From positions 1,344,001-1,408,000 of the forward strand of contig CBDBOV010000006.1 in NCBI GenBank assembly GCA_965208575.1: 64,000 bases of DNA. The letters run 5' to 3'. Source of the stretch: Spirochaetia bacterium. Lineage in GTDB: Bacteria > Spirochaetota > Spirochaetia > SZUA-6 > Bin103. The position numbers and the translations under genes are program-made. Below, piece after piece: positions 1 through 64,000 of this stretch. The notes beneath the pieces are model-generated. The model had not been told where the DNA came from, did no database searches, and saw nothing but the letters and a program-made list of their open reading frames with translations. Numbering within the stretch: position 1 is the first letter of the stretch; each line of letters starts with the position of its first letter.

Positions 1-870
1 CTGGTCGCGCGGTCACGGCTCGATCGCTTCCTCCGCGGCGTCGACCTGGTCCGGATTCGCGAGTCGGACGACAACCTGATCGTCGATATTCACCAGGACG
101 ACGACGAGCCGCGCTACACCTACGAGAACGAGGACGACGACGCCGACCGTCTTGCCATGGCCCCTCTGCGCGCGGACGTACTGGCGGGGGATTGGCGGCT
201 GTTCTACCTGCTGTGGCTGACGGCGGTTGAGAGCGGCGAGCTGAATGACGGCGATACCGAGCCGCTTCCCGGCATCGGTCCGCTCACCGGCGCTCACAAG
301 GCGTTCGCCGATTTCTTCGGCATCGACCAGCACTTGTTGCATGCGGCCGCCGAGTCGCCCCTGAACGCGGACGGCGAACTCTCCCAAGCTGAGGTCCACG
401 ACGTGGTGGCGGCGATTCGGGACACGGAGAAGACGGCGCTGCTGTGTCGTCTCGTCGCAGGCGACCCTCACGTGGCGGCGGAGCTGCGACGCACGGTACG
501 AGAGGCCGCGGCCACGGCAGACCACACCGACTCCGGTCATCGGACGGTCGCGGTGTTGCACACGCGCGCAGCGGAGATTCGCAAGCAGGCCAAGGCCGAC
601 GCCGAGGCACGGCGTGAGGCAGAGCGCCGCGCAGGCCTCGCTGTCGTCAGACGGCGGGAGGCGGCGGTCTGGCGTGAAGTCAGGACGGAAATCGAGAAGC
701 GCAGCGCCCGCGGCTACGACCGGGCGCTGGCACTGCTGCTCGACCTGCGGGCGCTGGCCGAGGAGGATGGCACACTGGCGGCATTCTCGGACCGTGTTCG
801 CTCGCTCCGGGTCCGCCACTCCCGCAAGCCGCGCTTCATCGAGCGCCTGCAGCAGGTCGACCTGCAATGA
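1..870 (+). CDS. Conserved hypothetical protein, 5'-truncated by the window edge
   Basis: Frame 1 is open from base 1 through the 157..870 ORF. Motifs 'PLRADVLAGDWRLFYLLWL' and 'HSRKPRFIERL'; stop overlaps the next ATG. Confidence 0.75.
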   Translation: MVARSRLDRFLRGVDLVRIRESDDNLIVDIHQDDDEPRYTYENEDDDADRLAMAPLRADVLAGDWRLFYLLWLTAVESGELNDGDTEPLPGIGPLTGAHKAFADFFGIDQHLLHAAAESPLNADGELSQAEVHDVVAAIRDTEKTALLCRLVAGDPHVAAELRRTVREAAATADHTDSGHRTVAVLHTRAAEIRKQAKADAEARREAERRAGLAVVRRREAAVWREVRTEIEKRSARGYDRALALLLDLRALAEEDGTLAAFSDRVRSLRVRHSRKPRFIERLQQVDLQ

Positions 871-1238
871 CGGACCGTCCATCGAATCCACGGCAGCGGG
901 AGGACACGGGATCCTTTGCCGGTTATCAGCGCCGGTCGCGCCGCACCTGGAGCCGGGTGGTAGTGGATCACGCCATTCTCTACCCCACCCTCGGACTCAC
1001 CAACGAGGCGGGCGAGGTAGCGGGCAAGGTAAAGAAGATCTTCCGCGACAAGGGCGGGGTGATCGGCGAGGAGGACCGCGCCGCCCTGAAGAGCGAGCTT
1101 GGCGACGTGCTGTGGTACCTGGCCCAGATCTGCACCGACCTCGACCTGTCGCTGCAGGAGGTGGCAGAGGAGAACCTGACCAAGCTGGCCCGCCGCCAGC
1201 AAGCCGGCACCCTGCAAGGCGAAGGCGACAACCGGTAG
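867..1238 (+). CDS. MazG-like nucleoside triphosphate pyrophosphohydrolase
   Basis: 'LGLTNEAGEVAGKVKK' and 'ELGDVLWYLAQ' MazG motifs; C-terminal 'LQGEGDNR'. Confidence 0.9.
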   Translation: MTDRPSNPRQREDTGSFAGYQRRSRRTWSRVVVDHAILYPTLGLTNEAGEVAGKVKKIFRDKGGVIGEEDRAALKSELGDVLWYLAQICTDLDLSLQEVAEENLTKLARRQQAGTLQGEGDNR

Positions 1239-1321
1239 CAGACTGCCGGCCGGCTCCATCATGGCACGGCTATGTGCGCCGCAAACGGGTCCGCCGGATC
1301 GTGGCCGATACCGGTCCCCAG

Positions 1322-1654
1322 TCACCGTGCGCTGTTGAGTTCCTCCACCAATTCATCCGGCGGATAGTCGACGGCCGGTACCCCGGCGGCACCGAGCAAG
1401 GCAACGAATTCCTCCGCGGTCGCTGCCGCAAGTCTTGCCGCCTGAACGAGGGTCAGGTGGCGCTGCTCGAACAGGCGGATTGCCAGGGTACGGTGGACAC
1501 CGAGTTCAAGCAGGCGTTCGTCGAACGGAACTGCCAGAATGGCCGGGCGACCACGCTTCGTGATGAGCGACAGATGCCCACGTTCCGCCTCCCTCATAAG
1601 ATCACCGGACCTCTGCCTCAGGTCCCGCACACTGAACACATCGACTGAATCCAT
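1322..1654 (-). CDS. Antitoxin-like protein: Phd/YefM-like N-terminus plus UPF0175-like C-terminus (copy 1, no toxin partner)
   Basis: 'FSVRDLRQRSGDL...ITKRGRP' then 'LFEQRHLTLVQAARLA...YPPDELVEEL'; paralog of 7295..7627. Confidence 0.75.
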   Translation of the reverse strand: MDSVDVFSVRDLRQRSGDLMREAERGHLSLITKRGRPAILAVPFDERLLELGVHRTLAIRLFEQRHLTLVQAARLAAATAEEFVALLGAAGVPAVDYPPDELVEELNSAR

Positions 1655-1889
1655 CGTCGCTCCTTGTTGTGCCCACAAAGCGTAACACATACATGACCCA
1701 AGCAGCACGCCCCTTGCCACGTGCACGTGCGGTGAATCAGCCGGGACGGTGGGCAGTGGCGAGCAGGGTGTCGAGCCGGCGGCGCATGCGCTGCCAGTGG
1801 CTGCCGCGCCAGTACAGGCGCGCCCAACGGGGACAGCGGGAGAACGATTGCCGCTCGACGCGCACCATCAGGGCCAGGCGGTGCAGGAC
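1322..1889. repeat. Diverged direct duplication of 7295..7863 (antitoxin gene plus 3' end of the Mut7-C gene)
   Basis: Alignable by eye, e.g. gcgcatgcgctgccagtggctgccg near 1783 and near 7756. Confidence 0.85.
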
Positions 1890-1952
1890 GTGACAATCCC
1901 CTGGTTTCGTTTCGTGGTGATTCGAGTCGCCTTCGAGGTGTATGGTTAGTGT

Positions 1953-2156
1953 ATGTCACGCACCAATATCGATATCGACGACAAGGCCTGTGCGGCGATC
2001 ATGCGCCGCTACCGGCTAGGTTCTAAGCGGGAGGCGGTCAACCTCGCGCTGCGTACGCTCGCGGCGGAGTCCCTGAGTCTGGTCGCCGCCCGGCGCCTTC
2101 GCGGATCGGGGTGGGAAGGCGATCTGGACGAAATGCGTGGCGCCAGGGGAACGTGA
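1953..2156 (+). CDS. vapB: VapB-family antitoxin
   Basis: 'MSRTNIDIDD...KREAVNLALR...GWEGDLDEMR'; overlaps the toxin start. Confidence 0.9.
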   Translation: MSRTNIDIDDKACAAIMRRYRLGSKREAVNLALRTLAAESLSLVAARRLRGSGWEGDLDEMRGARGT

Positions 2157-2539
2157 TCCTGATCGACACCTCGGCGTGGGTGGAGTTCCTGCGTGACACT
2201 GGGTCAGTGGTCAGCATGCGGGTCGACGCCGAGTTGGACGGCGACATCGCGATCTGCGATGCGATCCGGATGGAGGTACTCGCAGGCGCACGAGACGAGA
2301 GCCACCTTGAAGCGCTTCGAGGGTTGCTGGCGCGGGCGAGCGTGCTACCCACCGAACCCGCGCACTACGACGCGGCAGCGACGCTGTACCGTCGCTGCCG
2401 TCGTGAAGGCGAGACGGTGCGGCGGCTGATCGACTGTCTGATCGCCGCCGTCGCGATCGGTGCCGACGTACCGGTGCTGCATCGCGACGACGATTTCGAC
2501 GTGCTGGCCCGTCACACCGAATTGGATATCGTCCGGTGA
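2153..2539 (+). CDS. vapC: VapC PIN-domain toxin
   Basis: GTG start, 'ILIDTSAWVEFLR', 'DCLIAAVA', 'LHRDDDF'. Confidence 0.9.
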   Translation: MILIDTSAWVEFLRDTGSVVSMRVDAELDGDIAICDAIRMEVLAGARDESHLEALRGLLARASVLPTEPAHYDAAATLYRRCRREGETVRRLIDCLIAAVAIGADVPVLHRDDDFDVLARHTELDIVR

Positions 2540-2625
2540 GATGCCGCGGGCAATGAGGCAATGCGCGCGCTTGACATGGTCAGGCGAAGCTGCGATTCTA
2601 CGAGGTTAGGGAACGAACGATGCCG

Positions 2626-2671
2626 ATGAACTCTTCCATTCACAACACGTTGCCGGTTTGTGCCGGCGCAC
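2626..2671 (-). mobile_element. 5' remnant of a group II intron
   Basis: Minus strand gtgcgccggcacaaaccggcaacgtgttgtgaatggaagagt matches the intron start at 40855. Confidence 0.6.
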
Positions 2672-2859
2672 AGGAGGTGGAATGACACGCAAAGAACCGC
2701 GCGCGACGTGAGGGGGGATGAACTCGCCGAGTCACACGCCGCGCGCTTCACAGATTGACTCGGACTTGCCGTCCGCGTTGCGGGCGTGAGAGTGAGAGTA
2801 GCCAGGGAGCGGCAATTCGCTCCGCAATACTCCAAAAACCCAAGCATAGGACACTCACG

Positions 2860-4626
2860 ATGATGAGAATCTTGTTTCGAATGACCTTCGCGGTTGCGTT
2901 GGTCCTGGTGCTGACCGCAACCGGCCTCTGGGCAGCAGGCGCAGAAGAGGAGCCGGCGGCCGCTGCCGACAAAAAGTATGTAACCGACCCCACCACCGGC
3001 GAGGTGGTGGTGGCGCCGGAATACGGCGGCACACTGACCTACGCCAAGAATAGCTGGCCACCGAATACTGACACCTTGGCCGGTGGCAGATGGGCATCCC
3101 AATGGGTCTGGGGCGTGCTGGACAAGCCGGCGGTCGCGGACTGGGGAATGGATAGAAACGAATATTCCTTGAATTTGCCCTGGCCAACTCTAGATGTCCT
3201 GAAAGGGTCACTGGTTGAACGCTGGGAGCAAACCGACGACCTCACCATTGTCTTCCACCTTCGCGACGGCGTGCGCTGGCATGACAAGGAGCCGATGAAC
3301 GGGCGAGAATTCGCTGCGGATGACATCGTATTCAACTATCACCGCATGCTGGGTATTGGCAGCGGCTTCACCGAACCAAGCCCGCAGTTGACGGCGCAAC
3401 TTGCTCCGATCAAAGTCGAATCCGCAACGGCTGTGGACAACACGGTTGTCTTTAAGCTGAAGGAGCCGAACATTGGGGCGCTGCAGGGTCTCGTCGACGA
3501 AGAAGCCGCCTATATTTATCCCCCCGAGGTCATCAAGCAGCACGGCGACGCTACCGATTGGAAGACCTTGGTCGGCACCGGACCTTTTGAGCTCACTGAC
3601 CTGGTCGAGGAAAGCTCGGCAACATGGACCAGGAATCCCGACTACTGGGGCTACGACGAAAAATACCCGGACAACCGCTTACCCTATGTTGACGAGGTAA
3701 GGGCTCTGCATATGCCGGAAGCGGCGACGTATTTGTCGGCAATACGCACCCGTAAGGTTGATACTGGATATAGGCTAAGTAGTCTCGACCAGGTAGATGG
3801 TCTGCAGCGGAGCAACCCGGAAATCCAGATGTATTCGCTGTTCACCCGGTCGAATGATACGTGGGGCATGAACGTTCAGGAGGAGCCCTTTGGCGACATC
3901 AGAGTACGCAAGGCGATGCAGATGGCGCTCGACCTCGAGACCGCCAACACTACCTTCTTCAAGGGTTTGGCAGAAATGACACCTTATGGGCAGAACCGGT
4001 TGCCGGGGTTTTACGTTCCGTTTGAAGAGTGGCCCGAAGAGGTCAAGAAGGTCTTTGCCTATGACCCGGAAGGTGCGGAGGCGTTGCTGGATGAAGCCGG
4101 GTATCCGCGCGGCTCCGATGGCATAAGATTCAAGACCGTGCTGAGCCACCACTTTACTCGCAATTTGGGTTATGCGGAACTAGCCGCAGGATTCTGGCGT
4201 GACATTGGCGTTGACGTAGAGATCAAGATAATGGCGACCGGTGCCGAAACTGTCGCTGCGAGAACGGACAGGAATTACAAGATGGCCTCTACGGAAGCGG
4301 CCCTCCTCAGCGTCTCTGCAGCCCGCTTCTGGTCGGGATTCATACACAACACCGCCAACCCACAAGATCCGTGGTATGACTCCGCGTATGAAGCCATCGC
4401 AAAGGTTGAATCCCACGCGGAGTACCAGGCATTGGTTCGCGAGATGGATATGTATGGCATCGAGCAATTCTGGCATGTATGGGGTGGTATGGCCCCACAG
4501 ATTGTCCCGCTACAGCCGTGGGTCATCGGCTATAACGGTGAACTGAACCTGGGAAGCGGTCAATATTGGCTGCAGTACTCCCGCATGTGGATCGACTCGG
4601 CGCTGAAGCAAGAAATGGGTTATTAG
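2860..4626 (+). CDS. ABC transporter solute-binding protein, family 5 (peptide/nickel)
   Basis: Signal peptide; 'PEYGGTL', 'GVRWHDK', 'GTGPF', 'RVRKAMQMALD' motifs. Confidence 0.92.
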   Translation: MMRILFRMTFAVALVLVLTATGLWAAGAEEEPAAAADKKYVTDPTTGEVVVAPEYGGTLTYAKNSWPPNTDTLAGGRWASQWVWGVLDKPAVADWGMDRNEYSLNLPWPTLDVLKGSLVERWEQTDDLTIVFHLRDGVRWHDKEPMNGREFAADDIVFNYHRMLGIGSGFTEPSPQLTAQLAPIKVESATAVDNTVVFKLKEPNIGALQGLVDEEAAYIYPPEVIKQHGDATDWKTLVGTGPFELTDLVEESSATWTRNPDYWGYDEKYPDNRLPYVDEVRALHMPEAATYLSAIRTRKVDTGYRLSSLDQVDGLQRSNPEIQMYSLFTRSNDTWGMNVQEEPFGDIRVRKAMQMALDLETANTTFFKGLAEMTPYGQNRLPGFYVPFEEWPEEVKKVFAYDPEGAEALLDEAGYPRGSDGIRFKTVLSHHFTRNLGYAELAAGFWRDIGVDVEIKIMATGAETVAARTDRNYKMASTEAALLSVSAARFWSGFIHNTANPQDPWYDSAYEAIAKVESHAEYQALVREMDMYGIEQFWHVWGGMAPQIVPLQPWVIGYNGELNLGSGQYWLQYSRMWIDSALKQEMGY

Positions 4627-4819
4627 GCGTTCGTTCAATACTACGTGTGTGCGCCCGTCCCGACTGCCATAAGGACATCCTTGGGTGGTTGGGACGGGCT
4701 GTTTTGTCGGACGAGGTGGCCGGGATGAGTCAGCACCGTCACTCCGTGACACGCAAGACCATGAAAATCGATGCTCAGGCATCGACCGCTGGTGGGCTTT
4801 TTCGGATCAGGCACGTGAC

Positions 4820-5779
4820 ATGAGAGCCTATATCATTAGGCGGCTGTTGCTGATAATCCCCAGCCTGTTGCTATTGACCATCCTGGTTTTTCTCTCGGTG
4901 CGCTTCCTCCCCGGCGATGTAATAGACGCGATGCTGGGCAGGATGGAATACGACCAACCCGGTACGGTTGACCGTGCAGCGCTTGAGCGCATGCTGGGAT
5001 TGGACGTGCCTGGCTACGTACAGTATGCACGCTGGTTAGGGCGTATCTTCCTGCACGGCAGCCTCGGTGAATCACTGATGGGTCGCGGGGCGGTGAAGGA
5101 GCAGATAATAGACAGACTGCCGGTAACCGTTGAGCTTGGCCTCCTGGCAATCGTGATCGGGCTCGTGATAGCCCTGCCGGTGGGCATCTACTCGGCGATT
5201 CGCCAGGATACGGCCGCCGACTACGCGGGGCGCTCGGTCGCTATCATCGGCCTGGCAACGCCTAACTTCTGGCTCGGAATCATGGTCATGATCTACCCGG
5301 CAATCTGGTGGGGCTGGTCGCCACCACTGGAGCTGATTCCTTTCTCAGAAGACCCGCTGGGGAATCTGAGGATGTTCCTCATTCCCAGCCTGATTCTGGG
5401 GACAGCCTCGGCGGCCGCCATCATGCGGCTGACGCGCACCATGATGCTGGAGGTGCTGCGGCAGGACTACATTCGCACCGCCTGGTCCAAGGGGCTCCGG
5501 GAGCGGGTCGTGATTATCCGGCATACCATCAAGAATGCCCTGATCCCGGTGGTGACTCTGATCGGCCTGCAGTTGCCGATCCTGGTTGGCGGCTCCGTCA
5601 TCATGGAAAACGTCTTCAACCTGCCGGGGCTGGGTCGACTCATGCTGGTTGCCCTCAATGACAGAGACTACCCGCTGATCTCCGGAATCAACCTGTTTTT
5701 CGCCAGCGCGGTTATCGTGGCCAATCTGATTACCGACCTGTTCTATGCTTTCTTGGACCCCAGGGTTCGTTACCAATGA
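4820..5779 (+). CDS. ABC permease, OppB/DppB-like
   Basis: 'MRAYIIRRLL', 'QDYIRTAWSKGL', 'LDPRVRY'. Confidence 0.93.
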   Translation: MRAYIIRRLLLIIPSLLLLTILVFLSVRFLPGDVIDAMLGRMEYDQPGTVDRAALERMLGLDVPGYVQYARWLGRIFLHGSLGESLMGRGAVKEQIIDRLPVTVELGLLAIVIGLVIALPVGIYSAIRQDTAADYAGRSVAIIGLATPNFWLGIMVMIYPAIWWGWSPPLELIPFSEDPLGNLRMFLIPSLILGTASAAAIMRLTRTMMLEVLRQDYIRTAWSKGLRERVVIIRHTIKNALIPVVTLIGLQLPILVGGSVIMENVFNLPGLGRLMLVALNDRDYPLISGINLFFASAVIVANLITDLFYAFLDPRVRYQ

Positions 5780-5795
5780 GGGAGAATCAACGAGT

Positions 5796-6698
5796 ATGAA
5801 TGATACGAGGAGACCTGCCGGGCTCGCTGATTTCCTTTTCAGGATGGTCAAGGAGAAGCCACTGGGTACTATCGGCGGAATTATCGTATTGATATTGATT
5901 CTCGTCGCCATCTTTGCGGATACGCTGGCTCCCTATGAATATTATCAAATGCACCTGGTAGACCGGTTGCAGGGCTCATCAGCCCGGTATCTGCTTGGTA
6001 CCGACCACCTAGGGCGAGACTTCCTGAGCCGAATCATCTATGGGGCTCGTATTTCGCTGACTGTCGGTCTGGCCGCGACCGCGCTCAACGTGGTAGTCGC
6101 TGTACTGGTGGGCGGCGTTTCTGGATTCTTTGGCGGTAAAGTAGACCTCGTTGTGCAGAGGTTTGTCGATACCTGGATGTCGTTCCCGGGTCTGCTCCTG
6201 TTGTTAACCGTAATGTCCATACTGGGGAAGGGGTTGGTTCAGATAATAGTCGTGCTCGGGATAGCAGGAGGAATCGGCAGCTCGAGAGTAGTCAGAGGCG
6301 CCGTTATCGCAATAAAAGAGAATGTGTATTTTCAGGCCGCCGAGGCGATTGGCTCTTCCCAATGGACAATATACACACGCCATGTGCTGCCCAATATCGT
6401 GGCTCCCATAATCATCATATTCAGCATCAACATAGGGGGAGTGATCATGTCTGAGGCGTCTCTGAGTTTTCTTGGTTTTGGATTGCCACCCGGTATTCCG
6501 AGCTGGGGAGGTATGCTCAGCCGGGAAGGGCGTCAATACATGGAGGCAGGGCCATGGCTGGCGCTCTGGCCAGGTCTCTTCCTGACGATTCTGGTCTACA
6601 GTCTGAACATGTTCGGCGATGCGGTGAGGGACCTGCTCGACCCGAGGCTGAGGGGTGGCGTGGGGCGCTATGGCGCCGATGGCAGCAAGTCGCTTTAG
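5796..6698 (+). CDS. ABC permease, OppC/DppC-like
   Basis: 'LLGTDHLGRD', 'EASLSFLGFG', 'GDAVRDLLDPR'. Confidence 0.93.
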   Translation: MNDTRRPAGLADFLFRMVKEKPLGTIGGIIVLILILVAIFADTLAPYEYYQMHLVDRLQGSSARYLLGTDHLGRDFLSRIIYGARISLTVGLAATALNVVVAVLVGGVSGFFGGKVDLVVQRFVDTWMSFPGLLLLLTVMSILGKGLVQIIVVLGIAGGIGSSRVVRGAVIAIKENVYFQAAEAIGSSQWTIYTRHVLPNIVAPIIIIFSINIGGVIMSEASLSFLGFGLPPGIPSWGGMLSREGRQYMEAGPWLALWPGLFLTILVYSLNMFGDAVRDLLDPRLRGGVGRYGADGSKSL

Positions 6699-6959
6699 AA
6701 CTTGCCACGGCCAGCCGACGCCCTTCCTCACGATCGAACAACACGTGACATAATTCGTGGGCCAGTGTGAATCGGCGTCCGAAAGGATGCTCGTTTCGGG
6801 CTCTCGGTGCTTTCTACTACCCTCGTAGCGCATACGACTATTACACGCCCCACTGCGCTGCTCTCATCCGCACGTCCTAACCTAACGCGGGTCCCGTGAT
6901 CCATCAAGTGATCGACCGGTCCGATCCGCCCGCGCTGCTCGACCGGCGCCGATTCGCCG

Positions 6960-7298
6960 TCACTCGCCGGCTTGACTCAGAACGCCACTCGTCAACGGAG
7001 ACGACAACCGATACCCCGCGCTCGACAGGTCCCTGAGCACAGGAGCCACTGCCGAGAGGATCCCAGCGGACTTGGCCGCAAGAAGGACGCCCGCCAGTCC
7101 CACGACGGGAAGTCCGCGCTGACGGGCGAATCTTCGGCCCTTTGCATCGTCGATCAAGAGAAATCGGGCCGCCCGTTCCTCGGCGACGGCGATCGCTTCC
7201 GCCTCGCCCGCATCCAGCAAACCTGCAAGCTCTGATGCAACTACCAGATCCCGAGAGGTCTGCACGGTGATCCAGCGCTCCTTCAACGCCCGAGTCAC
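6960..7298 (-). pseudogene. DUF3368-type PIN toxin partner, apparently missing its N-terminal PIN part
   Basis: 'LDAGEAEAIAVA', 'LLIDDAKGR', 'GLAGVLLAAK'; 112 aa with no N-terminal 'VxDTS' strand; overlaps the antitoxin stop. Confidence 0.65.
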
Positions 7299-7627
7299 CC
7301 CGCGGTACTGAGCTCCGCGGCCAATTCATCCGGCGGATAGTCGACAGCGGGTACCCCGGAGTCGCCAAGCAACGCAATGAATTCCTCCGCGGTCAGCGCG
7401 GCAAGTCTCGCGGCCTGAACCAGCGTCAGGTGGCGCTGCTCGAACAGGCGGAGGGCAAGGGTGCGGTGAACACCGAGTTCCAGCAGGCGCTCGTCGAACG
7501 GCACTGCCAGAATGGTGGGACGACCCCTCTTCGTGATGAGAGAAAGATGACCATGTTCCGCTCCCCTTATCAGGTCGCCGGACCTCTGCCTCAGATCACG
7601 CACGCTGAAGACATCAACTGAATCCAT
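7295..7627 (-). CDS. Antitoxin-like protein: Phd-like plus UPF0175 (copy 2)
   Basis: Paralog of 1322..1654; coupled to the DUF3368 gene. Confidence 0.78.
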   Translation of the reverse strand: MDSVDVFSVRDLRQRSGDLIRGAEHGHLSLITKRGRPTILAVPFDERLLELGVHRTLALRLFEQRHLTLVQAARLAALTAEEFIALLGDSGVPAVDYPPDELAAELSTAG

Positions 7628-7704
7628 TCACGACTCCTTGTGTGCCGACGGAGCGTAGCACATACATGGCCTGCGCAGCGCGCCCCCTGCGAGTGATTCG
7701 CGTG

Positions 7705-8538
7705 CTATGGAATAGGTGGATGGTGGGCGGTGGCGAGCAGGGTGTCGAGGCGGCGGCGCATGCGCTGCCAGTGGCTGCCGGGCCAGTACAGGCGCGCGCA
7801 GCGGGGACAGCGGGAGAACGACCTCTGCTCGACGCGCACCATCGGCGGCAGGCGGTGCAGGACATCAGCCTTGGCCACCGCCTGCAGCGGCTCGTTGCAG
7901 CGCATGCAGCGGGAGAAGGGGCGGACGGCGGCGGCCAGGTCGAAGCGGCGCAGCACGAACAGCAACTGTTGCTCCGGATCCTGCGAACGCACGAAGCAGC
8001 CGTGGGTCACCGCCTTGCGCTCCAGCAGGCGGCGGTCGCGGGTCAGGATGATGCGCTGCTCGCGCCGCGCCACCGCCACCAGGCGGGCGTCCTCGTGTTC
8101 CGCACCGACCACCGGCAGCATGCTCGCGTCGGTGGCGTCCAGGCCGCACATGCGCAGCAGGGAGGCCAGCTTGGCCAGGTTGGCGTCGACCAGGAAGCGC
8201 ACCGCCCGCAGCGGCACCGGGCGCACCCGGGTGAGCGCCGCGATGTCGAAGCTCTCGAACACCGGGTAGACGCTGACCCGCTGGCCATCGCGTAGCTTGT
8301 GCGCGAAGTCCATCGACTCGCCGTCCACCAGAAGCAGGTCCACCTCGCCGTGCGGCACGCCGCAGTGCTCGACCAGCGCCTTGGTCGTGGTTCCGTCGTG
8401 CACAGCCAGCTCGAACTCCCGGCCGCGGCGATGCGGCGGCAGGAAATCGCCCAGCTCCTGGTAGAAGCGCACCCGCACCCGATGCTTCCGCGCGCGCGAC
8501 GAAGCCGATTCGGGCGATCCGGGAGAGATGGAGTTCAT
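7705..8538 (-). CDS. Mut7-C RNase domain protein with N-terminal ubiquitin-like domain
   Basis: 'VRFYQELGDFLP', 'GVPHGEVDL', 'FLVDANLAKLA', 'LTRDRRL', CxxC pairs, 'YWPGSH'. Confidence 0.9.
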   Translation of the reverse strand: MNSISPGSPESASSRARKHRVRVRFYQELGDFLPPHRRGREFELAVHDGTTTKALVEHCGVPHGEVDLLLVDGESMDFAHKLRDGQRVSVYPVFESFDIAALTRVRPVPLRAVRFLVDANLAKLASLLRMCGLDATDASMLPVVGAEHEDARLVAVARREQRIILTRDRRLLERKAVTHGCFVRSQDPEQQLLFVLRRFDLAAAVRPFSRCMRCNEPLQAVAKADVLHRLPPMVRVEQRSFSRCPRCARLYWPGSHWQRMRRRLDTLLATAHHPPIP

Positions 8539-8573
8539 TTCGGGGTTCTTCCAATATAATTTCCGGCACTACG

Positions 8574-10130
8574 ATGAGTCAGACGACAATGCCGCGTTCG
8601 GTGGTCGTCGTGGGCGGCGGGCACAACGGCCTGGTGGCCGCCGCCTACCTGGCGCGCGCCGGCGCCGACGTGCTGGTGCTGGAGCGGCGCGACTTCGTCG
8701 GCGGAGCGTGCATCACCGAAGAGCTGTTCCCGGGCTTCCGGGTCTCCTCCTGCTCCTACATCTGCCACCTGCTGCAGCGCAAGGTGATCGACGACCTGCA
8801 GCTCAGGGACCACGGCTTCGCCATCCATCCGGTCGACCCCTACCGCTTCCAGCCGTTCCCGAACGGCAACTACCTGCTCCGCTGGCACCACGCCGCCGAC
8901 GGCGAAGCGGAGATCGCGCGGCTGGCGCCCGCCGACGTGCAGGGGTACCGCCGCTACCGAGCGTTCATGGACCGCGCCGCGGCCATCCTGTACCGCTCCT
9001 TCCTGACCGATCCTCCCACCCTGGCCGAAGTCAGCGCACAGGTGCGGGGCAGCGACGACGAGGCGGTGTGGGAACGGATGCTGACCGGCAACGTGCTCGA
9101 CCTGGTGCAGGAGCACTTCACGTCGCCGGAGGTGCGGGCGGCGTTCATCGATGCCCAGGACGCCTGCGACCCGCGCGCCCCCGGCTCGATACTGGCGCTG
9201 GCCTACTTCGACTGCGACCTGTCCACCGATCCGGCCGACCTCGGCATCCCGCACGGCGGCATGGGCGCCATCACGCAGGCGATGGCGCGCTCGGCACGGG
9301 CCGCGGGCGCCGAGATCCGCACCGGCGCCCAGGTAGCGCGCATCCTGCTGCGCGACGGGCGCGCGGTCGGTGTGCAGCTCGCGGACGGGGAGCGGATCGA
9401 GTGCGACACCGTGGTCAGCGGCGCCGACCCCAAGCGCACCTTCCTGGGGCTGATCGGCGCCGGCGAGCTGCCGCCGGAGCTGGCGGCCGGGGTGAGCCGG
9501 CTCAAGACCGAGGTCTCCTACCTGAAGTTCCACGCCGCCCTCGACGCGCTACCCGACTTCAGCGGCCACCTCGGCGCCCGCTACGACGAGAAGCTGCTGG
9601 TGCAGGTACGCATCTGCCCGTCGGTGGACTACTTCCTGCGCAGCGGCGACGACGCCCGCGCCGGGCGCCCCTCGTCCGCCCCGGTGATGCACATCCAGAT
9701 CCCGTCGGTGCTCGACCGCTCGCTGGTGCCGCCGGGCAAGCACGTGATGTCGGTGTGGGTGCTGTACGCGCCGGTGCGGCCGCGGCAGGGGAGTTGGGAC
9801 GAACTGCGCGAGCAGACCGGCGAGCAGATCATCGAGGTGATCGGCGAGTACGCGCCCGGATTCCGGCAGTCGGTGCGCGACTGGATGCTGTTCACTCCGC
9901 GGGAGCTGGAGCAGCGCGTGGCCCTGACCGACGGCAACATCCGCCACCTCGACATGACCTCCGCGCAGATGCTGGCGGGCCGCCCCAACCGCCTGCTGTC
10001 CGGCTACCGCACCCCGGTTCCCGGCCTCTACCTGTGCGGCGCCGGCACCCACCCCGGCGGCGAGGTCACCGGCGCCCCCGGCCACAACGCCGCCCACGCC
10101 ATCCTCCGCGACTGGGAATCTCCGGGTTGA
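8574..10130 (+). CDS. Phytoene desaturase-family FAD oxidoreductase
   Basis: 'GGGHNGLVAAAYLA', 'GGMGAI', 'LYLCGAGTHPGG'. Confidence 0.9.
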   Translation: MSQTTMPRSVVVVGGGHNGLVAAAYLARAGADVLVLERRDFVGGACITEELFPGFRVSSCSYICHLLQRKVIDDLQLRDHGFAIHPVDPYRFQPFPNGNYLLRWHHAADGEAEIARLAPADVQGYRRYRAFMDRAAAILYRSFLTDPPTLAEVSAQVRGSDDEAVWERMLTGNVLDLVQEHFTSPEVRAAFIDAQDACDPRAPGSILALAYFDCDLSTDPADLGIPHGGMGAITQAMARSARAAGAEIRTGAQVARILLRDGRAVGVQLADGERIECDTVVSGADPKRTFLGLIGAGELPPELAAGVSRLKTEVSYLKFHAALDALPDFSGHLGARYDEKLLVQVRICPSVDYFLRSGDDARAGRPSSAPVMHIQIPSVLDRSLVPPGKHVMSVWVLYAPVRPRQGSWDELREQTGEQIIEVIGEYAPGFRQSVRDWMLFTPRELEQRVALTDGNIRHLDMTSAQMLAGRPNRLLSGYRTPVPGLYLCGAGTHPGGEVTGAPGHNAAHAILRDWESPG

Positions 10131-10191
10131 ACGCCGACCAGGGCCGTTATTGGATAGACTGAGGCCTGAATCCGAAGGGGGGGGCCAGCAA

Positions 10192-11412
10192 ATGAACGTA
10201 GCGGTCGTGGGTGCAGGAATCGTCGGAGGGGCAATCGCGTTCCACCTTGCTCGCCGCGGGGCGCAGGTGACGCTGATCGACGCCGGCGAGCCGGGCATGG
10301 GCGCCACCAGCCACTCGTTCGCCTGGATCAACAGCTTCGGCAAGGAGCCCCGCCATTACGGCGCGCTGAACCGGCGCGCCCTCGACACCTGGGACCGCTT
10401 CGCGCGGCTGCTCGACGCCGACATCGGCCTGCACTGGGGCGGCCAGCTCACCTGGGCGGCCACCGACGCGGACGCCGACGCCCTGGCGCGCAAGGTTGCC
10501 GGGTTGCAGTCCTGGGGATACGTCGCGCGCATGATCGACCCGGCGGCGATGCTGCGCCTGGAACCCGGCCTCAACCCCGGGACCGTGAAGGCGGCCGCGT
10601 ACAGCGACAACGACGGCCACGTGCAGGGCACGCTCGTCGCGCAGACCTGCGCCAGCCGCGTGCAACAGCTCGGCAGCCGCCTCATGTTCGGAAGCGCCGT
10701 CACCGGCCTGACGATGCACGCCGGGCGGGTGACCGCGGTGCAGCTTGCCGGCGGCCCGGCGGCGGACGCCTCGGTGACGGACGCCTCAGTGCCGGGCGGC
10801 TCGGTCGCGGACGCCCCAGTGCGGGGCGCCTCGGCGGCGGCCACCTCGGTGGCATGTGACGCGGTGGTGCTGGCGGCCGGGGTGGCCACCACCAAGCTGG
10901 CGGAGATGGCGGGCGTATACGTCCCGCAGCAGGAGAGTCCCGGCGTGGTGGTGCGCACCGAACCGATGGCGCCGGTGCTGCGCACCGTTGCCGCGCTGTA
11001 TGCTCCGCCAACCGGCACGCACGGCCTCAAAGTCCACGTTCGGCAGAGCCCCGACGGCATCGTCATGATGGGCGAAGGCAGCCAGGAGTCGCTGGCGCGC
11101 GACGACTCGCCCGAGCACGCCGCCCGGATCCTGGCGCGGGCATCCGTATACCTGCCGGAACTCGAATCGGCCACGCCCGTACCGGTGCCGGTCGGGTACC
11201 GGCCCATGCCGGTCGACGGCCTGCCGGTGCTCGGCTACACCCGCGCCGTCCCCAACCTCTACCTCGCGCTGATGCACAGCGGCATCACGCTCGCCCCCCT
11301 GGTCGGCGAGCTGGCCACGATGGAGATACTCGACGGCGCCCGCGTCGACAATCTCGAACACTACCGTCCCGAGCGCTTCGACCGCGCCAGCGGCACCCGG
11401 GACCGCCAGTAA
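10192..11412 (+). CDS. FAD-dependent oxidoreductase (DAO/glycine oxidase-like)
   Basis: 'VVGAGIVG', 'GATSHSFAWIN', 'RPMPVDGLP', 'HSGITLAP'. Confidence 0.9.
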   Translation: MNVAVVGAGIVGGAIAFHLARRGAQVTLIDAGEPGMGATSHSFAWINSFGKEPRHYGALNRRALDTWDRFARLLDADIGLHWGGQLTWAATDADADALARKVAGLQSWGYVARMIDPAAMLRLEPGLNPGTVKAAAYSDNDGHVQGTLVAQTCASRVQQLGSRLMFGSAVTGLTMHAGRVTAVQLAGGPAADASVTDASVPGGSVADAPVRGASAAATSVACDAVVLAAGVATTKLAEMAGVYVPQQESPGVVVRTEPMAPVLRTVAALYAPPTGTHGLKVHVRQSPDGIVMMGEGSQESLARDDSPEHAARILARASVYLPELESATPVPVPVGYRPMPVDGLPVLGYTRAVPNLYLALMHSGITLAPLVGELATMEILDGARVDNLEHYRPERFDRASGTRDRQ

Positions 11413-11480
11413 CGCGAATTCGGCGGTTATGTCGGCACAAATCGCGCGAATCGTGCGGGACATACTCGCCCGTGCCGGGC

Positions 11481-12371
11481 TCAGCCCTTGATGCCGGTGG
11501 TGACGATGCCCTGGATGAAGCGTTTTTGGGCGATGAAGAAGATGATGAACGCGGGCAGGGTTACCAGCACGTTGCCGGCCATCACCGTGTGCAGTTCCTC
11601 GCGCATGTAGCCCTCGTGGTCGCTCCAGATCCGGAACAGGCGCAGCACGATGGTGTCCTTGTCGACGTTGTTCAGGTAGATGAACGGCGCGAAGAAGTCG
11701 TTCCAGAAGTCCATGAAGCCGAGCACGGCGACGGTTGCCACGGCCGGCATCATCAACGGCACGATGATCTGGGCAAAGATGCGGAAGGTGGAACAGCCGT
11801 CGATCTCCGCGGCCTGGTCGAGCTCCTCCGGAATCGACTTGATGAACTGCCGGAACAGGAAGATCCGGAACGCGCCGCCGCCGAAGAACCAGGGCACGAT
11901 CAACGGCTTGTAGGAGTCGATCCAGCGCAGCCAGTTGAACAGCAGGTACTGCGGGATGATCATGATCGCCGGCGGAATCAGCATGGTCATGATCAGGACG
12001 GCGAACCACACGTCGCGGCCTGGGAAGCGCAGCCGGGCGAACGCGAACCCGGTGATGGAAGCGGACACCAGCGAGCCGAACAACGCCAGCGCGGTGATGA
12101 AGATGGTGTTGGCCATCGGCCCCGGGAACGGCACCCGGTGCCAGGTGTCGGGGTAGTTGGACCAGGTCACCTTGGAGGGCAGCAGCGACAGGCCGTACGC
12201 CTCCAGGTATCCCGGCTTGAGCGACGTGGACACCATCCACAGCAGGGGCAGCAGGGCGACCGCCACCAGGAGCAGCAGCAGCAGGTACACGATTACCCGC
12301 CACGCCGACTTGCGGACGCGCAGCCCGATCGGCTTGCCGCTCACCGCCGCTGCCAGCACTCCTGAACTCAT
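11481..12371 (-). CDS. Carbohydrate ABC permease (MalG-like)
   Basis: 'IPEELDQAAEIDG' EAA loop; multiple transmembrane segments. Confidence 0.92.
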   Translation of the reverse strand: MSSGVLAAAVSGKPIGLRVRKSAWRVIVYLLLLLLVAVALLPLLWMVSTSLKPGYLEAYGLSLLPSKVTWSNYPDTWHRVPFPGPMANTIFITALALFGSLVSASITGFAFARLRFPGRDVWFAVLIMTMLIPPAIMIIPQYLLFNWLRWIDSYKPLIVPWFFGGGAFRIFLFRQFIKSIPEELDQAAEIDGCSTFRIFAQIIVPLMMPAVATVAVLGFMDFWNDFFAPFIYLNNVDKDTIVLRLFRIWSDHEGYMREELHTVMAGNVLVTLPAFIIFFIAQKRFIQGIVTTGIKG

Positions 12372-12396
12372 CGCACCAACTCCTTCGGCGTCATCA

Positions 12397-13281
12397 TCAC
12401 CCGGACCCCGCGTAGTACACCCAGCGCCGCGACCAGCGGAACAGGAACACGGTCAGGCCCAGGGTGAGCAGGAACATGATCAGGGCGATCGCCGCCGCGT
12501 AGCCCATCTTCAGGTAGGAAAAGGCATTGCGGTACAGGTACAGGAGCAGGGTGAGGGTGGCGTTGTTGGGGCCGCCGTTGGTCATCACCAGCGGCTCGAC
12601 GAACAGTTGGGTGGCCTGGATGCAGCCGATCACCAGGTTGAACAGCAGCACCGGCGAGATCATCGGCAGCGTGACCGCGATCAGCCGGTGGCGCATCTTG
12701 GCGCCGTCGATCTCGGCCTGCTCGTACAGCTCCTGCGGAATGCCCTGCAGCCCGGCCAGGAAGATCACCACCAGCGGACCCACCGACCACACCGACATTA
12801 CGGTGATAGTGGCGAACGCCAGCGGTTCGGAGCCGAACCAGTTGGGCGTGGGGCCGCCGAAGAAGCGCAGCACCACGTTCACCAGCCCGTACTGCGGGTC
12901 CATCATGCGGTTCCACAACAGCGCCAGCGCGTAGCCGGCCACGATCGAGGGCGTATAGAACAGCGTGCGCCACAGCCCCAGCGCCTTCACCTTCTGGTTG
13001 AGCAGCAGGGCGAGGAAAAACGCCGCGCTGACCCGCAGGCTCACCGAGAACACGATGTAGCGCAGGGTCACCGACAGCGAGGTGGGGAAGTTGGGATCCT
13101 CGGTGAACATCTCCACGAAGTGGCGCAGGCCGACCCACTTCGGCGGGTTGAAAATGTCGAACTTGAAGAAGCCCAGGACCAGGCCGTACCCGGCCGGGTA
13201 GAGCACGAACACGGACAATCCGATGATCCACGGGAAGATGAAGAGGTAGCCCTCGATCTTCTTCTTGGTCGAGCCTTTCAT
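12397..13281 (-). CDS. Carbohydrate ABC permease (MalF-like)
   Basis: 'LAGLQGIPQELYEQAEIDGA', 'GGPNNAT'. Confidence 0.92.
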   Translation of the reverse strand: MKGSTKKKIEGYLFIFPWIIGLSVFVLYPAGYGLVLGFFKFDIFNPPKWVGLRHFVEMFTEDPNFPTSLSVTLRYIVFSVSLRVSAAFFLALLLNQKVKALGLWRTLFYTPSIVAGYALALLWNRMMDPQYGLVNVVLRFFGGPTPNWFGSEPLAFATITVMSVWSVGPLVVIFLAGLQGIPQELYEQAEIDGAKMRHRLIAVTLPMISPVLLFNLVIGCIQATQLFVEPLVMTNGGPNNATLTLLLYLYRNAFSYLKMGYAAAIALIMFLLTLGLTVFLFRWSRRWVYYAGSG

Positions 13282-13292
13282 GGAGATGGGGC

Positions 13293-13329
13293 GGTGCCCG
13301 GAACCCGCCTCTCGGGGATTCCGGGCACC
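13293..13329. promoter_or_regulatory. Intercistronic stem-loop between the SBP and permease genes
   Basis: Inverted repeat ggtgcccggaa ... ttccgggcacc. Confidence 0.5.
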
Positions 13330-13355
13330 TGTCTCAGCTTACGCGGTGCCGGGGA

Positions 13356-14699
13356 CTAGTCCCAGCCCTTGGCGATCAGGCGGGCCACCTCTTTGTCGAC
13401 GTTGGCCGCCGTATCCTCGGGCGATTGCGTGTTGATGAGCAGCTTCTCCATCTCCGTGTTGAGCGCCTGCTCTATCTCGCCCGCATTGGGATTCTGGCGG
13501 TTCCAGTAGCGCGGGTGCTCGATCATGTCGATGATGTCGACGCGCAACCGGTAGCTCGGCGGAGCGCCGGGGATCTTCAGGTAGGCGTCCGAGAAGGCGA
13601 CCTCCTTGGACAGCGGGGTATCGCGGCGCATGGTCTCCATCACGAATGTGTTGCAGCACATGAACGCCGCCAACTCACGCGCGGCCAGCGCGTACTTGGT
13701 GCGTGCATTGACCACCCACGGCGACACCGTCATCTGGGTGGTGTGCGGGTCGCCCTTGCCGACGCGCGGAATGGGCGCGATGTCCCACTCGAAGTCGTCC
13801 ACCAGGATGGTGGTCTCCAGGTACCAGGTACCGACGATCTCCATCGCCGTGAGCCCCTGCTGGAACGCCTCGCCGGCGACGGTGGCGCCGATGCGCGGTC
13901 GGATGAACTCGTCCTTGTAGATGCCGTCTTGCAGCCAGCGCAGCGCCTCGGCCGCACCCGAGTCCACCATCTGGCCCTGCCGCCAGTCCTTGCCCGCCAG
14001 CCACGGCAGGGTGTTGGCCTCGTGCTCGTCAATCGCCCACTCGGCACCCCACGACCACAGGAACACCTGGTACCACATCGACCAGGCGTGCCAGATGTTG
14101 AAGCCCCACAGGTCGTTCACGCCGTCGCCGTTCTCGTCGACGGTGAGCTGCATGGCGGCTGCCTTGACGTCGTCCCAGGTCCAGTCGTCGGTGGGATGCG
14201 CGACGCCGTACTTGTCGAACGCCGTCTTGTTGTAGAGCAGCAGGAACACGTTCATGGCGTCCGGCAGGCCGAAGAAGGTTTCGCCGTCGCGCGAAGACGA
14301 GAACAGCGACGAATACCACTTGCTGTCGTCCAGCAGGCCGTGCTCGTGCACGGTCTCGGTGACCTCGAGCAGCAGGCCCTTGCGCCACCACAGCGGCGCG
14401 TTGCTGGAGCCGAGCAGGAACACGTCGGGCGCGTCGCCGGCGGCGATCATCGCCTGCACCTTCTGGTTGTAGTCGGCGGTGATGTGGCGGAAGGTGGCTT
14501 CCACCCGGCCCTCGCTCAGGCGCGCGAACTCGGCTGCGCTGGCGGCGTAGAAGTCGGCAACCTCCTGACCGCCCCAGGCGGACAGAATCAACGGTACCGG
14601 TTCGTCCGAACTTGCTTCGTCCGAGTCGCCGGAGGCGAACGCGCCGGCGCTCACGAGCAGCAGCACCGAGGCCAGCGCGAGGGGCGTACGAATCTTCAT
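13356..14699 (-). CDS. Sugar ABC solute-binding protein (family 1)
   Basis: Signal peptide, 'IAAGDAPDVF', 'LLYNKTAF', 'WTWDD'; RBS ggagg upstream. Confidence 0.9.
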   Translation of the reverse strand: MKIRTPLALASVLLLVSAGAFASGDSDEASSDEPVPLILSAWGGQEVADFYAASAAEFARLSEGRVEATFRHITADYNQKVQAMIAAGDAPDVFLLGSSNAPLWWRKGLLLEVTETVHEHGLLDDSKWYSSLFSSSRDGETFFGLPDAMNVFLLLYNKTAFDKYGVAHPTDDWTWDDVKAAAMQLTVDENGDGVNDLWGFNIWHAWSMWYQVFLWSWGAEWAIDEHEANTLPWLAGKDWRQGQMVDSGAAEALRWLQDGIYKDEFIRPRIGATVAGEAFQQGLTAMEIVGTWYLETTILVDDFEWDIAPIPRVGKGDPHTTQMTVSPWVVNARTKYALAARELAAFMCCNTFVMETMRRDTPLSKEVAFSDAYLKIPGAPPSYRLRVDIIDMIEHPRYWNRQNPNAGEIEQALNTEMEKLLINTQSPEDTAANVDKEVARLIAKGWD

Positions 14700-14920
14700 A
14701 TCGATCCTCCCTTGTGGTGAGTGAATGAAATGTGTGACGCGCTCCGCGTCACTTCAGGCCAGCATACGCTACGCCCGCAGGCTCTGCAAGCGCGCGCATT
14801 GACTCATCGAAAATCTAACCGTAGCGAAAGCATGCCTCATCTAAAAATCTAACCGAACGGGCTGGACCTTCCGGGTCCGGTTGGAGCCTCTCCGAGGGAC
14901 GTGAGGAGGTTCCGGAGGAG

Positions 14921-16195
14921 ATGGGGTTGAAGATGAGTTCAAGGCGAGAGCTCACCGAGCAGCACGCGCAGCGGTATCGTCGGGCGGGCAAGAAGGAGAA
15001 GGGGCGCATACTCGACGAGTTCGTCGAGTCGACCGGGTACCAGCGCAAGTACGCGATCCATCTGTTGACCTGGTGGGGACGGACCCGCATGGTGCGAGTC
15101 GACGGCACACTGGTGAAGCTGGTGGTCGGGCGTCCGCGGCCTGCCCAGCGCCGCGTGCGACCGCGGCGCTACGACCAGGAGGTGCTGGTCGCTCTGAAGC
15201 TGATCTGGTACGTGTTCGACTGCATGTGCGGCAAGCGCCTGGTGGTCGTGCTGCGCACCATGCTGCCGACGCTGGAGTCGTTCGGCGAGATCGAGCTGAC
15301 CGCAGCGGTGCGCGGCAAGCTGCAGACCATCAGCGCCGCGACCATCGACCGGCTGCTGCAGCAGGAGCGCGCACGGCTGCGCCTGAAGGGTCGCACGCAC
15401 ACCAAGCCGGGCACCCTCCTGAAGGATCAGATCGCGATCCGAACCTTCGCTGACTGGGACGAGCAGGAGCCGGGCTTCTTCGAGATCGACTTGGTGGGCC
15501 ATGAAGGCGGCAACGCGTCAGGCGACTTCTGCCACACGCTCACCATCACCGACGTTGACACCGGCTGGGTCGACCTGTACGGCGTGCAGAACAAGGCGCA
15601 GCGCTGGACCCACGAGGCGATCGACGCTGCCCGGCAGAGCCTGCCGATCGTGATGCGGGGGATCGACACCGACAACGGCAGCGAGTTCATCAATCATCAT
15701 TTGCTGCGCTATTGCGAAGCGCACGGCATCACGTTCACTCGGGGTCGCCCGCATCGCAAGAACGACACCTGCTACGTCGAGCAGAAGAATGGCCACGTGG
15801 TGCGACGGGCGGTCGGCCACCTGCGTTACGACACCGACCGGGAACTGGCTGCCCTCAACGCGATATACCGCCCGCTGTGCCTGCTGGTGAACTTCTTCTA
15901 TCCCTCGGTGAAGCTGGTGAAGAAAACCCGCACCGGCAGCAAGGTGCGCCGCATCTATGACGACCCGCAGACGCCGTATCACCGCATGCTGGCCTCCGAG
16001 TCGGTGAGCGAGAAGGTGAAGAACCGCCTCAAGCAGCAGTACGCGACGTTGAATCCGGTCGCCCTCAAGCGCGAGCTGACCAGGTTGACCGAGGATCTGC
16101 TGCAGCTGAACGTCAGCAAGACCGCCAAGGCCGCACCAAGCACGGTGCAAACACCGAGCGAGGAGCGTGGTGGCAGCGGTCGCACGGCAAAATGA
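14921..16195 (+). CDS. DDE transposase with rve integrase core (IS481/ISNCY-like)
   Basis: 'FFEIDLVGH', 'IDTDNGSEF', 'YVEQKN'; N-terminal 'KKEKGRILDEF'. Confidence 0.9.
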   Translation: MGLKMSSRRELTEQHAQRYRRAGKKEKGRILDEFVESTGYQRKYAIHLLTWWGRTRMVRVDGTLVKLVVGRPRPAQRRVRPRRYDQEVLVALKLIWYVFDCMCGKRLVVVLRTMLPTLESFGEIELTAAVRGKLQTISAATIDRLLQQERARLRLKGRTHTKPGTLLKDQIAIRTFADWDEQEPGFFEIDLVGHEGGNASGDFCHTLTITDVDTGWVDLYGVQNKAQRWTHEAIDAARQSLPIVMRGIDTDNGSEFINHHLLRYCEAHGITFTRGRPHRKNDTCYVEQKNGHVVRRAVGHLRYDTDRELAALNAIYRPLCLLVNFFYPSVKLVKKTRTGSKVRRIYDDPQTPYHRMLASESVSEKVKNRLKQQYATLNPVALKRELTRLTEDLLQLNVSKTAKAAPSTVQTPSEERGGSGRTAK

Positions 16196-16255
16196 CCCTC
16201 TCAGGCGGGTCTGACGGTCGATAATCGGAGAATGGGCGGTCAGCGATGAGAAAAC

Positions 16256-16319
16256 GTCGCCTCAGCCGCGCTGTAAGGCCCCTCCACGACACGAGGTGGT
16301 GTCTGGATACCCCCGTGTC
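16256..16319. repeat. ~65-bp direct repeat, copy A (copy B at 18228..18291; both mirrored in element copy 2)
   Basis: gtcgcctcagccgcgctgtaaggcc...acacgaggtggtgtctgga...ccccgtgtc on both sides of the passenger ORF. Confidence 0.9.
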
Positions 16320-16337
16320 TATGCATAACCATGCAAT

Positions 16338-18011
16338 TCAGTGCAACTTTATCCGCGACCGTAAGCCGGGTGGCGGAGTCCCGGTGCCGTCCCTGCAGTG
16401 CCTCGGCGAGGCGATTGCGGACCGCTGCCAGCCGGCTGCGTACCCGCCTGATGCTCTTTTCCAGGGCCCGGCGCACCGGTTCACGACCCGTGCGTCGGGC
16501 TCCGGCGGCGCAAGGTCATGGCTCGGCAGCGCGTCAAGGTTGAACTGCTCGCGCAGGTACTTGAAGAAGTTCTCCTGCGACCAGCGCGAGAACATGGCGC
16601 CGGCGACCTGCGCCAACGGCATCTGCGGGTGCGTGGTGATCACCGCCACCTGACGACCGTTGGCCAGACGCCGCCGGATCTGGCGCACCACCAGCCCGTT
16701 GCGCAGCATGATCGGCTGCTCGGCCAGATCAACCGCAGTCGTGCTGGTGCCGGCGGGACCATGGATCGGTACCTCGAAGGTGTGGAAGTCTTCCGGCAGC
16801 CAGTCCGCGCCGTTGAAGTTCTTGTGCCAGGTGATGCAGGCGATGCCACGCCGGGCCAGGCGCTTGAACAGGTCCGGGCTCCAGCCCTCGCGGTCGAACA
16901 CCAGGGTCAGCTGCGGGGTACCGGCCGGTGCTCCGGTCAGGTCGGGGGCCGCTTCGGTCACCACCCCCAGGTGCTGCAACTGCGGCACCACGTCGTGCTT
17001 GATCGCATTCACCGGCTTCGGGTCCAGCGCCTTGTGCAGGCACAGCAGCGGTGCGCCGCCGAGGGCGTTGATCCAGTAGCTCACCGACGCCGGCAGACAC
17101 AGCTTCTGGCGTGCGACGAAGTGTTTCGGCAACCGCCCGTTGCGCCCGGTGTACACCTTCACGTGGCCATCCACGGCCAGCGTCGTCCAGTCGTCGTCGT
17201 GCTCGCTGGCCCAGGTACGCGCCAGTACCGATTGCCAATCGCGCACGGTGTGCTCGGCGCTGGCCAGCAGCCTGATCTTGCGGCGCAGCGTCTTGGTCTC
17301 CGGACAGCGGTCGAGGCCGAGGATGGCGCCCCACTCGCCGGGTGCCTGGTAGCGCAGGCTCTCGGGGTTGCGCACCCGGGCCAGGGTCATGCAGGCGACG
17401 AACAGGAGGATGGTGGTCAGGCCGTAGAATCCGGCCGGCAGGCGGAACAGGCGGTTGGCGGCGGTGAGCAGGCCCTCGCGCAGCAGCATCGCCAGTGCGG
17501 CCAGCACGCCGCCGCCAGCGACCGCGTGGGCGGGCTCGACGAACGCTGGTGTGGCCTCGGTCAGCAGGCCGGCTCTGGCGAGCGTGCGGCGTTCCACGTC
17601 GCGCGCCGCGCGGCCCATGGGCGCGTGCTTGTCGCGGGCGTCGCGGCTGGCGCGCTCAGTGGCGACCGCCGGGTCGCTGACCGCGGCGGCGGTGCTGACC
17701 GGGTGATCAGTGGTGGTGGCCGCCGGCGCAACCTCGGCGCTGGCGGCGGGCTCCCGGGTGGGATCTGTGATGACGCCGGCGCGGCGGTTCTCGTTGAAGG
17801 TGCTCACCGGGATGCCGAGTTCGCGAGCGCAGGCTGAGCCGCTCATCCCGGAAGCGAGCAGCTTGGCTGCCTGGTCCGCCATCTCGGCGTCGTCCACGGT
17901 GGCCTCCACGGCACCGCGCCGGCTGACTCCGGTCGGGCTACGCCCTCCGTCCGTCAGCGGGGTACAGCATCTCCTCCGCCCCGTTCGATCCCGACGGCTC
18001 CGGTGTCGCAA
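16338..18011 (-). pseudogene. Putative DDE transposase fragment, frameshifted near the 3' end
   Basis: 'LAVDGHVKVY', 'LVFDREGWS', 'RWSQENFFKY'; homology appears to continue as 'RRALEKSIRR' in another frame. Confidence 0.75.
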
Positions 18012-18706
18012 CCTCGTCGCCTACCCCGTCCCGGCGGTGGGGAATTGTCATGACCCTGCCCCGGGCAACGCACCTCGGTGCAGTTGTCCGGGGCGCCTCG
18101 CTCCGTGCGCTCCGCAGCAACCTGCGCGCCGCTCGCGGCGTGGGCGGCATCACCCGGCTCGGCAAATGACTTCTGAGCGTCTCTGACGCCCGTATATCCG
18201 TGAGCCAGACGGTCGGCGTCAAGAAATGTCGCCTCAGCCGCGCTGTAAGGCCTCTCCGCGACACGAGGTGGTGTCTGGACATCCCCGTGTCACCAGCACC
18301 GAAGTCGCCTCCAGACCCGTCCGCCCCCTCTTCGGTCAGCGACACGACACGGCACCGACCACCTCCCTGCCGTTGACGCCTCCTCATCCGCGCCGACCAA
18401 CCAGATACGCCCCCGGTCGCGTTGGTGTGCTTGAATCAACCCGGCCGGTCGCCCAGCAGCCTATCCACTTATCCACAATTTATGAGTCTCCCCCCTCGCG
18501 CTCCCCCCTCGTTCTCCGCCTCCCTTTCGGTTAGATTCTTACGTGAGGCACGCTCACCGTAAGGTTAGATTTTTACGTGAGGCAATAGGGCGCGCTGGCA
18601 GCCGTGTCAGCACGGGCGCGGAGGGGGCCGGGCCAACCTCTACAACCGCACTCCCAGCGACTACCGGTAGCATTTTGGCAGACCTGTTGAGATATTGCGG
18701 CCCAAT

Positions 18707-18810
18707 ATGGCAACTGCGCCGAGATTCTTCGATGATCCGGCGGAGAGCTGCTTCCTGTTCGGGCGCGGGTTCTGGGCCGTGGAGGTCAAGAACGGCCGCT
18801 GCCGAACTGA
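18707..18810 (+). pseudogene. Internally deleted AAA/DUF4143-type ATPase remnant
   Basis: N-terminal 'PRFFDDPAESCFLFG' joined directly to C-terminal-like 'GFWAVEVKN'. Confidence 0.45.
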
Positions 18811-18871
18811 CTCCGCCGGGGTCCGGACATCGGAGCTCAGTAGTAGGGACTGTGGTTCGTGCGCCGGCCAG

Positions 18872-19885
18872 TCATTCCGGCGGCAGGCGCGGCGGCAGGG
18901 ACTCGAAGTCCGGCGGCAGCGGCGCGATCGCATACACCGACTCGCTCGGTGACTCGGCCAGCACAAACGAACCGGTGGTCCGAGCAGTGCTCAGGTCCAC
19001 GACCAGGAGCCGGTTGCGCTCGCCGACCAGTACCCGGTTGCCGCCGGCCGGGCACAGGCCGCGCAGGAACCCGTGCGGGGCAGACGGCGCGAGCGGCAGG
19101 GAACGGGCCACCGTGCCGTCGGCGCGCAGCACGAGCAGGGCGCCGGCGCCGGAGTCGAGCGACAGCACGGTGCCGTCCGGAAGCGGCGCGACGTTGTGAG
19201 TCGGCACGATGACGTCGTCGGCGACCGGGAGCGGGTCGGCCCGACCGTCGGCGCGCACGATCAACCCGCGCTCCCCGCCGTCCTCCGATTCAGTGCGTCC
19301 GAGCGATACCAGTGGGACGCCGCCCGCGTCGAAGCCGATGCCGTTGGCGTGCAGCAGGTTGCTGTCGGCCGCGTCGTAGCCGGCCGGATCGCGGTAGTCG
19401 ATGGCAGCGGAGAAGCGTCCGCCGGCGCCGCCGCCGTCAAGCAGGGCGGCCGGGCGCAGGTCGACGAGGTCGGTCAGCCGCCCGGCCGGGTCGAACACGG
19501 CCAGTGCGTCGTTGGCGGTCGAGCACACCCACAGGCGGTCGTCGTGGACGGCGATGTCGTGCACGTTGCCGCACCACGGATGGCTGATCGTGGCGAGCGG
19601 GCGCCAGGCGCGATCGAAGCGCAGCACCTCCGCACCGTTGGCGACCAGCAGCGTGCCGCCGTCCGCCGCCAGCCCGCGGCCGCCGCGGATGCCGCCGCGC
19701 GGGTTGGGCTCCCGCTCCAGGTACGGCGCCGCCGGCACCTCGCAGGATCCCTGCACGCCTCGTTCCAGGTCGACCACGTACAGGTGCCCGGACGGCTCCC
19801 CCGGCCGGCTGCCGCGGCAAATCGTCGACACCACCACGCGCCCCACGAACTCTCCCGGCAGGTCCGCCTGCCTCCCGCTGTCCAT
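18872..19885 (-). CDS. Hypothetical beta-propeller-like protein
   Basis: C-terminal 337 aa of the long ORF; repeated blades 'VHDIAV', 'HANGIGF', 'THNVAP', 'FLRGLC'. Confidence 0.7.
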   Translation of the reverse strand: MDSGRQADLPGEFVGRVVVSTICRGSRPGEPSGHLYVVDLERGVQGSCEVPAAPYLEREPNPRGGIRGGRGLAADGGTLLVANGAEVLRFDRAWRPLATISHPWCGNVHDIAVHDDRLWVCSTANDALAVFDPAGRLTDLVDLRPAALLDGGGAGGRFSAAIDYRDPAGYDAADSNLLHANGIGFDAGGVPLVSLGRTESEDGGERGLIVRADGRADPLPVADDVIVPTHNVAPLPDGTVLSLDSGAGALLVLRADGTVARSLPLAPSAPHGFLRGLCPAGGNRVLVGERNRLLVVDLSTARTTGSFVLAESPSESVYAIAPLPPDFESLPPRLPPE

Positions 19886-20143
19886 GCGACCGCGATTGTC
19901 GCCCGGATGCGCTGTCCGCGTAAATCGCGCCTGCACGAGAGTCACGAGAGTGCCGAGTTCGCGCCCCGGCTGAAGAGCTGCCGTCGGCGGCGAACCGCCG
20001 CATGCGAGCATGGCCCCGGCGCCGGCGTGCGGCGGCGCCGTCCCGCGGCCACCTCGGTGGGGCGTGAGCGGATAGCGGCGCCACACCAGGACCCACCTGC
20101 TTTGCAGACCGGTCGGCAATCCGGCAAGATGCGCTGACCGGAG

Positions 20144-20953
20144 ATGGCGGAAGTGGGCACGACACACGAGTTGGCAGCCGCGGTGGCGGCGGCGGAGCGC
20201 GTGCTGGTGTTTACCGGTGCGGGAATGTCGACCGCCTCCGGGATCCCCGATTTCCGCGGACCGCAGGGAATCTGGAAACAGCGCCGGCCGGTCATGTTCC
20301 AGGACTTCGTGGCCTCGGCAGAGGCGCGCCGCGAGCACTGGCGCTACAAGGCGGCCGGACACCGCGAGTTTTCGCAGGCGCGGCCCAACGCCGCCCACCG
20401 GGCGCTGGTAGCGCTGGAGCGGCTCGGCAAGCTGGACACCCTGGTGACCCAGAACGTGGACGGCCTGCACCAGGATGCCGGGCACGACCCCGAGCGGGTG
20501 GTCGAGCTGCACGGCACCAACCGGGCGATCGAATGCCTGTCGTGCGGGGCGCGCAGCGCGCCGGAGCCGGCCCTGGAGGAGTTCGAAGCCACCGGCGACT
20601 GCCCGCGCTGCCGGGCGTGCGGTGGGGTGCTGAAGACCGCCACCGTGTCGTTCGGCCAGCCGATGCCGCAGGCCGAACTGGAGCGCGCGTTTCGCGCCGC
20701 GCGCCGCGCCGACCTGGTGCTGGCGGCCGGCTCCACCCTGGAGGTACAGCCCGCCGCCGACGTACCGCTGGCCGCGGCCGGCGCCGGCGCCTTCTACGCC
20801 ATCGTCAACCGCGGGCCGACCGGCCACGACCGCTACGCCGATCTGCGCCTGGAGGGCGACGTGACCGAACTGCTGCCCTCCCTGGCGCGCGCCGTCGAGG
20901 CGGCACTCCCGGCCACCGCGGCCGGCAACGCAACGGGAGTAGGCGATGAATAG
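20144..20953 (+). CDS. cobB: Sir2/CobB NAD-dependent deacylase
   Basis: 'GAGMSTASGIPDFRG', 'TQNVDGLHQ', 'ELHG', CxxC pairs. Confidence 0.92.
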   Translation: MAEVGTTHELAAAVAAAERVLVFTGAGMSTASGIPDFRGPQGIWKQRRPVMFQDFVASAEARREHWRYKAAGHREFSQARPNAAHRALVALERLGKLDTLVTQNVDGLHQDAGHDPERVVELHGTNRAIECLSCGARSAPEPALEEFEATGDCPRCRACGGVLKTATVSFGQPMPQAELERAFRAARRADLVLAAGSTLEVQPAADVPLAAAGAGAFYAIVNRGPTGHDRYADLRLEGDVTELLPSLARAVEAALPATAAGNATGVGDE

Positions 20954-21013
20954 CGCACCATGGTGGAACCCGGCGGCGCGCGGGGCCGGAGGCGAGCACA
21001 ACGAGGGAACGGG

Positions 21014-23368
21014 ATGCACAGTACGGTGAGTGCCATGGCGCTGGCACAGCGGCTCGGGGAGTTCGAACGCGACGGCTACACCGTGTTCCGCGGCTTCAAC
21101 GCCGACTGGATCGAGCGCTGGCGGCCGGTGTTCATGGATCACTACCGGCGCCACCTGGGCCAGGATCAGCACGGCCGCGGCGTCGGCCAGCCGCGCGCGG
21201 TGTTGCGCGGCCTGCTGCAGGAGTACCCCGACCTGTTCGTCCCCGCCCTGGTGGCACCGGCGATGCTCGATTTCCTGGAGCGGCTGATGGGCCCCACCGT
21301 GGGCTTCGACAGCCTGCAGATCGCCATCACGCCGCCGGTCAGCGAGCGCGAGGCGCGCAGCGTGCACGCCTGGCACCGCGACATGTGGGCGCTGACCGGG
21401 TGGACCGACGACTACCTGCCGCCCAACGCCGTGAACGTGCTCACCTACCTGCAGGAGGGACCGCGGTACGGCGAGCTGCGGGTGATCCCCGGTTCGCACC
21501 GCGGCAGCCGCGTGGTCGGCGACGGTGGCTCGACGCAATCCCAGAAGGGCGAGCAGGTGGTGCCGATGGCGGCCGGCGACACGGTGGTGATCCACTCGTC
21601 GCTGCTGCACACCACCTCCGGCAACTACAGCGGCGATCTGCGCATCTTCGCCAGCTTCTTCTACACGCGCGCCTGGCTGCCCAAGCGCGAGTCCTACGCC
21701 GGCGAGGCGATGCAGCGGGTGATCCGCACGGCGCGCCGGCAGGGCGACCGGCGCGTGGCGCGCCTGTTCGAGCCGGACGGGGAGCTGCTCGCGCGCCGCT
21801 TCAACGGCAACAACGGCGAGTACACGGAGCGCCAGCGGTGGCAGCAGTGGCTGGCCGAGGAGGGCCTCGAACGCGCGCGAGCGGCCTTCGCGCGGGAGGA
21901 GCAGGCGACCGACCACACCGTGGCCGGGCAGGATGCCGCGCCCACTCGGCCACATGCGCAGCAGCCAGCCGCGCCCACTGATCCCGCGGCGGCAGCCGAT
22001 GTGGTTGCCACGGACGACGCTGCCGAGAACACCGATGCGGCGCGGGAGAAGGCGTTGGGCGGGACGACTGGCGCGCAGGACGCTGCACCCGAGCGGCCAC
22101 GAGTGCCGCAGCCAGCCACGCGCACTGACCTTGCGGAGGCGGTCGATACGAGCGGCGGCGACCGCACTGCCGGGAACCCCGGCGCGGCTCGGACGGAGGC
22201 GCGGGACGCCGCGACGGCCGCGGATGACGCTGTGTCCCCGCGGGTGCAAGCGCCGCAACCAGCCGCTGACGATAACCCTTGGGCCACGGCCGATGCGGTG
22301 GCCGGAGACGGCGGACCCGGGCAAACCCGCCCAGCGCCCCGCCCAGCGGCCGGCTCGACGCCGTCGCCGGATGCACCGGCGGAAGCCGATTCCGCGGCGG
22401 CGCCGGTGCTGAACGCGTGTGCCGGACTCAGTGAGGGGCCGGCGTGGCATGCGGCCAGCGGCACCGCACGGGCCGCATCGAAGCGCGCCGGGGCGATAGC
22501 AGGACCGGTGCTGAATGCGCGTGCCGAGTTGGGCGAGGGGCCGGTGTGGGACGCAGCCGGCGACACCCTGTACTGGGTGGACCTGTTCGCCGGCGTGGTG
22601 CACAGCTACCGGGCCGCGTCCGGGCTTACCGGCAGCGTGGAGGTGGGCGAGATCGTCGGCTGCGTGGTGCCGCGCCGGAGCGGCGGCCTGCTGGCCGCCA
22701 CCGCCAGCGGCATCTATCACCTCGATCCCGACACCGGCGCCAAGACGCGCGTGTCCGCCATCGAGGCGGACCGTCCCGAGACCCACTTCAACGACGGCAA
22801 GGTGGATCCCGCCGGGCGCTTCTGGTTCGGCTCCATCGCCGTGGACCGCACCACCGACCTGCTCGGCGACCTGTACAGCCTGGAGCCCGACCTCACCGTT
22901 ACCCACCGGCTGCATGGCGTCGACAACACCAACGGCATGGACTGGAGCCCAGACGGGCGCACCATGTACTACATCGACTCGCTGACCCGGCAGGTCACCG
23001 CCTACGACTACGACGCCGCCACGGGCGCCATTGCCAACCCGCGCCCCATCGTGACCCTGCCGGAGGGCACCGGCGTACCGGACGGCATGACCGTGTCGGT
23101 GGACGGCTCGCTGTGGGTAGCGCATTGGGGCGGCGCCCGCGTCACCCGCTGGCACCCCGATACCGGCGCCCTGCTGCAGACCATCGCCGTGCCTGCCAAC
23201 CTCACCACCTCGTGCGCATTCGCCGGACCGGCACTGGACGACCTCTACATCACCACCGCCCGCTACCATGAGCCGATCGCGGCACTTGCCGCGCAGCCGC
23301 TCGCCGGCGGCCTGTTCCGCTACCGCACCGACACCCGCGGCCGCCCCGCGGCCGTGTTCCTCGGGTAA
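21014..23368 (+). CDS. Fusion of phytanoyl-CoA dioxygenase-like domain, Ala/Pro-rich linker and SMP-30/gluconolactonase domain
   Basis: 'AWHRD', 'VIPGSH', 'LLH' 2OG-Fe motifs; 'LGEGPVWD', 'FNDGKVDPAGR', 'NGMDWSPDG', 'PDGM'. Start uncertain (20960/21014/21035). Confidence 0.8.
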   Translation: MHSTVSAMALAQRLGEFERDGYTVFRGFNADWIERWRPVFMDHYRRHLGQDQHGRGVGQPRAVLRGLLQEYPDLFVPALVAPAMLDFLERLMGPTVGFDSLQIAITPPVSEREARSVHAWHRDMWALTGWTDDYLPPNAVNVLTYLQEGPRYGELRVIPGSHRGSRVVGDGGSTQSQKGEQVVPMAAGDTVVIHSSLLHTTSGNYSGDLRIFASFFYTRAWLPKRESYAGEAMQRVIRTARRQGDRRVARLFEPDGELLARRFNGNNGEYTERQRWQQWLAEEGLERARAAFAREEQATDHTVAGQDAAPTRPHAQQPAAPTDPAAAADVVATDDAAENTDAAREKALGGTTGAQDAAPERPRVPQPATRTDLAEAVDTSGGDRTAGNPGAARTEARDAATAADDAVSPRVQAPQPAADDNPWATADAVAGDGGPGQTRPAPRPAAGSTPSPDAPAEADSAAAPVLNACAGLSEGPAWHAASGTARAASKRAGAIAGPVLNARAELGEGPVWDAAGDTLYWVDLFAGVVHSYRAASGLTGSVEVGEIVGCVVPRRSGGLLAATASGIYHLDPDTGAKTRVSAIEADRPETHFNDGKVDPAGRFWFGSIAVDRTTDLLGDLYSLEPDLTVTHRLHGVDNTNGMDWSPDGRTMYYIDSLTRQVTAYDYDAATGAIANPRPIVTLPEGTGVPDGMTVSVDGSLWVAHWGGARVTRWHPDTGALLQTIAVPANLTTSCAFAGPALDDLYITTARYHEPIAALAAQPLAGGLFRYRTDTRGRPAAVFLG

Positions 23369-23372
23369 TCGC

Positions 23373-24014
23373 ATGGGCAACGCTGCCAACTCCCCGATCC
23401 GTACCGCCGTGGTGACCGGCGGGCACTTCTACGAGGTGGTCGACTTTCACCGCCTGTTCCGCGCGCTCGACGGCGTCGACGCGTATATCCAGCACATGGA
23501 CGACTTCACCCTGGCGCCGCGCGAGGAGCGCGACGGCTACGACGTGGTGCTGTTCTTCACCATGCTGCTGGAAGGGCCGAGCGGCGAACGCCTCCAGGCA
23601 CTGGAGCAGATCCGCACGGACCAGGGCGTGGTGGTGCTGCACCACTCCATCCTGGCGTTCCCGTTCTCGCCGTTCTGGCGGCGCTGGACCGACCTGCCGA
23701 ACCTCACCCACTCCGTGGACCCGCCCGAACCGATCACCACCGGGATCGCCGACCCGGACCATCCGATCACCGCCGGCCTCGCCGACTGGCGGATGACCGA
23801 CGAGATCTACCGCATGGGCGGACCGACCGCCGACAGTCACGTCCTGCTCCACGCCAGCCATCCGCACAGCATGGGCACGCTGGCGTGGGCGCGCGAGCCC
23901 GGCGGCCAGCGCGTGGTGTGCTACCAGGCGGGCCACGACCACCAGGCCTGGACCCACCCCTCATACCGCGCGTTCCTGACCCGTGCCATCGCGTGGTGCG
24001 CGCGGCGGATCTGA
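23373..24014 (+). CDS. ThuA-like domain protein
   Basis: 'VVTGGH', 'GVVVLHH', 'HPITAG', 'DEIY', 'QAGHD'. Confidence 0.85.
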   Translation: MGNAANSPIRTAVVTGGHFYEVVDFHRLFRALDGVDAYIQHMDDFTLAPREERDGYDVVLFFTMLLEGPSGERLQALEQIRTDQGVVVLHHSILAFPFSPFWRRWTDLPNLTHSVDPPEPITTGIADPDHPITAGLADWRMTDEIYRMGGPTADSHVLLHASHPHSMGTLAWAREPGGQRVVCYQAGHDHQAWTHPSYRAFLTRAIAWCARRI

Positions 24015-24086
24015 TCCGCCGCCGGCGGACAACCTGTAAGATAACGCGCCGTGAGGTAGTCACACGATTGCGAGGTGATGACGAGT

Positions 24087-24635
24087 ATGCGTTCCGCTGG
24101 TGCTGTTTTGCTGACCCTGTTCCTGCTTCCGGGCCTGACCGCCGCCGTGTGGGCCACCGACGAGGGATCGGACTCGACGGAGCCGGCCGTCGCGTGGCTG
24201 GCGACCGAGCTGACCGATGTCAGCACCGGCGAGACGTTCACGCTCGCCGAGTTCGCCGGTACCCCGGTGCTGCTGGAGAGCTTCGCGGTGTGGTGCCCGA
24301 TCTGCACCAACCAGCAGAAGCAGGTGCGCGCCCTGCACGAGGAGGTGGGCGACGAGGTGGTGTCGGTTGGCCTCAACACCGACCCCAACGAAGACCACGA
24401 CAAGGTCGTGGCCCACATCCAACGCCACGGATTCGACTGGCGCTACGCGGTCGCTCCGGCCGAGCTGATTCTGGCCCTCAAGGAGGAGTTCGGCATCGGC
24501 ATACTGAACGCCCCATCCGCCCCGATGGTGCTGATCTGCCCCGACCAGAACGTCCGTGAGATGCTGAAGCGCGGCGTGAAACGGGCGAACTTTCTGCAGG
24601 AGCAGGTCGCCGCCTGCGCGGCGCCGGCCACCTGA
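24087..24635 (+). CDS. Exported thioredoxin-like/redoxin protein
   Basis: Signal peptide and 'WCPIC' motif. Confidence 0.85.
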   Translation: MRSAGAVLLTLFLLPGLTAAVWATDEGSDSTEPAVAWLATELTDVSTGETFTLAEFAGTPVLLESFAVWCPICTNQQKQVRALHEEVGDEVVSVGLNTDPNEDHDKVVAHIQRHGFDWRYAVAPAELILALKEEFGIGILNAPSAPMVLICPDQNVREMLKRGVKRANFLQEQVAACAAPAT

Positions 24636-24651
24636 TCGATCGGCGGTTGCT

Positions 24652-25341
24652 TTGTTCGCCAATTTTGCCGCCAGCTACCTGCTCGGACTTGCCACGCCGC
24701 TGACCGCGGTGTGTGTCCTGCCGCTGTACCCCGGCTTCATCGCCTTCCTGTCCAACCAGCGGCAGGAGGGGGACAGCCGCCCGCCCCTGCTGCTCGGGCT
24801 GGCGGTGGTGGCCGGCGTGGTCGCCTGCATGGTGGCGATCGGGCTGGTGTTCTCGACCCTGCTGGAGTTGTCGCTGACCGGCGTGGCCGGCATCGCCTCG
24901 CCGATCGCGTTCGCGCTGCTGGCGGTGATCGGCGTCCTGCTGCTGCTCGATACCGACTTCAGCCGCCTGTTTCCGGTGGTGCGGGCGCCGAGCACCAGCC
25001 GCCCGCTGGCGGCCGCGTTCGGCTACGGCGCCTTCTTCGCGTTCATCATCCTGCCCTGCAACCCCGGCTTCATCGGCGCCTTCTTCTCCAAGCAACTGGC
25101 GCTGTCGATCGGCGACTTCGGCCTCAACGTGCTCAACTCGGTAATCTTCGCGCTCGGCATCGGCACCCCGCTGCTGGTGCTGGCGCTGGCGGGCGCCGCG
25201 TTCGGCAGAAACATCATCCGCTTCCTGACCCGCCACAAGTCACCGATCAACCGCATCGCCGGCGCCGCCATGGTGGGCATCTCCCTGTACTACCTGATCG
25301 CCGTGTTCCAGGTCCCGCAGCGCCTGCTCGGCGGCGCCTAG
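24652..25341 (+). CDS. CcdA-like cytochrome c biogenesis membrane protein
   Basis: 'CVLPLYPG' and 'LPCNPG' cysteines; hydrophobic; next to the redoxin. Confidence 0.85.
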   Translation: MFANFAASYLLGLATPLTAVCVLPLYPGFIAFLSNQRQEGDSRPPLLLGLAVVAGVVACMVAIGLVFSTLLELSLTGVAGIASPIAFALLAVIGVLLLLDTDFSRLFPVVRAPSTSRPLAAAFGYGAFFAFIILPCNPGFIGAFFSKQLALSIGDFGLNVLNSVIFALGIGTPLLVLALAGAAFGRNIIRFLTRHKSPINRIAGAAMVGISLYYLIAVFQVPQRLLGGA

Positions 25342-25384
25342 CAGCTAAGCTAAGTAGGAGCCGGCGCACCACCCCAGTGCTGCG

Positions 25385-26446
25385 CTAATACTCAAGGATC
25401 GCCCGGCCCATCACTTCCCCCGCAAGAAGCGCGTCGCAGGCATCGTTGATCTGCTCCAGGCGGTAGCGGTCGGTCACCAGCTTGTCGAGCGGAAACTTGC
25501 CGTCCGCGTAGAGCCGCAGGAACATCGGGAAGTCGCAGTCGACGTCGCTGGCGCCGTGGCTGCCGGTGTAGGTGCGCTGGAACGGCATGACCAACATCGG
25601 GTTGAGCGTCATCTCGCGCTCCGCCGGTACGCCAACCAGAACAGCCGTGCCGCCCTGGCTGGAGGGACCCACCCATCCCGGCCGCGTGGCTTGCAGGATC
25701 TGCTCGGTGGTCGCCCGCACACCGATGGTGTCGAAAGCGTAATCGACGCCGCCGCCGGTGAGCTCCTGAATGGCCGCCACCGGATCTTCCCGCTTGGCGT
25801 TGATGAGGTGGGTGGCGCCGAACTGGCGGGCCGTGTCCAGCTTGTCGTCGCGCAGGTCGACCGCGATGACCGGGTGGGCGTGCAGCATCGAGGCCATCCA
25901 GACGGCCGACAGCCCCACGCCGCCGGTGCCGACAACCGCCACCGAGTCGCCGGGCCGCACGTTGGCGGTGCGTTGGACCGCGCCGGCGCCGGTCAGCACC
26001 GCGCAGCCGATGATGCAGCTGATGTCGGTGGGGGCTTCGGCGGCGATCCCGACGACATGCTCACCCTCGGTGACAACGTGCTCACTCCAGGTGTGCACGC
26101 CATGCTGGGCAAACAACTCCGTCCCCCGGTACGTTGCGCCGAGCGGACCGCGATCCTGCATGGTCAGGTCCGGGTGCCGCCGCACCCAGGTGACGATGGC
26201 GTTGTCGCCCTCCTTGACGTGGGTCACGTTCGCGCCCACTTCCATAACCACGCCGGTGCCCTCGTGGCCGAGCACCATCGGCAGCGGTTCCCCGAGCGAT
26301 CCGTTCAGTTCATGGAGCTGGGAATGGCACACGCCACTGGAAATCAGCTTCACGGCAACGTCGTCGGGTCCGACATCGGGCAACTCCACCTCGTCGATGA
26401 CGAGTGGCTCGTTGTAGGCGGTCAGTACCGCGGCTCGGGTCTTCAT
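25385..26446 (-). CDS. Zinc-binding alcohol dehydrogenase
   Basis: 'GVCHSQ', 'LGHEGTG', 'GCAVLTG', 'GTGGVG'. Confidence 0.92.
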   Translation of the reverse strand: MKTRAAVLTAYNEPLVIDEVELPDVGPDDVAVKLISSGVCHSQLHELNGSLGEPLPMVLGHEGTGVVMEVGANVTHVKEGDNAIVTWVRRHPDLTMQDRGPLGATYRGTELFAQHGVHTWSEHVVTEGEHVVGIAAEAPTDISCIIGCAVLTGAGAVQRTANVRPGDSVAVVGTGGVGLSAVWMASMLHAHPVIAVDLRDDKLDTARQFGATHLINAKREDPVAAIQELTGGGVDYAFDTIGVRATTEQILQATRPGWVGPSSQGGTAVLVGVPAEREMTLNPMLVMPFQRTYTGSHGASDVDCDFPMFLRLYADGKFPLDKLVTDRYRLEQINDACDALLAGEVMGRAILEY

Positions 26447-26519
26447 GGCGTGGCCACTGTGCCACACACGCACCGGCAAGCCAACCCGCTGTCAGCGCCG
26501 CGGCGCACCGCAGCGGCAT

Positions 26520-27266
26520 CTATATGGTGCGGCCGCCGTCGACTACGAGGCTGGCGCCGGTGATGAAGTCGCTGCGCAACAGGCCCACGATGGCGGTGGC
26601 CACGTCGTCCGCGGAGGCGGCGCGGCCCATCGGGGTGGACTCGCGGTTGCTGCGGGCGTGCTCCTCGCTCACGGTGGCGATCCAGCGCGTCTCCACCAGG
26701 CCGGGCACCACGCAGTTGACCTGCACCTCCGGCGCCTGGCTGTGCGCCATGCCGCGGGTCAGGTTCATCACCGCCGCCTTGCTCGCGGAGTAGATCAGCG
26801 AGCTGCCGAGCCCGTTCAGCCCGGCGATCGAGCCCACGTTCACGATATGGCCGCCGCCGCCGCGCTTCATCTCCGGGATGGCGGCGCGCGAGCAGTAGAA
26901 CGGGCCCTGGAAGTTGACCCCGAACAGCTCCGCGAAGTCCTCGTCGCGGACGCCTTCCAGGTCGGGCGGCGGCACCGCCCGCGTGCGCCCCGCATTGTTG
27001 ACCAGGAAGTCGAGGCGCCCGAATCCGGCCACCGTGGCCGCCACCATGGCGCGCACCTGCGCGTCGTCGGCAACGTCCGCCTGCACCGCCAGTGCGCGCC
27101 CACCGCCGGCACGGATTTCCGCCGCGGTGTCTTCCGCCTCCTGCCGGGAGCGCGAGTAGTTGACCGCCACCGCCGCCCCCTGTGCGGCGAGCTGCAGCGC
27201 GGTGGCGCGCCCGATGCCGGTGCCGCCCCCGGTGATCAGCGCCACCCTGCCGTCGAAGTCTCCCAT
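26520..27266 (-). CDS. SDR family oxidoreductase
   Basis: 'TGGGTGIG', 'NNAG', 'YSASK'. Confidence 0.93.
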   Translation of the reverse strand: MGDFDGRVALITGGGTGIGRATALQLAAQGAAVAVNYSRSRQEAEDTAAEIRAGGGRALAVQADVADDAQVRAMVAATVAGFGRLDFLVNNAGRTRAVPPPDLEGVRDEDFAELFGVNFQGPFYCSRAAIPEMKRGGGGHIVNVGSIAGLNGLGSSLIYSASKAAVMNLTRGMAHSQAPEVQVNCVVPGLVETRWIATVSEEHARSNRESTPMGRAASADDVATAIVGLLRSDFITGASLVVDGGRTI

Positions 27267-27529
27267 CCAGTGCCTCCTTTCCAACCGGCGCCGAGCTTAC
27301 GGCGCGCCACCGGCTCCACGCAACCCGCGCCCGCGACTACAGCCGGTCAGCACGTACTCGCCGGACGTCCGGCGCTACGGCGGTGCGGTGCCAGTCGACG
27401 TGTGGGGCACGTGACCGCCGTCATCCTCCCTGTTTGGGCCGTTCGTCAGTCAGGCGTCTCCTCCGCATCGCCGTGAGATTGGGTGGTTCAGATCCTTCTT
27501 CGTTGAACCGCACCGATGCCAGCGCCCCC

Positions 27530-29317
27530 TCACTTGCGCACGGCGTCGCAGAACACCAGATCCCAGCCGTGAAACACCACGATCAGGCCGATGAAACGCA
27601 CCGCCGGGAATTGCCGCGCCAGCCGTTCGTCCGCCAGATACCGCCTGAGCTGCGCCGTCGCCTCTCCGACCGCCGCCGCCACGCCGGCGTCGTCCGCCGA
27701 CTCGCTACGCGGCGCGCGCTCGGAACGCTGCAAGCGCCTGCGGCGATCAAGGTACTTGAGTTCGATCAGATAGCCGCGCCGCAGGTGTGGATAGCGAGCC
27801 ACCAGCGGCTCCAGCGCGATATCCGCATGGCCCTTGCCCAGTTCCGCCTCCGACCGGAACACGTAGTAGTCGGCCACGCTCAGGTACGCCGCCAGAAAGC
27901 CCTGTATCACCTTCTCGCCGGCGATGTAGTCGCGGATTCCCGTCTGCCGCGCGATCGCCTCGCTCAGGAACTCCAGCACGGGCCGCCATTCGCCCTCGGT
28001 CGCCATCCGAAGCATCAACTGCTCGAACCGGAACAGGTCGACCGAAAACACCTCCACGTCGCGGTAGGCATCGCGCAGGTAGCCGTACATCAGCCGCTTC
28101 ACGGTCTGGTTCGGGATCCCCAGCCGCGGTATCACTCCCTGCACGTCACGGATGCTCAGCAGACCGAAGTAGTGCATCAGGGACAGGAAGTTCTCCCGCT
28201 TGGTGAGGTCCTTCAGCGGAAAGCCGGGCTGGATGCGGGTGTCCACCTGCTCCTCGCCGATTACATTGCGCAGCAGGTCGAAGTTGCCGTTGAGCTGCCG
28301 GCCGGTCACCAGCAGGTGGCGCAGCTTGCCGTAGTCGATGCGCACGTTGGTGTCGATCAGGTATTCCGGTACCTCTCGGTTCGGAATCGAATGCTTCAGG
28401 TAGTAGAGCACCATGTCGGTGTTGTACAGGTCGGTCTCGGCTGCTTTGGCGAACCGGTAGCCGTTGTACCACTCGCCCATGATCCTCATGGCGGTGTCGA
28501 AGTCCTGGCTGAGCACCCCCAGCTCCCGGTAGGTCTCGACCAAGCGCCGCACCTCCGCCTCGGTGAAGCCGACCATCTCGTTGAAGTCCGGTTCCAGGCT
28601 GATGTTGGTGCCGATGTTGAAGCCGCTGGTGACGTCGTCCATGGTGATCGGCGACACCCCGGTGATGAACAGCCGTTCCAGGCCGCCTCCGCTGCGGTCC
28701 GCGCCGGACTTCAGGGTGGCGAAGAAGTTGCGGTAGAAGCCGCCGCCGTGGGTGAAGGAGTGGTACGCCTCGGCGCCGTGGTACGCGAGCACCGTGTTGG
28801 CGAAGTTGTCGTACTCGTCGATCAGCACGTACAGCGGGATGTCATGGTCGCCCGCGTACCGGAACAACATGCTCAGCCTGGTGGCGATGGAGGGCGGCGC
28901 CAGGATGCGCTGCCGCGCCGCCTCGGGAAACAGGTCGGGATGGCGCTCCAGCGTTCCCTCAAGTTCGATCAGGCAGTAGGCCTCGAACTCCCGCTCCAGG
29001 GTTTCCAGCTTGTCGTTGACCGCCGAGAAGTTGAAGCGCAGGGTGACGTAGCGGCTCTGTTCCCCGGTCGGGTTGCGCCCGATGTCGGTGCCGGCAAAGG
29101 AGGCGTCGAAGTCGCCGGCCCAGAAGCGGTCGTAGTAGTTTTCCAGCAGCGACACCCACAGCGACTTGCCGAACCGCCGCGGACGGATCAGGAAGGCGTA
29201 GTGCTCCTCCTCTAGGCGGCGCAGGAAGCGGGTCTTGTCCACGTACAGCCACCGGCGCAGACGGATGCGCCGGAAGTCGGCCTGACCGTAGGGAATGTGC
29301 GGGTAGGCGGGGGGCAT
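27530..29317 (-). CDS. AAA-ATPase-like protein with C-terminal PD-(D/E)XK nuclease
   Basis: 'YVDKT', 'RPRRFGKS', 'LIDEYD', 'FITGV', 'ADIAL...IELK'. Confidence 0.9.
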   Translation of the reverse strand: MPPAYPHIPYGQADFRRIRLRRWLYVDKTRFLRRLEEEHYAFLIRPRRFGKSLWVSLLENYYDRFWAGDFDASFAGTDIGRNPTGEQSRYVTLRFNFSAVNDKLETLEREFEAYCLIELEGTLERHPDLFPEAARQRILAPPSIATRLSMLFRYAGDHDIPLYVLIDEYDNFANTVLAYHGAEAYHSFTHGGGFYRNFFATLKSGADRSGGGLERLFITGVSPITMDDVTSGFNIGTNISLEPDFNEMVGFTEAEVRRLVETYRELGVLSQDFDTAMRIMGEWYNGYRFAKAAETDLYNTDMVLYYLKHSIPNREVPEYLIDTNVRIDYGKLRHLLVTGRQLNGNFDLLRNVIGEEQVDTRIQPGFPLKDLTKRENFLSLMHYFGLLSIRDVQGVIPRLGIPNQTVKRLMYGYLRDAYRDVEVFSVDLFRFEQLMLRMATEGEWRPVLEFLSEAIARQTGIRDYIAGEKVIQGFLAAYLSVADYYVFRSEAELGKGHADIALEPLVARYPHLRRGYLIELKYLDRRRRLQRSERAPRSESADDAGVAAAVGEATAQLRRYLADERLARQFPAVRFIGLIVVFHGWDLVFCDAVRK

Positions 29318-29485
29318 GTTCAATACCGTAGCCTGAGCACTGACTCTATCGTTCCGAGAAGCGAAAGGCAATTGACGTTACTGCCAGAACTGCCAGTGCC
29401 ACCTCGGAGGCGCGGCGTGGCGCTACTGTAGCCGCCTGCTCAACGATCAACAGCGTGGGGATGAACAGCAGCAGTCGCCGGACCG

Positions 29486-29847
29486 ACGAGGAGGCGTGGC
29501 CGCAGTTGCTGCTGCAGGCGTACCTGCAGCGGGTGGTGAACGGCGGCGGCCGCATCGAGCGGGAGTACGCGCTCGGGAGCGGGCGGGTGGACCTGCTGAT
29601 CGTGTGGCCGCTGGCCGACCGGGTGCCGGAGTTCCTGGTGGAGTGCAAGGTGGTGCGCGCGCACGACGGGCTGGACAGCGTGGTGGACGAGGGCGTGCAG
29701 CAGACCGCGCGCTACGTGGACCGCTGCGCGGCGGAGGCGGGGCACCTGGTCGTGATCGACCGGCGCGAAAACCGGAGCTGGGAGGAGAAGGTATTTCACC
29801 TCCGGCGCGACGGCGGTGCGGTCCCGGTCGACGTGTGGGGCATGTGA
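29486..29847 (+). pseudogene. 3' fragment of the AAA gene at 43576..45048
   Basis: Near-identical to ~44687..45048 ('EEAWPQLLLQAYLQR...VDVWGM'). Confidence 0.85.
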
Positions 29848-29977
29848 CCGCCGTGAGGAGCTGAGCTTCACACGCTTGCGCCCGCGCCTCCGCGCCCCAC
29901 CAATGGCGTGCTGTCATAGGCAGCATGAAGTGTTATCATGACGCAGCACACCAGACAACGGGAGGCGAGGTGCACTG

Positions 29978-30226
29978 ATGGTACGAACCCAGATCCAGTT
30001 GCCTGAAGAACTGGCTCAAAGAATCCGCGAAGTGGCGGACCACCAGCATACGTCCATGGCAGAGGTGATCAGACGCGCCGTCTCTGTCTTCTTCGAGACA
30101 TCTCCCCAGGTCGACCGGAAAGCACGCTACGAGCGCGCAGCCGCTGCTGCAGGCGCGTTCAGCTCCGGACGCTCGGATCTTTCGCGCTGCCATGATCGCC
30201 ACTTCGCTGAAGCATCCGAAGCATGA
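29978..30226 (+). CDS. CopG/ribbon-helix-helix antitoxin
   Basis: 'MVRTQIQL...SMAEVIRRAV...SDLSRCHD'. Confidence 0.85.
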   Translation: MVRTQIQLPEELAQRIREVADHQHTSMAEVIRRAVSVFFETSPQVDRKARYERAAAAAGAFSSGRSDLSRCHDRHFAEASEA

Positions 30227-30339
30227 CCTGCTTCGTGGACACGTCGGCGCTGCTCGCCGTGATGGACAAGGACGACGCCGTCCACGAAGAAGCAAAGGCA
30301 CTGTGGGAGCGGCTCACCGCGCAACAAGCCACCCTGTTT
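30223..30339 (+). pseudogene. Truncated VapC/PIN toxin
   Basis: 'MTCFVDTSALLAVMDKDDAVHEEA' cut by an AAA-gene fragment at 30340. Confidence 0.75.
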
Positions 30340-30584
30340 ATGTCGTCACGGCGCATCAGGCGCCTGTGATACACTTCGCACCGTAGCGCCGGACAAACCG
30401 GCCGTCGCCAAGCGAGGATCGCATCCAGGCGTTCGTTCAACACCGCGGGTCCCGTCAATCCGACCGATCACTACCTGATCGCGCCGCTGTCGAGGATCGA
30501 CCTCGACGACGTGCTCGGCCTGGTGAGGTATTCCACCTCCGGCGCGACGGCGGTGCGGTCCCGGTCGACGTGTGGGGCATGTGA
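30340..30584 (+). pseudogene. Mini AAA gene: leader/5' end joined to the 3' end
   Basis: 30340-30525 matches ~43405-43590; 30526-30584 matches ~44990-45048. Confidence 0.85.
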
Positions 30585-31190
30585 AGCGATCCGCGAATCT
30601 CTGCCGATCACCCCTATTGCCTCACGTAAAAATCTAACCTTACGGTGAGCGTGCCTCACGTAAGAATCTAACCGAAAGGGAGGCGGAGAACGAGGGGGGA
30701 GCGCGAGGGGGGAGACTCATAAATTGTGGATAAGTGGATAGGCTGCTGGGCGACCGGCCGGGTTGATTCAAGCACACCAACGCGACCGGGGGCGTATCTG
30801 GTTGGTCGGCGCGGATGAGGAGGCGTCAACGGCAGGGAGGTGGTCGGTGCCGTGTCGTGTCGCTGACCGAAGAGGGGGCGGACGGGTCTGGAGGCGACTT
30901 CGGTGCTGGTGACACGGGGATGTCCAGACACCACCTCGTGTCGCGGAGAGGCCTTACAGCGCGGCTGAGGCGACATTTCTTGACGCCGACCGTCTGGCTC
31001 ACGGATATACGGGCGTCAGAGACGCTCAGAAGTCATTTGCCGAGCCGGGTGATGCCGCCCACGCCGCGAGCGGCGCGCAGGTTGCTGCGGAGCGCACGGA
31101 GCGAGGCGCCCCGGACAACTGCACCGAGGTGCGTTGCCCGGGGCAGGGTCATGACAATTCCCCACCGCCGGGACGGGGTAGGCGACGAGG

Positions 31191-32864
31191 TTGCGACACC
31201 GGAGCCGTCGGGATCGAACGGGGCGGAGGAGATGCTGTACCCCGCTGACGGACGGAGGGCGTAGCCCGACCGGAGTCAGCCGGCGCGGTGCCGTGGAGGC
31301 CACCGTGGACGACGCCGAGATGGCGGACCAGGCAGCCAAGCTGCTCGCTTCCGGGATGAGCGGCTCAGCCTGCGCTCGCGAACTCGGCATCCCGGTGAGC
31401 ACCTTCAACGAGAACCGCCGCGCCGGCGTCATCACAGATCCCACCCGGGAGCCCGCCGCCAGCGCCGAGGTTGCGCCGGCGGCCACCACCACTGATCACC
31501 CGGTCAGCACCGCCGCCGCGGTCAGCGACCCGGCGGTCGCCACTGAGCGCGCCAGCCGCGACGCCCGCGACAAGCACGCGCCCATGGGCCGCGCGGCGCG
31601 CGACGTGGAACGCCGCACGCTCGCCAGAGCCGGCCTGCTGACCGAGGCCACACCAGCGTTCGTCGAGCCCGCCCACGCGGTCGCTGGCGGCGGCGTGCTG
31701 GCCGCACTGGCGATGCTGCTGCGCGAGGGCCTGCTCACCGCCGCCAACCGCCTGTTCCGCCTGCCGGCCGGATTCTACGGCCTGACCACCATCCTCCTGT
31801 TCGTCGCCTGCATGACCCTGGCCCGGGTGCGCAACCCCGAGAGCCTGCGCTACCAGGCACCCGGCGAGTGGGGCGCCATCCTCGGCCTCGACCGCTGTCC
31901 GGAGACCAAGACGCTGCGCCGCAAGATCAGGCTGCTGGCCAGCGCCGAGCACACCGTGCGCGATTGGCAATCGGTACTGGCGCGTACCTGGGCCAGCGAG
32001 CACGACGACGACTGGACGACGCTGGCCGTGGATGGCCACGTGAAGGTGTACACCGGGCGCAACGGGCGGTTGCCGAAACACTTCGTCGCACGCCAGAAGC
32101 TGTGTCTGCCGGCGTCGGTGAGCTACTGGATCAACGCCCTCGGCGGCGCACCGCTGCTGTGCCTGCACAAGGCGCTGGACCCGAAGCCGGTGAATGCGAT
32201 CAAGCACGACGTGGTGCCGCAGTTGCAGCACCTGGGGGTGGTGACCGAAGCGGCCCCCGACCTGACCGGAGCACCGGCCGGTACCCCGCAGCTGACCCTG
32301 GTGTTCGACCGCGAGGGCTGGAGCCCGGACCTGTTCAAGCGCCTGGCCCGGCGTGGCATCGCCTGCATCACCTGGCACAAGAACTTCAACGGCGCGGACT
32401 GGCTGCCGGAAGACTTCCACACCTTCGAGGTACCGATCCATGGTCCCGCCGGCACCAGCACGACTGCGGTTGATCTGGCCGAGCAGCCGATCATGCTGCG
32501 CAACGGGCTGGTGGTGCGCCAGATCCGGCGGCGTCTGGCCAACGGTCGTCAGGTGGCGGTGATCACCACGCACCCGCAGATGCCGTTGGCGCAGGTCGCC
32601 GGCGCCATGTTCTCGCGCTGGTCGCAGGAGAACTTCTTCAAGTACCTGCGCGAGCAGTTCAACCTTGACGCGCTGCCGAGCCATGACCTTGCGCCGCCGG
32701 AGCCCGACGCACGGGTCGTGAACCGGTGCGCCGGGCCCTGGAAAAGAGCATCAGGCGGGTACGCAGCCGGCTGGCAGCGGTCCGCAATCGCCTCGCCGAG
32801 GCACTGCAGGGACGGCACCGGGACTCCGCCACCCGGCTTACGGTCGCGGATAAAGTTGCACTGA
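31191..32864 (+). pseudogene. Putative DDE transposase fragment (copy 2)
   Basis: Same translation as 16338..18011. Confidence 0.75.
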
Positions 32865-33006
32865 ATTGCATGGTTATGCATAGACACGGGGGTATCCAGA
32901 CACCACCTCGTGTCGTGGAGGGGCCTTACAGCGCGGCTGAGGCGACGTTTTCTCATCGCTGACCGCCCATTCTCCGATTATCGACCGTCAGACCCGCCTG
33001 AGAGGG

Positions 33007-34281
33007 TCATTTTGCCGTGCGACCGCTGCCACCACGCTCCTCGCTCGGTGTTTGCACCGTGCTTGGTGCGGCCTTGGCGGTCTTGCTGACGTTCAGCTGC
33101 AGCAGATCCTCGGTCAACCTGGTCAGCTCGCGCTTGAGGGCGACCGGATTCAACGTCGCGTACTGCTGCTTGAGGCGGTTCTTCACCTTCTCGCTCACCG
33201 ACTCGGAGGCCAGCATGCGGTGATACGGCGTCTGCGGGTCGTCATAGATGCGGCGCACCTTGCTGCCGGTGCGGGTTTTCTTCACCAGCTTCACCGAGGG
33301 ATAGAAGAAGTTCACCAGCAGGCACAGCGGGCGGTATATCGCGTTGAGGGCAGCCAGTTCCCGGTCGGTGTCGTAACGCAGGTGGCCGACCGCCCGTCGC
33401 ACCACGTGGCCATTCTTCTGCTCGACGTAGCAGGTGTCGTTCTTGCGATGCGGGCGACCCCGAGTGAACGTGATGCCGTGCGCTTCGCAATAGCGCAGCA
33501 AATGATGATTGATGAACTCGCTGCCGTTGTCGGTGTCGATCCCCCGCATCACGATCGGCAGGCTCTGCCGGGCAGCGTCGATCGCCTCGTGGGTCCAGCG
33601 CTGCGCCTTGTTCTGCACGCCGTACAGGTCGACCCAGCCGGTGTCAACGTCGGTGATGGTGAGCGTGTGGCAGAAGTCGCCTGACGCGTTGCCGCCTTCA
33701 TGGCCCACCAAGTCGATCTCGAAGAAGCCCGGCTCCTGCTCGTCCCAGTCAGCGAAGGTTCGGATCGCGATCTGATCCTTCAGGAGGGTGCCCGGCTTGG
33801 TGTGCGTGCGACCCTTCAGGCGCAGCCGTGCGCGCTCCTGCTGCAGCAGCCGGTCGATGGTCGCGGCGCTGATGGTCTGCAGCTTGCCGCGCACCGCTGC
33901 GGTCAGCTCGATCTCGCCGAACGACTCCAGCGTCGGCAGCATGGTGCGCAGCACGACCACCAGGCGCTTGCCGCACATGCAGTCGAACACGTACCAGATC
34001 AGCTTCAGAGCGACCAGCACCTCCTGGTCGTAGCGCCGCGGTCGCACGCGGCGCTGGGCAGGCCGCGGACGCCCGACCACCAGCTTCACCAGTGTGCCGT
34101 CGACTCGCACCATGCGGGTCCGTCCCCACCAGGTCAACAGATGGATCGCGTACTTGCGCTGGTACCCGGTCGACTCGACGAACTCGTCGAGTATGCGCCC
34201 CTTCTCCTTCTTGCCCGCCCGACGATACCGCTGCGCGTGCTGCTCGGTGAGCTCTCGCCTTGAACTCATCTTCAACCCCAT
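33007..34281 (-). CDS. DDE transposase with rve integrase core (copy 2)
   Basis: Same translation as 14921..16195. Confidence 0.9.
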   Translation of the reverse strand: MGLKMSSRRELTEQHAQRYRRAGKKEKGRILDEFVESTGYQRKYAIHLLTWWGRTRMVRVDGTLVKLVVGRPRPAQRRVRPRRYDQEVLVALKLIWYVFDCMCGKRLVVVLRTMLPTLESFGEIELTAAVRGKLQTISAATIDRLLQQERARLRLKGRTHTKPGTLLKDQIAIRTFADWDEQEPGFFEIDLVGHEGGNASGDFCHTLTITDVDTGWVDLYGVQNKAQRWTHEAIDAARQSLPIVMRGIDTDNGSEFINHHLLRYCEAHGITFTRGRPHRKNDTCYVEQKNGHVVRRAVGHLRYDTDRELAALNAIYRPLCLLVNFFYPSVKLVKKTRTGSKVRRIYDDPQTPYHRMLASESVSEKVKNRLKQQYATLNPVALKRELTRLTEDLLQLNVSKTAKAAPSTVQTPSEERGGSGRTAK

Positions 34282-34449
34282 CTCCTCCGGAACCTCCTCA
34301 CGTCCCTCGGAGAGGCTCCAACCGGACCCGGAAGGTCCAGCCCGTTCGGTTAGATTTTTAGATGAGGCATGCTTTCGCTACGGTTAGATTTTCGATGAGT
34401 CAATGCGTCACCTTGCTGGCTATTCACTTGAGCGATATGCTTGACTCAT

Positions 34450-34899
34450 ATGAGCGTTGCAGCGACGGAAGTCGCCGAGGTTCTGGGGGGCCGGCGGGTG
34501 CTTGGGCGCAGCATCGAGCACGGACGCGATCTGGAGGAGTTGATTCGCGCGGGGGTCCCCAAGCCGGCACTGGAGCGGTTGGTCGACCTGCTCGTGACGC
34601 ACGACGGCGGTGACGGCAAGGCTCGCAGGGCCGCGCTGCGGAACCGAATCGTGTCGCGGGCGACCTATCAGCGGGTAGAGCGCCTCAACCTGCAGGTGAG
34701 CGAGACCACGGAACGACTCGCGCGGCTCTACGCGCTCGCTGCAACCGCGTTTGCCGATGGCGGCGCAGCGGCGAGGTTCATGCTCACCCCCCATCCCGAG
34801 CTTGACGATCGAGCGCCCTTCGACGTCGCGCTGACCGAGGTTGGGGGGCGAGCAGTCGAGGAGGTGATCGAGCGGGGCCTGCATGGCCTCCCGGCTTGA
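34450..34899 (+). CDS. Xre/MbcA/ParS-family antitoxin
   Basis: 'VLGG', 'IVSRATYQR', 'FMLTPHPELDDRAP', 'TEVGGRAVEE'. Confidence 0.88.
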   Translation: MSVAATEVAEVLGGRRVLGRSIEHGRDLEELIRAGVPKPALERLVDLLVTHDGGDGKARRAALRNRIVSRATYQRVERLNLQVSETTERLARLYALAATAFADGGAAARFMLTPHPELDDRAPFDVALTEVGGRAVEEVIERGLHGLPA

Positions 34900-35359
34900 C
34901 AGCCCAAGATACGCATACCGGATCGTCAGCTCGCGGTATCCGCCGTTCGACGGAGCCGGCGCGTACCGCTGGGGCAGCCGCTGGGTCAGTCCGGGACGCC
35001 AGATGGTGCACGCCGCGGAGTCCTATGCGCTCGCCGTCCTCGAGAACCTCGTACACTGGCAGAGTGGCACGCTCCCGCGCAACTTGGTATGCGGGTCGCA
35101 ATTCCGGACGACGTTGCACAGGAACGGGCCGACGACGTCGATGCGGCGCTGCTGCGTGCCAACGACCACCGCGCGACGCGGCGCATCGGCGACGACTGGT
35201 ACGATCGCGGAGACACCGCCGTACTCTGGGTTCCATCCGTCGTGTCTCCGTACGAATTCAGTGTGTTGTGCAATCAACTGCACGTGGACTTCTCACGGAT
35301 CGTCGTGGGTGAGCCAACCCCCAGCTCGGGTCGATGCCCGCCTGCCGTACCGTAGATAG
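34883..35359 (+). pseudogene. RES-domain toxin, frameshifted
   Basis: 'YRI...DGAGA...GSRW...LAVLE' in one frame and 'IGDDW...VPSVV' in another. Confidence 0.8.
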
Positions 35360-35384
35360 CGCCTACGCCAAGTCGCGGCCGTGT

Positions 35385-35612
35385 ATTGGTGCGTCGGCAA
35401 CGAATGCGAGCGCCTCCGCGAACGCCTGTGGCTGGTAGTTGGCCGCGGCATCTCTGAAGAAGTCTCGCGTTTCTTGCCGGATTACCTCGTTGTTCACCGA
35501 CGCCACGATAGAGCTGTTCAGAGAGACGCCGTCCTCACCGGCGAGCTGACATTGTGCGTGACGATCACTTCGGCGCCGAAGTTGGCCGCGCATTCAAACA
35601 CCATGTCGTCGT
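35385..35612 (-). pseudogene. Chimeric PIN-toxin/HicB-like antitoxin remnant (copy 1; copy 2 at ~45598..45826)
   Basis: 'DDMVFECAANFGAEVIVTHNV' fused out of frame to 'LAGEDGVSLNS...'. Confidence 0.6.
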
Positions 35613-35696
35613 GCTAGAAAGGAGACGTTGACGAAATGCTCGGGTACTCGATCGCACGTGTGGCTGAAATAGCCGCTTTCTCGACGAGTCCCATCG

Positions 35697-36668
35697 CTAC
35701 TTGTTTGCCCTGGCCTCCAGTCTTTTCCTGGCTTTCTCAGCAGACTTCGCGCCATAGGCACCGGGATGCCCCGCGCCACCCCTGAGCCTGGGATCAAGCA
35801 GGTCCCTCACCGCGTCGCCGAACATGTTGAAACTGTAGACGACAATCGTCAGGCAGAATCCCGGCCAGAGCGCCAGCCAGGGAGCCTCCTCCATGAACTG
35901 GCGCCCTTCCCGGCTGAGCAGACCTCCCCAGCTGGGAACCCCGATGGGCAGACCAAAGCCGAGGAAACTTAAAGAAGCCTCAGACATAATCACCCCCCCG
36001 ATATTGATGCTGAATATAATGATTATGGGAGCCGCAATATTGCGAAGCACATGTCGGACAAATGTTCTCCATTTTGAAGAGCCAATCGACTCCGCTGCCT
36101 GAAAATAGTCGTTCTCTTTTACTGCGATAACGGCGCCTCTTACTGTTCTTGAGCCGCCGATGCCTCCTGTTATCCCCAGGACCACTATTATCTGTGGTAT
36201 ACCCCGCCCCGCTATGGACATTATGGTTAACAACAGGAGCAGTCCCGGGAAAGACATCCAGGCATCGACAAATCTTTGCACAGCCAGGTCCAGTTTACCA
36301 CCCAGGAATCCTGAAGTGCCACCTATCAGGAGAGCGACGACAACATTGAGAGCGGTCGCCGCCAGACCGACAACTATGGAAAGACGAGCCCCTATGATGA
36401 TGCGGCTCAAGAAGTCTCGCCCCAACTGGTCGGTACCCAGCAGATACTGGGCTGATGAGCCTTGCAGCCTGTCTACCAGGTGTTGTTCCCAATATGGATA
36501 AGGAGCCAGAACATCGGCAAAGATAGCCACCAGAATCAATATCAATATGATAATCCCGCAGGCAGTACCCAGTGGCTTCTCCTTGACCAGCCTGACGAAG
36601 AAATCGGCTAAGGCGTGGCGCCTCTTCGTTTCGGCTTCTTCTCGCGGGATATCTCTAAGCTGACTCAT
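35697..36668 (-). CDS. ABC permease, OppC-like
   Basis: Paralog of 5796..6698. Confidence 0.93.
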   Translation of the reverse strand: MSQLRDIPREEAETKRRHALADFFVRLVKEKPLGTACGIIILILILVAIFADVLAPYPYWEQHLVDRLQGSSAQYLLGTDQLGRDFLSRIIIGARLSIVVGLAATALNVVVALLIGGTSGFLGGKLDLAVQRFVDAWMSFPGLLLLLTIMSIAGRGIPQIIVVLGITGGIGGSRTVRGAVIAVKENDYFQAAESIGSSKWRTFVRHVLRNIAAPIIIIFSINIGGVIMSEASLSFLGFGLPIGVPSWGGLLSREGRQFMEEAPWLALWPGFCLTIVVYSFNMFGDAVRDLLDPRLRGGAGHPGAYGAKSAEKARKRLEARANK

Positions 36669-36681
36669 CCTTTCGCCTCCA

Positions 36682-37677
36682 CTACCTGTATCGTAGCCTG
36701 GGGTCTAAATAAGGATAAATCAGGTCGATAAATAGATTGTTCGCCATAACCACGGTGGCGAAAAACAGGTTTATTCCGGAGACCACCGGGTAGTCTCTTT
36801 CAGCGAGTGAATCCAGCATGACACGACCCATCCCCGGCAGGTTAAATATGTTCTCCATGATAACGGAGCCACCAATCAGCAGAGGCAACTGCAGGCCTAC
36901 CAGGGTAACTACCGGGATGAGGGCATTCTTGATGGCGTGTCTGATAACAACTACCCTCTCCTTGAGACCCTTGGCCCAGGCAGTCCTAATGTAGTCCTGC
37001 CTGAGCACCTCCAGCATCATGGTGCGCGTCATCCGCATTGAGGATGCAGAAGCGGCCGTCCCCAGAATCAGGCTGGGAATGATCAACACCGCCAAATTCC
37101 CCAGCGGGTCTTCGGTGAAAGGAAACCACCTCATCGGTGGCGACCAGCCCCACCAGATTACCGGGAAGATCATGACCATGGTTCCCAGCCAGAAGTTGGG
37201 AGTTGCCATGCCGATGACGGCCGCGGTGCGCCCCACGTAGTCGGCGGCCGTATCCTGGCGAATCGCCGAGTAGATGCCGACTGGCAGCCCTATTACTAGC
37301 CCGATTACGATTGACAACAAACCAAGCTCGATGGTTACCGGCAGTGCATTTAATATCCTATCCTCCACCGTCCCACCGCCCATCATTGATTCGCCAAGGG
37401 TTCCCTGGAGGAGACCTTTAAAGTGGGACTCACCGGTAACCCAGTCAGGGGTCGGCAACACTCCTAGCCAGCGTCCATACTGTACGTGCACAGGTACGTC
37501 TAAGCCCAGTATATGCTCAAGAGCTTCACGGTCTACGCCACCCAGCCATTCCATCCTTCTGACCATTACGTCTACTATATCGCCCGGGATGAAGCGGACC
37601 GAAAGAAAGACCAGGATGGTCAATATAGACAGGGTGGGGATTATCAGCAATAACCGCCTGATGATATAGGCTCTCAT
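36682..37677 (-). CDS. ABC permease, OppB-like
   Basis: Paralog of 4820..5779. Confidence 0.93.
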   Translation of the reverse strand: MRAYIIRRLLLIIPTLSILTILVFLSVRFIPGDIVDVMVRRMEWLGGVDREALEHILGLDVPVHVQYGRWLGVLPTPDWVTGESHFKGLLQGTLGESMMGGGTVEDRILNALPVTIELGLLSIVIGLVIGLPVGIYSAIRQDTAADYVGRTAAVIGMATPNFWLGTMVMIFPVIWWGWSPPMRWFPFTEDPLGNLAVLIIPSLILGTAASASSMRMTRTMMLEVLRQDYIRTAWAKGLKERVVVIRHAIKNALIPVVTLVGLQLPLLIGGSVIMENIFNLPGMGRVMLDSLAERDYPVVSGINLFFATVVMANNLFIDLIYPYLDPRLRYR

Positions 37678-37757
37678 GTCACACTCCTCATCATTCGTCG
37701 GACTAGAACTGAATCTCTAGCGTCCATCATATTTCCCGGCAATTTCTTACAATGTCC

Positions 37758-37841
37758 CCCGTCATTGCGAGCCCCGATTTATCGGGGTTTGGCAATCTCG
37801 TTGCCCTCTTTCCCCGTCATTGCGGTGAAAACCGCAATCCA
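37758..37841. repeat. Two REP-like palindromes (gtcattgcg...gcaatc)
   Basis: gtcattgcgagccccgatttatcggggtttggcaatc and gtcattgcggtgaaaaccgcaatc. Confidence 0.65.
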
Positions 37842-37945
37842 CTTAGACGATCCCCTTGCCCGGCTCACACGGCACTCTCTCAGGTGCGCATGACCCTTGC
37901 CAAAAAAACCTGGCCTCTCACCTTTTTGGGGAGTCCAGAGGGGTG

Positions 37946-38857
37946 GCCGGGTAGAATCGCGGCGCGCGCAAGCCTTAGGCAGAGATTCATAACCACCTCG
38001 CTCTTTCGATTGCGAGGCAGGATCCTAGTTCCACCATAGTCCACGTTTCCGCGAAGCCCCCCTCTCATCCCGGACGGTCGAATTTCTCGAGTCCGGTTGG
38101 CGGCCATGCCCACGTTCCCCGATGGACCTTCCCGACGGGGCCGAAGCTCAAGCGCTGGCACGCATACGCCCCTAACCCCGCCGGTTATACCACCGGCTCG
38201 ATGCCGGCTGCGACCTATCACGTTACCCGGGTACAGCGCCCCGGCGTGTGCCCGTCAGGCATCCGACATGCGCCGAGAGCCCCTTCGCCTGCGCCGGTCG
38301 TTACCCGTTGCAGCGTGACGTCGAGCGTCACGTCAGAGGGCATTACCCCACCTTCATAGCTCATACTGGCTCAGGCGCCAGACCAAATCCCTCCTGACGA
38401 CTTCAGCTTTATGCCTTATACGACAGGTCCCTGCAGGTTGCTGCCAGCCCCTGCTGGGAGATGGCCCTTCCCGACTTTGTCGCTGCATTCCTTGCACAGT
38501 CGCTTGGTCCCCTACCCCGTAGTGTCTCTTCGCTGCATGTACCCGTTTCTTCACGAAGAGCGTCGGCCTCGCAACAGGGCTTACGTGCTCGGCACACTAA
38601 AAAGTCCCGGACAGCATCGTTCGCCGGGGGTCATATTTCGGGGCTGCAGACATTCCGTTATGTTCAGGCTCCTGTGCTCGCTCGACCCTCTGGATGCCCC
38701 CACCTTGCAGTCCTGTGCCTGACAAAGCGGCAGGGCCTTATACACCACGCAGCTATCGTGCGGTTACCCAACACAAACTGTGGCATCGCTACGTACCCGA
38801 ACCGGGTAATTGATACGGCCGGTCCTTCCCGGCTGGAATGCAGTCTTGTCGGCTGCT
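37946..38857 (-). ncRNA. ORF-less group II intron-like RNA
   Basis: Domain V-like hairpin aaccggactcgagaaattcgaccgtccgggat (38067-38098) followed by gagagggggg and a domain VI-like end ...gcgattctacccggc; no RT ORF. 5' boundary approximate. Confidence 0.7.
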
Positions 38858-38865
38858 GAAACCCA

Positions 38866-40668
38866 CTAATAACCCATTGCTGCCTTCAGCTCACCATCAA
38901 TCCAGAGGCGGGCTAAGACTGACTGGGTTTCACCATCTCCTACTTTCACTTCGCCGTTATAACCTTTGACCCACGGCTGCGTTGCCTGGAACTGTGGGGT
39001 TTCAGGACCCCATACCCTAAATTGCTTTTCTATGACGTACATATTTGCCTCTTTCAGGAACCTATCCTTCTCCTCGATGGAGGTGGCAGCGGAGGCGGCA
39101 TCAATCAGAGCGTCATATTCGGGGTCTTTCACGCCACTGCGGCTCCACTGGTATTCCGAATAAAACTGGTTCAGAATACGGTAGAGAGCATACCTGAAGG
39201 CCCCTTCCCCCCAAATAATTCTGTAGGTATCCTGTTCTGGGTTGGCCACCTGGGATCCCTCAGTACCGAAAACATCTATCTCGACCTCCACACCAATCTC
39301 ACGCCAGTATCCCGCGGCCAGTTCTGCATAGCTCACATCGTACCGTTCAAAGAAGGCCAGGCGGGTCTTGTATCTAATGCCGTCCGCGCCGCGGGTAAGC
39401 CCAGCCTCATCAAGCAACGCTTCTGCCCCTGCCGGGTCATACCTATAGGTTTTCTTGACCTCTTCGGGCCACTCCTCAAATGGCGTGCCAATCCCCGGCA
39501 CATCATTGCCTATATGTCCCTGCGGAGTCGCACCGCCATAACCCTTATAGTAGGTAGCGACAATGGTCTCGAGGTCCAGTGCCATCTGCATGGCCTGGCG
39601 CACCCGGATGTCATTCCAGGGCGGTCTGTCCAGACCGACGAGATAGAAAACGTTGTCGGACCGAAAGTTATACGTATACAGCTCGACTTCGGGGTCGGTC
39701 CGCTCGAGTCTCTCTACTTCGTCGATAGACCTTAATTGAGAGCTGCCGACAGTCCCCAGCATATCAATCTTACCCGTCCGCAGAGCCGCCAGACGAGTTG
39801 CCCCTTCTGGCATAAACAACATTATTATCTTGTCAACATAGGGCAGGCGGTTCTCCGGGTATTTTTCGTCGAAGCCCCAGTAGTCGGGATTCTTGGTCCA
39901 GGTCCTAGAGCTGCCTTCGACCACCTCCGTCAGCTCATAGGGTCCGGTGCCGACCGTGTTCCGCCAATCCTTATAGTCGCCGTGTTGCTCGATGACCTCC
40001 GGAGGGTATATAAAAGCCATGTGCCAGCCGAGAAGTTCTGGCAGGGCGCGAAGGTTTGGCTCCTTTAGCTTGAAAACGACTGTCCAATCGTCGGTGGCCG
40101 TTACCGACTCGTAATTCGCTGGCTTCATGGCAGTTGCCATTGGGCTAGGTCCGGCTTCACTGAACTTGCCCAGACCCAACATACGCTGCCAGTGATGTTC
40201 TACATCTTTGGCAGTCAGCTCCCGACCGTTCATCGGTGCCTTGTCGTGCCAGTAAACGCCCTTGCGGATGTTGAAGATAATGGTCGTATCGTCGGGCGTT
40301 TCCCAGCCTTCCGCCAGTGCCCCTTTCCAGGCCCATAGAGGTGTGTCTGCTAAGAGCCGCCAGTCCCATACGTCCCTATCTATTCCCCAGTCCACGATGC
40401 CGAGCATCTCATTAACCAAAGCGATGGATTGTGCCGCCCAGCCAGTAATGTACCAGGCATCACTATGCTCAGCCCAACTGGCCTCGCCATAGGTCAATGT
40501 CCCGCCGTACTCTGGCGCGGTCACCGCCTTGCCGGTGGTGGGGTCGGTCACATACTGCTTGTCGGCAGCGGCGCCCGGCTCCTCTTCTGCGCCAGCGGCC
40601 CAGAGGCCGGTTGCGGTCACGGCGAGGACCATCGCAATCGCGAAGGTCCTTGTGAAGAATATCTTCAT
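38866..40668 (-). CDS. ABC family 5 solute-binding protein
   Basis: Paralog of 2860..4626. Confidence 0.92.
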   Translation of the reverse strand: MKIFFTRTFAIAMVLAVTATGLWAAGAEEEPGAAADKQYVTDPTTGKAVTAPEYGGTLTYGEASWAEHSDAWYITGWAAQSIALVNEMLGIVDWGIDRDVWDWRLLADTPLWAWKGALAEGWETPDDTTIIFNIRKGVYWHDKAPMNGRELTAKDVEHHWQRMLGLGKFSEAGPSPMATAMKPANYESVTATDDWTVVFKLKEPNLRALPELLGWHMAFIYPPEVIEQHGDYKDWRNTVGTGPYELTEVVEGSSRTWTKNPDYWGFDEKYPENRLPYVDKIIMLFMPEGATRLAALRTGKIDMLGTVGSSQLRSIDEVERLERTDPEVELYTYNFRSDNVFYLVGLDRPPWNDIRVRQAMQMALDLETIVATYYKGYGGATPQGHIGNDVPGIGTPFEEWPEEVKKTYRYDPAGAEALLDEAGLTRGADGIRYKTRLAFFERYDVSYAELAAGYWREIGVEVEIDVFGTEGSQVANPEQDTYRIIWGEGAFRYALYRILNQFYSEYQWSRSGVKDPEYDALIDAASAATSIEEKDRFLKEANMYVIEKQFRVWGPETPQFQATQPWVKGYNGEVKVGDGETQSVLARLWIDGELKAAMGY

Positions 40669-40854
40669 GGTTTCTTCCTTAAACGCTATTTCGAGAGTAT
40701 TGCGGAGCGGATTGCCGCTCCCTGGCCACGCGCAACGCAGGCGGCCAGTCTGAGTCAAATACACTGAAAGCGCGCGGCGTGTGACTCATCCGGGGTTCAC
40801 CCGGGCTCACGCCGCGCGCGCGTGCGGCTCTTTGAGTATCATTTTGCACCTCCT

Positions 40855-41410
40855 GTGCGCCGGAAAAAAAACCGGCAGGGTTGTTGTGAATGAAAGAGTC
40901 ATACGTCGAAGGGCTAGCGACCCACGGCGGCCCCGAGTCATGCGCCGCCGCCCGCGAGGGCGGGGGTGAAGCGTTGACAGGGGACAGGGGTACGTGCGGG
41001 CCGGGTATCGAGCCGCGAAAGGAATTACTTTGGGGTGCCGACGCCGTAGGAGGATGCGGAAGGCCACACCCGGGGCGCCGATATCGCGAGGCGCTACGGG
41101 ACCCTGCGCGGTCACAGACCCCGAGTACGTACGGAAACACCTTGCGCGGGAGCCGGGAGATCCCCGCTTCGCCTGTGGCGGATGGCGCCGCAGGCCGTGT
41201 CGGGAAGTCCAAGGACGTACGCCGACGATGAACGGAGCTGGGAAGTCGGACAGGCCCACAGTACGGGAGCGATTGCAGGCCAAGCTGGGGCAGGTGAAGA
41301 CCGAGCTTCGGCGGCGCCTGCACGATCCGGTCCCGGAGGTGGGAAGCTGGTTGCGCTCGGTTGTGGGTGGGCACGCGCGCTACTACGGGGTGCCCACGAA
41401 CTCCCGCCGC
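40855..41410 (+). mobile_element. Internally deleted group II intron (5' RNA domains plus maturase fragment)
   Basis: Starts GTGCG; domain I-like ccccgagtcatgcg...gaagcgttgacagggg; then 'LQAKLGQVKTELRRRLHDPVPEVGSWLRSVVGGHARYYGVPTN' (domain X-like); no RT core or D5. Confidence 0.8.
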
Positions 41411-42119
41411 CAACGCAGGAGGTGGGTTTTGCGGGCAGTTAGTCGCGGGCGGGGATCCGGGACGGCCCGAGTCGCCTGGAAGGACGTGGGCGGCCTGGCG
41501 ATCGACCGAGCGGGCGCCACCGATAGCTACGGCGGTGGTGAAGGCGACGGTGTGCGCGGGGTCGCGTACGGGGCGATCAGCCCGAGCGGTTAGTTGTTGC
41601 TCGGTGCGTAATGTGGGGGGGGTACAGGGGGTAGGCGAGGATAGAACGACCGGCTGCGTAGCGTACGGGTGGGATGGGCCCCCCGCTTCGCGGCCCTTCG
41701 GGGCGACGCCCCGGGCGGCGGTTTTGGGGTGCTAACCGGTGGCAGTGCTGAGTAGTGTTATCACGTGTCATGGGTTCAAAAACCCGTAGCCGCTCAATGT
41801 GGCACACCTGTGGCAACCACGTCAATAGGTAATCGAAGAAAATTGGAAAACTTTTAGTTCATTTGGTGTTCGGCCGGATGCCTGACAGAAGCGGTAGGTC
41901 TCGGGCCAGTACCCGCGTACGGGGCGATCAGCCGGAGCGGTTAGTTCTCGGTTGACGAGGGACGAGGGGAAATAGGCACCGGCTGCGTTGCTGTGAATCG
42001 GTCACTCGCTGGATGGCGCGCTGGATGTCGTCATGAGCCTCCGTCAGCATCCGTCGATTTCCCAAGTGACTCATGCTGGCATGGGCGCGACGCCCTGTCA
42101 ACGACTCCTAGGGCGGTGG

Positions 42120-43373
42120 CAGGGCAATCGACTGAGTGGATTTACTCAGGTCGTGAGCAGCGAGTAGAGAAAGTCCTCATTCCAGGCAGCGATGTGACGA
42201 CTGGCGCGCATGCTGTGTTTGCCCTTGCCGCGCCGCAGGAGATTGCTGGCCATGTGCTTGATGGTGGCGAAGTTCGCCGGCGCGTGCCCGCTCCGTATGC
42301 GGCACTCGTCATCGCGGAACACCATGTCCATCACCCAGTGCAGCCCATTCTCGACGCCCCAGTGGCTGCGTATCGCGTGGCCGATCTGCTCGGCATCCGC
42401 CGGCAACGAGCTGATGTAGTAGCGCGTCTCGGTTTCGACCTTGTCCTCGACCAATAGTTCACGCCGGCTCTCCACCTTCACGATGCTGCGCAGCCCCGGC
42501 CAGCGGTGGTCCTGCTGCAGCCACGCGATGTCCTCGGTCGCTACCACCCGCCGCGTCTCCAGACGTCCGTGGCCCTTGTCACTACTCTCATGTACCGTGA
42601 CTTGGTGCCCGGCGAAGCCATCCTGTCGTTCGTCGAAGAACAACGCCACATCCTTATGCAGCGTCCCCTGATTTCCTTTCAGACCCAATACATAGTCTGC
42701 TTTCTGCTCGATGATCCGGGCACCGATCTCGCGCTGGCAGCCCATCGCGTCGATGGTCACCACCGCGCCGTGCAACTCCAGCAACCGCAACAGCTCCGGG
42801 ATCGCCGGGATCTCGTTCGACTTGTCCGCCACCTTGCACTGGCCCAGCACCAGCCGCTGCTGGCTACTCCACGCCGAGATCATATGGATCGGTCCCTGCT
42901 CGGCAGCGCGATCAAGCGAGCGCCGCAGCGTCTTGCCATCTACCGCCACCACTCCACGCACCGCCGCCGTAAACCGCTCCACCCAGGCGATGAAACAACT
43001 CTGGAACTGCTGCGCGTCCAGCCGCGCGAACACGTTCCCCAGTTGGTCATGCGATGGGACCCCATGGGCGAATGGCAAGAAGCGGCGCAGAAACTTCAGC
43101 TTCTGCTGGCCATACAGCGCCACCTCGACCCAGCTATCGGCACCGCCGAGCACTGCGCACAGGCACAGCAACAGGATCTCCGGCAGCGGATAGAGCACCT
43201 TCGCCTGCTGGCGCGGGTCGTCGAGAGCGTCGAAACTGCCTAAGAATTCGACATCACCACCACTGTCATCGTTCATCAGAATGCCCCTCCCAGAGCTATT
43301 TCCTAGCTCCTTCAGTACATACTGATCACCGCCTGTCTGTCACCCTACCCAAAATATTCGGTCGATTGCCCTG
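42120..43373 (-). mobile_element. ISAs1-family insertion sequence
   Basis: Terminal IR cagggcaatcgac; 9-bp TSD gggcggtgg at 42111-42119 and 43374-43382. Confidence 0.93.
42146..43276 (-). CDS. ISAs1 transposase
   Basis: 'DPRQ', 'AVDGKTLR', 'KSNEI', 'IDAMGCQ', 'LKGNQ', 'HWGVEN'. Confidence 0.95.
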   Translation of the reverse strand: MNDDSGGDVEFLGSFDALDDPRQQAKVLYPLPEILLLCLCAVLGGADSWVEVALYGQQKLKFLRRFLPFAHGVPSHDQLGNVFARLDAQQFQSCFIAWVERFTAAVRGVVAVDGKTLRRSLDRAAEQGPIHMISAWSSQQRLVLGQCKVADKSNEIPAIPELLRLLELHGAVVTIDAMGCQREIGARIIEQKADYVLGLKGNQGTLHKDVALFFDERQDGFAGHQVTVHESSDKGHGRLETRRVVATEDIAWLQQDHRWPGLRSIVKVESRRELLVEDKVETETRYYISSLPADAEQIGHAIRSHWGVENGLHWVMDMVFRDDECRIRSGHAPANFATIKHMASNLLRRGKGKHSMRASRHIAAWNEDFLYSLLTT

Positions 43374-43575
43374 GGGCGGTGGTGGGCGGCAGCGCTCGGC
43401 CGCCACGTCGTCACGGCGCATCAGGCGCCTGTGATACACTTCGCACCGTAGCGCCGGACAAACCGGCCGTCGCCAAGCGAGGATCGCATCCAGGCGTTCG
43501 TTCAACACCGCGGGTCCCGTCAATCCGACCGATCACTACCTGATCGCGCCGCTGTCGAGGATCGACCTCGACGAC

Positions 43576-45048
43576 GTGCTCGGCCTGGTGCGCGACAAGA
43601 AGTACTTCGTGCTCCATGCGCCGCGCCAGACCGGCAAGACGTCGGCGCTGCTGGCGCTGGCCGAGGTGCTGAACGGGCGCGGCTACCGGTGCCTGTACGT
43701 TTCGGTCGAAACCGCCCGCACCGCGCGCGACGACGTGCAGCGGGCGATGCGCACGGTGCTCGCCGCGCTGGCGTCACGGGCGCGGGCGACGCTGGACGAC
43801 GGCTTTCTGGACGACATCTGGCCGGACGTGCTGGCGCGGGTCGGTCCGGACTTGGCGCTGGGCGTAGCTCTGGAGCGCTGGGCGCAGGCGTCACCGGGAC
43901 CGCTGGTGCTGCTGATCGACGAGATCGACACGCTGGTGGGCGATTCGCTGCTGTCGGTGCTCCAGCAACTTCGCGCAGGCTACCCAACGCGCCCGGAGCG
44001 CTTTCCGCACAGCGTGGTCCTGTGCGGCTTGCGCGACCCGCGCGACTACCGCATGGACGCCGCCGGCAGCCCGTTCAACATCGCCGCCGCGTCGCTCCGG
44101 TTGGGCGACTTCTCCCGGCAGGAGACGCTGGAGCTGCTCGGCCAGCACACCGAGCAGACCGGCCAGGCGTTCGCACCGGAAGCGCTGGAGGCGGTGTGGA
44201 CGCAGACCCGCGGCCAGCCCTGGCTGGTGAACGCGCTCGCGCACGAGACCTGCTTCAAGAACAGGGCGTTGCGGGACGACCGCTCGCGCGCGGTGACCGC
44301 CGACCACATCACCGCGGCGCGCGAGGAGCTGATCGTGAACCGGGTGACGCACCTCGACTACCTGGCGGACAAGCTGCGCGAGGATCGCGTGCGCCGGGTG
44401 ATCGAGCCGATGCTCAGCGGCACCCACCGGCACGTCTTCACGGACCGCGATGTCGGGTACGCGCGCGACCTGGGTCTGCTGGCCCGCGACGCGCCGCTGC
44501 GGGTGGCCAACCCGATCTACGCCGAAGTGCTGCCGCGCGAATTGGCGTGGGTGGTGCAGGAGACGCTGGAGCTGTCGCCGCCGCGCTACGTAAGGGCGGA
44601 CGGCAGCCTGGACGCGGAGTTGCTGATGGCGGAGTTCCAGGACTTCTTTCGCCGCCACTCCGAGCACTGGCGGAACCGCTTCGCCTACGAGGAGGCGTGG
44701 CCGCAGTTGTTGCTGCAGGCGTACCTGCAGCGGGTGGTGAACGGCAGCGGCCGCATCGAGCGGGAGTATGCACTGGGGAGCGGGCGGGTCGACCTGCTGA
44801 TCGTGTGGCCGCTGGCCGACCGGGTGCAGGAGTTCGTGGTGGAGTGCAAGGTGGTGCGCGAGCACGACGGGCCCGAGCGCGTGGTGGACGAGGGCGTGGA
44901 GCAGACGGCACGCTACGTGGACCGCTGCGCGGCGGAGGCGGGGCACCTGGTCGTGATCGACCGGCGCGAGAACCGGAGCTGGGAGGAGAAGGTATTCCAC
45001 CTCCGGCGTGACGGCGGTGCGGTCCCGGTCGACGTGTGGGGCATGTGA
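43576..45048 (+). CDS. AAA-like ATPase with C-terminal PD-(D/E)XK-like region
   Basis: 'HAPRQTGKTS', 'LLIDEID', 'GRVDLL...VECK'. Conserved 'FNTAGP' lies in frame upstream (~43501) without an obvious ATG, so the start is uncertain. Confidence 0.85.
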   Translation: MLGLVRDKKYFVLHAPRQTGKTSALLALAEVLNGRGYRCLYVSVETARTARDDVQRAMRTVLAALASRARATLDDGFLDDIWPDVLARVGPDLALGVALERWAQASPGPLVLLIDEIDTLVGDSLLSVLQQLRAGYPTRPERFPHSVVLCGLRDPRDYRMDAAGSPFNIAAASLRLGDFSRQETLELLGQHTEQTGQAFAPEALEAVWTQTRGQPWLVNALAHETCFKNRALRDDRSRAVTADHITAAREELIVNRVTHLDYLADKLREDRVRRVIEPMLSGTHRHVFTDRDVGYARDLGLLARDAPLRVANPIYAEVLPRELAWVVQETLELSPPRYVRADGSLDAELLMAEFQDFFRRHSEHWRNRFAYEEAWPQLLLQAYLQRVVNGSGRIEREYALGSGRVDLLIVWPLADRVQEFVVECKVVREHDGPERVVDEGVEQTARYVDRCAAEAGHLVVIDRRENRSWEEKVFHLRRDGGAVPVDVWGM

Positions 45049-45111
45049 CCGTCTGTGGCTCTCCCCCGTCGTCGTAGCCGAGGTATTGAGACTTGCGCGG
45101 GAGGCGGAAAG

Positions 45112-45435
45112 ATGAAGAAAGACCACATGGTCGGGACGCGACTGCCCCAGGAGTTGGTGCGGGAGCTGCAATTCATCGAGGAAGTGGAGCAATCCGACCG
45201 CTCGACTACCGTACGACGCCTGCTGGCGCGAGCAATCCAGCAATGGAAGCTTGAACACTACGTGCGGCTGTATGGCGACGGCAAGCTTACGCTCGCGCGA
45301 GCCGCGCAGGAGACCGGAGTCTCGTTGTGGGAAATGATCGACTATGCACGTGCCAGGAAGGTGACGACTCAGTACGACATCGACGATCTTCTGCACGACG
45401 TCGAGACTATTCGCGAAAGCCGGGATCTGCGGTGA
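45112..45435 (+). CDS. RHH plus UPF0175 antitoxin-like protein (no toxin partner)
   Basis: 'DRSTTVRRLL', 'GKLTLARAAQETGVSLWEM'. Confidence 0.8.
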   Translation: MKKDHMVGTRLPQELVRELQFIEEVEQSDRSTTVRRLLARAIQQWKLEHYVRLYGDGKLTLARAAQETGVSLWEMIDYARARKVTTQYDIDDLLHDVETIRESRDLR

Positions 45436-45891
45436 CGGGAGAAGGAGCATCTCGCCGCCGCCGACCCGCTGAAGAGCATCGTCGAGGAGTACCGCCTGGA
45501 GCTCGGCGGCGCCGGCCGGGAGGTCGGCCTGTGGCGAGACCGTGCCGTTCGTCAGTCGGGCGTCTTCTCGCATCCCCGATCAGACCCGTATCCTCCATCG
45601 GTGCGTCGGCAACGGCTGCGAGCGTTTCGGCAAATGCTTGGGGATGGTAGTTGGCCGCGGCATCTCTGAAGAAGTCTCGCGTTTCTTGCCGGATCACCTC
45701 GTTGTTCACCGATGCCACGATGAAGCTGTTCAGAGAGACGCCGTCCTCACCGGCGAACTGACATTGTGCGTGACGATCACTTCGGCGCCGAAGTTGGCCG
45801 CGCATTCAAACACCATGTCATCGTTCGCGCACGAAGGAAGAAGGCCTGGGGCCGCGCAGGCGGGCCCCAGAACCCAAAAGCCAAAGACGAG

Positions 45892-46906
45892 CTAATTCAA
45901 CTCGGCCTTGAGCTGACTATCGATCCACATGCGGGCGTAGGGCAGGGTGTAACCGCCGGCGCCCACCTGCAGCTCGCCGTTAAAGCCGACGATCCACGGC
46001 TGCGCAACGGAGAAACCGGGAACCCGCACACCCCAGATGTAGACGTGCTGCTCGATCGCATACATGTCGAGCGCCTTCGCCAGCCGTCGGTATTCGTCCT
46101 CGTCATCAATGGCGGCCTGCAACTCCTCCCATCTGGCGTCGAACACCGGATCGCAGTAGGCACCCCCGATGGGGCCGCCGGAAACATAGGCGCCGAGACT
46201 TCCGTCGAGGGTCGCGTAGTCGGCGCCGCTGCCCCACCACATTGTCAAACCGTCCCCCCAGTCTCGCGAACTCATCGTTCCGAAGAACGAAGCGTCCTCG
46301 AGCGCATTGAGCTCGACCTCCACCCCGATCTCCTTCCAGTAACCGACCTCCAGCTCGTGGTAGCCGATGTCGGCTCGACCGACGGGTCGGATCATCTGCG
46401 TCCGGAAGCGGACACCGTCCGCGCCGCGCGGGTATCCGGCCTCGTCGAGCAGTCGCTCGGCGCCTTCAGGGTCGTAGGAGTAGAACTTCTTGAGCTCCTC
46501 GGGCCAGGTATCGAAGGCGTTGTGATAACCGACCCACGCCGGCCCGATAGGCCCCATCGGCTGCCACTCTCCCAAGCCCGAGAAGTAGTTGTCGTTAATG
46601 GTGTTCTCCCAGCTCTCGGCCAGGTGCCCTCTCAGTATGCTCAAGGGATAATAGAGCATGAAGCTGCTGACACTCCGATCGGCCGCCCAGTCCGCAATAC
46701 CCAAATGGTCCAGCGCTGCTCCCACCCCAACGCCGGCGCCGTGGGTGAGCCACGCGTCGCCGTGATCGAGCGGGGCGTGGACTACAGTGGTGAGTGTCCC
46801 GCCGTATTCCGGCTTGAGCACCTGCTTGCCGGTGGACGGATCGGTCACGTACTCCTTCTCGGCGGCCATCGCCGTGTCGTCGCCTTCGCCGGCGGGGCTG
46901 GCAAAG
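45892..46906 (-). pseudogene. Family 5 SBP pseudogene: in-frame internal deletion and IS insertion near the signal peptide
   Basis: Paralog of 52396..54195 in which 'AESWEN' joins directly to 'TINDNYF'; the 5' remainder lies at 50275-50315. Confidence 0.85.
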
Positions 46907-47730
46907 GGTAGTGTATCAGTTTACTTTTGATGGAGGTGGCAGGGCGTGGACGCTACGTTCTCACGGATGACGTTCTCATTTGATGATGAAGGGGCCACCA
47001 GGGTCTTTCGGTTTATGGACGGTGTGTGTGATCTGTACGGCCCCCTGCTTGACGACCGAGCCGCGACGGCCCTTCGCGAACGACTTGCGAAGCTCGTATC
47101 GCGCCAATTCGATATAGAGCCGTTCGGCCGCGTGACCCTCCACCGAAACGCTACACCGGGGGCAACGAATCACACGCACCTTGCCGTTTCGGAGTTGCGC
47201 ATGTGCCGCGACCTTGCAGCGGCGGCAAACGACTTCCTGGGTTGCCACTCGCCTACCGAAGATGGTTGCGAAGGCAGTACCGGCGCACGGCTTCCAATGC
47301 CTCCGAGTCGGGCGCACCGGCAAGCTGACTGAGGGCAAACGCACGTCGCTGGTCCGGGGTGCTTGCCTGCTCGGCGATAGCTATCGGGGGAACCGCACTC
47401 ATACGGTCCTGGAGCAGCACCATGGCGGTAGCGTAGTCGCGAGCAAAGCGATTAAGACCGTGGGTGATCGTAGCCGCGAGTACGGCCCAGTCGTTCAGGG
47501 GACGAACGGAATCAGACAAAACTTTCTCCCAGTTCCGCTTGACGTGAATTGGGAGGGCACACTAAACTCAGGGCCGTCGTCTGTAACGATTCCCGGTGTC
47601 GGCAAGTTGGTTCCTTGCCGCGCCCCTCCGCTCCAAGCGGGTAGATCGCGGCTCCCCGAAGGGAGCCGCGCCTATGTATAGACGCGCTCAGCATACGCCA
47701 CCCGAGCAGATTGGATCAACCCGTCAAGCG

Positions 47731-48645
47731 TTATTCGGCGGGGACGGCCTTGCGCTTGCGGTATTTGCGAGCGTACTTGACCGCGGGGGCGCGCTCGTCG
47801 ATCAGCGCTACCAGTTGCTCCAGCGTGGCGGGGCGATCCGCTATACCGGCAGCCATCGCCGGGGTGACGCGGTTGTTACGCTTCGTCCTGACCGCGCCGT
47901 GCGGCTTGATCCAGTTGTAGACGTGGAAGTACAGGGCGAGCATCTCGCAGTGCTTTTCCAGCTTCTTCGAGAATGCGTTGGTCAGGCGAGTAAAGCGCCG
48001 GATGCCCATGCGCATCGACAAGTTGTGCCGCTCTACGTGTGACGTGTTCGCGGTGCGCAGGTCAGGCGATCCCCATACGACGATCTTTTCGATGCCCGTG
48101 CAGGTGGCGGGACTGTAGCGCCGCTCGTTGTCGATCCCCTCGGCCTTGCCGTAGGTTTTGATGATCTGCGCGAAATCCACGTCGCCGCCGAAAGCCTCGT
48201 CTACGGCTTCCCGGTATGCCCTCAAGCCATCGGTCGAAATCTGCGGCCGCTCGGTGATCCGGGTACGAAGATCGTCCATGAAGTGCATCGCGGTCTCACT
48301 GTCGCGCTCGCCTACCATGTAGCTGACGATCATCTTGCTATCGGTATCCAGGGCAGTGAACGTCCAGGTGTCGCCGGCATCGTCCGGTGCGGACTTGGCA
48401 TAAGGAACGGTGCCCTGCTTGGCGTAAACGAAGCTCCATATTTCGTCGCACTGAATATGCCGGTAGCCCTTGATGCCGCGTGTCTTCTTGGCGTGGTAAG
48501 CGTCCGCCGCGTCCGCGGCATCGCTGAGCAGCTTCGTAATGGTGTTGATGCTTGCGCCGGTAACGCGGTTGACGGCCCGCATGCTCATCCCCTCTACCAG
48601 CATGTTGAGGATCGTTACGCGCTTCTCAGTGCTCAGCTTGTTCAT
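47731..48645 (-). CDS. IS1-family-like DDE transposase
   Basis: N-terminal HTH, 'QCDEIWSFV', 'STDG', 'HVERHNLSMR', 'TPAMAAG'. Confidence 0.88.
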   Translation of the reverse strand: MNKLSTEKRVTILNMLVEGMSMRAVNRVTGASINTITKLLSDAADAADAYHAKKTRGIKGYRHIQCDEIWSFVYAKQGTVPYAKSAPDDAGDTWTFTALDTDSKMIVSYMVGERDSETAMHFMDDLRTRITERPQISTDGLRAYREAVDEAFGGDVDFAQIIKTYGKAEGIDNERRYSPATCTGIEKIVVWGSPDLRTANTSHVERHNLSMRMGIRRFTRLTNAFSKKLEKHCEMLALYFHVYNWIKPHGAVRTKRNNRVTPAMAAGIADRPATLEQLVALIDERAPAVKYARKYRKRKAVPAE

Positions 48646-48707
48646 ATCTAAACTATACTACATGCTTAGCACAAAGGCAAGCATGCGTGTCAGTTTATTT
48701 CAGAAAA

Positions 48708-49879
48708 TCATGCAGCTAGTTCGAGTTTGAGGCGCAGATATTTCATGCCGCGATGACCTTTTACGCGGTTACAGTTTCCGCATAGCAGTTGAAGGTTGTC
48801 GATATGGTCAGTCCCGCCCTTAGCCTGCGCAACGATATGGTCGACTTCAAGATGCCGGATTGCGAAGTGTTCGCCACATCCAGCGCAGTCCCCGGCTTGG
48901 CGTCCATATAACGTCTGCTTGTTCTCGGTACAGTTATAGCGAGGGAGCTGCCCAAGGTCAGTGCGTTGTGGTATGTCAGTGCGATTCACGTAGTCGGTGA
49001 ATAGGCTGCCCTGAAGGTCGGTAATGCGCTGCACTACCAGTTCGGCTGCCTTTGGACTGATATCAATCCCTACCCACTTGCGATCACCGATGGCATGCGA
49101 CGCAACCATCGTGGTTGCGCAGCCGCAGAACGGGTCTAACACAAGGTCGCCCGGGTTGGAGCTCGCCCGGACGATCCGATTGAGAAGTGCAAGCGGCTTC
49201 TGTGTCGGATACCCGGTCCGTTCTTTCGACCAAGGCATAACCGAGTTGTGTTCCCACACATCGTCTGGAAGTTTGCCACTATCCAAGTCACGCTCCGATC
49301 CGTCGGCCCTTCGTTGACCATCTACCCACTTGTATGGCGTCCTTACCGCATCGGCGTTGAACGTCCACTTGTTGGATTTGGCATAGTACAAGATTACGTC
49401 ATGCTTACGGGCCCAACGACGCTTAGATGCCCCGCCCCCGGAGTAGTACCAGACAATTCGTTTTGGAAACGCTGGCGGCCGAAAATGGCGTCCATGAGAA
49501 CCTTCAGGTAGTGACTCATCGTCGGATCGCAGTGCAGGTAGATGCTACCTGTTGACTTCAAAAGCCGCCGAATCTCAAGCAGCCTGATTGCCATGTAGAC
49601 CAGATACGACTTGTCACTGGAGGTCATGGCTGCCAAGATGGCGTGGTACAGCTTCGGTTCTTTTGACTCCAACAGATCGATCCATTCTTCATCCAGATCG
49701 TTTAGTGTCCATGTGTCCTTGAAGGCCGCGCCCGCCGCTGCCGAGCCGATTGGAGCCGCGTAGTCGACCTTGCTATTGAAGGGTGGGTCCAGGTAAATGA
49801 GGTCGACCGACTCGGAGTTCATGCCACGCATGACGTACAGGTTGTCGCCAGTCCAAATCGTACTCGGTGCGAAGTTCAT
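48708..49879 (-). pseudogene. N6/N4 DNA methyltransferase fused to HNH endonuclease, frameshifted
   Basis: 'IYLDPPFN', 'YPTQKP', 'LDPFCG', then 'CAGC...DHIV...NLQLLCGNCN'; 1-bp loss near 49458 (NEIVWYY reads NELSG). Confidence 0.85.
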
Positions 49880-49974
49880 CGGACGGGACGTTACCATAGG
49901 CAATGACGGCACGTCCAGTTAATGGCTTAGCACTCAACACTATACATGCGTTGAGTGTATTGCTTGGTAGGGAG

Positions 49975-50199
49975 TTACTCAGCGGGTTGGTTCCAGCGAG
50001 CGGCGGCTGCTACCTGGGCGATCTGCGAGCGCTCATCGGGCGACAGGGCCGCGGCGCGTGCCTCGCCGCCCTTCTTACCGCCCTTGCGTTTGGCAGGGTC
50101 CGCGTAGGTCTCCTCGGCTTCGCCGGTGGCCAGCTTGGCGACGTGCAGCGCGTTGGCGAGCGTATCGCCGGGGCGCTTCTCGCCCTTCGGTCCTATCAT
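49975..50199 (-). CDS. Small basic protein (KGGxxR repeat type) carried by the IS
   Basis: 'GPKGEKRPGD...ATGE...KGGKKGGEARAAALSPDERSQIA...AAAARW'. Confidence 0.7.
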   Translation of the reverse strand: MIGPKGEKRPGDTLANALHVAKLATGEAEETYADPAKRKGGKKGGEARAAALSPDERSQIAQVAAAARWNQPAE

Positions 50200-50417
50200 G
50201 CTACAAGTGTGCCACGCCCGCACCACCACGGCAACCGCCCGCCGGATTATCTAAAAGTAAACTGATACACTACCTGGCAAAGGTAACGGTAGCCACCAGC
50301 GCGAACGCCAGTGTAGCGTATGAAGCAGCGAGTGGACGAGTGGCAGGCGCAGTGCGAACCGGTCCTTGCAAGAATCGCTGGTCGCGGATAGATAGGTACG
50401 TGGCGTCCCCGTGTCGG

Positions 50418-51380
50418 TCAACTACGCGACGAGCGCGCTCGCGCCGCTTTGCGCAGCGCCTTGCCGCGGTGCGCACCCATGCGCCCCACGCCGCCGCGCA
50501 AGCGCGGGTCGAGCAGGTCGCGCACCGCGTCGCCGAACATGTTGAAGCTGTACACGACGATGGTCAGGAAGATGCCGGGCCACATCGCCAGCCACGGCGC
50601 CTGCTGCATGTAATTGCGGCCCTCGCGGCTCAGGAGGCCGCCCCAACTGGGCACGCTCAGCGGCAACCCAAAGCCCAGAAAGCTCAGCGAAGCCTCGGTG
50701 ATGATGACCGCGCCGACGGTGATGCTGAAGATGATGATGATGGGCGCCAGCACGTTCGGCAGCACGTGGCGCAGCACCGTATGCCAGGGCGGGCTGCCGA
50801 CCGCCTGAGCAGCCTGAAAGTAGGCGTTCTCCTTAATGCCGATCACCGCACCCCGGATCACGCGCGAGCTGCCGATGCCGTAGGTCAGGCCCAGCACGAT
50901 GATGATCTGCGGCGCACCGGTACCCAGGATCGACATGATGGTCATGAGCAGGAGCAGTCCCGGAAAGGCCATCCAGGCATCGACGAATCTCTGCGTCACC
51001 ATGTCGAGCCGGCCACCGACGAACCCCGACAGGCCGCCGACGGCGGTGGCCACCAGTACCGCCACCGCCGTCGCCGCGAAGCCGACCAACAGCGACAGGC
51101 GCGCGCCGTAGATGTTGCGGCTCAAGAAGTCGCGCCCCGTATGATCGGTGCCCAGCAGATGCTCGGCCGAGGAGCCCTGCAGCCTCCGCGTGACGTCCTG
51201 GCGCTGCTCGGGGTCCGGTGCCAGCACGTCGGCGAAGACGCTCACCAGCACGAAAACCACGATGATGACGGCGCCGAGCAGGCCCAACGGCTTCTCCCGG
51301 ACCAGCCGGTAGAAGAAGTCCGCAAGTGGGCCGCGCGGGCGTCGGACATCGGCGCCGCCGGGATCGGCGATGGTGCTCAC
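50418..51380 (-). CDS. ABC permease, OppC-like
   Basis: 'LLGTDHTGRD', 'EASLSFLG', 'GDAVRDLLDPR'. Confidence 0.93.
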   Translation of the reverse strand: MSTIADPGGADVRRPRGPLADFFYRLVREKPLGLLGAVIIVVFVLVSVFADVLAPDPEQRQDVTRRLQGSSAEHLLGTDHTGRDFLSRNIYGARLSLLVGFAATAVAVLVATAVGGLSGFVGGRLDMVTQRFVDAWMAFPGLLLLMTIMSILGTGAPQIIIVLGLTYGIGSSRVIRGAVIGIKENAYFQAAQAVGSPPWHTVLRHVLPNVLAPIIIIFSITVGAVIITEASLSFLGFGLPLSVPSWGGLLSREGRNYMQQAPWLAMWPGIFLTIVVYSFNMFGDAVRDLLDPRLRGGVGRMGAHRGKALRKAARARSSRS

Positions 51381-52336
51381 TAGTAGCGAATCCTCGGGTC
51401 GAGGTAGGCGTACAGCAGGTCGATGAGCAGGTTGTTGAACAGAATGAAGGTGGCAAAGAACAGGTTGATGCCCGAGACCATCGGATAGTCACGCTTCGCC
51501 AGCGACCCAACGAGCAGCGACCCCAGGCCGGGCAGGTTGAACAGCGTCTCGATGATGACCGAGCCGCCGACCAGGATCGGCAGTTGCAGCCCGATGAGGG
51601 TGAGCACAGGGATGAGGGCGTTCTTGATGGCGTGGCGGACAACGACCGACCGCTCGCGTAGGCCCTTGGCCCACGCCGTGCGCACGTAGTCCTGCCGCAG
51701 CACCTCCAGCATCATCGTGCGCGTCATCCGCATGGTGGCGGCAGATAGGCCGGTGCCCAGGATGAGGCCGGGGATGAGGAACATGCCGATGTGGGCCACC
51801 GGATCCTCGCTGAAGTCAAACAGTCGCAGCGGCGGCGTCCAGCCCCACCAGATGCCGGGAAAGATGAGGACCATGAGGGCCAGCCAAAAGTTGGGCGTGG
51901 CCAACCCAAAGATGGCGACGCTGCGGGCCGCGTAATCGCCGAGGGTGTCCTGGCGCACGGCCGAGTAGATGCCCACCGGCAGCGCGATCAACAGGCCAAT
52001 GATCAGCGCGGCGCCCCCCAGCTCCAGGGTGACGGGCACTCGGGCGAGAATCTTCCCCTCCACGGGTCTGTTGCCCCGTTGCAGCGACTGACCGAGGGTG
52101 CCTTCCAACAGAATCCCTCGCACCCACCGCACGTAAGCGATGTGCGCGGGGACATCGAGACCCATGATGGCGCGCAACCGATCCTTCTCCTCGGTGCTGA
52201 TGGCGTAAAATGTGTCGGCCGTTATGATGTCGACGATGTCGCCTGGAATCGCACGCACCATAAAGAACACCAGCATGCTCAGGATGAACAGCGTGGGGAT
52301 GAACAGCAGCAGCCGGCGGATGACGTAGGTTCGCAT
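51380..52336 (-). CDS. ABC permease, OppB-like
   Basis: 'YVIRRLL', 'QDYVRTAWAKGL'. Confidence 0.93.
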   Translation of the reverse strand: MRTYVIRRLLLFIPTLFILSMLVFFMVRAIPGDIVDIITADTFYAISTEEKDRLRAIMGLDVPAHIAYVRWVRGILLEGTLGQSLQRGNRPVEGKILARVPVTLELGGAALIIGLLIALPVGIYSAVRQDTLGDYAARSVAIFGLATPNFWLALMVLIFPGIWWGWTPPLRLFDFSEDPVAHIGMFLIPGLILGTGLSAATMRMTRTMMLEVLRQDYVRTAWAKGLRERSVVVRHAIKNALIPVLTLIGLQLPILVGGSVIIETLFNLPGLGSLLVGSLAKRDYPMVSGINLFFATFILFNNLLIDLLYAYLDPRIRY

Positions 52337-52395
52337 GGAGAAAGGACGCCCGGGGCCGCACAGGCCGACCCCAGGCGCAAAAGGCCAAAGACGAG

Positions 52396-54195
52396 CTAGT
52401 TCAACTCGGACTTGAGCTGACTATCGATCCAAATGCGAGCGTAGGGCAGGGAATGGCCCATGTCGCCCACCTGCATCTCGCCGTTAAAGCCGGCGATCCA
52501 CGGCTGCGCAACGGTGAAACCGGGAGCCCGCGGACCCCAGATGTAGACGTGCTGCTCGATCGCATACATGTCGAGCGCCTTCGCCAGCCGTCGGTACTCG
52601 TCCTCGTCTTCACTGGCGGCCTCCAACTCCTCCCATCTGGCGTCGAACACCGGATCGCAGTAGGCACCCGACACGCCGATTTGCCCGTTGGAGGCATAAG
52701 CGCCGAGACTTGAGGCGAGAGCGTTGTAGTCGGCACCGTTGCTCCACCACATTGTCAAACCGTCCCAGTCTCGCGAACTCATCGTTCCGAAGAACACAGC
52801 ATCCTCGAGCGCATTGAGCTCGACCTCCACCCCGATCTCCTTCCAGTAACCGACCTCCAGCTCGTGGTAGCCGATGTCGGATCGACCGACGGGTCGGATC
52901 ATCGAGGTCCGGAAGCGGACACCGTCCGCGCCGCGCGGGTATCCGGCCTCGTCGAGCAGTCGCTCGGCACCTTCAGGGTCGTAGGAGTAGAACTTCTTGA
53001 GCTCCTCGGGCCAGGTATCGAAGGCGTTGTGATAACCGACCCACGTTGGCCCGATAGGCCCCATCGGCTGCCACTCTCCGAAACCCGAGAAGTAGTTGTC
53101 GTTGAGGGTCTCCAGGTCGATCGCCATCTGCAACGCGTGGCGTACCCGCACGTCGCTGAGCGGCCCCCCGGCACAGATGTTCATGGGCGACGATACCTCG
53201 GATCGGAACGCGATCGGGAAGAACTGCATGTCCGGGTTGGTTTTCTGGAGTTCCAGCACGCTGCTGATCGACGTGATCTGCGCCACACCATTCCACCCGC
53301 TCAAATCGACCTGAGCCGACCGCAGTGCCGCAAGCCTGGTCGCCTGGTCGCCCATCACCAGCATCACGAGCCTATCGACATAGGGCAGGCGGTTCCCCGG
53401 GAACTTCTCGTCGTCCTTCCAGTAGTTGGGGTTCCTGTCAAACGTGACTGAGATGCCGCTGACGAACTCGTCCATGATAAAGGGCCCGGTGCCGATGACA
53501 TTGTTGGCGTCGTCGAGCGTGTCGAAGGTCTCGGGTGGGCGTGCAAAGATGTGGGGGTCGTCGAAGAGCAGCCGATGCGTGTCCCGAAACGGCCGCGACA
53601 GTTTGATCATCAACGTCAGCTCGTCGGTGGCCGCTACCGACTCTATGGGGAGCAGCACGGTTCCATGGCCAACCGGCGAGCGCTCCTGGCCGGCAAACCT
53701 GCCGATGCTTAACATGCGCTCGTAGTTCGCGGCCATGTCGTCGGCGGTCAGCTGCCGACCGTTAACCGGCGGCTTGTCGTGGAAGAAGACGTTGTCACGG
53801 ATCTTGTAGATGTAGGTCAACGGATCCGGGTTCTCCCAGCTCTCGGCCAGGTGCCCTGTCAGTATGCTCAAGGGGAAGTAGGTCGTAAACGGGTAGACAC
53901 TCCGGTCCGCCGCCCAGTCCGCGCGACCCAACCTGTCCAGCGCTGCTGCCGTCGCCAACCCGGCGCTGTGGGTGAGCCACGTGTCGCCGTGATCGGGAAG
54001 GCCGGCGAGGACTACAGTGGTGAGTGTCCCGCCGTATTCCGGCTTGAGCACCTGCTTGCCGGTGGACGGATCGGTCACGTACTCCTTCTCGGCGGCCATC
54101 GCCGTGTCGTCGTCTTCGCCGGCGGGGCTGGCAAAGGTAACGGTAGCCACCAGCGCGAACGCCAGTGCTACCGTTAAGAGCAAAAGAGCTTTCAT
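52396..54195 (-). CDS. ABC family 5 solute-binding protein
   Basis: Signal peptide, 'PEYGGTL', 'GTGPF', 'RVRHALQMAID'; RBS upstream. Confidence 0.92.
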   Translation of the reverse strand: MKALLLLTVALAFALVATVTFASPAGEDDDTAMAAEKEYVTDPSTGKQVLKPEYGGTLTTVVLAGLPDHGDTWLTHSAGLATAAALDRLGRADWAADRSVYPFTTYFPLSILTGHLAESWENPDPLTYIYKIRDNVFFHDKPPVNGRQLTADDMAANYERMLSIGRFAGQERSPVGHGTVLLPIESVAATDELTLMIKLSRPFRDTHRLLFDDPHIFARPPETFDTLDDANNVIGTGPFIMDEFVSGISVTFDRNPNYWKDDEKFPGNRLPYVDRLVMLVMGDQATRLAALRSAQVDLSGWNGVAQITSISSVLELQKTNPDMQFFPIAFRSEVSSPMNICAGGPLSDVRVRHALQMAIDLETLNDNYFSGFGEWQPMGPIGPTWVGYHNAFDTWPEELKKFYSYDPEGAERLLDEAGYPRGADGVRFRTSMIRPVGRSDIGYHELEVGYWKEIGVEVELNALEDAVFFGTMSSRDWDGLTMWWSNGADYNALASSLGAYASNGQIGVSGAYCDPVFDARWEELEAASEDEDEYRRLAKALDMYAIEQHVYIWGPRAPGFTVAQPWIAGFNGEMQVGDMGHSLPYARIWIDSQLKSELN

Positions 54196-54421
54196 TGTGC
54201 TCCTCCCTTTCTTGGTCGGGCACAGATCTGCCCATGTTCTTCTGTAGTTGCCGGCAACGCCGGACTGAATGGACTGGTGGAGGTCGGGGCCGACGGGGTC
54301 GGCCGTTGGACGCGCGGACGCGTTGCGGGTGTGGCCACGCGGATCGTCGGCGCCGCGGTCAGCACCGCTGCCGAGCAGTTGGCTGTCGCGCGGTTGGCTA
54401 GGCAGGCTAGGCGGCTATCGG

Positions 54422-54450
54422 GTGAGCGGTGAGCGGTGAGCGGTGAGCGG
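54422..54450. repeat. 7-bp tandem repeat (gtgagcg x4)
   Basis: Visible directly in the sequence. Confidence 0.8.
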
Positions 54451-54514
54451 ACCGGGGCCCATCGGCTCCATCAACCCCGACCGGCCGCTACGCTCGCTAC
54501 TAGCGTCGCTACTA

Positions 54515-55673
54515 GTGTCATGTGTCAGAAATGTCTTTACAGTATAATCTCAGTGACTCCAGTATCTGGTCTGCACGCTTCGTCCATACGAACGGCTTCG
54601 GATCCTCATTGTACACGGCCAGATACTCCCTGATCGCCTGCTCAAGTGCCTGCGTGCTGGCAAACGAGCCACGCCGAATCCGCTTCTGCGTGAGCTCCGC
54701 GAACCACCGCTCCACCTGATTGATCCACGACGCACTTGTCGGCGTGAAGTGCAAGTGATAGCGCGGTCGGCGGAGCAGCCAGTTGTGGATCATCGCCGTC
54801 TTGTGGGTCCCGTAATTGTCCAGCACCAAGTGCACATCCAGTTCCGCCGGCACCGCCTGGTCGATGATCGCCAGGAACTTCTTGAACTCCACCGAGCGGT
54901 GCCGCCGGTAGCACTTGCCAATCACCTCTCCGGTGGCGGCGTTCAAGGCCGCGAACAGCGAGGTCGTCCCGTTGCGACGGTAGTCGTGCGTCTGCCGCCG
55001 CGGCACACCCGGTCGCATCGGCAGCTCCGGCTGGCTCCGCTCCAGCGCCTGGATCTGCGATTTCTCGTCCACGCACAACACCACCGCTCGCTCCGGCGGA
55101 TGCAGATACAGCCCCACGATGTCGCGCACTTTCTCGATGAACAACGGGTCGGCCGACAGCTTGAACGTCTCGCTGCGGTGCGGCTTCAAGCCGAACGCAC
55201 GCCAGATGCGCCCCACTGTCGCAAAGCTCAGCCCGCACTCCTTGGCCATCGACCGCGTGCTCCACTGCGTTGCCCCCCGTGGCAGCGTCTCCAGGGTGCG
55301 CGTCACCACCCGCTCCACATCCTCGTCCGCGACCGTGCGCGGCGCTCCCGGTCGTGGCTCGTCCAGTAACCCATCGCAGCCGTCACTCAGGAACCGCTTC
55401 CTCCACTTGCCGACCGTGGCGCGTGTCGTGCCCAGCGTGCTCGCCACCGCTTGGTCGCTCTTGCCGCTGGCACTTTCCAGCACGATCTGCGCCCGTAGGG
55501 CCAGCGCCTGCGCTGTCTTCTTGCGCCGCAGCCAGCGCTGCAACTCCTGCTCCTGTTCTTGCGACAACTCTGGAAGCTCTCTCGTGTAGTGGTTTGCCAT
55601 AGCCTGCCTCCTGTCTACGGCAGACCGTATCACAAGCAGGATTTACTGGTCAATCACTTACGACACATGACAC
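54515..55673 (-). mobile_element. IS630-family insertion sequence
   Basis: IR gtgtcatgtgtc / gacacatgacac, flanked by TA on both sides. Confidence 0.9.
54518..55600 (-). CDS. IS630 transposase
   Basis: '[11 protein letters not shown]', 'LVLDNYGTH', '[10 protein letters not shown]'. Confidence 0.95.
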
Positions 55674-55734
55674 TAGCGTCGCTACGCATCAGGCCGTAAC
55701 TCTACCATACTCGCCGAAGGAGGCGCAAGTGGCA

Positions 55735-56037
55735 GTGGGGCGGCAGCGGGCGGCCGCCATGTCGTCACGGCGCATCAGGCGCCTGTGATACAATCCGACC
55801 GATCATTACCTGATCGCGCCGCTGTCGAAGATCGACCTCGACGACGTGCTCGGCCTGGTGCGCGACAAGAAGTACTTCGTGCTCCATGCGCCGCGCCAGA
55901 CCGGCAAGACGTCGATGCGGCGCTGCTGCGTGCTAACGACCACCGCGCGACGCGGCGCATCGGCGACTTTAAAGCAGTAAACGACAATTGTCCGACGCCC
56001 CCTGCGCGGCGAGCTGCAGCGCGGTTGCGCGGCCGAT
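55735..56037. other. Mosaic of short gene fragments (AAA 5' end, RES toxin, SDR)
   Basis: Successive pieces match ~43380-43644, 35134-35193 and 27174-27215. Confidence 0.8.
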
Positions 56038-56088
56038 CTTAGACCGACCTGGAGACACTGGCGCCCATGCCGCTGGCCGCCCACGCAG

Positions 56089-56298
56089 TCAGCGGCGTGG
56101 ACCTGAAACGCCGAGTTCGAGGGTTGACCCATCTACGGATTCGGCGACTTTCACTGGCGCGATGAACCGATCCCGATACCGTTTCTGTAGTTCGATGTAG
56201 TAAGCCACCAGCCGTGCGGGCTCATGATCAACGCGCGCTGAGATGCGGTGGCGCACCTCGCGGATTTCGTCGATCACCGGATCACCCTGACTCTGTTT
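56089..56298 (-). CDS. Small putative antitoxin downstream of a PIN toxin
   Basis: 'DPVIDEIREVRHRI'; overlaps the toxin stop. Confidence 0.65.
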   Translation of the reverse strand, partial: KQSQGDPVIDEIREVRHRISARVDHEPARLVAYYIELQKRYRDRFIAPVKVAESVDGSTLELGVSGPRR

Positions 56299-56776
56299 CA
56301 TCTCTGCCTCCAAGCAGTTCCAAGGGCGTCACCAATGCCGGCACGAATAACCCCATCAGTACGTTTACGCGACGGATATGACCGAATTTGTTTGCGTTCG
56401 CCAAGTGCCGGCAGTTCCAGGTCACCAGGAAGTCGCATCTGTGAAAGGATGCCAGTGCCAAGTGCAGCGCATCACCACCCGGATCGGTGGGCATCACCTT
56501 GTGCCGGATGTACGTCTGCACGATCTCGCCGATGGCCGGCTCAACGGGCACCAGCGGCAGGTCATGAACGAGGACCTGCCGTTGCGCACTGCGCTCCGGT
56601 ATATCGCCAACCAGTTCATCCAGTACGGCCGCGCTGGTGACCAGTTCGTATCGCTCAGAGGCGTCGGCCCACCACTGCCGCGTCCACTTCCGTCGTGCGA
56701 CGATTTCAGGAGCTGTGCGCCTTTCCGTGTAGAAGCTGGGTATCGTTGTCTCAACGTACACGCGTGGTTTGCCCAC
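56282..56776 (-). CDS. PIN-domain (VapC-like) toxin
   Basis: 'VYVETTIPS', 'DALHLALA', 'LVTWNCRHLAN', 'VTPLEL'. Confidence 0.88.
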   Translation of the reverse strand: MGKPRVYVETTIPSFYTERRTAPEIVARRKWTRQWWADASERYELVTSAAVLDELVGDIPERSAQRQVLVHDLPLVPVEPAIGEIVQTYIRHKVMPTDPGGDALHLALASFHRCDFLVTWNCRHLANANKFGHIRRVNVLMGLFVPALVTPLELLGGRDETESG

Positions 56777-56933
56777 GGTTATACGATACCTGACAACAAC
56801 ACCTCTCGTCGTCCCCGGTTGGAAGAAGCTGACGCACCGCCTTGGCCCGGGCGATCAAGGGGCCGGCATCGCTTGTGACACGAGCCGGATAGATCGCGCC
56901 GGTTCGCCGCACGTGGTTGGCGCCCCGTGTCGG

Positions 56934-57896
56934 TCAGCTGCTCGACGATCGCGCCCGGACCGCACCCCTGAGCGCCTTGCCGCCATGGGCGCCCATGCGG
57001 CCTGCCCCGCCGCGCAGGCGCGGGTCGAGCAGGTCGCGGACGGCGTCGCCGAACATGTTGAAGCTGTACACAACGACGGTCAGGAAGATGCCCGGCCACA
57101 TGGCCAGCCACGGCGCCTGCTGCATGTAATTGCGCCCCTCGCGGCTCAGCAGGCCACCCCAGCTCGGCACGTTCAGCGGCAGCCCGAAGCCCAGAAAGCT
57201 CAAGCTGGCCTCGGTGATGATCACCGCGCCGATGGTGATGCTGAAGATGATGATGATCGGCGCCAGCACGTTCGGCAGCACGTGGCGCAGCACCGTGCGC
57301 CGGGACGGGCTGCCGACCGCCTGCGCCGCCTCGAAGTAGGCGTTCTCCTTGACGGCGATCACCGCGCCCCGGATCACGCGCGAGCTGCCGACGCCGTAGC
57401 TCAGGCCCAGCACGACGATGACCTGCAGGGCACCGGTACCCAGGATCGACATGATGGTCATGAGCAGCAGCAATCCCGGGAAGGCCATCCAGGCATCGAC
57501 GAATCTCTGCGTCAGCAGGTCGAGCCGGCCCCCCACGAACCCCGACAGCCCGCCGACGACGGTGGCCACCAGCACCGCCACCGTGGTGGCCGCGAAGCCG
57601 ACCAGCAGCGACAGGCGCGCGCCATAGATGTTGCGGCTCAGGAAGTCGCGACCGGTGTGATCGGTGCCCAGCAGATGCGCGGCCGAGGAGCCCTGCAGCC
57701 TCCGGGTCACGTCCTGGCGCAGGTCGGGGTCGGGCGCCACCACGTCGGCGAACACGCTCACCAGCACGAACAGCACGATGATCACGGCGCCGAGCAGGCC
57801 CAACGGCTTCTCCCGGACCAGCCGGTAGAAGAAGTCCGCAAGTGGGCCGCGCGGGCGCCGGGCGGCGGCGCCGCCGCGATCGGCGATGTCGCTCAC
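56934..57896 (-). CDS. ABC permease, OppC-like
   Basis: Close paralog of 50418..51380. Confidence 0.93.
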   Translation of the reverse strand: MSDIADRGGAAARRPRGPLADFFYRLVREKPLGLLGAVIIVLFVLVSVFADVVAPDPDLRQDVTRRLQGSSAAHLLGTDHTGRDFLSRNIYGARLSLLVGFAATTVAVLVATVVGGLSGFVGGRLDLLTQRFVDAWMAFPGLLLLMTIMSILGTGALQVIVVLGLSYGVGSSRVIRGAVIAVKENAYFEAAQAVGSPSRRTVLRHVLPNVLAPIIIIFSITIGAVIITEASLSFLGFGLPLNVPSWGGLLSREGRNYMQQAPWLAMWPGIFLTVVVYSFNMFGDAVRDLLDPRLRGGAGRMGAHGGKALRGAVRARSSSS

Positions 57897-58852
57897 TGGT
57901 AGCGGATCCTCGGGTCAAGGTAGGCGTACAGCAGGTCGATGAGCAGGTTGGCGAACAGGATGAAGGTGGCAAAGAACAGGTTGATACCCGACACCATCGG
58001 ATAGTCACGGACCGACAGCGCCGAGATCAGCAGAGATCCCAGGCCGGGCAGGTTGAACAGCGTCTCGATGATCACCGAGCCACCCACCAGGATCGGCAGC
58101 TGCAGCCCGATGAGGGTGACCACCGGGATGAGCGCGTTCTTCATCGCGTGGCGGACGACCACCAGCCGCTCGCGCAGGCCCTTGGCCCAGGCCGTGCGTA
58201 CGTAGTCCTGCCGCAGCACTTCCAGCATCATGGTGCGCGTCATCCGCATGGTGGCGGCAGAGAGGCCGGTGCCCAGGATGAGGCCGGGGATGAGGAACAT
58301 GCCGATGTGGGCCACCGGATCCTCGCTGAAGTCAAACAGTCGCAGCGGCGGCGTCCAGCCCCACCAGATGCCGGGAAAGATGAGGACCATGAGGGCCAGC
58401 CAAAAGTTGGGCGTGGCCAACCCGAAGATGGCGACGCTGCGGCCCGCATAATCGCCGAGGGTGTCCTGGCGCACCGCCGAGTAGATGCCCACCGGCAGCG
58501 CGATCACCAGGCCGATGATCAGCGCCGCCACCCCCAGCTCCAGGGTGACGGGCAATCGGTCGAGGATCCTGATCTCCACTGGCTTGTGACCGCGGAGCAG
58601 GGACTGACCGAGGGTGCCTTCCAACACAATCCCTCGCATCCACTGTACGTAAGCGATGTGTGCTGGGACGTTCAGCCCCAGCATCTCGCTAAATCGCTCC
58701 AAGTCGTCATCGGTCGCGCCATACTGAGGGTCGCTCAGCAAGATGTCGACAAAATCACCGGGGAGCAGGCGTACCGAAAGGAACACCAGCATGGTCACGA
58801 TCAACAGCGTGGGGATGAACAGCAGCAGTCGCCGGACGAAGTAGGTAGACAC
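57893..58852 (-). CDS. ABC permease, OppB-like
   Basis: Close paralog of 51380..52336. Confidence 0.92.
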   Translation of the reverse strand: MSTYFVRRLLLFIPTLLIVTMLVFLSVRLLPGDFVDILLSDPQYGATDDDLERFSEMLGLNVPAHIAYVQWMRGIVLEGTLGQSLLRGHKPVEIRILDRLPVTLELGVAALIIGLVIALPVGIYSAVRQDTLGDYAGRSVAIFGLATPNFWLALMVLIFPGIWWGWTPPLRLFDFSEDPVAHIGMFLIPGLILGTGLSAATMRMTRTMMLEVLRQDYVRTAWAKGLRERLVVVRHAMKNALIPVVTLIGLQLPILVGGSVIIETLFNLPGLGSLLISALSVRDYPMVSGINLFFATFILFANLLIDLLYAYLDPRIRYQ

Positions 58853-58911
58853 GGAAAATGCGGGCCTGGGACGGCGCGTGCAGCCCAGACCCTGCCAGTT
58901 GCCTGGATTGG

Positions 58912-60095
58912 CTAGTTCAACTCCGCCTTCAGCCGGCTATCAATCCACGACCGAACCAATGGCCCTTCCCAGCCGCAGTTGCCAATCCCCATCTCGCCGT
59001 TGAGGCCGACGATCCACGGCTGCGCAACGTTGAACGATCCAACCCGCACACCCCAGATGTAGGGGTGCTGCTCGATCACCCATAGGTCGAGCTCCTTCGC
59101 CAGCCGTCGGTACTCGTCACCGCTGGTCGCCTGCAACTCCTCCCACCTGGTGTCGAACCCCAGATTGTCCCACATGCCCCCGTGCCACGTGCTGGCATCG
59201 CTACGATAACTGCCGAGACTGCTTTCGAGTCTCCCGTAGTCGGCGCCGGCGCTCCAGCCCCAGGTCATTCCCTCCCAGTCTCCTGAACTGAGCTTCCCGT
59301 TGAGCGCGGCGCCGTCGAGCACATTGAACTCGACCTCCACCCCGATCTCCTTCCAGTAACCGACCTGCAGCTCGTGGTAGCCGATGTCCCATCGTTGAGC
59401 GTGCCCCCACATCGAGGTCCGGAAGCGAACGCCGTCCGCCCCGCGTGGGTATCCGGCCTCGTCGAGGAGTCGCTCGGCGCCTTCCGGGTCGTAGACCCAG
59501 TACTGCTTGATCTCTTCGGGCCAGGTATCGAAGGCGTTGTGATAGCCGGCCCATGCTGGCCCGATGGGTCCCATTGGCTGCCACTCTCCGAAGCCCTGGA
59601 AGTAGGTGTCCCTGATCGTCTCGTTGTCGATCGCCATCTGCAGTGCGTGGCGCACCCGGATGTCACTGAGGGGGCCCTCGCTAGGAATCTTGATGCCCAA
59701 CGCCGTCTCGTTTCGGAACGCGATCGACCAGGCCTGCATGCCCGGGTTGCTTTCCTGAAGGTCGAGCACGCTTTGGATCGAAGCGATCCGCGCGACACCA
59801 AATTCTCCGACGACATCGACCTGGCCCGAGCGCAGCGCCGCAAGCCTGGTCGCCTCGTCGCCCATCGTCAGCACCACGATCCTGTCGACATAGGGGAGCC
59901 GGTTGCCGGGGAACTTCTCGTCGTCCTTCCAGTAGTTGGGGTTCCTGTCATACGTGATCGAGCTGCCGAGGTCCGCCTCGACCATGGTGAAGGGCCCGGT
60001 GCCGATCAACTTGTTGGGGTCGTCCAGCGTGTCCAACGTCTCCGGTGCAAACGCCCGGATGTGGCAGCAGTCGAACAGCGCTTGATGCGTGTCTG
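58912..60095 (-). pseudogene. Family 5 SBP lacking its N-terminal third
   Basis: SBP homology begins at 'DTHQALFD'; upstream is an AAA-gene fragment (60097-60136) and unrelated DNA. Confidence 0.85.
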
Positions 60096-60233
60096 CCGCG
60101 CCGCTGTCGAGGATCGATCTCGACGAAGTGCTCGGCTCCGGCACGGCTTGTCTGATGGCGCAAGCGCCGGGCTTGCCCACCCGGTCGGTTTCGTCAACGC
60201 ATACTCGCGCCCGCTGGGTGTCGATCGTATCGA

Positions 60234-60735
60234 TCAGCCAACGCGGTGCCCGGCGCGCTGGTAGAAGGCGGCTTTGCCGACACCGCCGCGCTCCACGAGC
60301 CCGGCATCCCGTAGCACGCGGAGCTCGCGCAGCGCCGTGTCGCCGGAGACGGCCAGGAAGGTGGCCGCCTCTTCCTTCGTGGTGCGCGTGCGCCCGGCGA
60401 CGAACTGAAACAGTCGGGTCTGCCGGGCCGACAGGGGCGACTCGGTGTCCAGCCGCGGGCGGAATGTGACCACGAAGAAGAGGGTTGGCTACCTCGATCG
60501 CGACCGGCGGGTCACAGTTGCGGGCAATGGCCTGTATCTCGCTACGCATGCGGTTGGAGGTGTCGACGCCAACCACCTCGCCGGCATCCTCGACACCGAC
60601 CAGAACCCTGCCACCCGTGGAGTTCGCGAACGCAACGATTTCACGGTCGAGCCGGGAGAGGGTCTGTTTGAACTCGAGGCGCTGCCCCTCCCCTTCGGCC
60701 AGCAGCAGGGCGAGGCGGTCTGCGGGGTCGCTCAT
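60234..60735 (-). pseudogene. AlbA_2/Schlafen-like regulator with the central region deleted
   Basis: 'GEGQRLEFK...IVAFANSTGG...GVED' joined to a C-terminal winged helix 'TALRELRVLRDAGLVERGG'. Confidence 0.75.
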
Positions 60736-60839
60736 GGGAGCCAGTGTAGCGGGACCGATCCCTGGTGTAAAGTGGTTGCGCCGCAAATGCGGCGCAAATG
60801 CGGCGCAAATCGAGCCAGACGACTGATCGGCCCCCGGAC

Positions 60840-60990
60840 GTTCAGTGAGACGCCGTCGTCCCCGGCGAGTTCCTTGAGTCGCTCATGTACGCGGTCGGGG
60901 AACCTTACCTGCATCGTCTTCATGCTTCACTCCTGACTCGTCGAATGAACTCTCCGTGCCGCAGCGCGGCAATCTGGTACTTCAGTTACC
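60840..60990 (-). pseudogene. Truncated HicB-like antitoxin with the preceding toxin 3' end
   Basis: 'MKTMQVRFPDRVHERLKELAGDDGVSLN' breaks off; the missing half is present at 35385 and 45598. Confidence 0.55.
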
Positions 60991-61047
60991 CAGCGGAGTG
61001 GTGGGTGGACAGGGGGTGGGGAGTGCGGGTAGGGTGGCGCGGCGCTG

Positions 61048-62325
61048 ATGGAGAGGTCCTTCGGGATCGGCGACATCGCCGTTTATATCCCTCGACTACA
61101 GATTTCGCTCGATACGCTGATCGCACGGCACCGTGAACGCGACCCGCAGTGGGCCCGAACCCTGGCGCGGGCGCGGCGGCGCACGGGACAGGAGTCGTTG
61201 CGCTTCCCGGAGCCGTGGGAGGATTCCGCCACGATGGCGGCGCAGGCGGCGGCCGCGCTGCTGGAACGGATGAGCGAGGCCGCGATCGGCTCGCTCCGCT
61301 ACCTGGTGGTGGGCACCGAGACCGGTGTCGACCAGGCCAAGCCGGTGGCGGCGCACGTGCAGGGCATGTTGCAGCGCGCCGGATTCGCACTGTCGGGGGC
61401 GCTGTCCACGTTCGACATTCAGCACGCCTGCGCCGGCGGGGCGATCGGCCTGGCGAGCGTGGGAGCGATGCTGCAGGTAAGCCGCGGCGCGGCGGGGCGC
61501 GGGCTGATCATCTGCACCGACGAGGCGCGTTACGTAGCGGGCAGCAGCGCCGAGATCACCCAGGGCGCGGCCGCGGTGGCGCTGCTGGTGGAGCCCGACC
61601 CGCGCCTTCTGGAGATCGATTTCACGGCGGTGGGCTACGCGTCGCGCGACGTGGACGACTTCTTCCGCCCGCACGGCTCGGTGGCGGCGCGCGTGCGGGG
61701 GCGGTTCTCGATCGAGTGCTACCAGCGGGCGGTAGAGGAGGCGCTGCTCGACCTGGGCGTCCGCAGCGGGCGCGGCATGGCGGCGCTGCTGGAGGAGGCC
61801 GGACTGCTTGCGCTGCACGTGCCGTTCCGCTCGCTGCCGGAAGAGACGATGGCGGATCTGGTGCAGCGCCACTTGGGCTGCGATGCGGACGCGGCGGCCC
61901 GGTACCTGGCCGGGCGGCAGTTCACGGACGGCACCGCCCCCGCCGCGGTGGTGGGCAACGTGTACTCGGGGGCGCTGTTCCTGAGCGCGGCGGCGCTGCT
62001 GGCGGCGCGCCACCGCAAACGCCGGTCGGCGTTGGCCGGCACTCGTATGGTGCTGGCGGCGTACGGCTCCGGCAACACCGCGCTGGCGTTCTCGGGGCGG
62101 GTCGGCGAGCAGGCCGCCGCGGTGCTCGGAAGCTGGTGTCTCGATTCGCAGATCGGGCAGGGAGTGGAGGCGCCGCTGGCGGCGTACGATGCCTGGATCG
62201 CCGACTATCCCGGCCGGCGCGGCGCCGAACCGGCCGCGGGGCAGGTTCTGGCGGGCGGCTTCTACCTGCACGGGATTCGCAAGGACGGCTATCGGACCTA
62301 CCGGCGCGCGGGGGCGGGCTCGTGA
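61048..62325 (+). CDS. Hydroxymethylglutaryl-CoA synthase family protein
   Basis: 'GTETGVD', 'QHACAGG', 'TQGAAAVA', 'HVPF', 'GNVYSG', 'YGSG'. Confidence 0.88.
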   Translation: MERSFGIGDIAVYIPRLQISLDTLIARHRERDPQWARTLARARRRTGQESLRFPEPWEDSATMAAQAAAALLERMSEAAIGSLRYLVVGTETGVDQAKPVAAHVQGMLQRAGFALSGALSTFDIQHACAGGAIGLASVGAMLQVSRGAAGRGLIICTDEARYVAGSSAEITQGAAAVALLVEPDPRLLEIDFTAVGYASRDVDDFFRPHGSVAARVRGRFSIECYQRAVEEALLDLGVRSGRGMAALLEEAGLLALHVPFRSLPEETMADLVQRHLGCDADAAARYLAGRQFTDGTAPAAVVGNVYSGALFLSAAALLAARHRKRRSALAGTRMVLAAYGSGNTALAFSGRVGEQAAAVLGSWCLDSQIGQGVEAPLAAYDAWIADYPGRRGAEPAAGQVLAGGFYLHGIRKDGYRTYRRAGAGS

Positions 62326-63596
62326 GCTGGAACGATCCGGTGGCCGGAGCGGCCAACGCGGCCGGAGCGGCCAACGCAGACAGCGCGGCTGAAATCAGCA
62401 CCCGCAAGGAGCACCATCTCGACATCTGCCTCGACGACGAGCGCTATCCCGACCCGGCGGCCGGCGGCACCAGCCTCGATCAGGTGCGGCTGGTGCACCG
62501 CGCGCTGCCGGAGCTGGACTACGGCGCCATCGACACCTCCCAGCCGTTCCTGCGTGCGCGGCTGCGGCTGCCGTTGTTGATCTCCTGCATGACCGGCGGC
62601 TCGGGGCGCGGGCGCAGCGCCAACCGCTCCCTGGCCGAGGCGGCGCAGCGCGCCGGCGTCGCCGTGGGGGTGGGGTCGATCCGCCCGTTGCTGCGCGACC
62701 CGGACACCTTCGCCGACTTCCACGTCAAGCCGCACGCGCCCGACGTGCCGGTGCTGGCCAACCTGGGTGCCGTACAGCTCCGCGACCTCGGCGCCGCCGC
62801 GCTGCGCCCGCTGCTGGAGCGCCTGGAGGTGCAGGCGCTGGTGATCCACCTGAACGCCGGGCAGGAGCTGTTTCAGCCGGGCGGCGACCGCGACTTCCGC
62901 GGCCTGCTGGAGGCGATCGCCGGCGCCGTGACGGGCTGCGGGGCGCCGGTGCTGGTCAAGGAGACCGGGTTCGGCATCGGCCCGGCGGAGATCCGCCTGT
63001 TGCTGGGTTACGGGGTGCGCTACGTGGACGTGGCCGGCTCGGGAGGTACCAACTGGATCGCGGTGGAGGGGGAACGGCTGGCCGCGCCGGAGCGGCACAG
63101 CGCGCGGGCGTTCGCCGACTGGGGGCTGCCGACGGGCGTCCTGCTGGCCGCCCTCGGCGCCGACGAGGCGGGCCGCGTGATCGCCTCCGGCGGCCTGCGC
63201 CACGGCGTGCACCTGGCCAAGGCGGTGGCGCTCGGCGCCGGCCTCGGCGCCATGGCGCTGCCGTTCATCCGCGCCGTCATGGCCGGCGGCAGCGAGGGCG
63301 CACTGGCCCTGATCGGGCGCATCGAACACGAGCTGCGCACCGCCATGACGCTGTGCGGCGCCCCGACGCTGGCCGCCCTGCGCCGCGCGCCGGTGATGCA
63401 GTCGGCATACTTTCGCCACCAGGTGGCCGAACTGCGTCGAGCCGCCTTGTCGGCGCCCGTCCCGGCGGTGGCGTCCACGCCGCGATCCGTACCCGGCCCG
63501 GAAGCGGCGCTCGGTACCGGTGGAATGTCCCGACCCGACGCGTCAGGGACGTCGAACGAGCCACCGCCGCCGGCGAGGACGATTGCCGGTGGCTGA
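62322..63596 (+). CDS. fni: Type 2 isopentenyl-diphosphate delta-isomerase
   Basis: 'RKEHHL', 'MTGG', 'ANLG', 'HLNAGQE', 'KETGFG', 'GGTNW'; GTG start overlaps the upstream stop. Confidence 0.9.
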
Positions 63597-63739
63597 GCCG
63601 GTGCTTTGCCGCCGCCCCGCGCCGGCGCCGCGGGAGGCGTCCGCTTCGGCGGCGGAGCCGGCGAGCGGAAGCGTGTCCACTCCGGACGCTCCGGCGGCGC
63701 CGCGAGGCGGGGACGGGCCGTGCGCGGCCGGGGGCGTAC

Positions 63740-64000
63740 ATGGCTGAGTTGGCGCTTCGTTACGGGGCCAATCCGCACCAGGCGGGCGCCCGGGTCGCGG
63801 CGGCCGGCGAGTTGCCGTTTACCGTGCTCGGGGGCGCGCCCGGCTACATCAACTTGCTCGATGCCCTGAACTCGTGGCAACTGGTGCGCGAGGCGCGCGC
63901 CGCCACCGGGGTGCCGGCGGCAACCTCGTTCAAGCACGTCAGCCCGGCGGGGGCCGCGCTCGGGCTGCCGCTGACCGACGCCGAGCGGCGGGTGTTCGCG
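63740..64000 (+). CDS. AICAR transformylase (PurH-like), partial
   Basis: 'LRYGANPHQ', '[15 protein letters not shown]', '[11 protein letters not shown]'; runs off the window. Confidence 0.85.

Follow-up and report, generated by a model that had tools for sequence, protein, structure and literature searches.

A probable non-autonomous, ORF-less group II intron with an AAC domain 5 triad in an ABC operon of a Spirochaetia bacterium

Layout of the locus and ends of the element

The DNA analyzed here, called the window below, is a stretch of 64,000 nt from a Spirochaetia bacterium (assembly GCA_965208575.1, contig CBDBOV010000006.1, positions 1,344,001 to 1,408,000). On its minus strand, a gene for a family-5 solute-binding protein (SBP) and two ABC permease genes form an operon, and an element of 913 nt is placed in sense between the SBP gene and the permease genes. 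Coordinates are those of the window.

38866-40764, minus strand: upstream host gene, family-5 solute-binding protein (SBP_bac_5; Pfam E = 7.9e-66)
38868-38866, minus strand: stop codon TAG of the SBP gene (ORF 38866-40764)
38858..37946, minus strand: ORF-less group II intron, whole element, 913 nt (nhmmer profile match; ends from filled versus empty paralogous sites)
38858-38853, minus strand: intron 5′ end, CAGCAG here (compared with genus copies, GAGCAG after one extra U, and with the family, GUGCAG)
37948-37946, minus strand: last three intron bases, GGC (filled versus empty sites)
37945-37940, minus strand: 3′ exon, first bases CACCCC, which form the downstream half of the target hairpin that the element splits (filled versus empty sites)
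36682-37677, minus strand: downstream ABC permease 1, host operon gene
35697-36668, minus strand: downstream ABC permease 2, host operon gene

A preliminary description of this DNA had set the element at 37946-38857, starting some 9 nt after the SBP stop. Its strand and coordinates hold except at the 5′ boundary, which is 38858, so that the first base lies 7 nt past the TAG. Likewise, the 3′ end was correctly read as GC, whereas the true 5′ end lies two bases farther out and reads CAGCAGCC. The placement on the sense strand ahead of the permeases agrees with the gene coordinates and strands, and the spacer of about 190 bp noted in a paralogous operon spans 4627-4820 (∼194 nt) and is devoid of the target hairpin described below. 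The window also holds a second, fragmentary intron (RF02005 match at 40895-41121 on the plus strand, 172 bits), divergent and upstream of the SBP gene.

The preliminary description had noted no RT ORF in the element, and we found none either: a tblastn search with the genome's own group II RT returned nothing below E = 1.7, and none of the 7 internal ORFs of 55-132 aa has a Pfam match at E ≤ 0.1.

Group II introns usually begin with GUGYG and end with AY, and their domain 5 (D5), a hairpin of about 34 nt whose two helices are set apart by a 2-nt bulge in the 3′ strand, carries the triad AGC (or CGC). Their domain 6 has a bulged A 7-8 nt from the 3′ splice site, and the 5′ terminal G matters for splicing. 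The element departs from these termini, with CAGCA...GC in the window, GAGCA...GC in the genus copies and GUGCA...AC in the family. Its 5′ terminus reads CAGCAGCC, versus (U)GAGCAGCC in every other copy, and the terminal G is replaced by C in the window copy alone, being retained in the other copies and in the wider family. The 3′ end is GC rather than AY; family members mostly end in GAC, and RT-bearing relatives in GAC or GGC.

Homology, structure and exon recognition

To place the element, we used an nhmmer profile of 11 related elements from other phyla, which excluded the source genome, its relatives and rows with unalignable 5′ parts. This profile matches the window at 38856-37947 (envelope 38857-37946; E = 2.4e-98), and the match covers positions 3-880 of its 880. 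A second model, the D5-D6 covariance model R1, was made of 15 rows from other phyla, excluding the window and rows L010, L108-L110, L140 and L132. In the 64-kb window it gives a single match, at 38101-37944 on the minus strand, covering the full model with 120 bits and E = 1.6e-23. The Rfam comparison suggested in the preliminary description was less productive. Within the element there is no gathering-level match; at E ≤ 10 we obtained a partial RF02005 match (38514-38645, minus strand; 15.5 bits, E = 0.087, compared to a gathering score of 49) and two chance matches, with nothing for RF00029 (Intron_gpII) or RF02003. A scan of the 5′ 270 nt returned a chance snoRNA match and nothing else. 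RF00029 likewise fails to detect D5-D6 in the RT-bearing 2.0-kb introns of the source genome. Searching the whole genome with a loose D5 regular expression gave 188 matches, mostly spurious, and pointed to C6:67619.

By blastn, the element has no similarity to the 2.0-kb RT intron of the source genome, nor to the RF02003-type intron with an RT that a sister genome carries; its relatedness to both types is visible solely in structure and models. Among relatives of the element, RF02003 (group-II-D1D4-4) scores above threshold in the 5′ parts of 14 of the 19 loci scanned, the window-type copy not being one of them.

The 3′ part of the element folds into the following domains.

38099-38067, minus strand: D5; triad AAC, 38098-38096; bulge CC, 38077-38076; loop of 5 nt, GAAAU, 38086-38082 (alignment A1, RNAalifold, CM R1)
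38066-38063, minus strand: J5/6 linker, GAGA (D5-D6 alignment)
38062-37949, minus strand: enlarged domain 6 (D6), 114 nt (alignment A1, RNAalifold)

Alignment A1 comprises 22 family rows across D5 and D6, and its fold was assessed by RNAalifold, by pair counts and by comparison with 500 shuffles. RNAalifold recovers a D5 of two helices, a 2-nt bulge and a 5-nt loop, followed by a long D6. Compensatory changes are seen at 13 of the 37 pairs, and 97.5% of cells are paired, compared to 35-44% when the partner is slid. None of the 500 shuffles matched the observed value on four measures, and 2 did so on the fifth. The two D5 helices are 96-98% paired and include 4 pairs with compensatory change; helices 3-7, in D6, are 94-100% paired, and helices 3, 4 and 5 each contain compensatory pairs. 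The hairpin, purine linker and D6-like end of the preliminary description are thus borne out, and the covariation that it proposed to look for in homologs is present. For the whole element, the minimum free energy is no better than that of shuffles (z = –0.77).

Several details of this region are those of a group II intron. In the basal stem of D6, an A at 37952, seventh from the end, is bulged like a branch point and unpaired between conserved pairs (columns 172/174). The inner arm of D6 contains CUAUGG (38039-38034) and CCUAAG (37979-37974), which we take to read like the classical 11-nt tetraloop-receptor motif, plus a GAAA-capped hairpin. The 5-nt D5 loop is found throughout A1 and in the RT-bearing relatives. 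In the part of Nagy et al. 2013 (PMC3753933) drawn on here, a 5-nt D5 loop is an idiosyncrasy of classes IIE and IIF, and a long structured D6 is a tendency of IIF. The element resembles IIE/IIF introns (PMC3753933) in both respects, in having EBS1 and EBS2 in domain 1 (D1), and in the En-less RT of its relatives. It differs in being ORF-less and in the size of its ribozyme part (913 nt versus the 450-700 nt quoted there); for D1, the comparison covers EBS1 and EBS2. The element belongs to a lineage related to RF02003 introns, with published IIE/IIF traits.

Exon recognition was analyzed in 21 non-redundant family rows, from which six with unalignable 5′ parts were removed to leave 15. The interacting segments in the window are listed below.

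38874-38869, minus strand: IBS2, GGTTAT, the final two sense codons of the SBP gene (pairs with EBS2)
38864-38859, minus strand: IBS1, GGGTTT, the upstream half of the small hairpin that is targeted (pairs with EBS1)
38634-38629, minus strand: EBS2, AUGACC (alignment columns 643-646)
38582-38577, minus strand: EBS1, AAGCCC (alignment columns 723-729)

In 12 of the 15 rows, including the window, there is a 6-nt complement to the element's own 5′ exon in the fixed columns 723-729, and the EBS1 bases vary between rows while complementarity to each row's own exon persists. Columns 643-646 pair with exon positions from about –9 to –16 in 9 of 14 rows, again including the window. Most other SBP paralogs have GGUCAU at the IBS2 position, which is a perfect match to EBS2. 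We also considered GACCCC (38631-38626) as EBS1 and rejected it; it overlaps AUGACC (38634-38629), which is EBS2.

The 3′ ends of many SBP paralogs read ...ATGGGTYAYTAG. A small hairpin, GGGG-UUUCA-CCCC, comes next, and at occupied sites the element splits the loop of this hairpin. With the insertion point marked by a slash, the target reads GGTCATTAGGGGTTT/CACCCC, and joined exons would read GGGUUU/CACCCC. The site specificity of the element can be attributed to EBS1 and EBS2 matching, as in group II introns. Since this target is strand-specific, both the sense orientation and the position of the element are forced. Group IIC introns insert after a terminator hairpin and use a short EBS1 only. 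The element is like these terminator-targeting introns in that its insertion is tied to an intergenic DNA/RNA hairpin, but it enters the loop of a 4-bp hairpin and relies on 6 + 6 nt of EBS/IBS pairing.

Copies, RT sources and the AAC core

We surveyed SBP 3′ ends in the source genome with one regular expression. Of 22 such ends, 4 are occupied by the element, 9 carry an empty hairpin and 9 have no site. Partial copies occupy the same junction in other SBP-permease operons: one at C6:955127-955760 has an internal deletion but keeps both ends and is 95-98% identical, one at C3:285367-285111 consists of the 5′ part alone, and a mini-copy at C5:331417-331620 retains both ends. The SBP and permease flanks of the best in-genome copy are 78-84% identical to those of the window. 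Some sites that match EBS1 and EBS2 fully are still empty, for example the SBP ends at C4:561766 and C5:115536. We then scanned 40 related genomes and obtained matches in 8. In three genomes of the same genus (G001, G003 and G006), full copies of 927 nt, with 97% identity, lie right after the SBP stop, in flanks that are 70-72% (SBP) and 82-84% (permease) identical to the window's.

Overall, element copies are 95-98% identical, compared to 70-84% for their flanks. Because identity falls exactly at the intron ends, these data favor insertion over both inheritance and gene conversion. The presence of similar copies in divergent flanks, in the same hairpin and beside empty sites and deletion derivatives, makes this a homing pattern. 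Gene conversion between paralogs could in principle homogenize copies too, although the drop in identity at the ends speaks otherwise. Mobilization in trans, already proposed in the preliminary description, is the most plausible history.

Which RT could have served the element? The source genome contains five 2.0-kb introns, 99.85-99.95% identical to one another, with an intact frame of 474 codons (442 aa from the ATG used) whose product matches TIGR04416 (NCBIfam group II RT/maturase) with 328.8 bits. We found no cognate-lineage RT in this genome (95% complete), the best match being an RT of the RF02005 type at 35% identity. The sister genomes G001 (5 copies) and G005 (1 copy), on the other hand, have RT-bearing introns that match RF02003 strongly and share the D5-D6 build (56-67 bits with R1). 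The lineage thus has an RT-encoding form nearby, in sister genomes, which the source genome seems to lack. There is precedent for such an arrangement, as PMC4424553 and PMC12584367, in the parts used here, describe ORF-less bacterial introns served in trans by the RT of a related intron.

To gauge the wider distribution, we searched a collection of species-representative genomes for a 21-base motif from the D6 arm, which yielded 47 loci. The labels of the motif-bearing MAGs comprise Rhodobacterales, other Alphaproteobacteria, Gammaproteobacteria, Deltaproteobacteria/Desulfobacteraceae, Spirochaetia and Acidobacteriota. One match in Streptomyces, without the remainder of the element, looks like chance. 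When the DNA around the motif was examined for each of 53 rows, an RT lay upstream of D5 in 2 and downstream in 13, with none in 38; some of these loci overlap, and several rows have <1.3 kb of upstream sequence. Family elements are ∼878-915 nt long, head-to-tail pairs are present, and insertion contexts in other phyla are unrelated, with some members inside other introns. Within the phylum, R1 matches at E ≤ 1e-5 occur in 4 of 150 other genomes sampled, a patchy distribution. Collectively, these data show that the family is a widespread, mostly protein-less intron lineage, often multi-copy, in at least six bacterial groups. For scale, the survey in PMC8919778, in the portion drawn on here, counted 888 ORF-less introns among 13,041, using RF00029 above 24 bits.

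The D5 triad of the window departs from AGC/CGC, reading AAC opposite G and A, and this triad and the CC bulge are located where the preliminary description had placed them. Six of the 22 family rows combine AAC with a bulge of CC or CU. One of these is the window, another belongs to a genome of the same order, and the other four are deltaproteobacterial MAG rows. The count derives from the 17 rows, out of 22, that could be parsed (6 AAC), the remaining rows being AGC by alignment. The base opposite the middle position of the triad is A or U in AGC rows and G in AAC rows, a reciprocal change from G·A to A·G. In all other features, AGC and AAC rows are alike. We compared these rows with 63 RT-bearing introns of the RF02005 type, retrieved with the RT of the source genome. 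AGC is present in 55 of the 63, in 53 cases opposite A; the other 8 read AAC, with G opposite in 4, A opposite in 3 and, in the source genome's own, G plus a further change. All five 2.0-kb introns of the source genome read AAC and, as they are 99.85-99.95% identical, an intron with this triad has evidently moved recently.

We conclude that the AAC/CC core is mostly a lineage trait, the conserved state of a sub-lineage, and not decay of the window copy. The preliminary description had reasoned that homologs with a canonical D5 and an RT would mark this as a decayed copy. Homologs with AGC, and homologs with an RT, do exist, but AAC/CC is conserved and does not reflect decay. In the literature covered here, we found neither an AAC triad nor this ORF-less family described.

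Origin and present state of the window copy

We regard it as very likely that the window element is a non-autonomous, ORF-less group II intron, and as probable that this copy is stranded in the operon transcript. Homology, structure, EBS/IBS pairing and the pattern of presence and absence suggest a cycle in which the element would be transcribed within the SBP-permease mRNA and, in active members, fold into a D1-D6 ribozyme. EBS2 (AUGACC) and EBS1 (AAGCCC) would recognize the sequence ...GGUYAU-UAG-GGGUUU, after which the intron begins. Active members would splice out and, by reverse splicing, enter this same sequence where other SBP genes carry it, the entry site being the loop of the small hairpin just past the stop codon, and an RT supplied in trans by an RT-encoding intron would copy the element into DNA. 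Splicing, reverse splicing and an RT acting in trans would explain why the element is found at one site in several paralogous operons and in sister species.

The copy in the window has its full length, and its D5, D6, EBS1 and EBS2 are intact. Because its 5′ G is replaced and a cognate RT was not found in the genome, it is most likely a stranded passenger that splices poorly or not at all; the same lines of evidence suggest that it is presently inactive, i.e. probably crippled as well as non-autonomous. If unspliced, this copy would lengthen the spacer between the SBP and permease genes by 913 structured bases.

Parts of the stretch are contained in 24 RNA-library runs, and we examined contigs from 4 runs in 4 studies. 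Two of the four are labelled sponge metagenome, and the contigs span near-identical copies of the whole intron with the flank of a paralog. The exon-exon joint 38859/37945 was not seen in the contigs of the 4 runs, where a ligated product would look the same as an empty paralog and DNA carry-over is possible. Other joints include 38074>38803 and 38104>38884, which look like deletion-variant copies, and 37785>38949, whose shorter side is 25 letters only and which has no known content between. Contig depth in these libraries cannot rank parts of the element.

Might the window copy nevertheless still work, with RF02005-type RTs of the genome assisting its splicing, so that the mRNA is restored and the element stays mobile? 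We consider this unlikely. The integrity of D5, D6, the branch A, EBS1 and EBS2 would allow it, as would the matching IBS1 and IBS2, the five intact RT genes of the source genome and the use of AAC by the host's own RT introns. Against it stand the C at the first position, where the other copies and the family have G, the mere 35% identity of the available RTs to the cognate type, and contigs of 4 RNA-library runs that give no evidence of ligated exons.

The preliminary description had favored other interpretations, one being a domesticated RNA. Such an RNA would be cis-regulatory, an unspliced or conditionally spliced structured spacer kept for setting the ratio of SBP to permease expression. 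Sense orientation between SBP and permease genes at every occupied site, 97% identity across sister species and RNA-library contigs spanning the whole element are the points in its favor. Orientation and position, however, are dictated by the strand-specific EBS/IBS target, 9 of the 13 hairpin-bearing paralogous sites are empty, and the copies decay through differing internal deletions. The family, moreover, occurs in unrelated contexts in other phyla, with some members inside other introns. With copies decaying, matching sites empty and the orientation forced by the target, we find no evidence that supports tuning of SBP versus permease expression, and we judge domestication highly improbable.

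The other interpretation was a distinct class of intron-derived ribozyme. In such a ribozyme, or in a repurposed, HYER-like RNA, AAC/CC would reflect changed chemistry, e.g. protein-free hydrolytic cleavage of DNA or RNA directed by the EBS sites. It is true that 6 of the 22 family rows, drawn from different phyla, keep AAC with CC or CU. Of the 53 motif rows, moreover, 38 lack an RT in the DNA examined and only 2 have one upstream of D5, and ORF-less IIC introns are reported as hydrolytic endonucleases (PMC11754743, as far as the part used here describes them). Nevertheless, we give this idea hardly any credence. The AAC triad recurs in 8 of 63 RT-bearing introns, among them the five near-identical and recently mobile copies of the source genome, and family rows with AGC are alike in every other feature; with its bulged A, its EBS1 and EBS2 and its insertions of the homing type, the element is like ordinary group II introns. 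HYERs (PMC11754743, same part) share with the element an ORF-less, group II-derived RNA in multiple copies, but they are of class IIC, 0.4-0.6 kb in length, with recognition of ∼7 bp. The element is 913 nt long, has EBS2 as well as EBS1, and combines a large D1 with a decorated D6. It does not have the IIC architecture (small D1, no EBS2, 0.4-0.6 kb) and is to that extent unlike the IIC-type HYERs, and none of our results points to cleavage activity.

The stranded, non-autonomous intron that we favor has closer counterparts in the ORF-less introns of Trichodesmium dnaN and of Thermosynechococcus (PMC12584367, PMC4424553 and PMC2882425, each as represented by the parts drawn on here). Like the element, these are full ribozymes without an IEP, in several near-identical copies, in genomes that also carry RT-encoding group II introns. 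Here, by comparison, an RT of the same lineage is absent, the intron targets a hairpin in the intergenic DNA past a stop codon rather than a housekeeping ORF, and the D5 triad is AAC. ORF-less bacterial group II introns are already known; the present case is of interest mainly for a D5 variant that runs through the lineage and for a family that is largely ORF-less, less so for this copy.

Taking the family as a whole, we tentatively propose a broader reading. The family may constitute a widespread, almost wholly ORF-less lineage of IIE/IIF-like introns that act as SINE-like parasites of RT-encoding introns, with some members inside the 5′ region of the latter, and that standard D5-based surveys have missed. 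Part of this lineage, together with some RT-bearing relatives, might be catalytically competent with AAC, the usual G·A or G·U being flipped to A·G.

The locus itself is best seen as a stranded selfish intron, not as a new regulator, and the wider value of the finding lies in the family and in the D5 variant. It provides a clear case in which EBS1 and EBS2 have redirected an intron to a hairpin close to the stop codon in a large family of paralogous genes, and it shows that the window's member of a conserved ORF-less family is invisible to the Rfam Intron_gpII model. AAC variants of D5 with a reciprocal change on the opposite strand, found in evidently mobile RT-bearing copies, offer a test of how strict the AGC requirement is in the active site of group II introns and of the spliceosome. 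If AAC is indeed competent, it would amount to a naturally occurring exception to the AGC/CGC rule, which group II introns and U6 snRNA have in common.

Repeats and intron remnants around the paralogous operons

The genome carries dozens of paralogous SBP/permease operons, and further blocks of this kind lie within the window, with 77-84% identity between paralogs. Short repeats recur in the spacers between SBP and permease genes, and a fragmentary intron lies divergent from the SBP gene of the studied operon, 91 nt upstream of its start.

Window features:
50401-53537 versus 56918-60047; 5049-5773 versus 37412-36688: further paralogous SBP/permease blocks
37750-37830 (-): short repeat, about 50-55 nt, around ...GTCATTGCG...CGCAATGAC...
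40855-41121, on to about 42100 (+): fragmentary RT-less group II intron, RF02005 type (172 bits)
42146-43276 (-): DDE_Tnp_1 transposase gene
14795-18590 and 30612-34407: the two arms of a 3,796-bp inverted repeat (100% identity)

The GTCATTGCG/CGCAATGAC repeat is found, at 81-91% identity, in many paralogous SBP-permease spacers (for example C6:938667, 945391 and 906689; C4:521882 and 555014; C6 and C4 denote sequences of the genome). At many sites, a terminator-like hairpin, GGGAGCTGG...CCAGCTCCC, lies downstream of the target hairpin, the small hairpin just after the SBP stop codon.

The RF02005-type fragment starts with GUGCG at 40855. The same divergent layout is present at C6:951-958 kb, a paralogous locus that retains an RT remnant of 284 codons. 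By coordinates, no fewer than five further SBP operons also have it next to them (C4:509113, 524746, 563845 and 536323; C6:936360). Because the blocks are about 78% identical, the fragment seems to have been brought along by operon duplication. The DDE_Tnp_1 gene occupies the position at which the RT of the upstream fragment would be expected.

Two ORFs lie in each arm of the inverted repeat, one for an rve integrase (424 aa) and one for a Transposase_29 protein (557 aa). About 12 kb is enclosed between the arms, and the end of one arm falls ∼1.3 kb downstream of the studied operon's last permease gene.

A second ORF-less family member in the genome

G000:C6:67121-67771 (+): second ORF-less family member, 5'-truncated (nhmmer and R1)

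This member aligns to nhmmer profile positions 269-880 (E=2.8e-104) and scores 140 bits with R1, the D5-D6 covariance model. Its D5 reads AGC. What looks like an IS remnant directly adjoins it.

Family members within and next to other introns

Certain ORF-less family members, in MAGs of other phyla, lie within the first 28-52 nt or so of another group II intron.

L119, L129, L136 (about 1150-1220); L126, L158; L142: nested family members
L116 1975-2104; L121 about 1990-2092: D6-arm fragments of the ORF-less family

In the nested members, the 5' exon resembles UUGCGCCAGGCAAAGCUUGGUGAGGGGG|, and RF02005 picks up again about 39 nt past the 3' end, followed by an RT. Such loci are twintron-like nests. 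Of 31 insertion rows that were parsed, 7 have a motif like UUGCGCCAGGCAAAGCUUGGUGAGGGGG upstream; one of those seven (L118) is probably a mis-parse. The D6-arm fragments lie directly 3' of the end of an unrelated RT-bearing intron, which suggests that introns insert into each other's D6.
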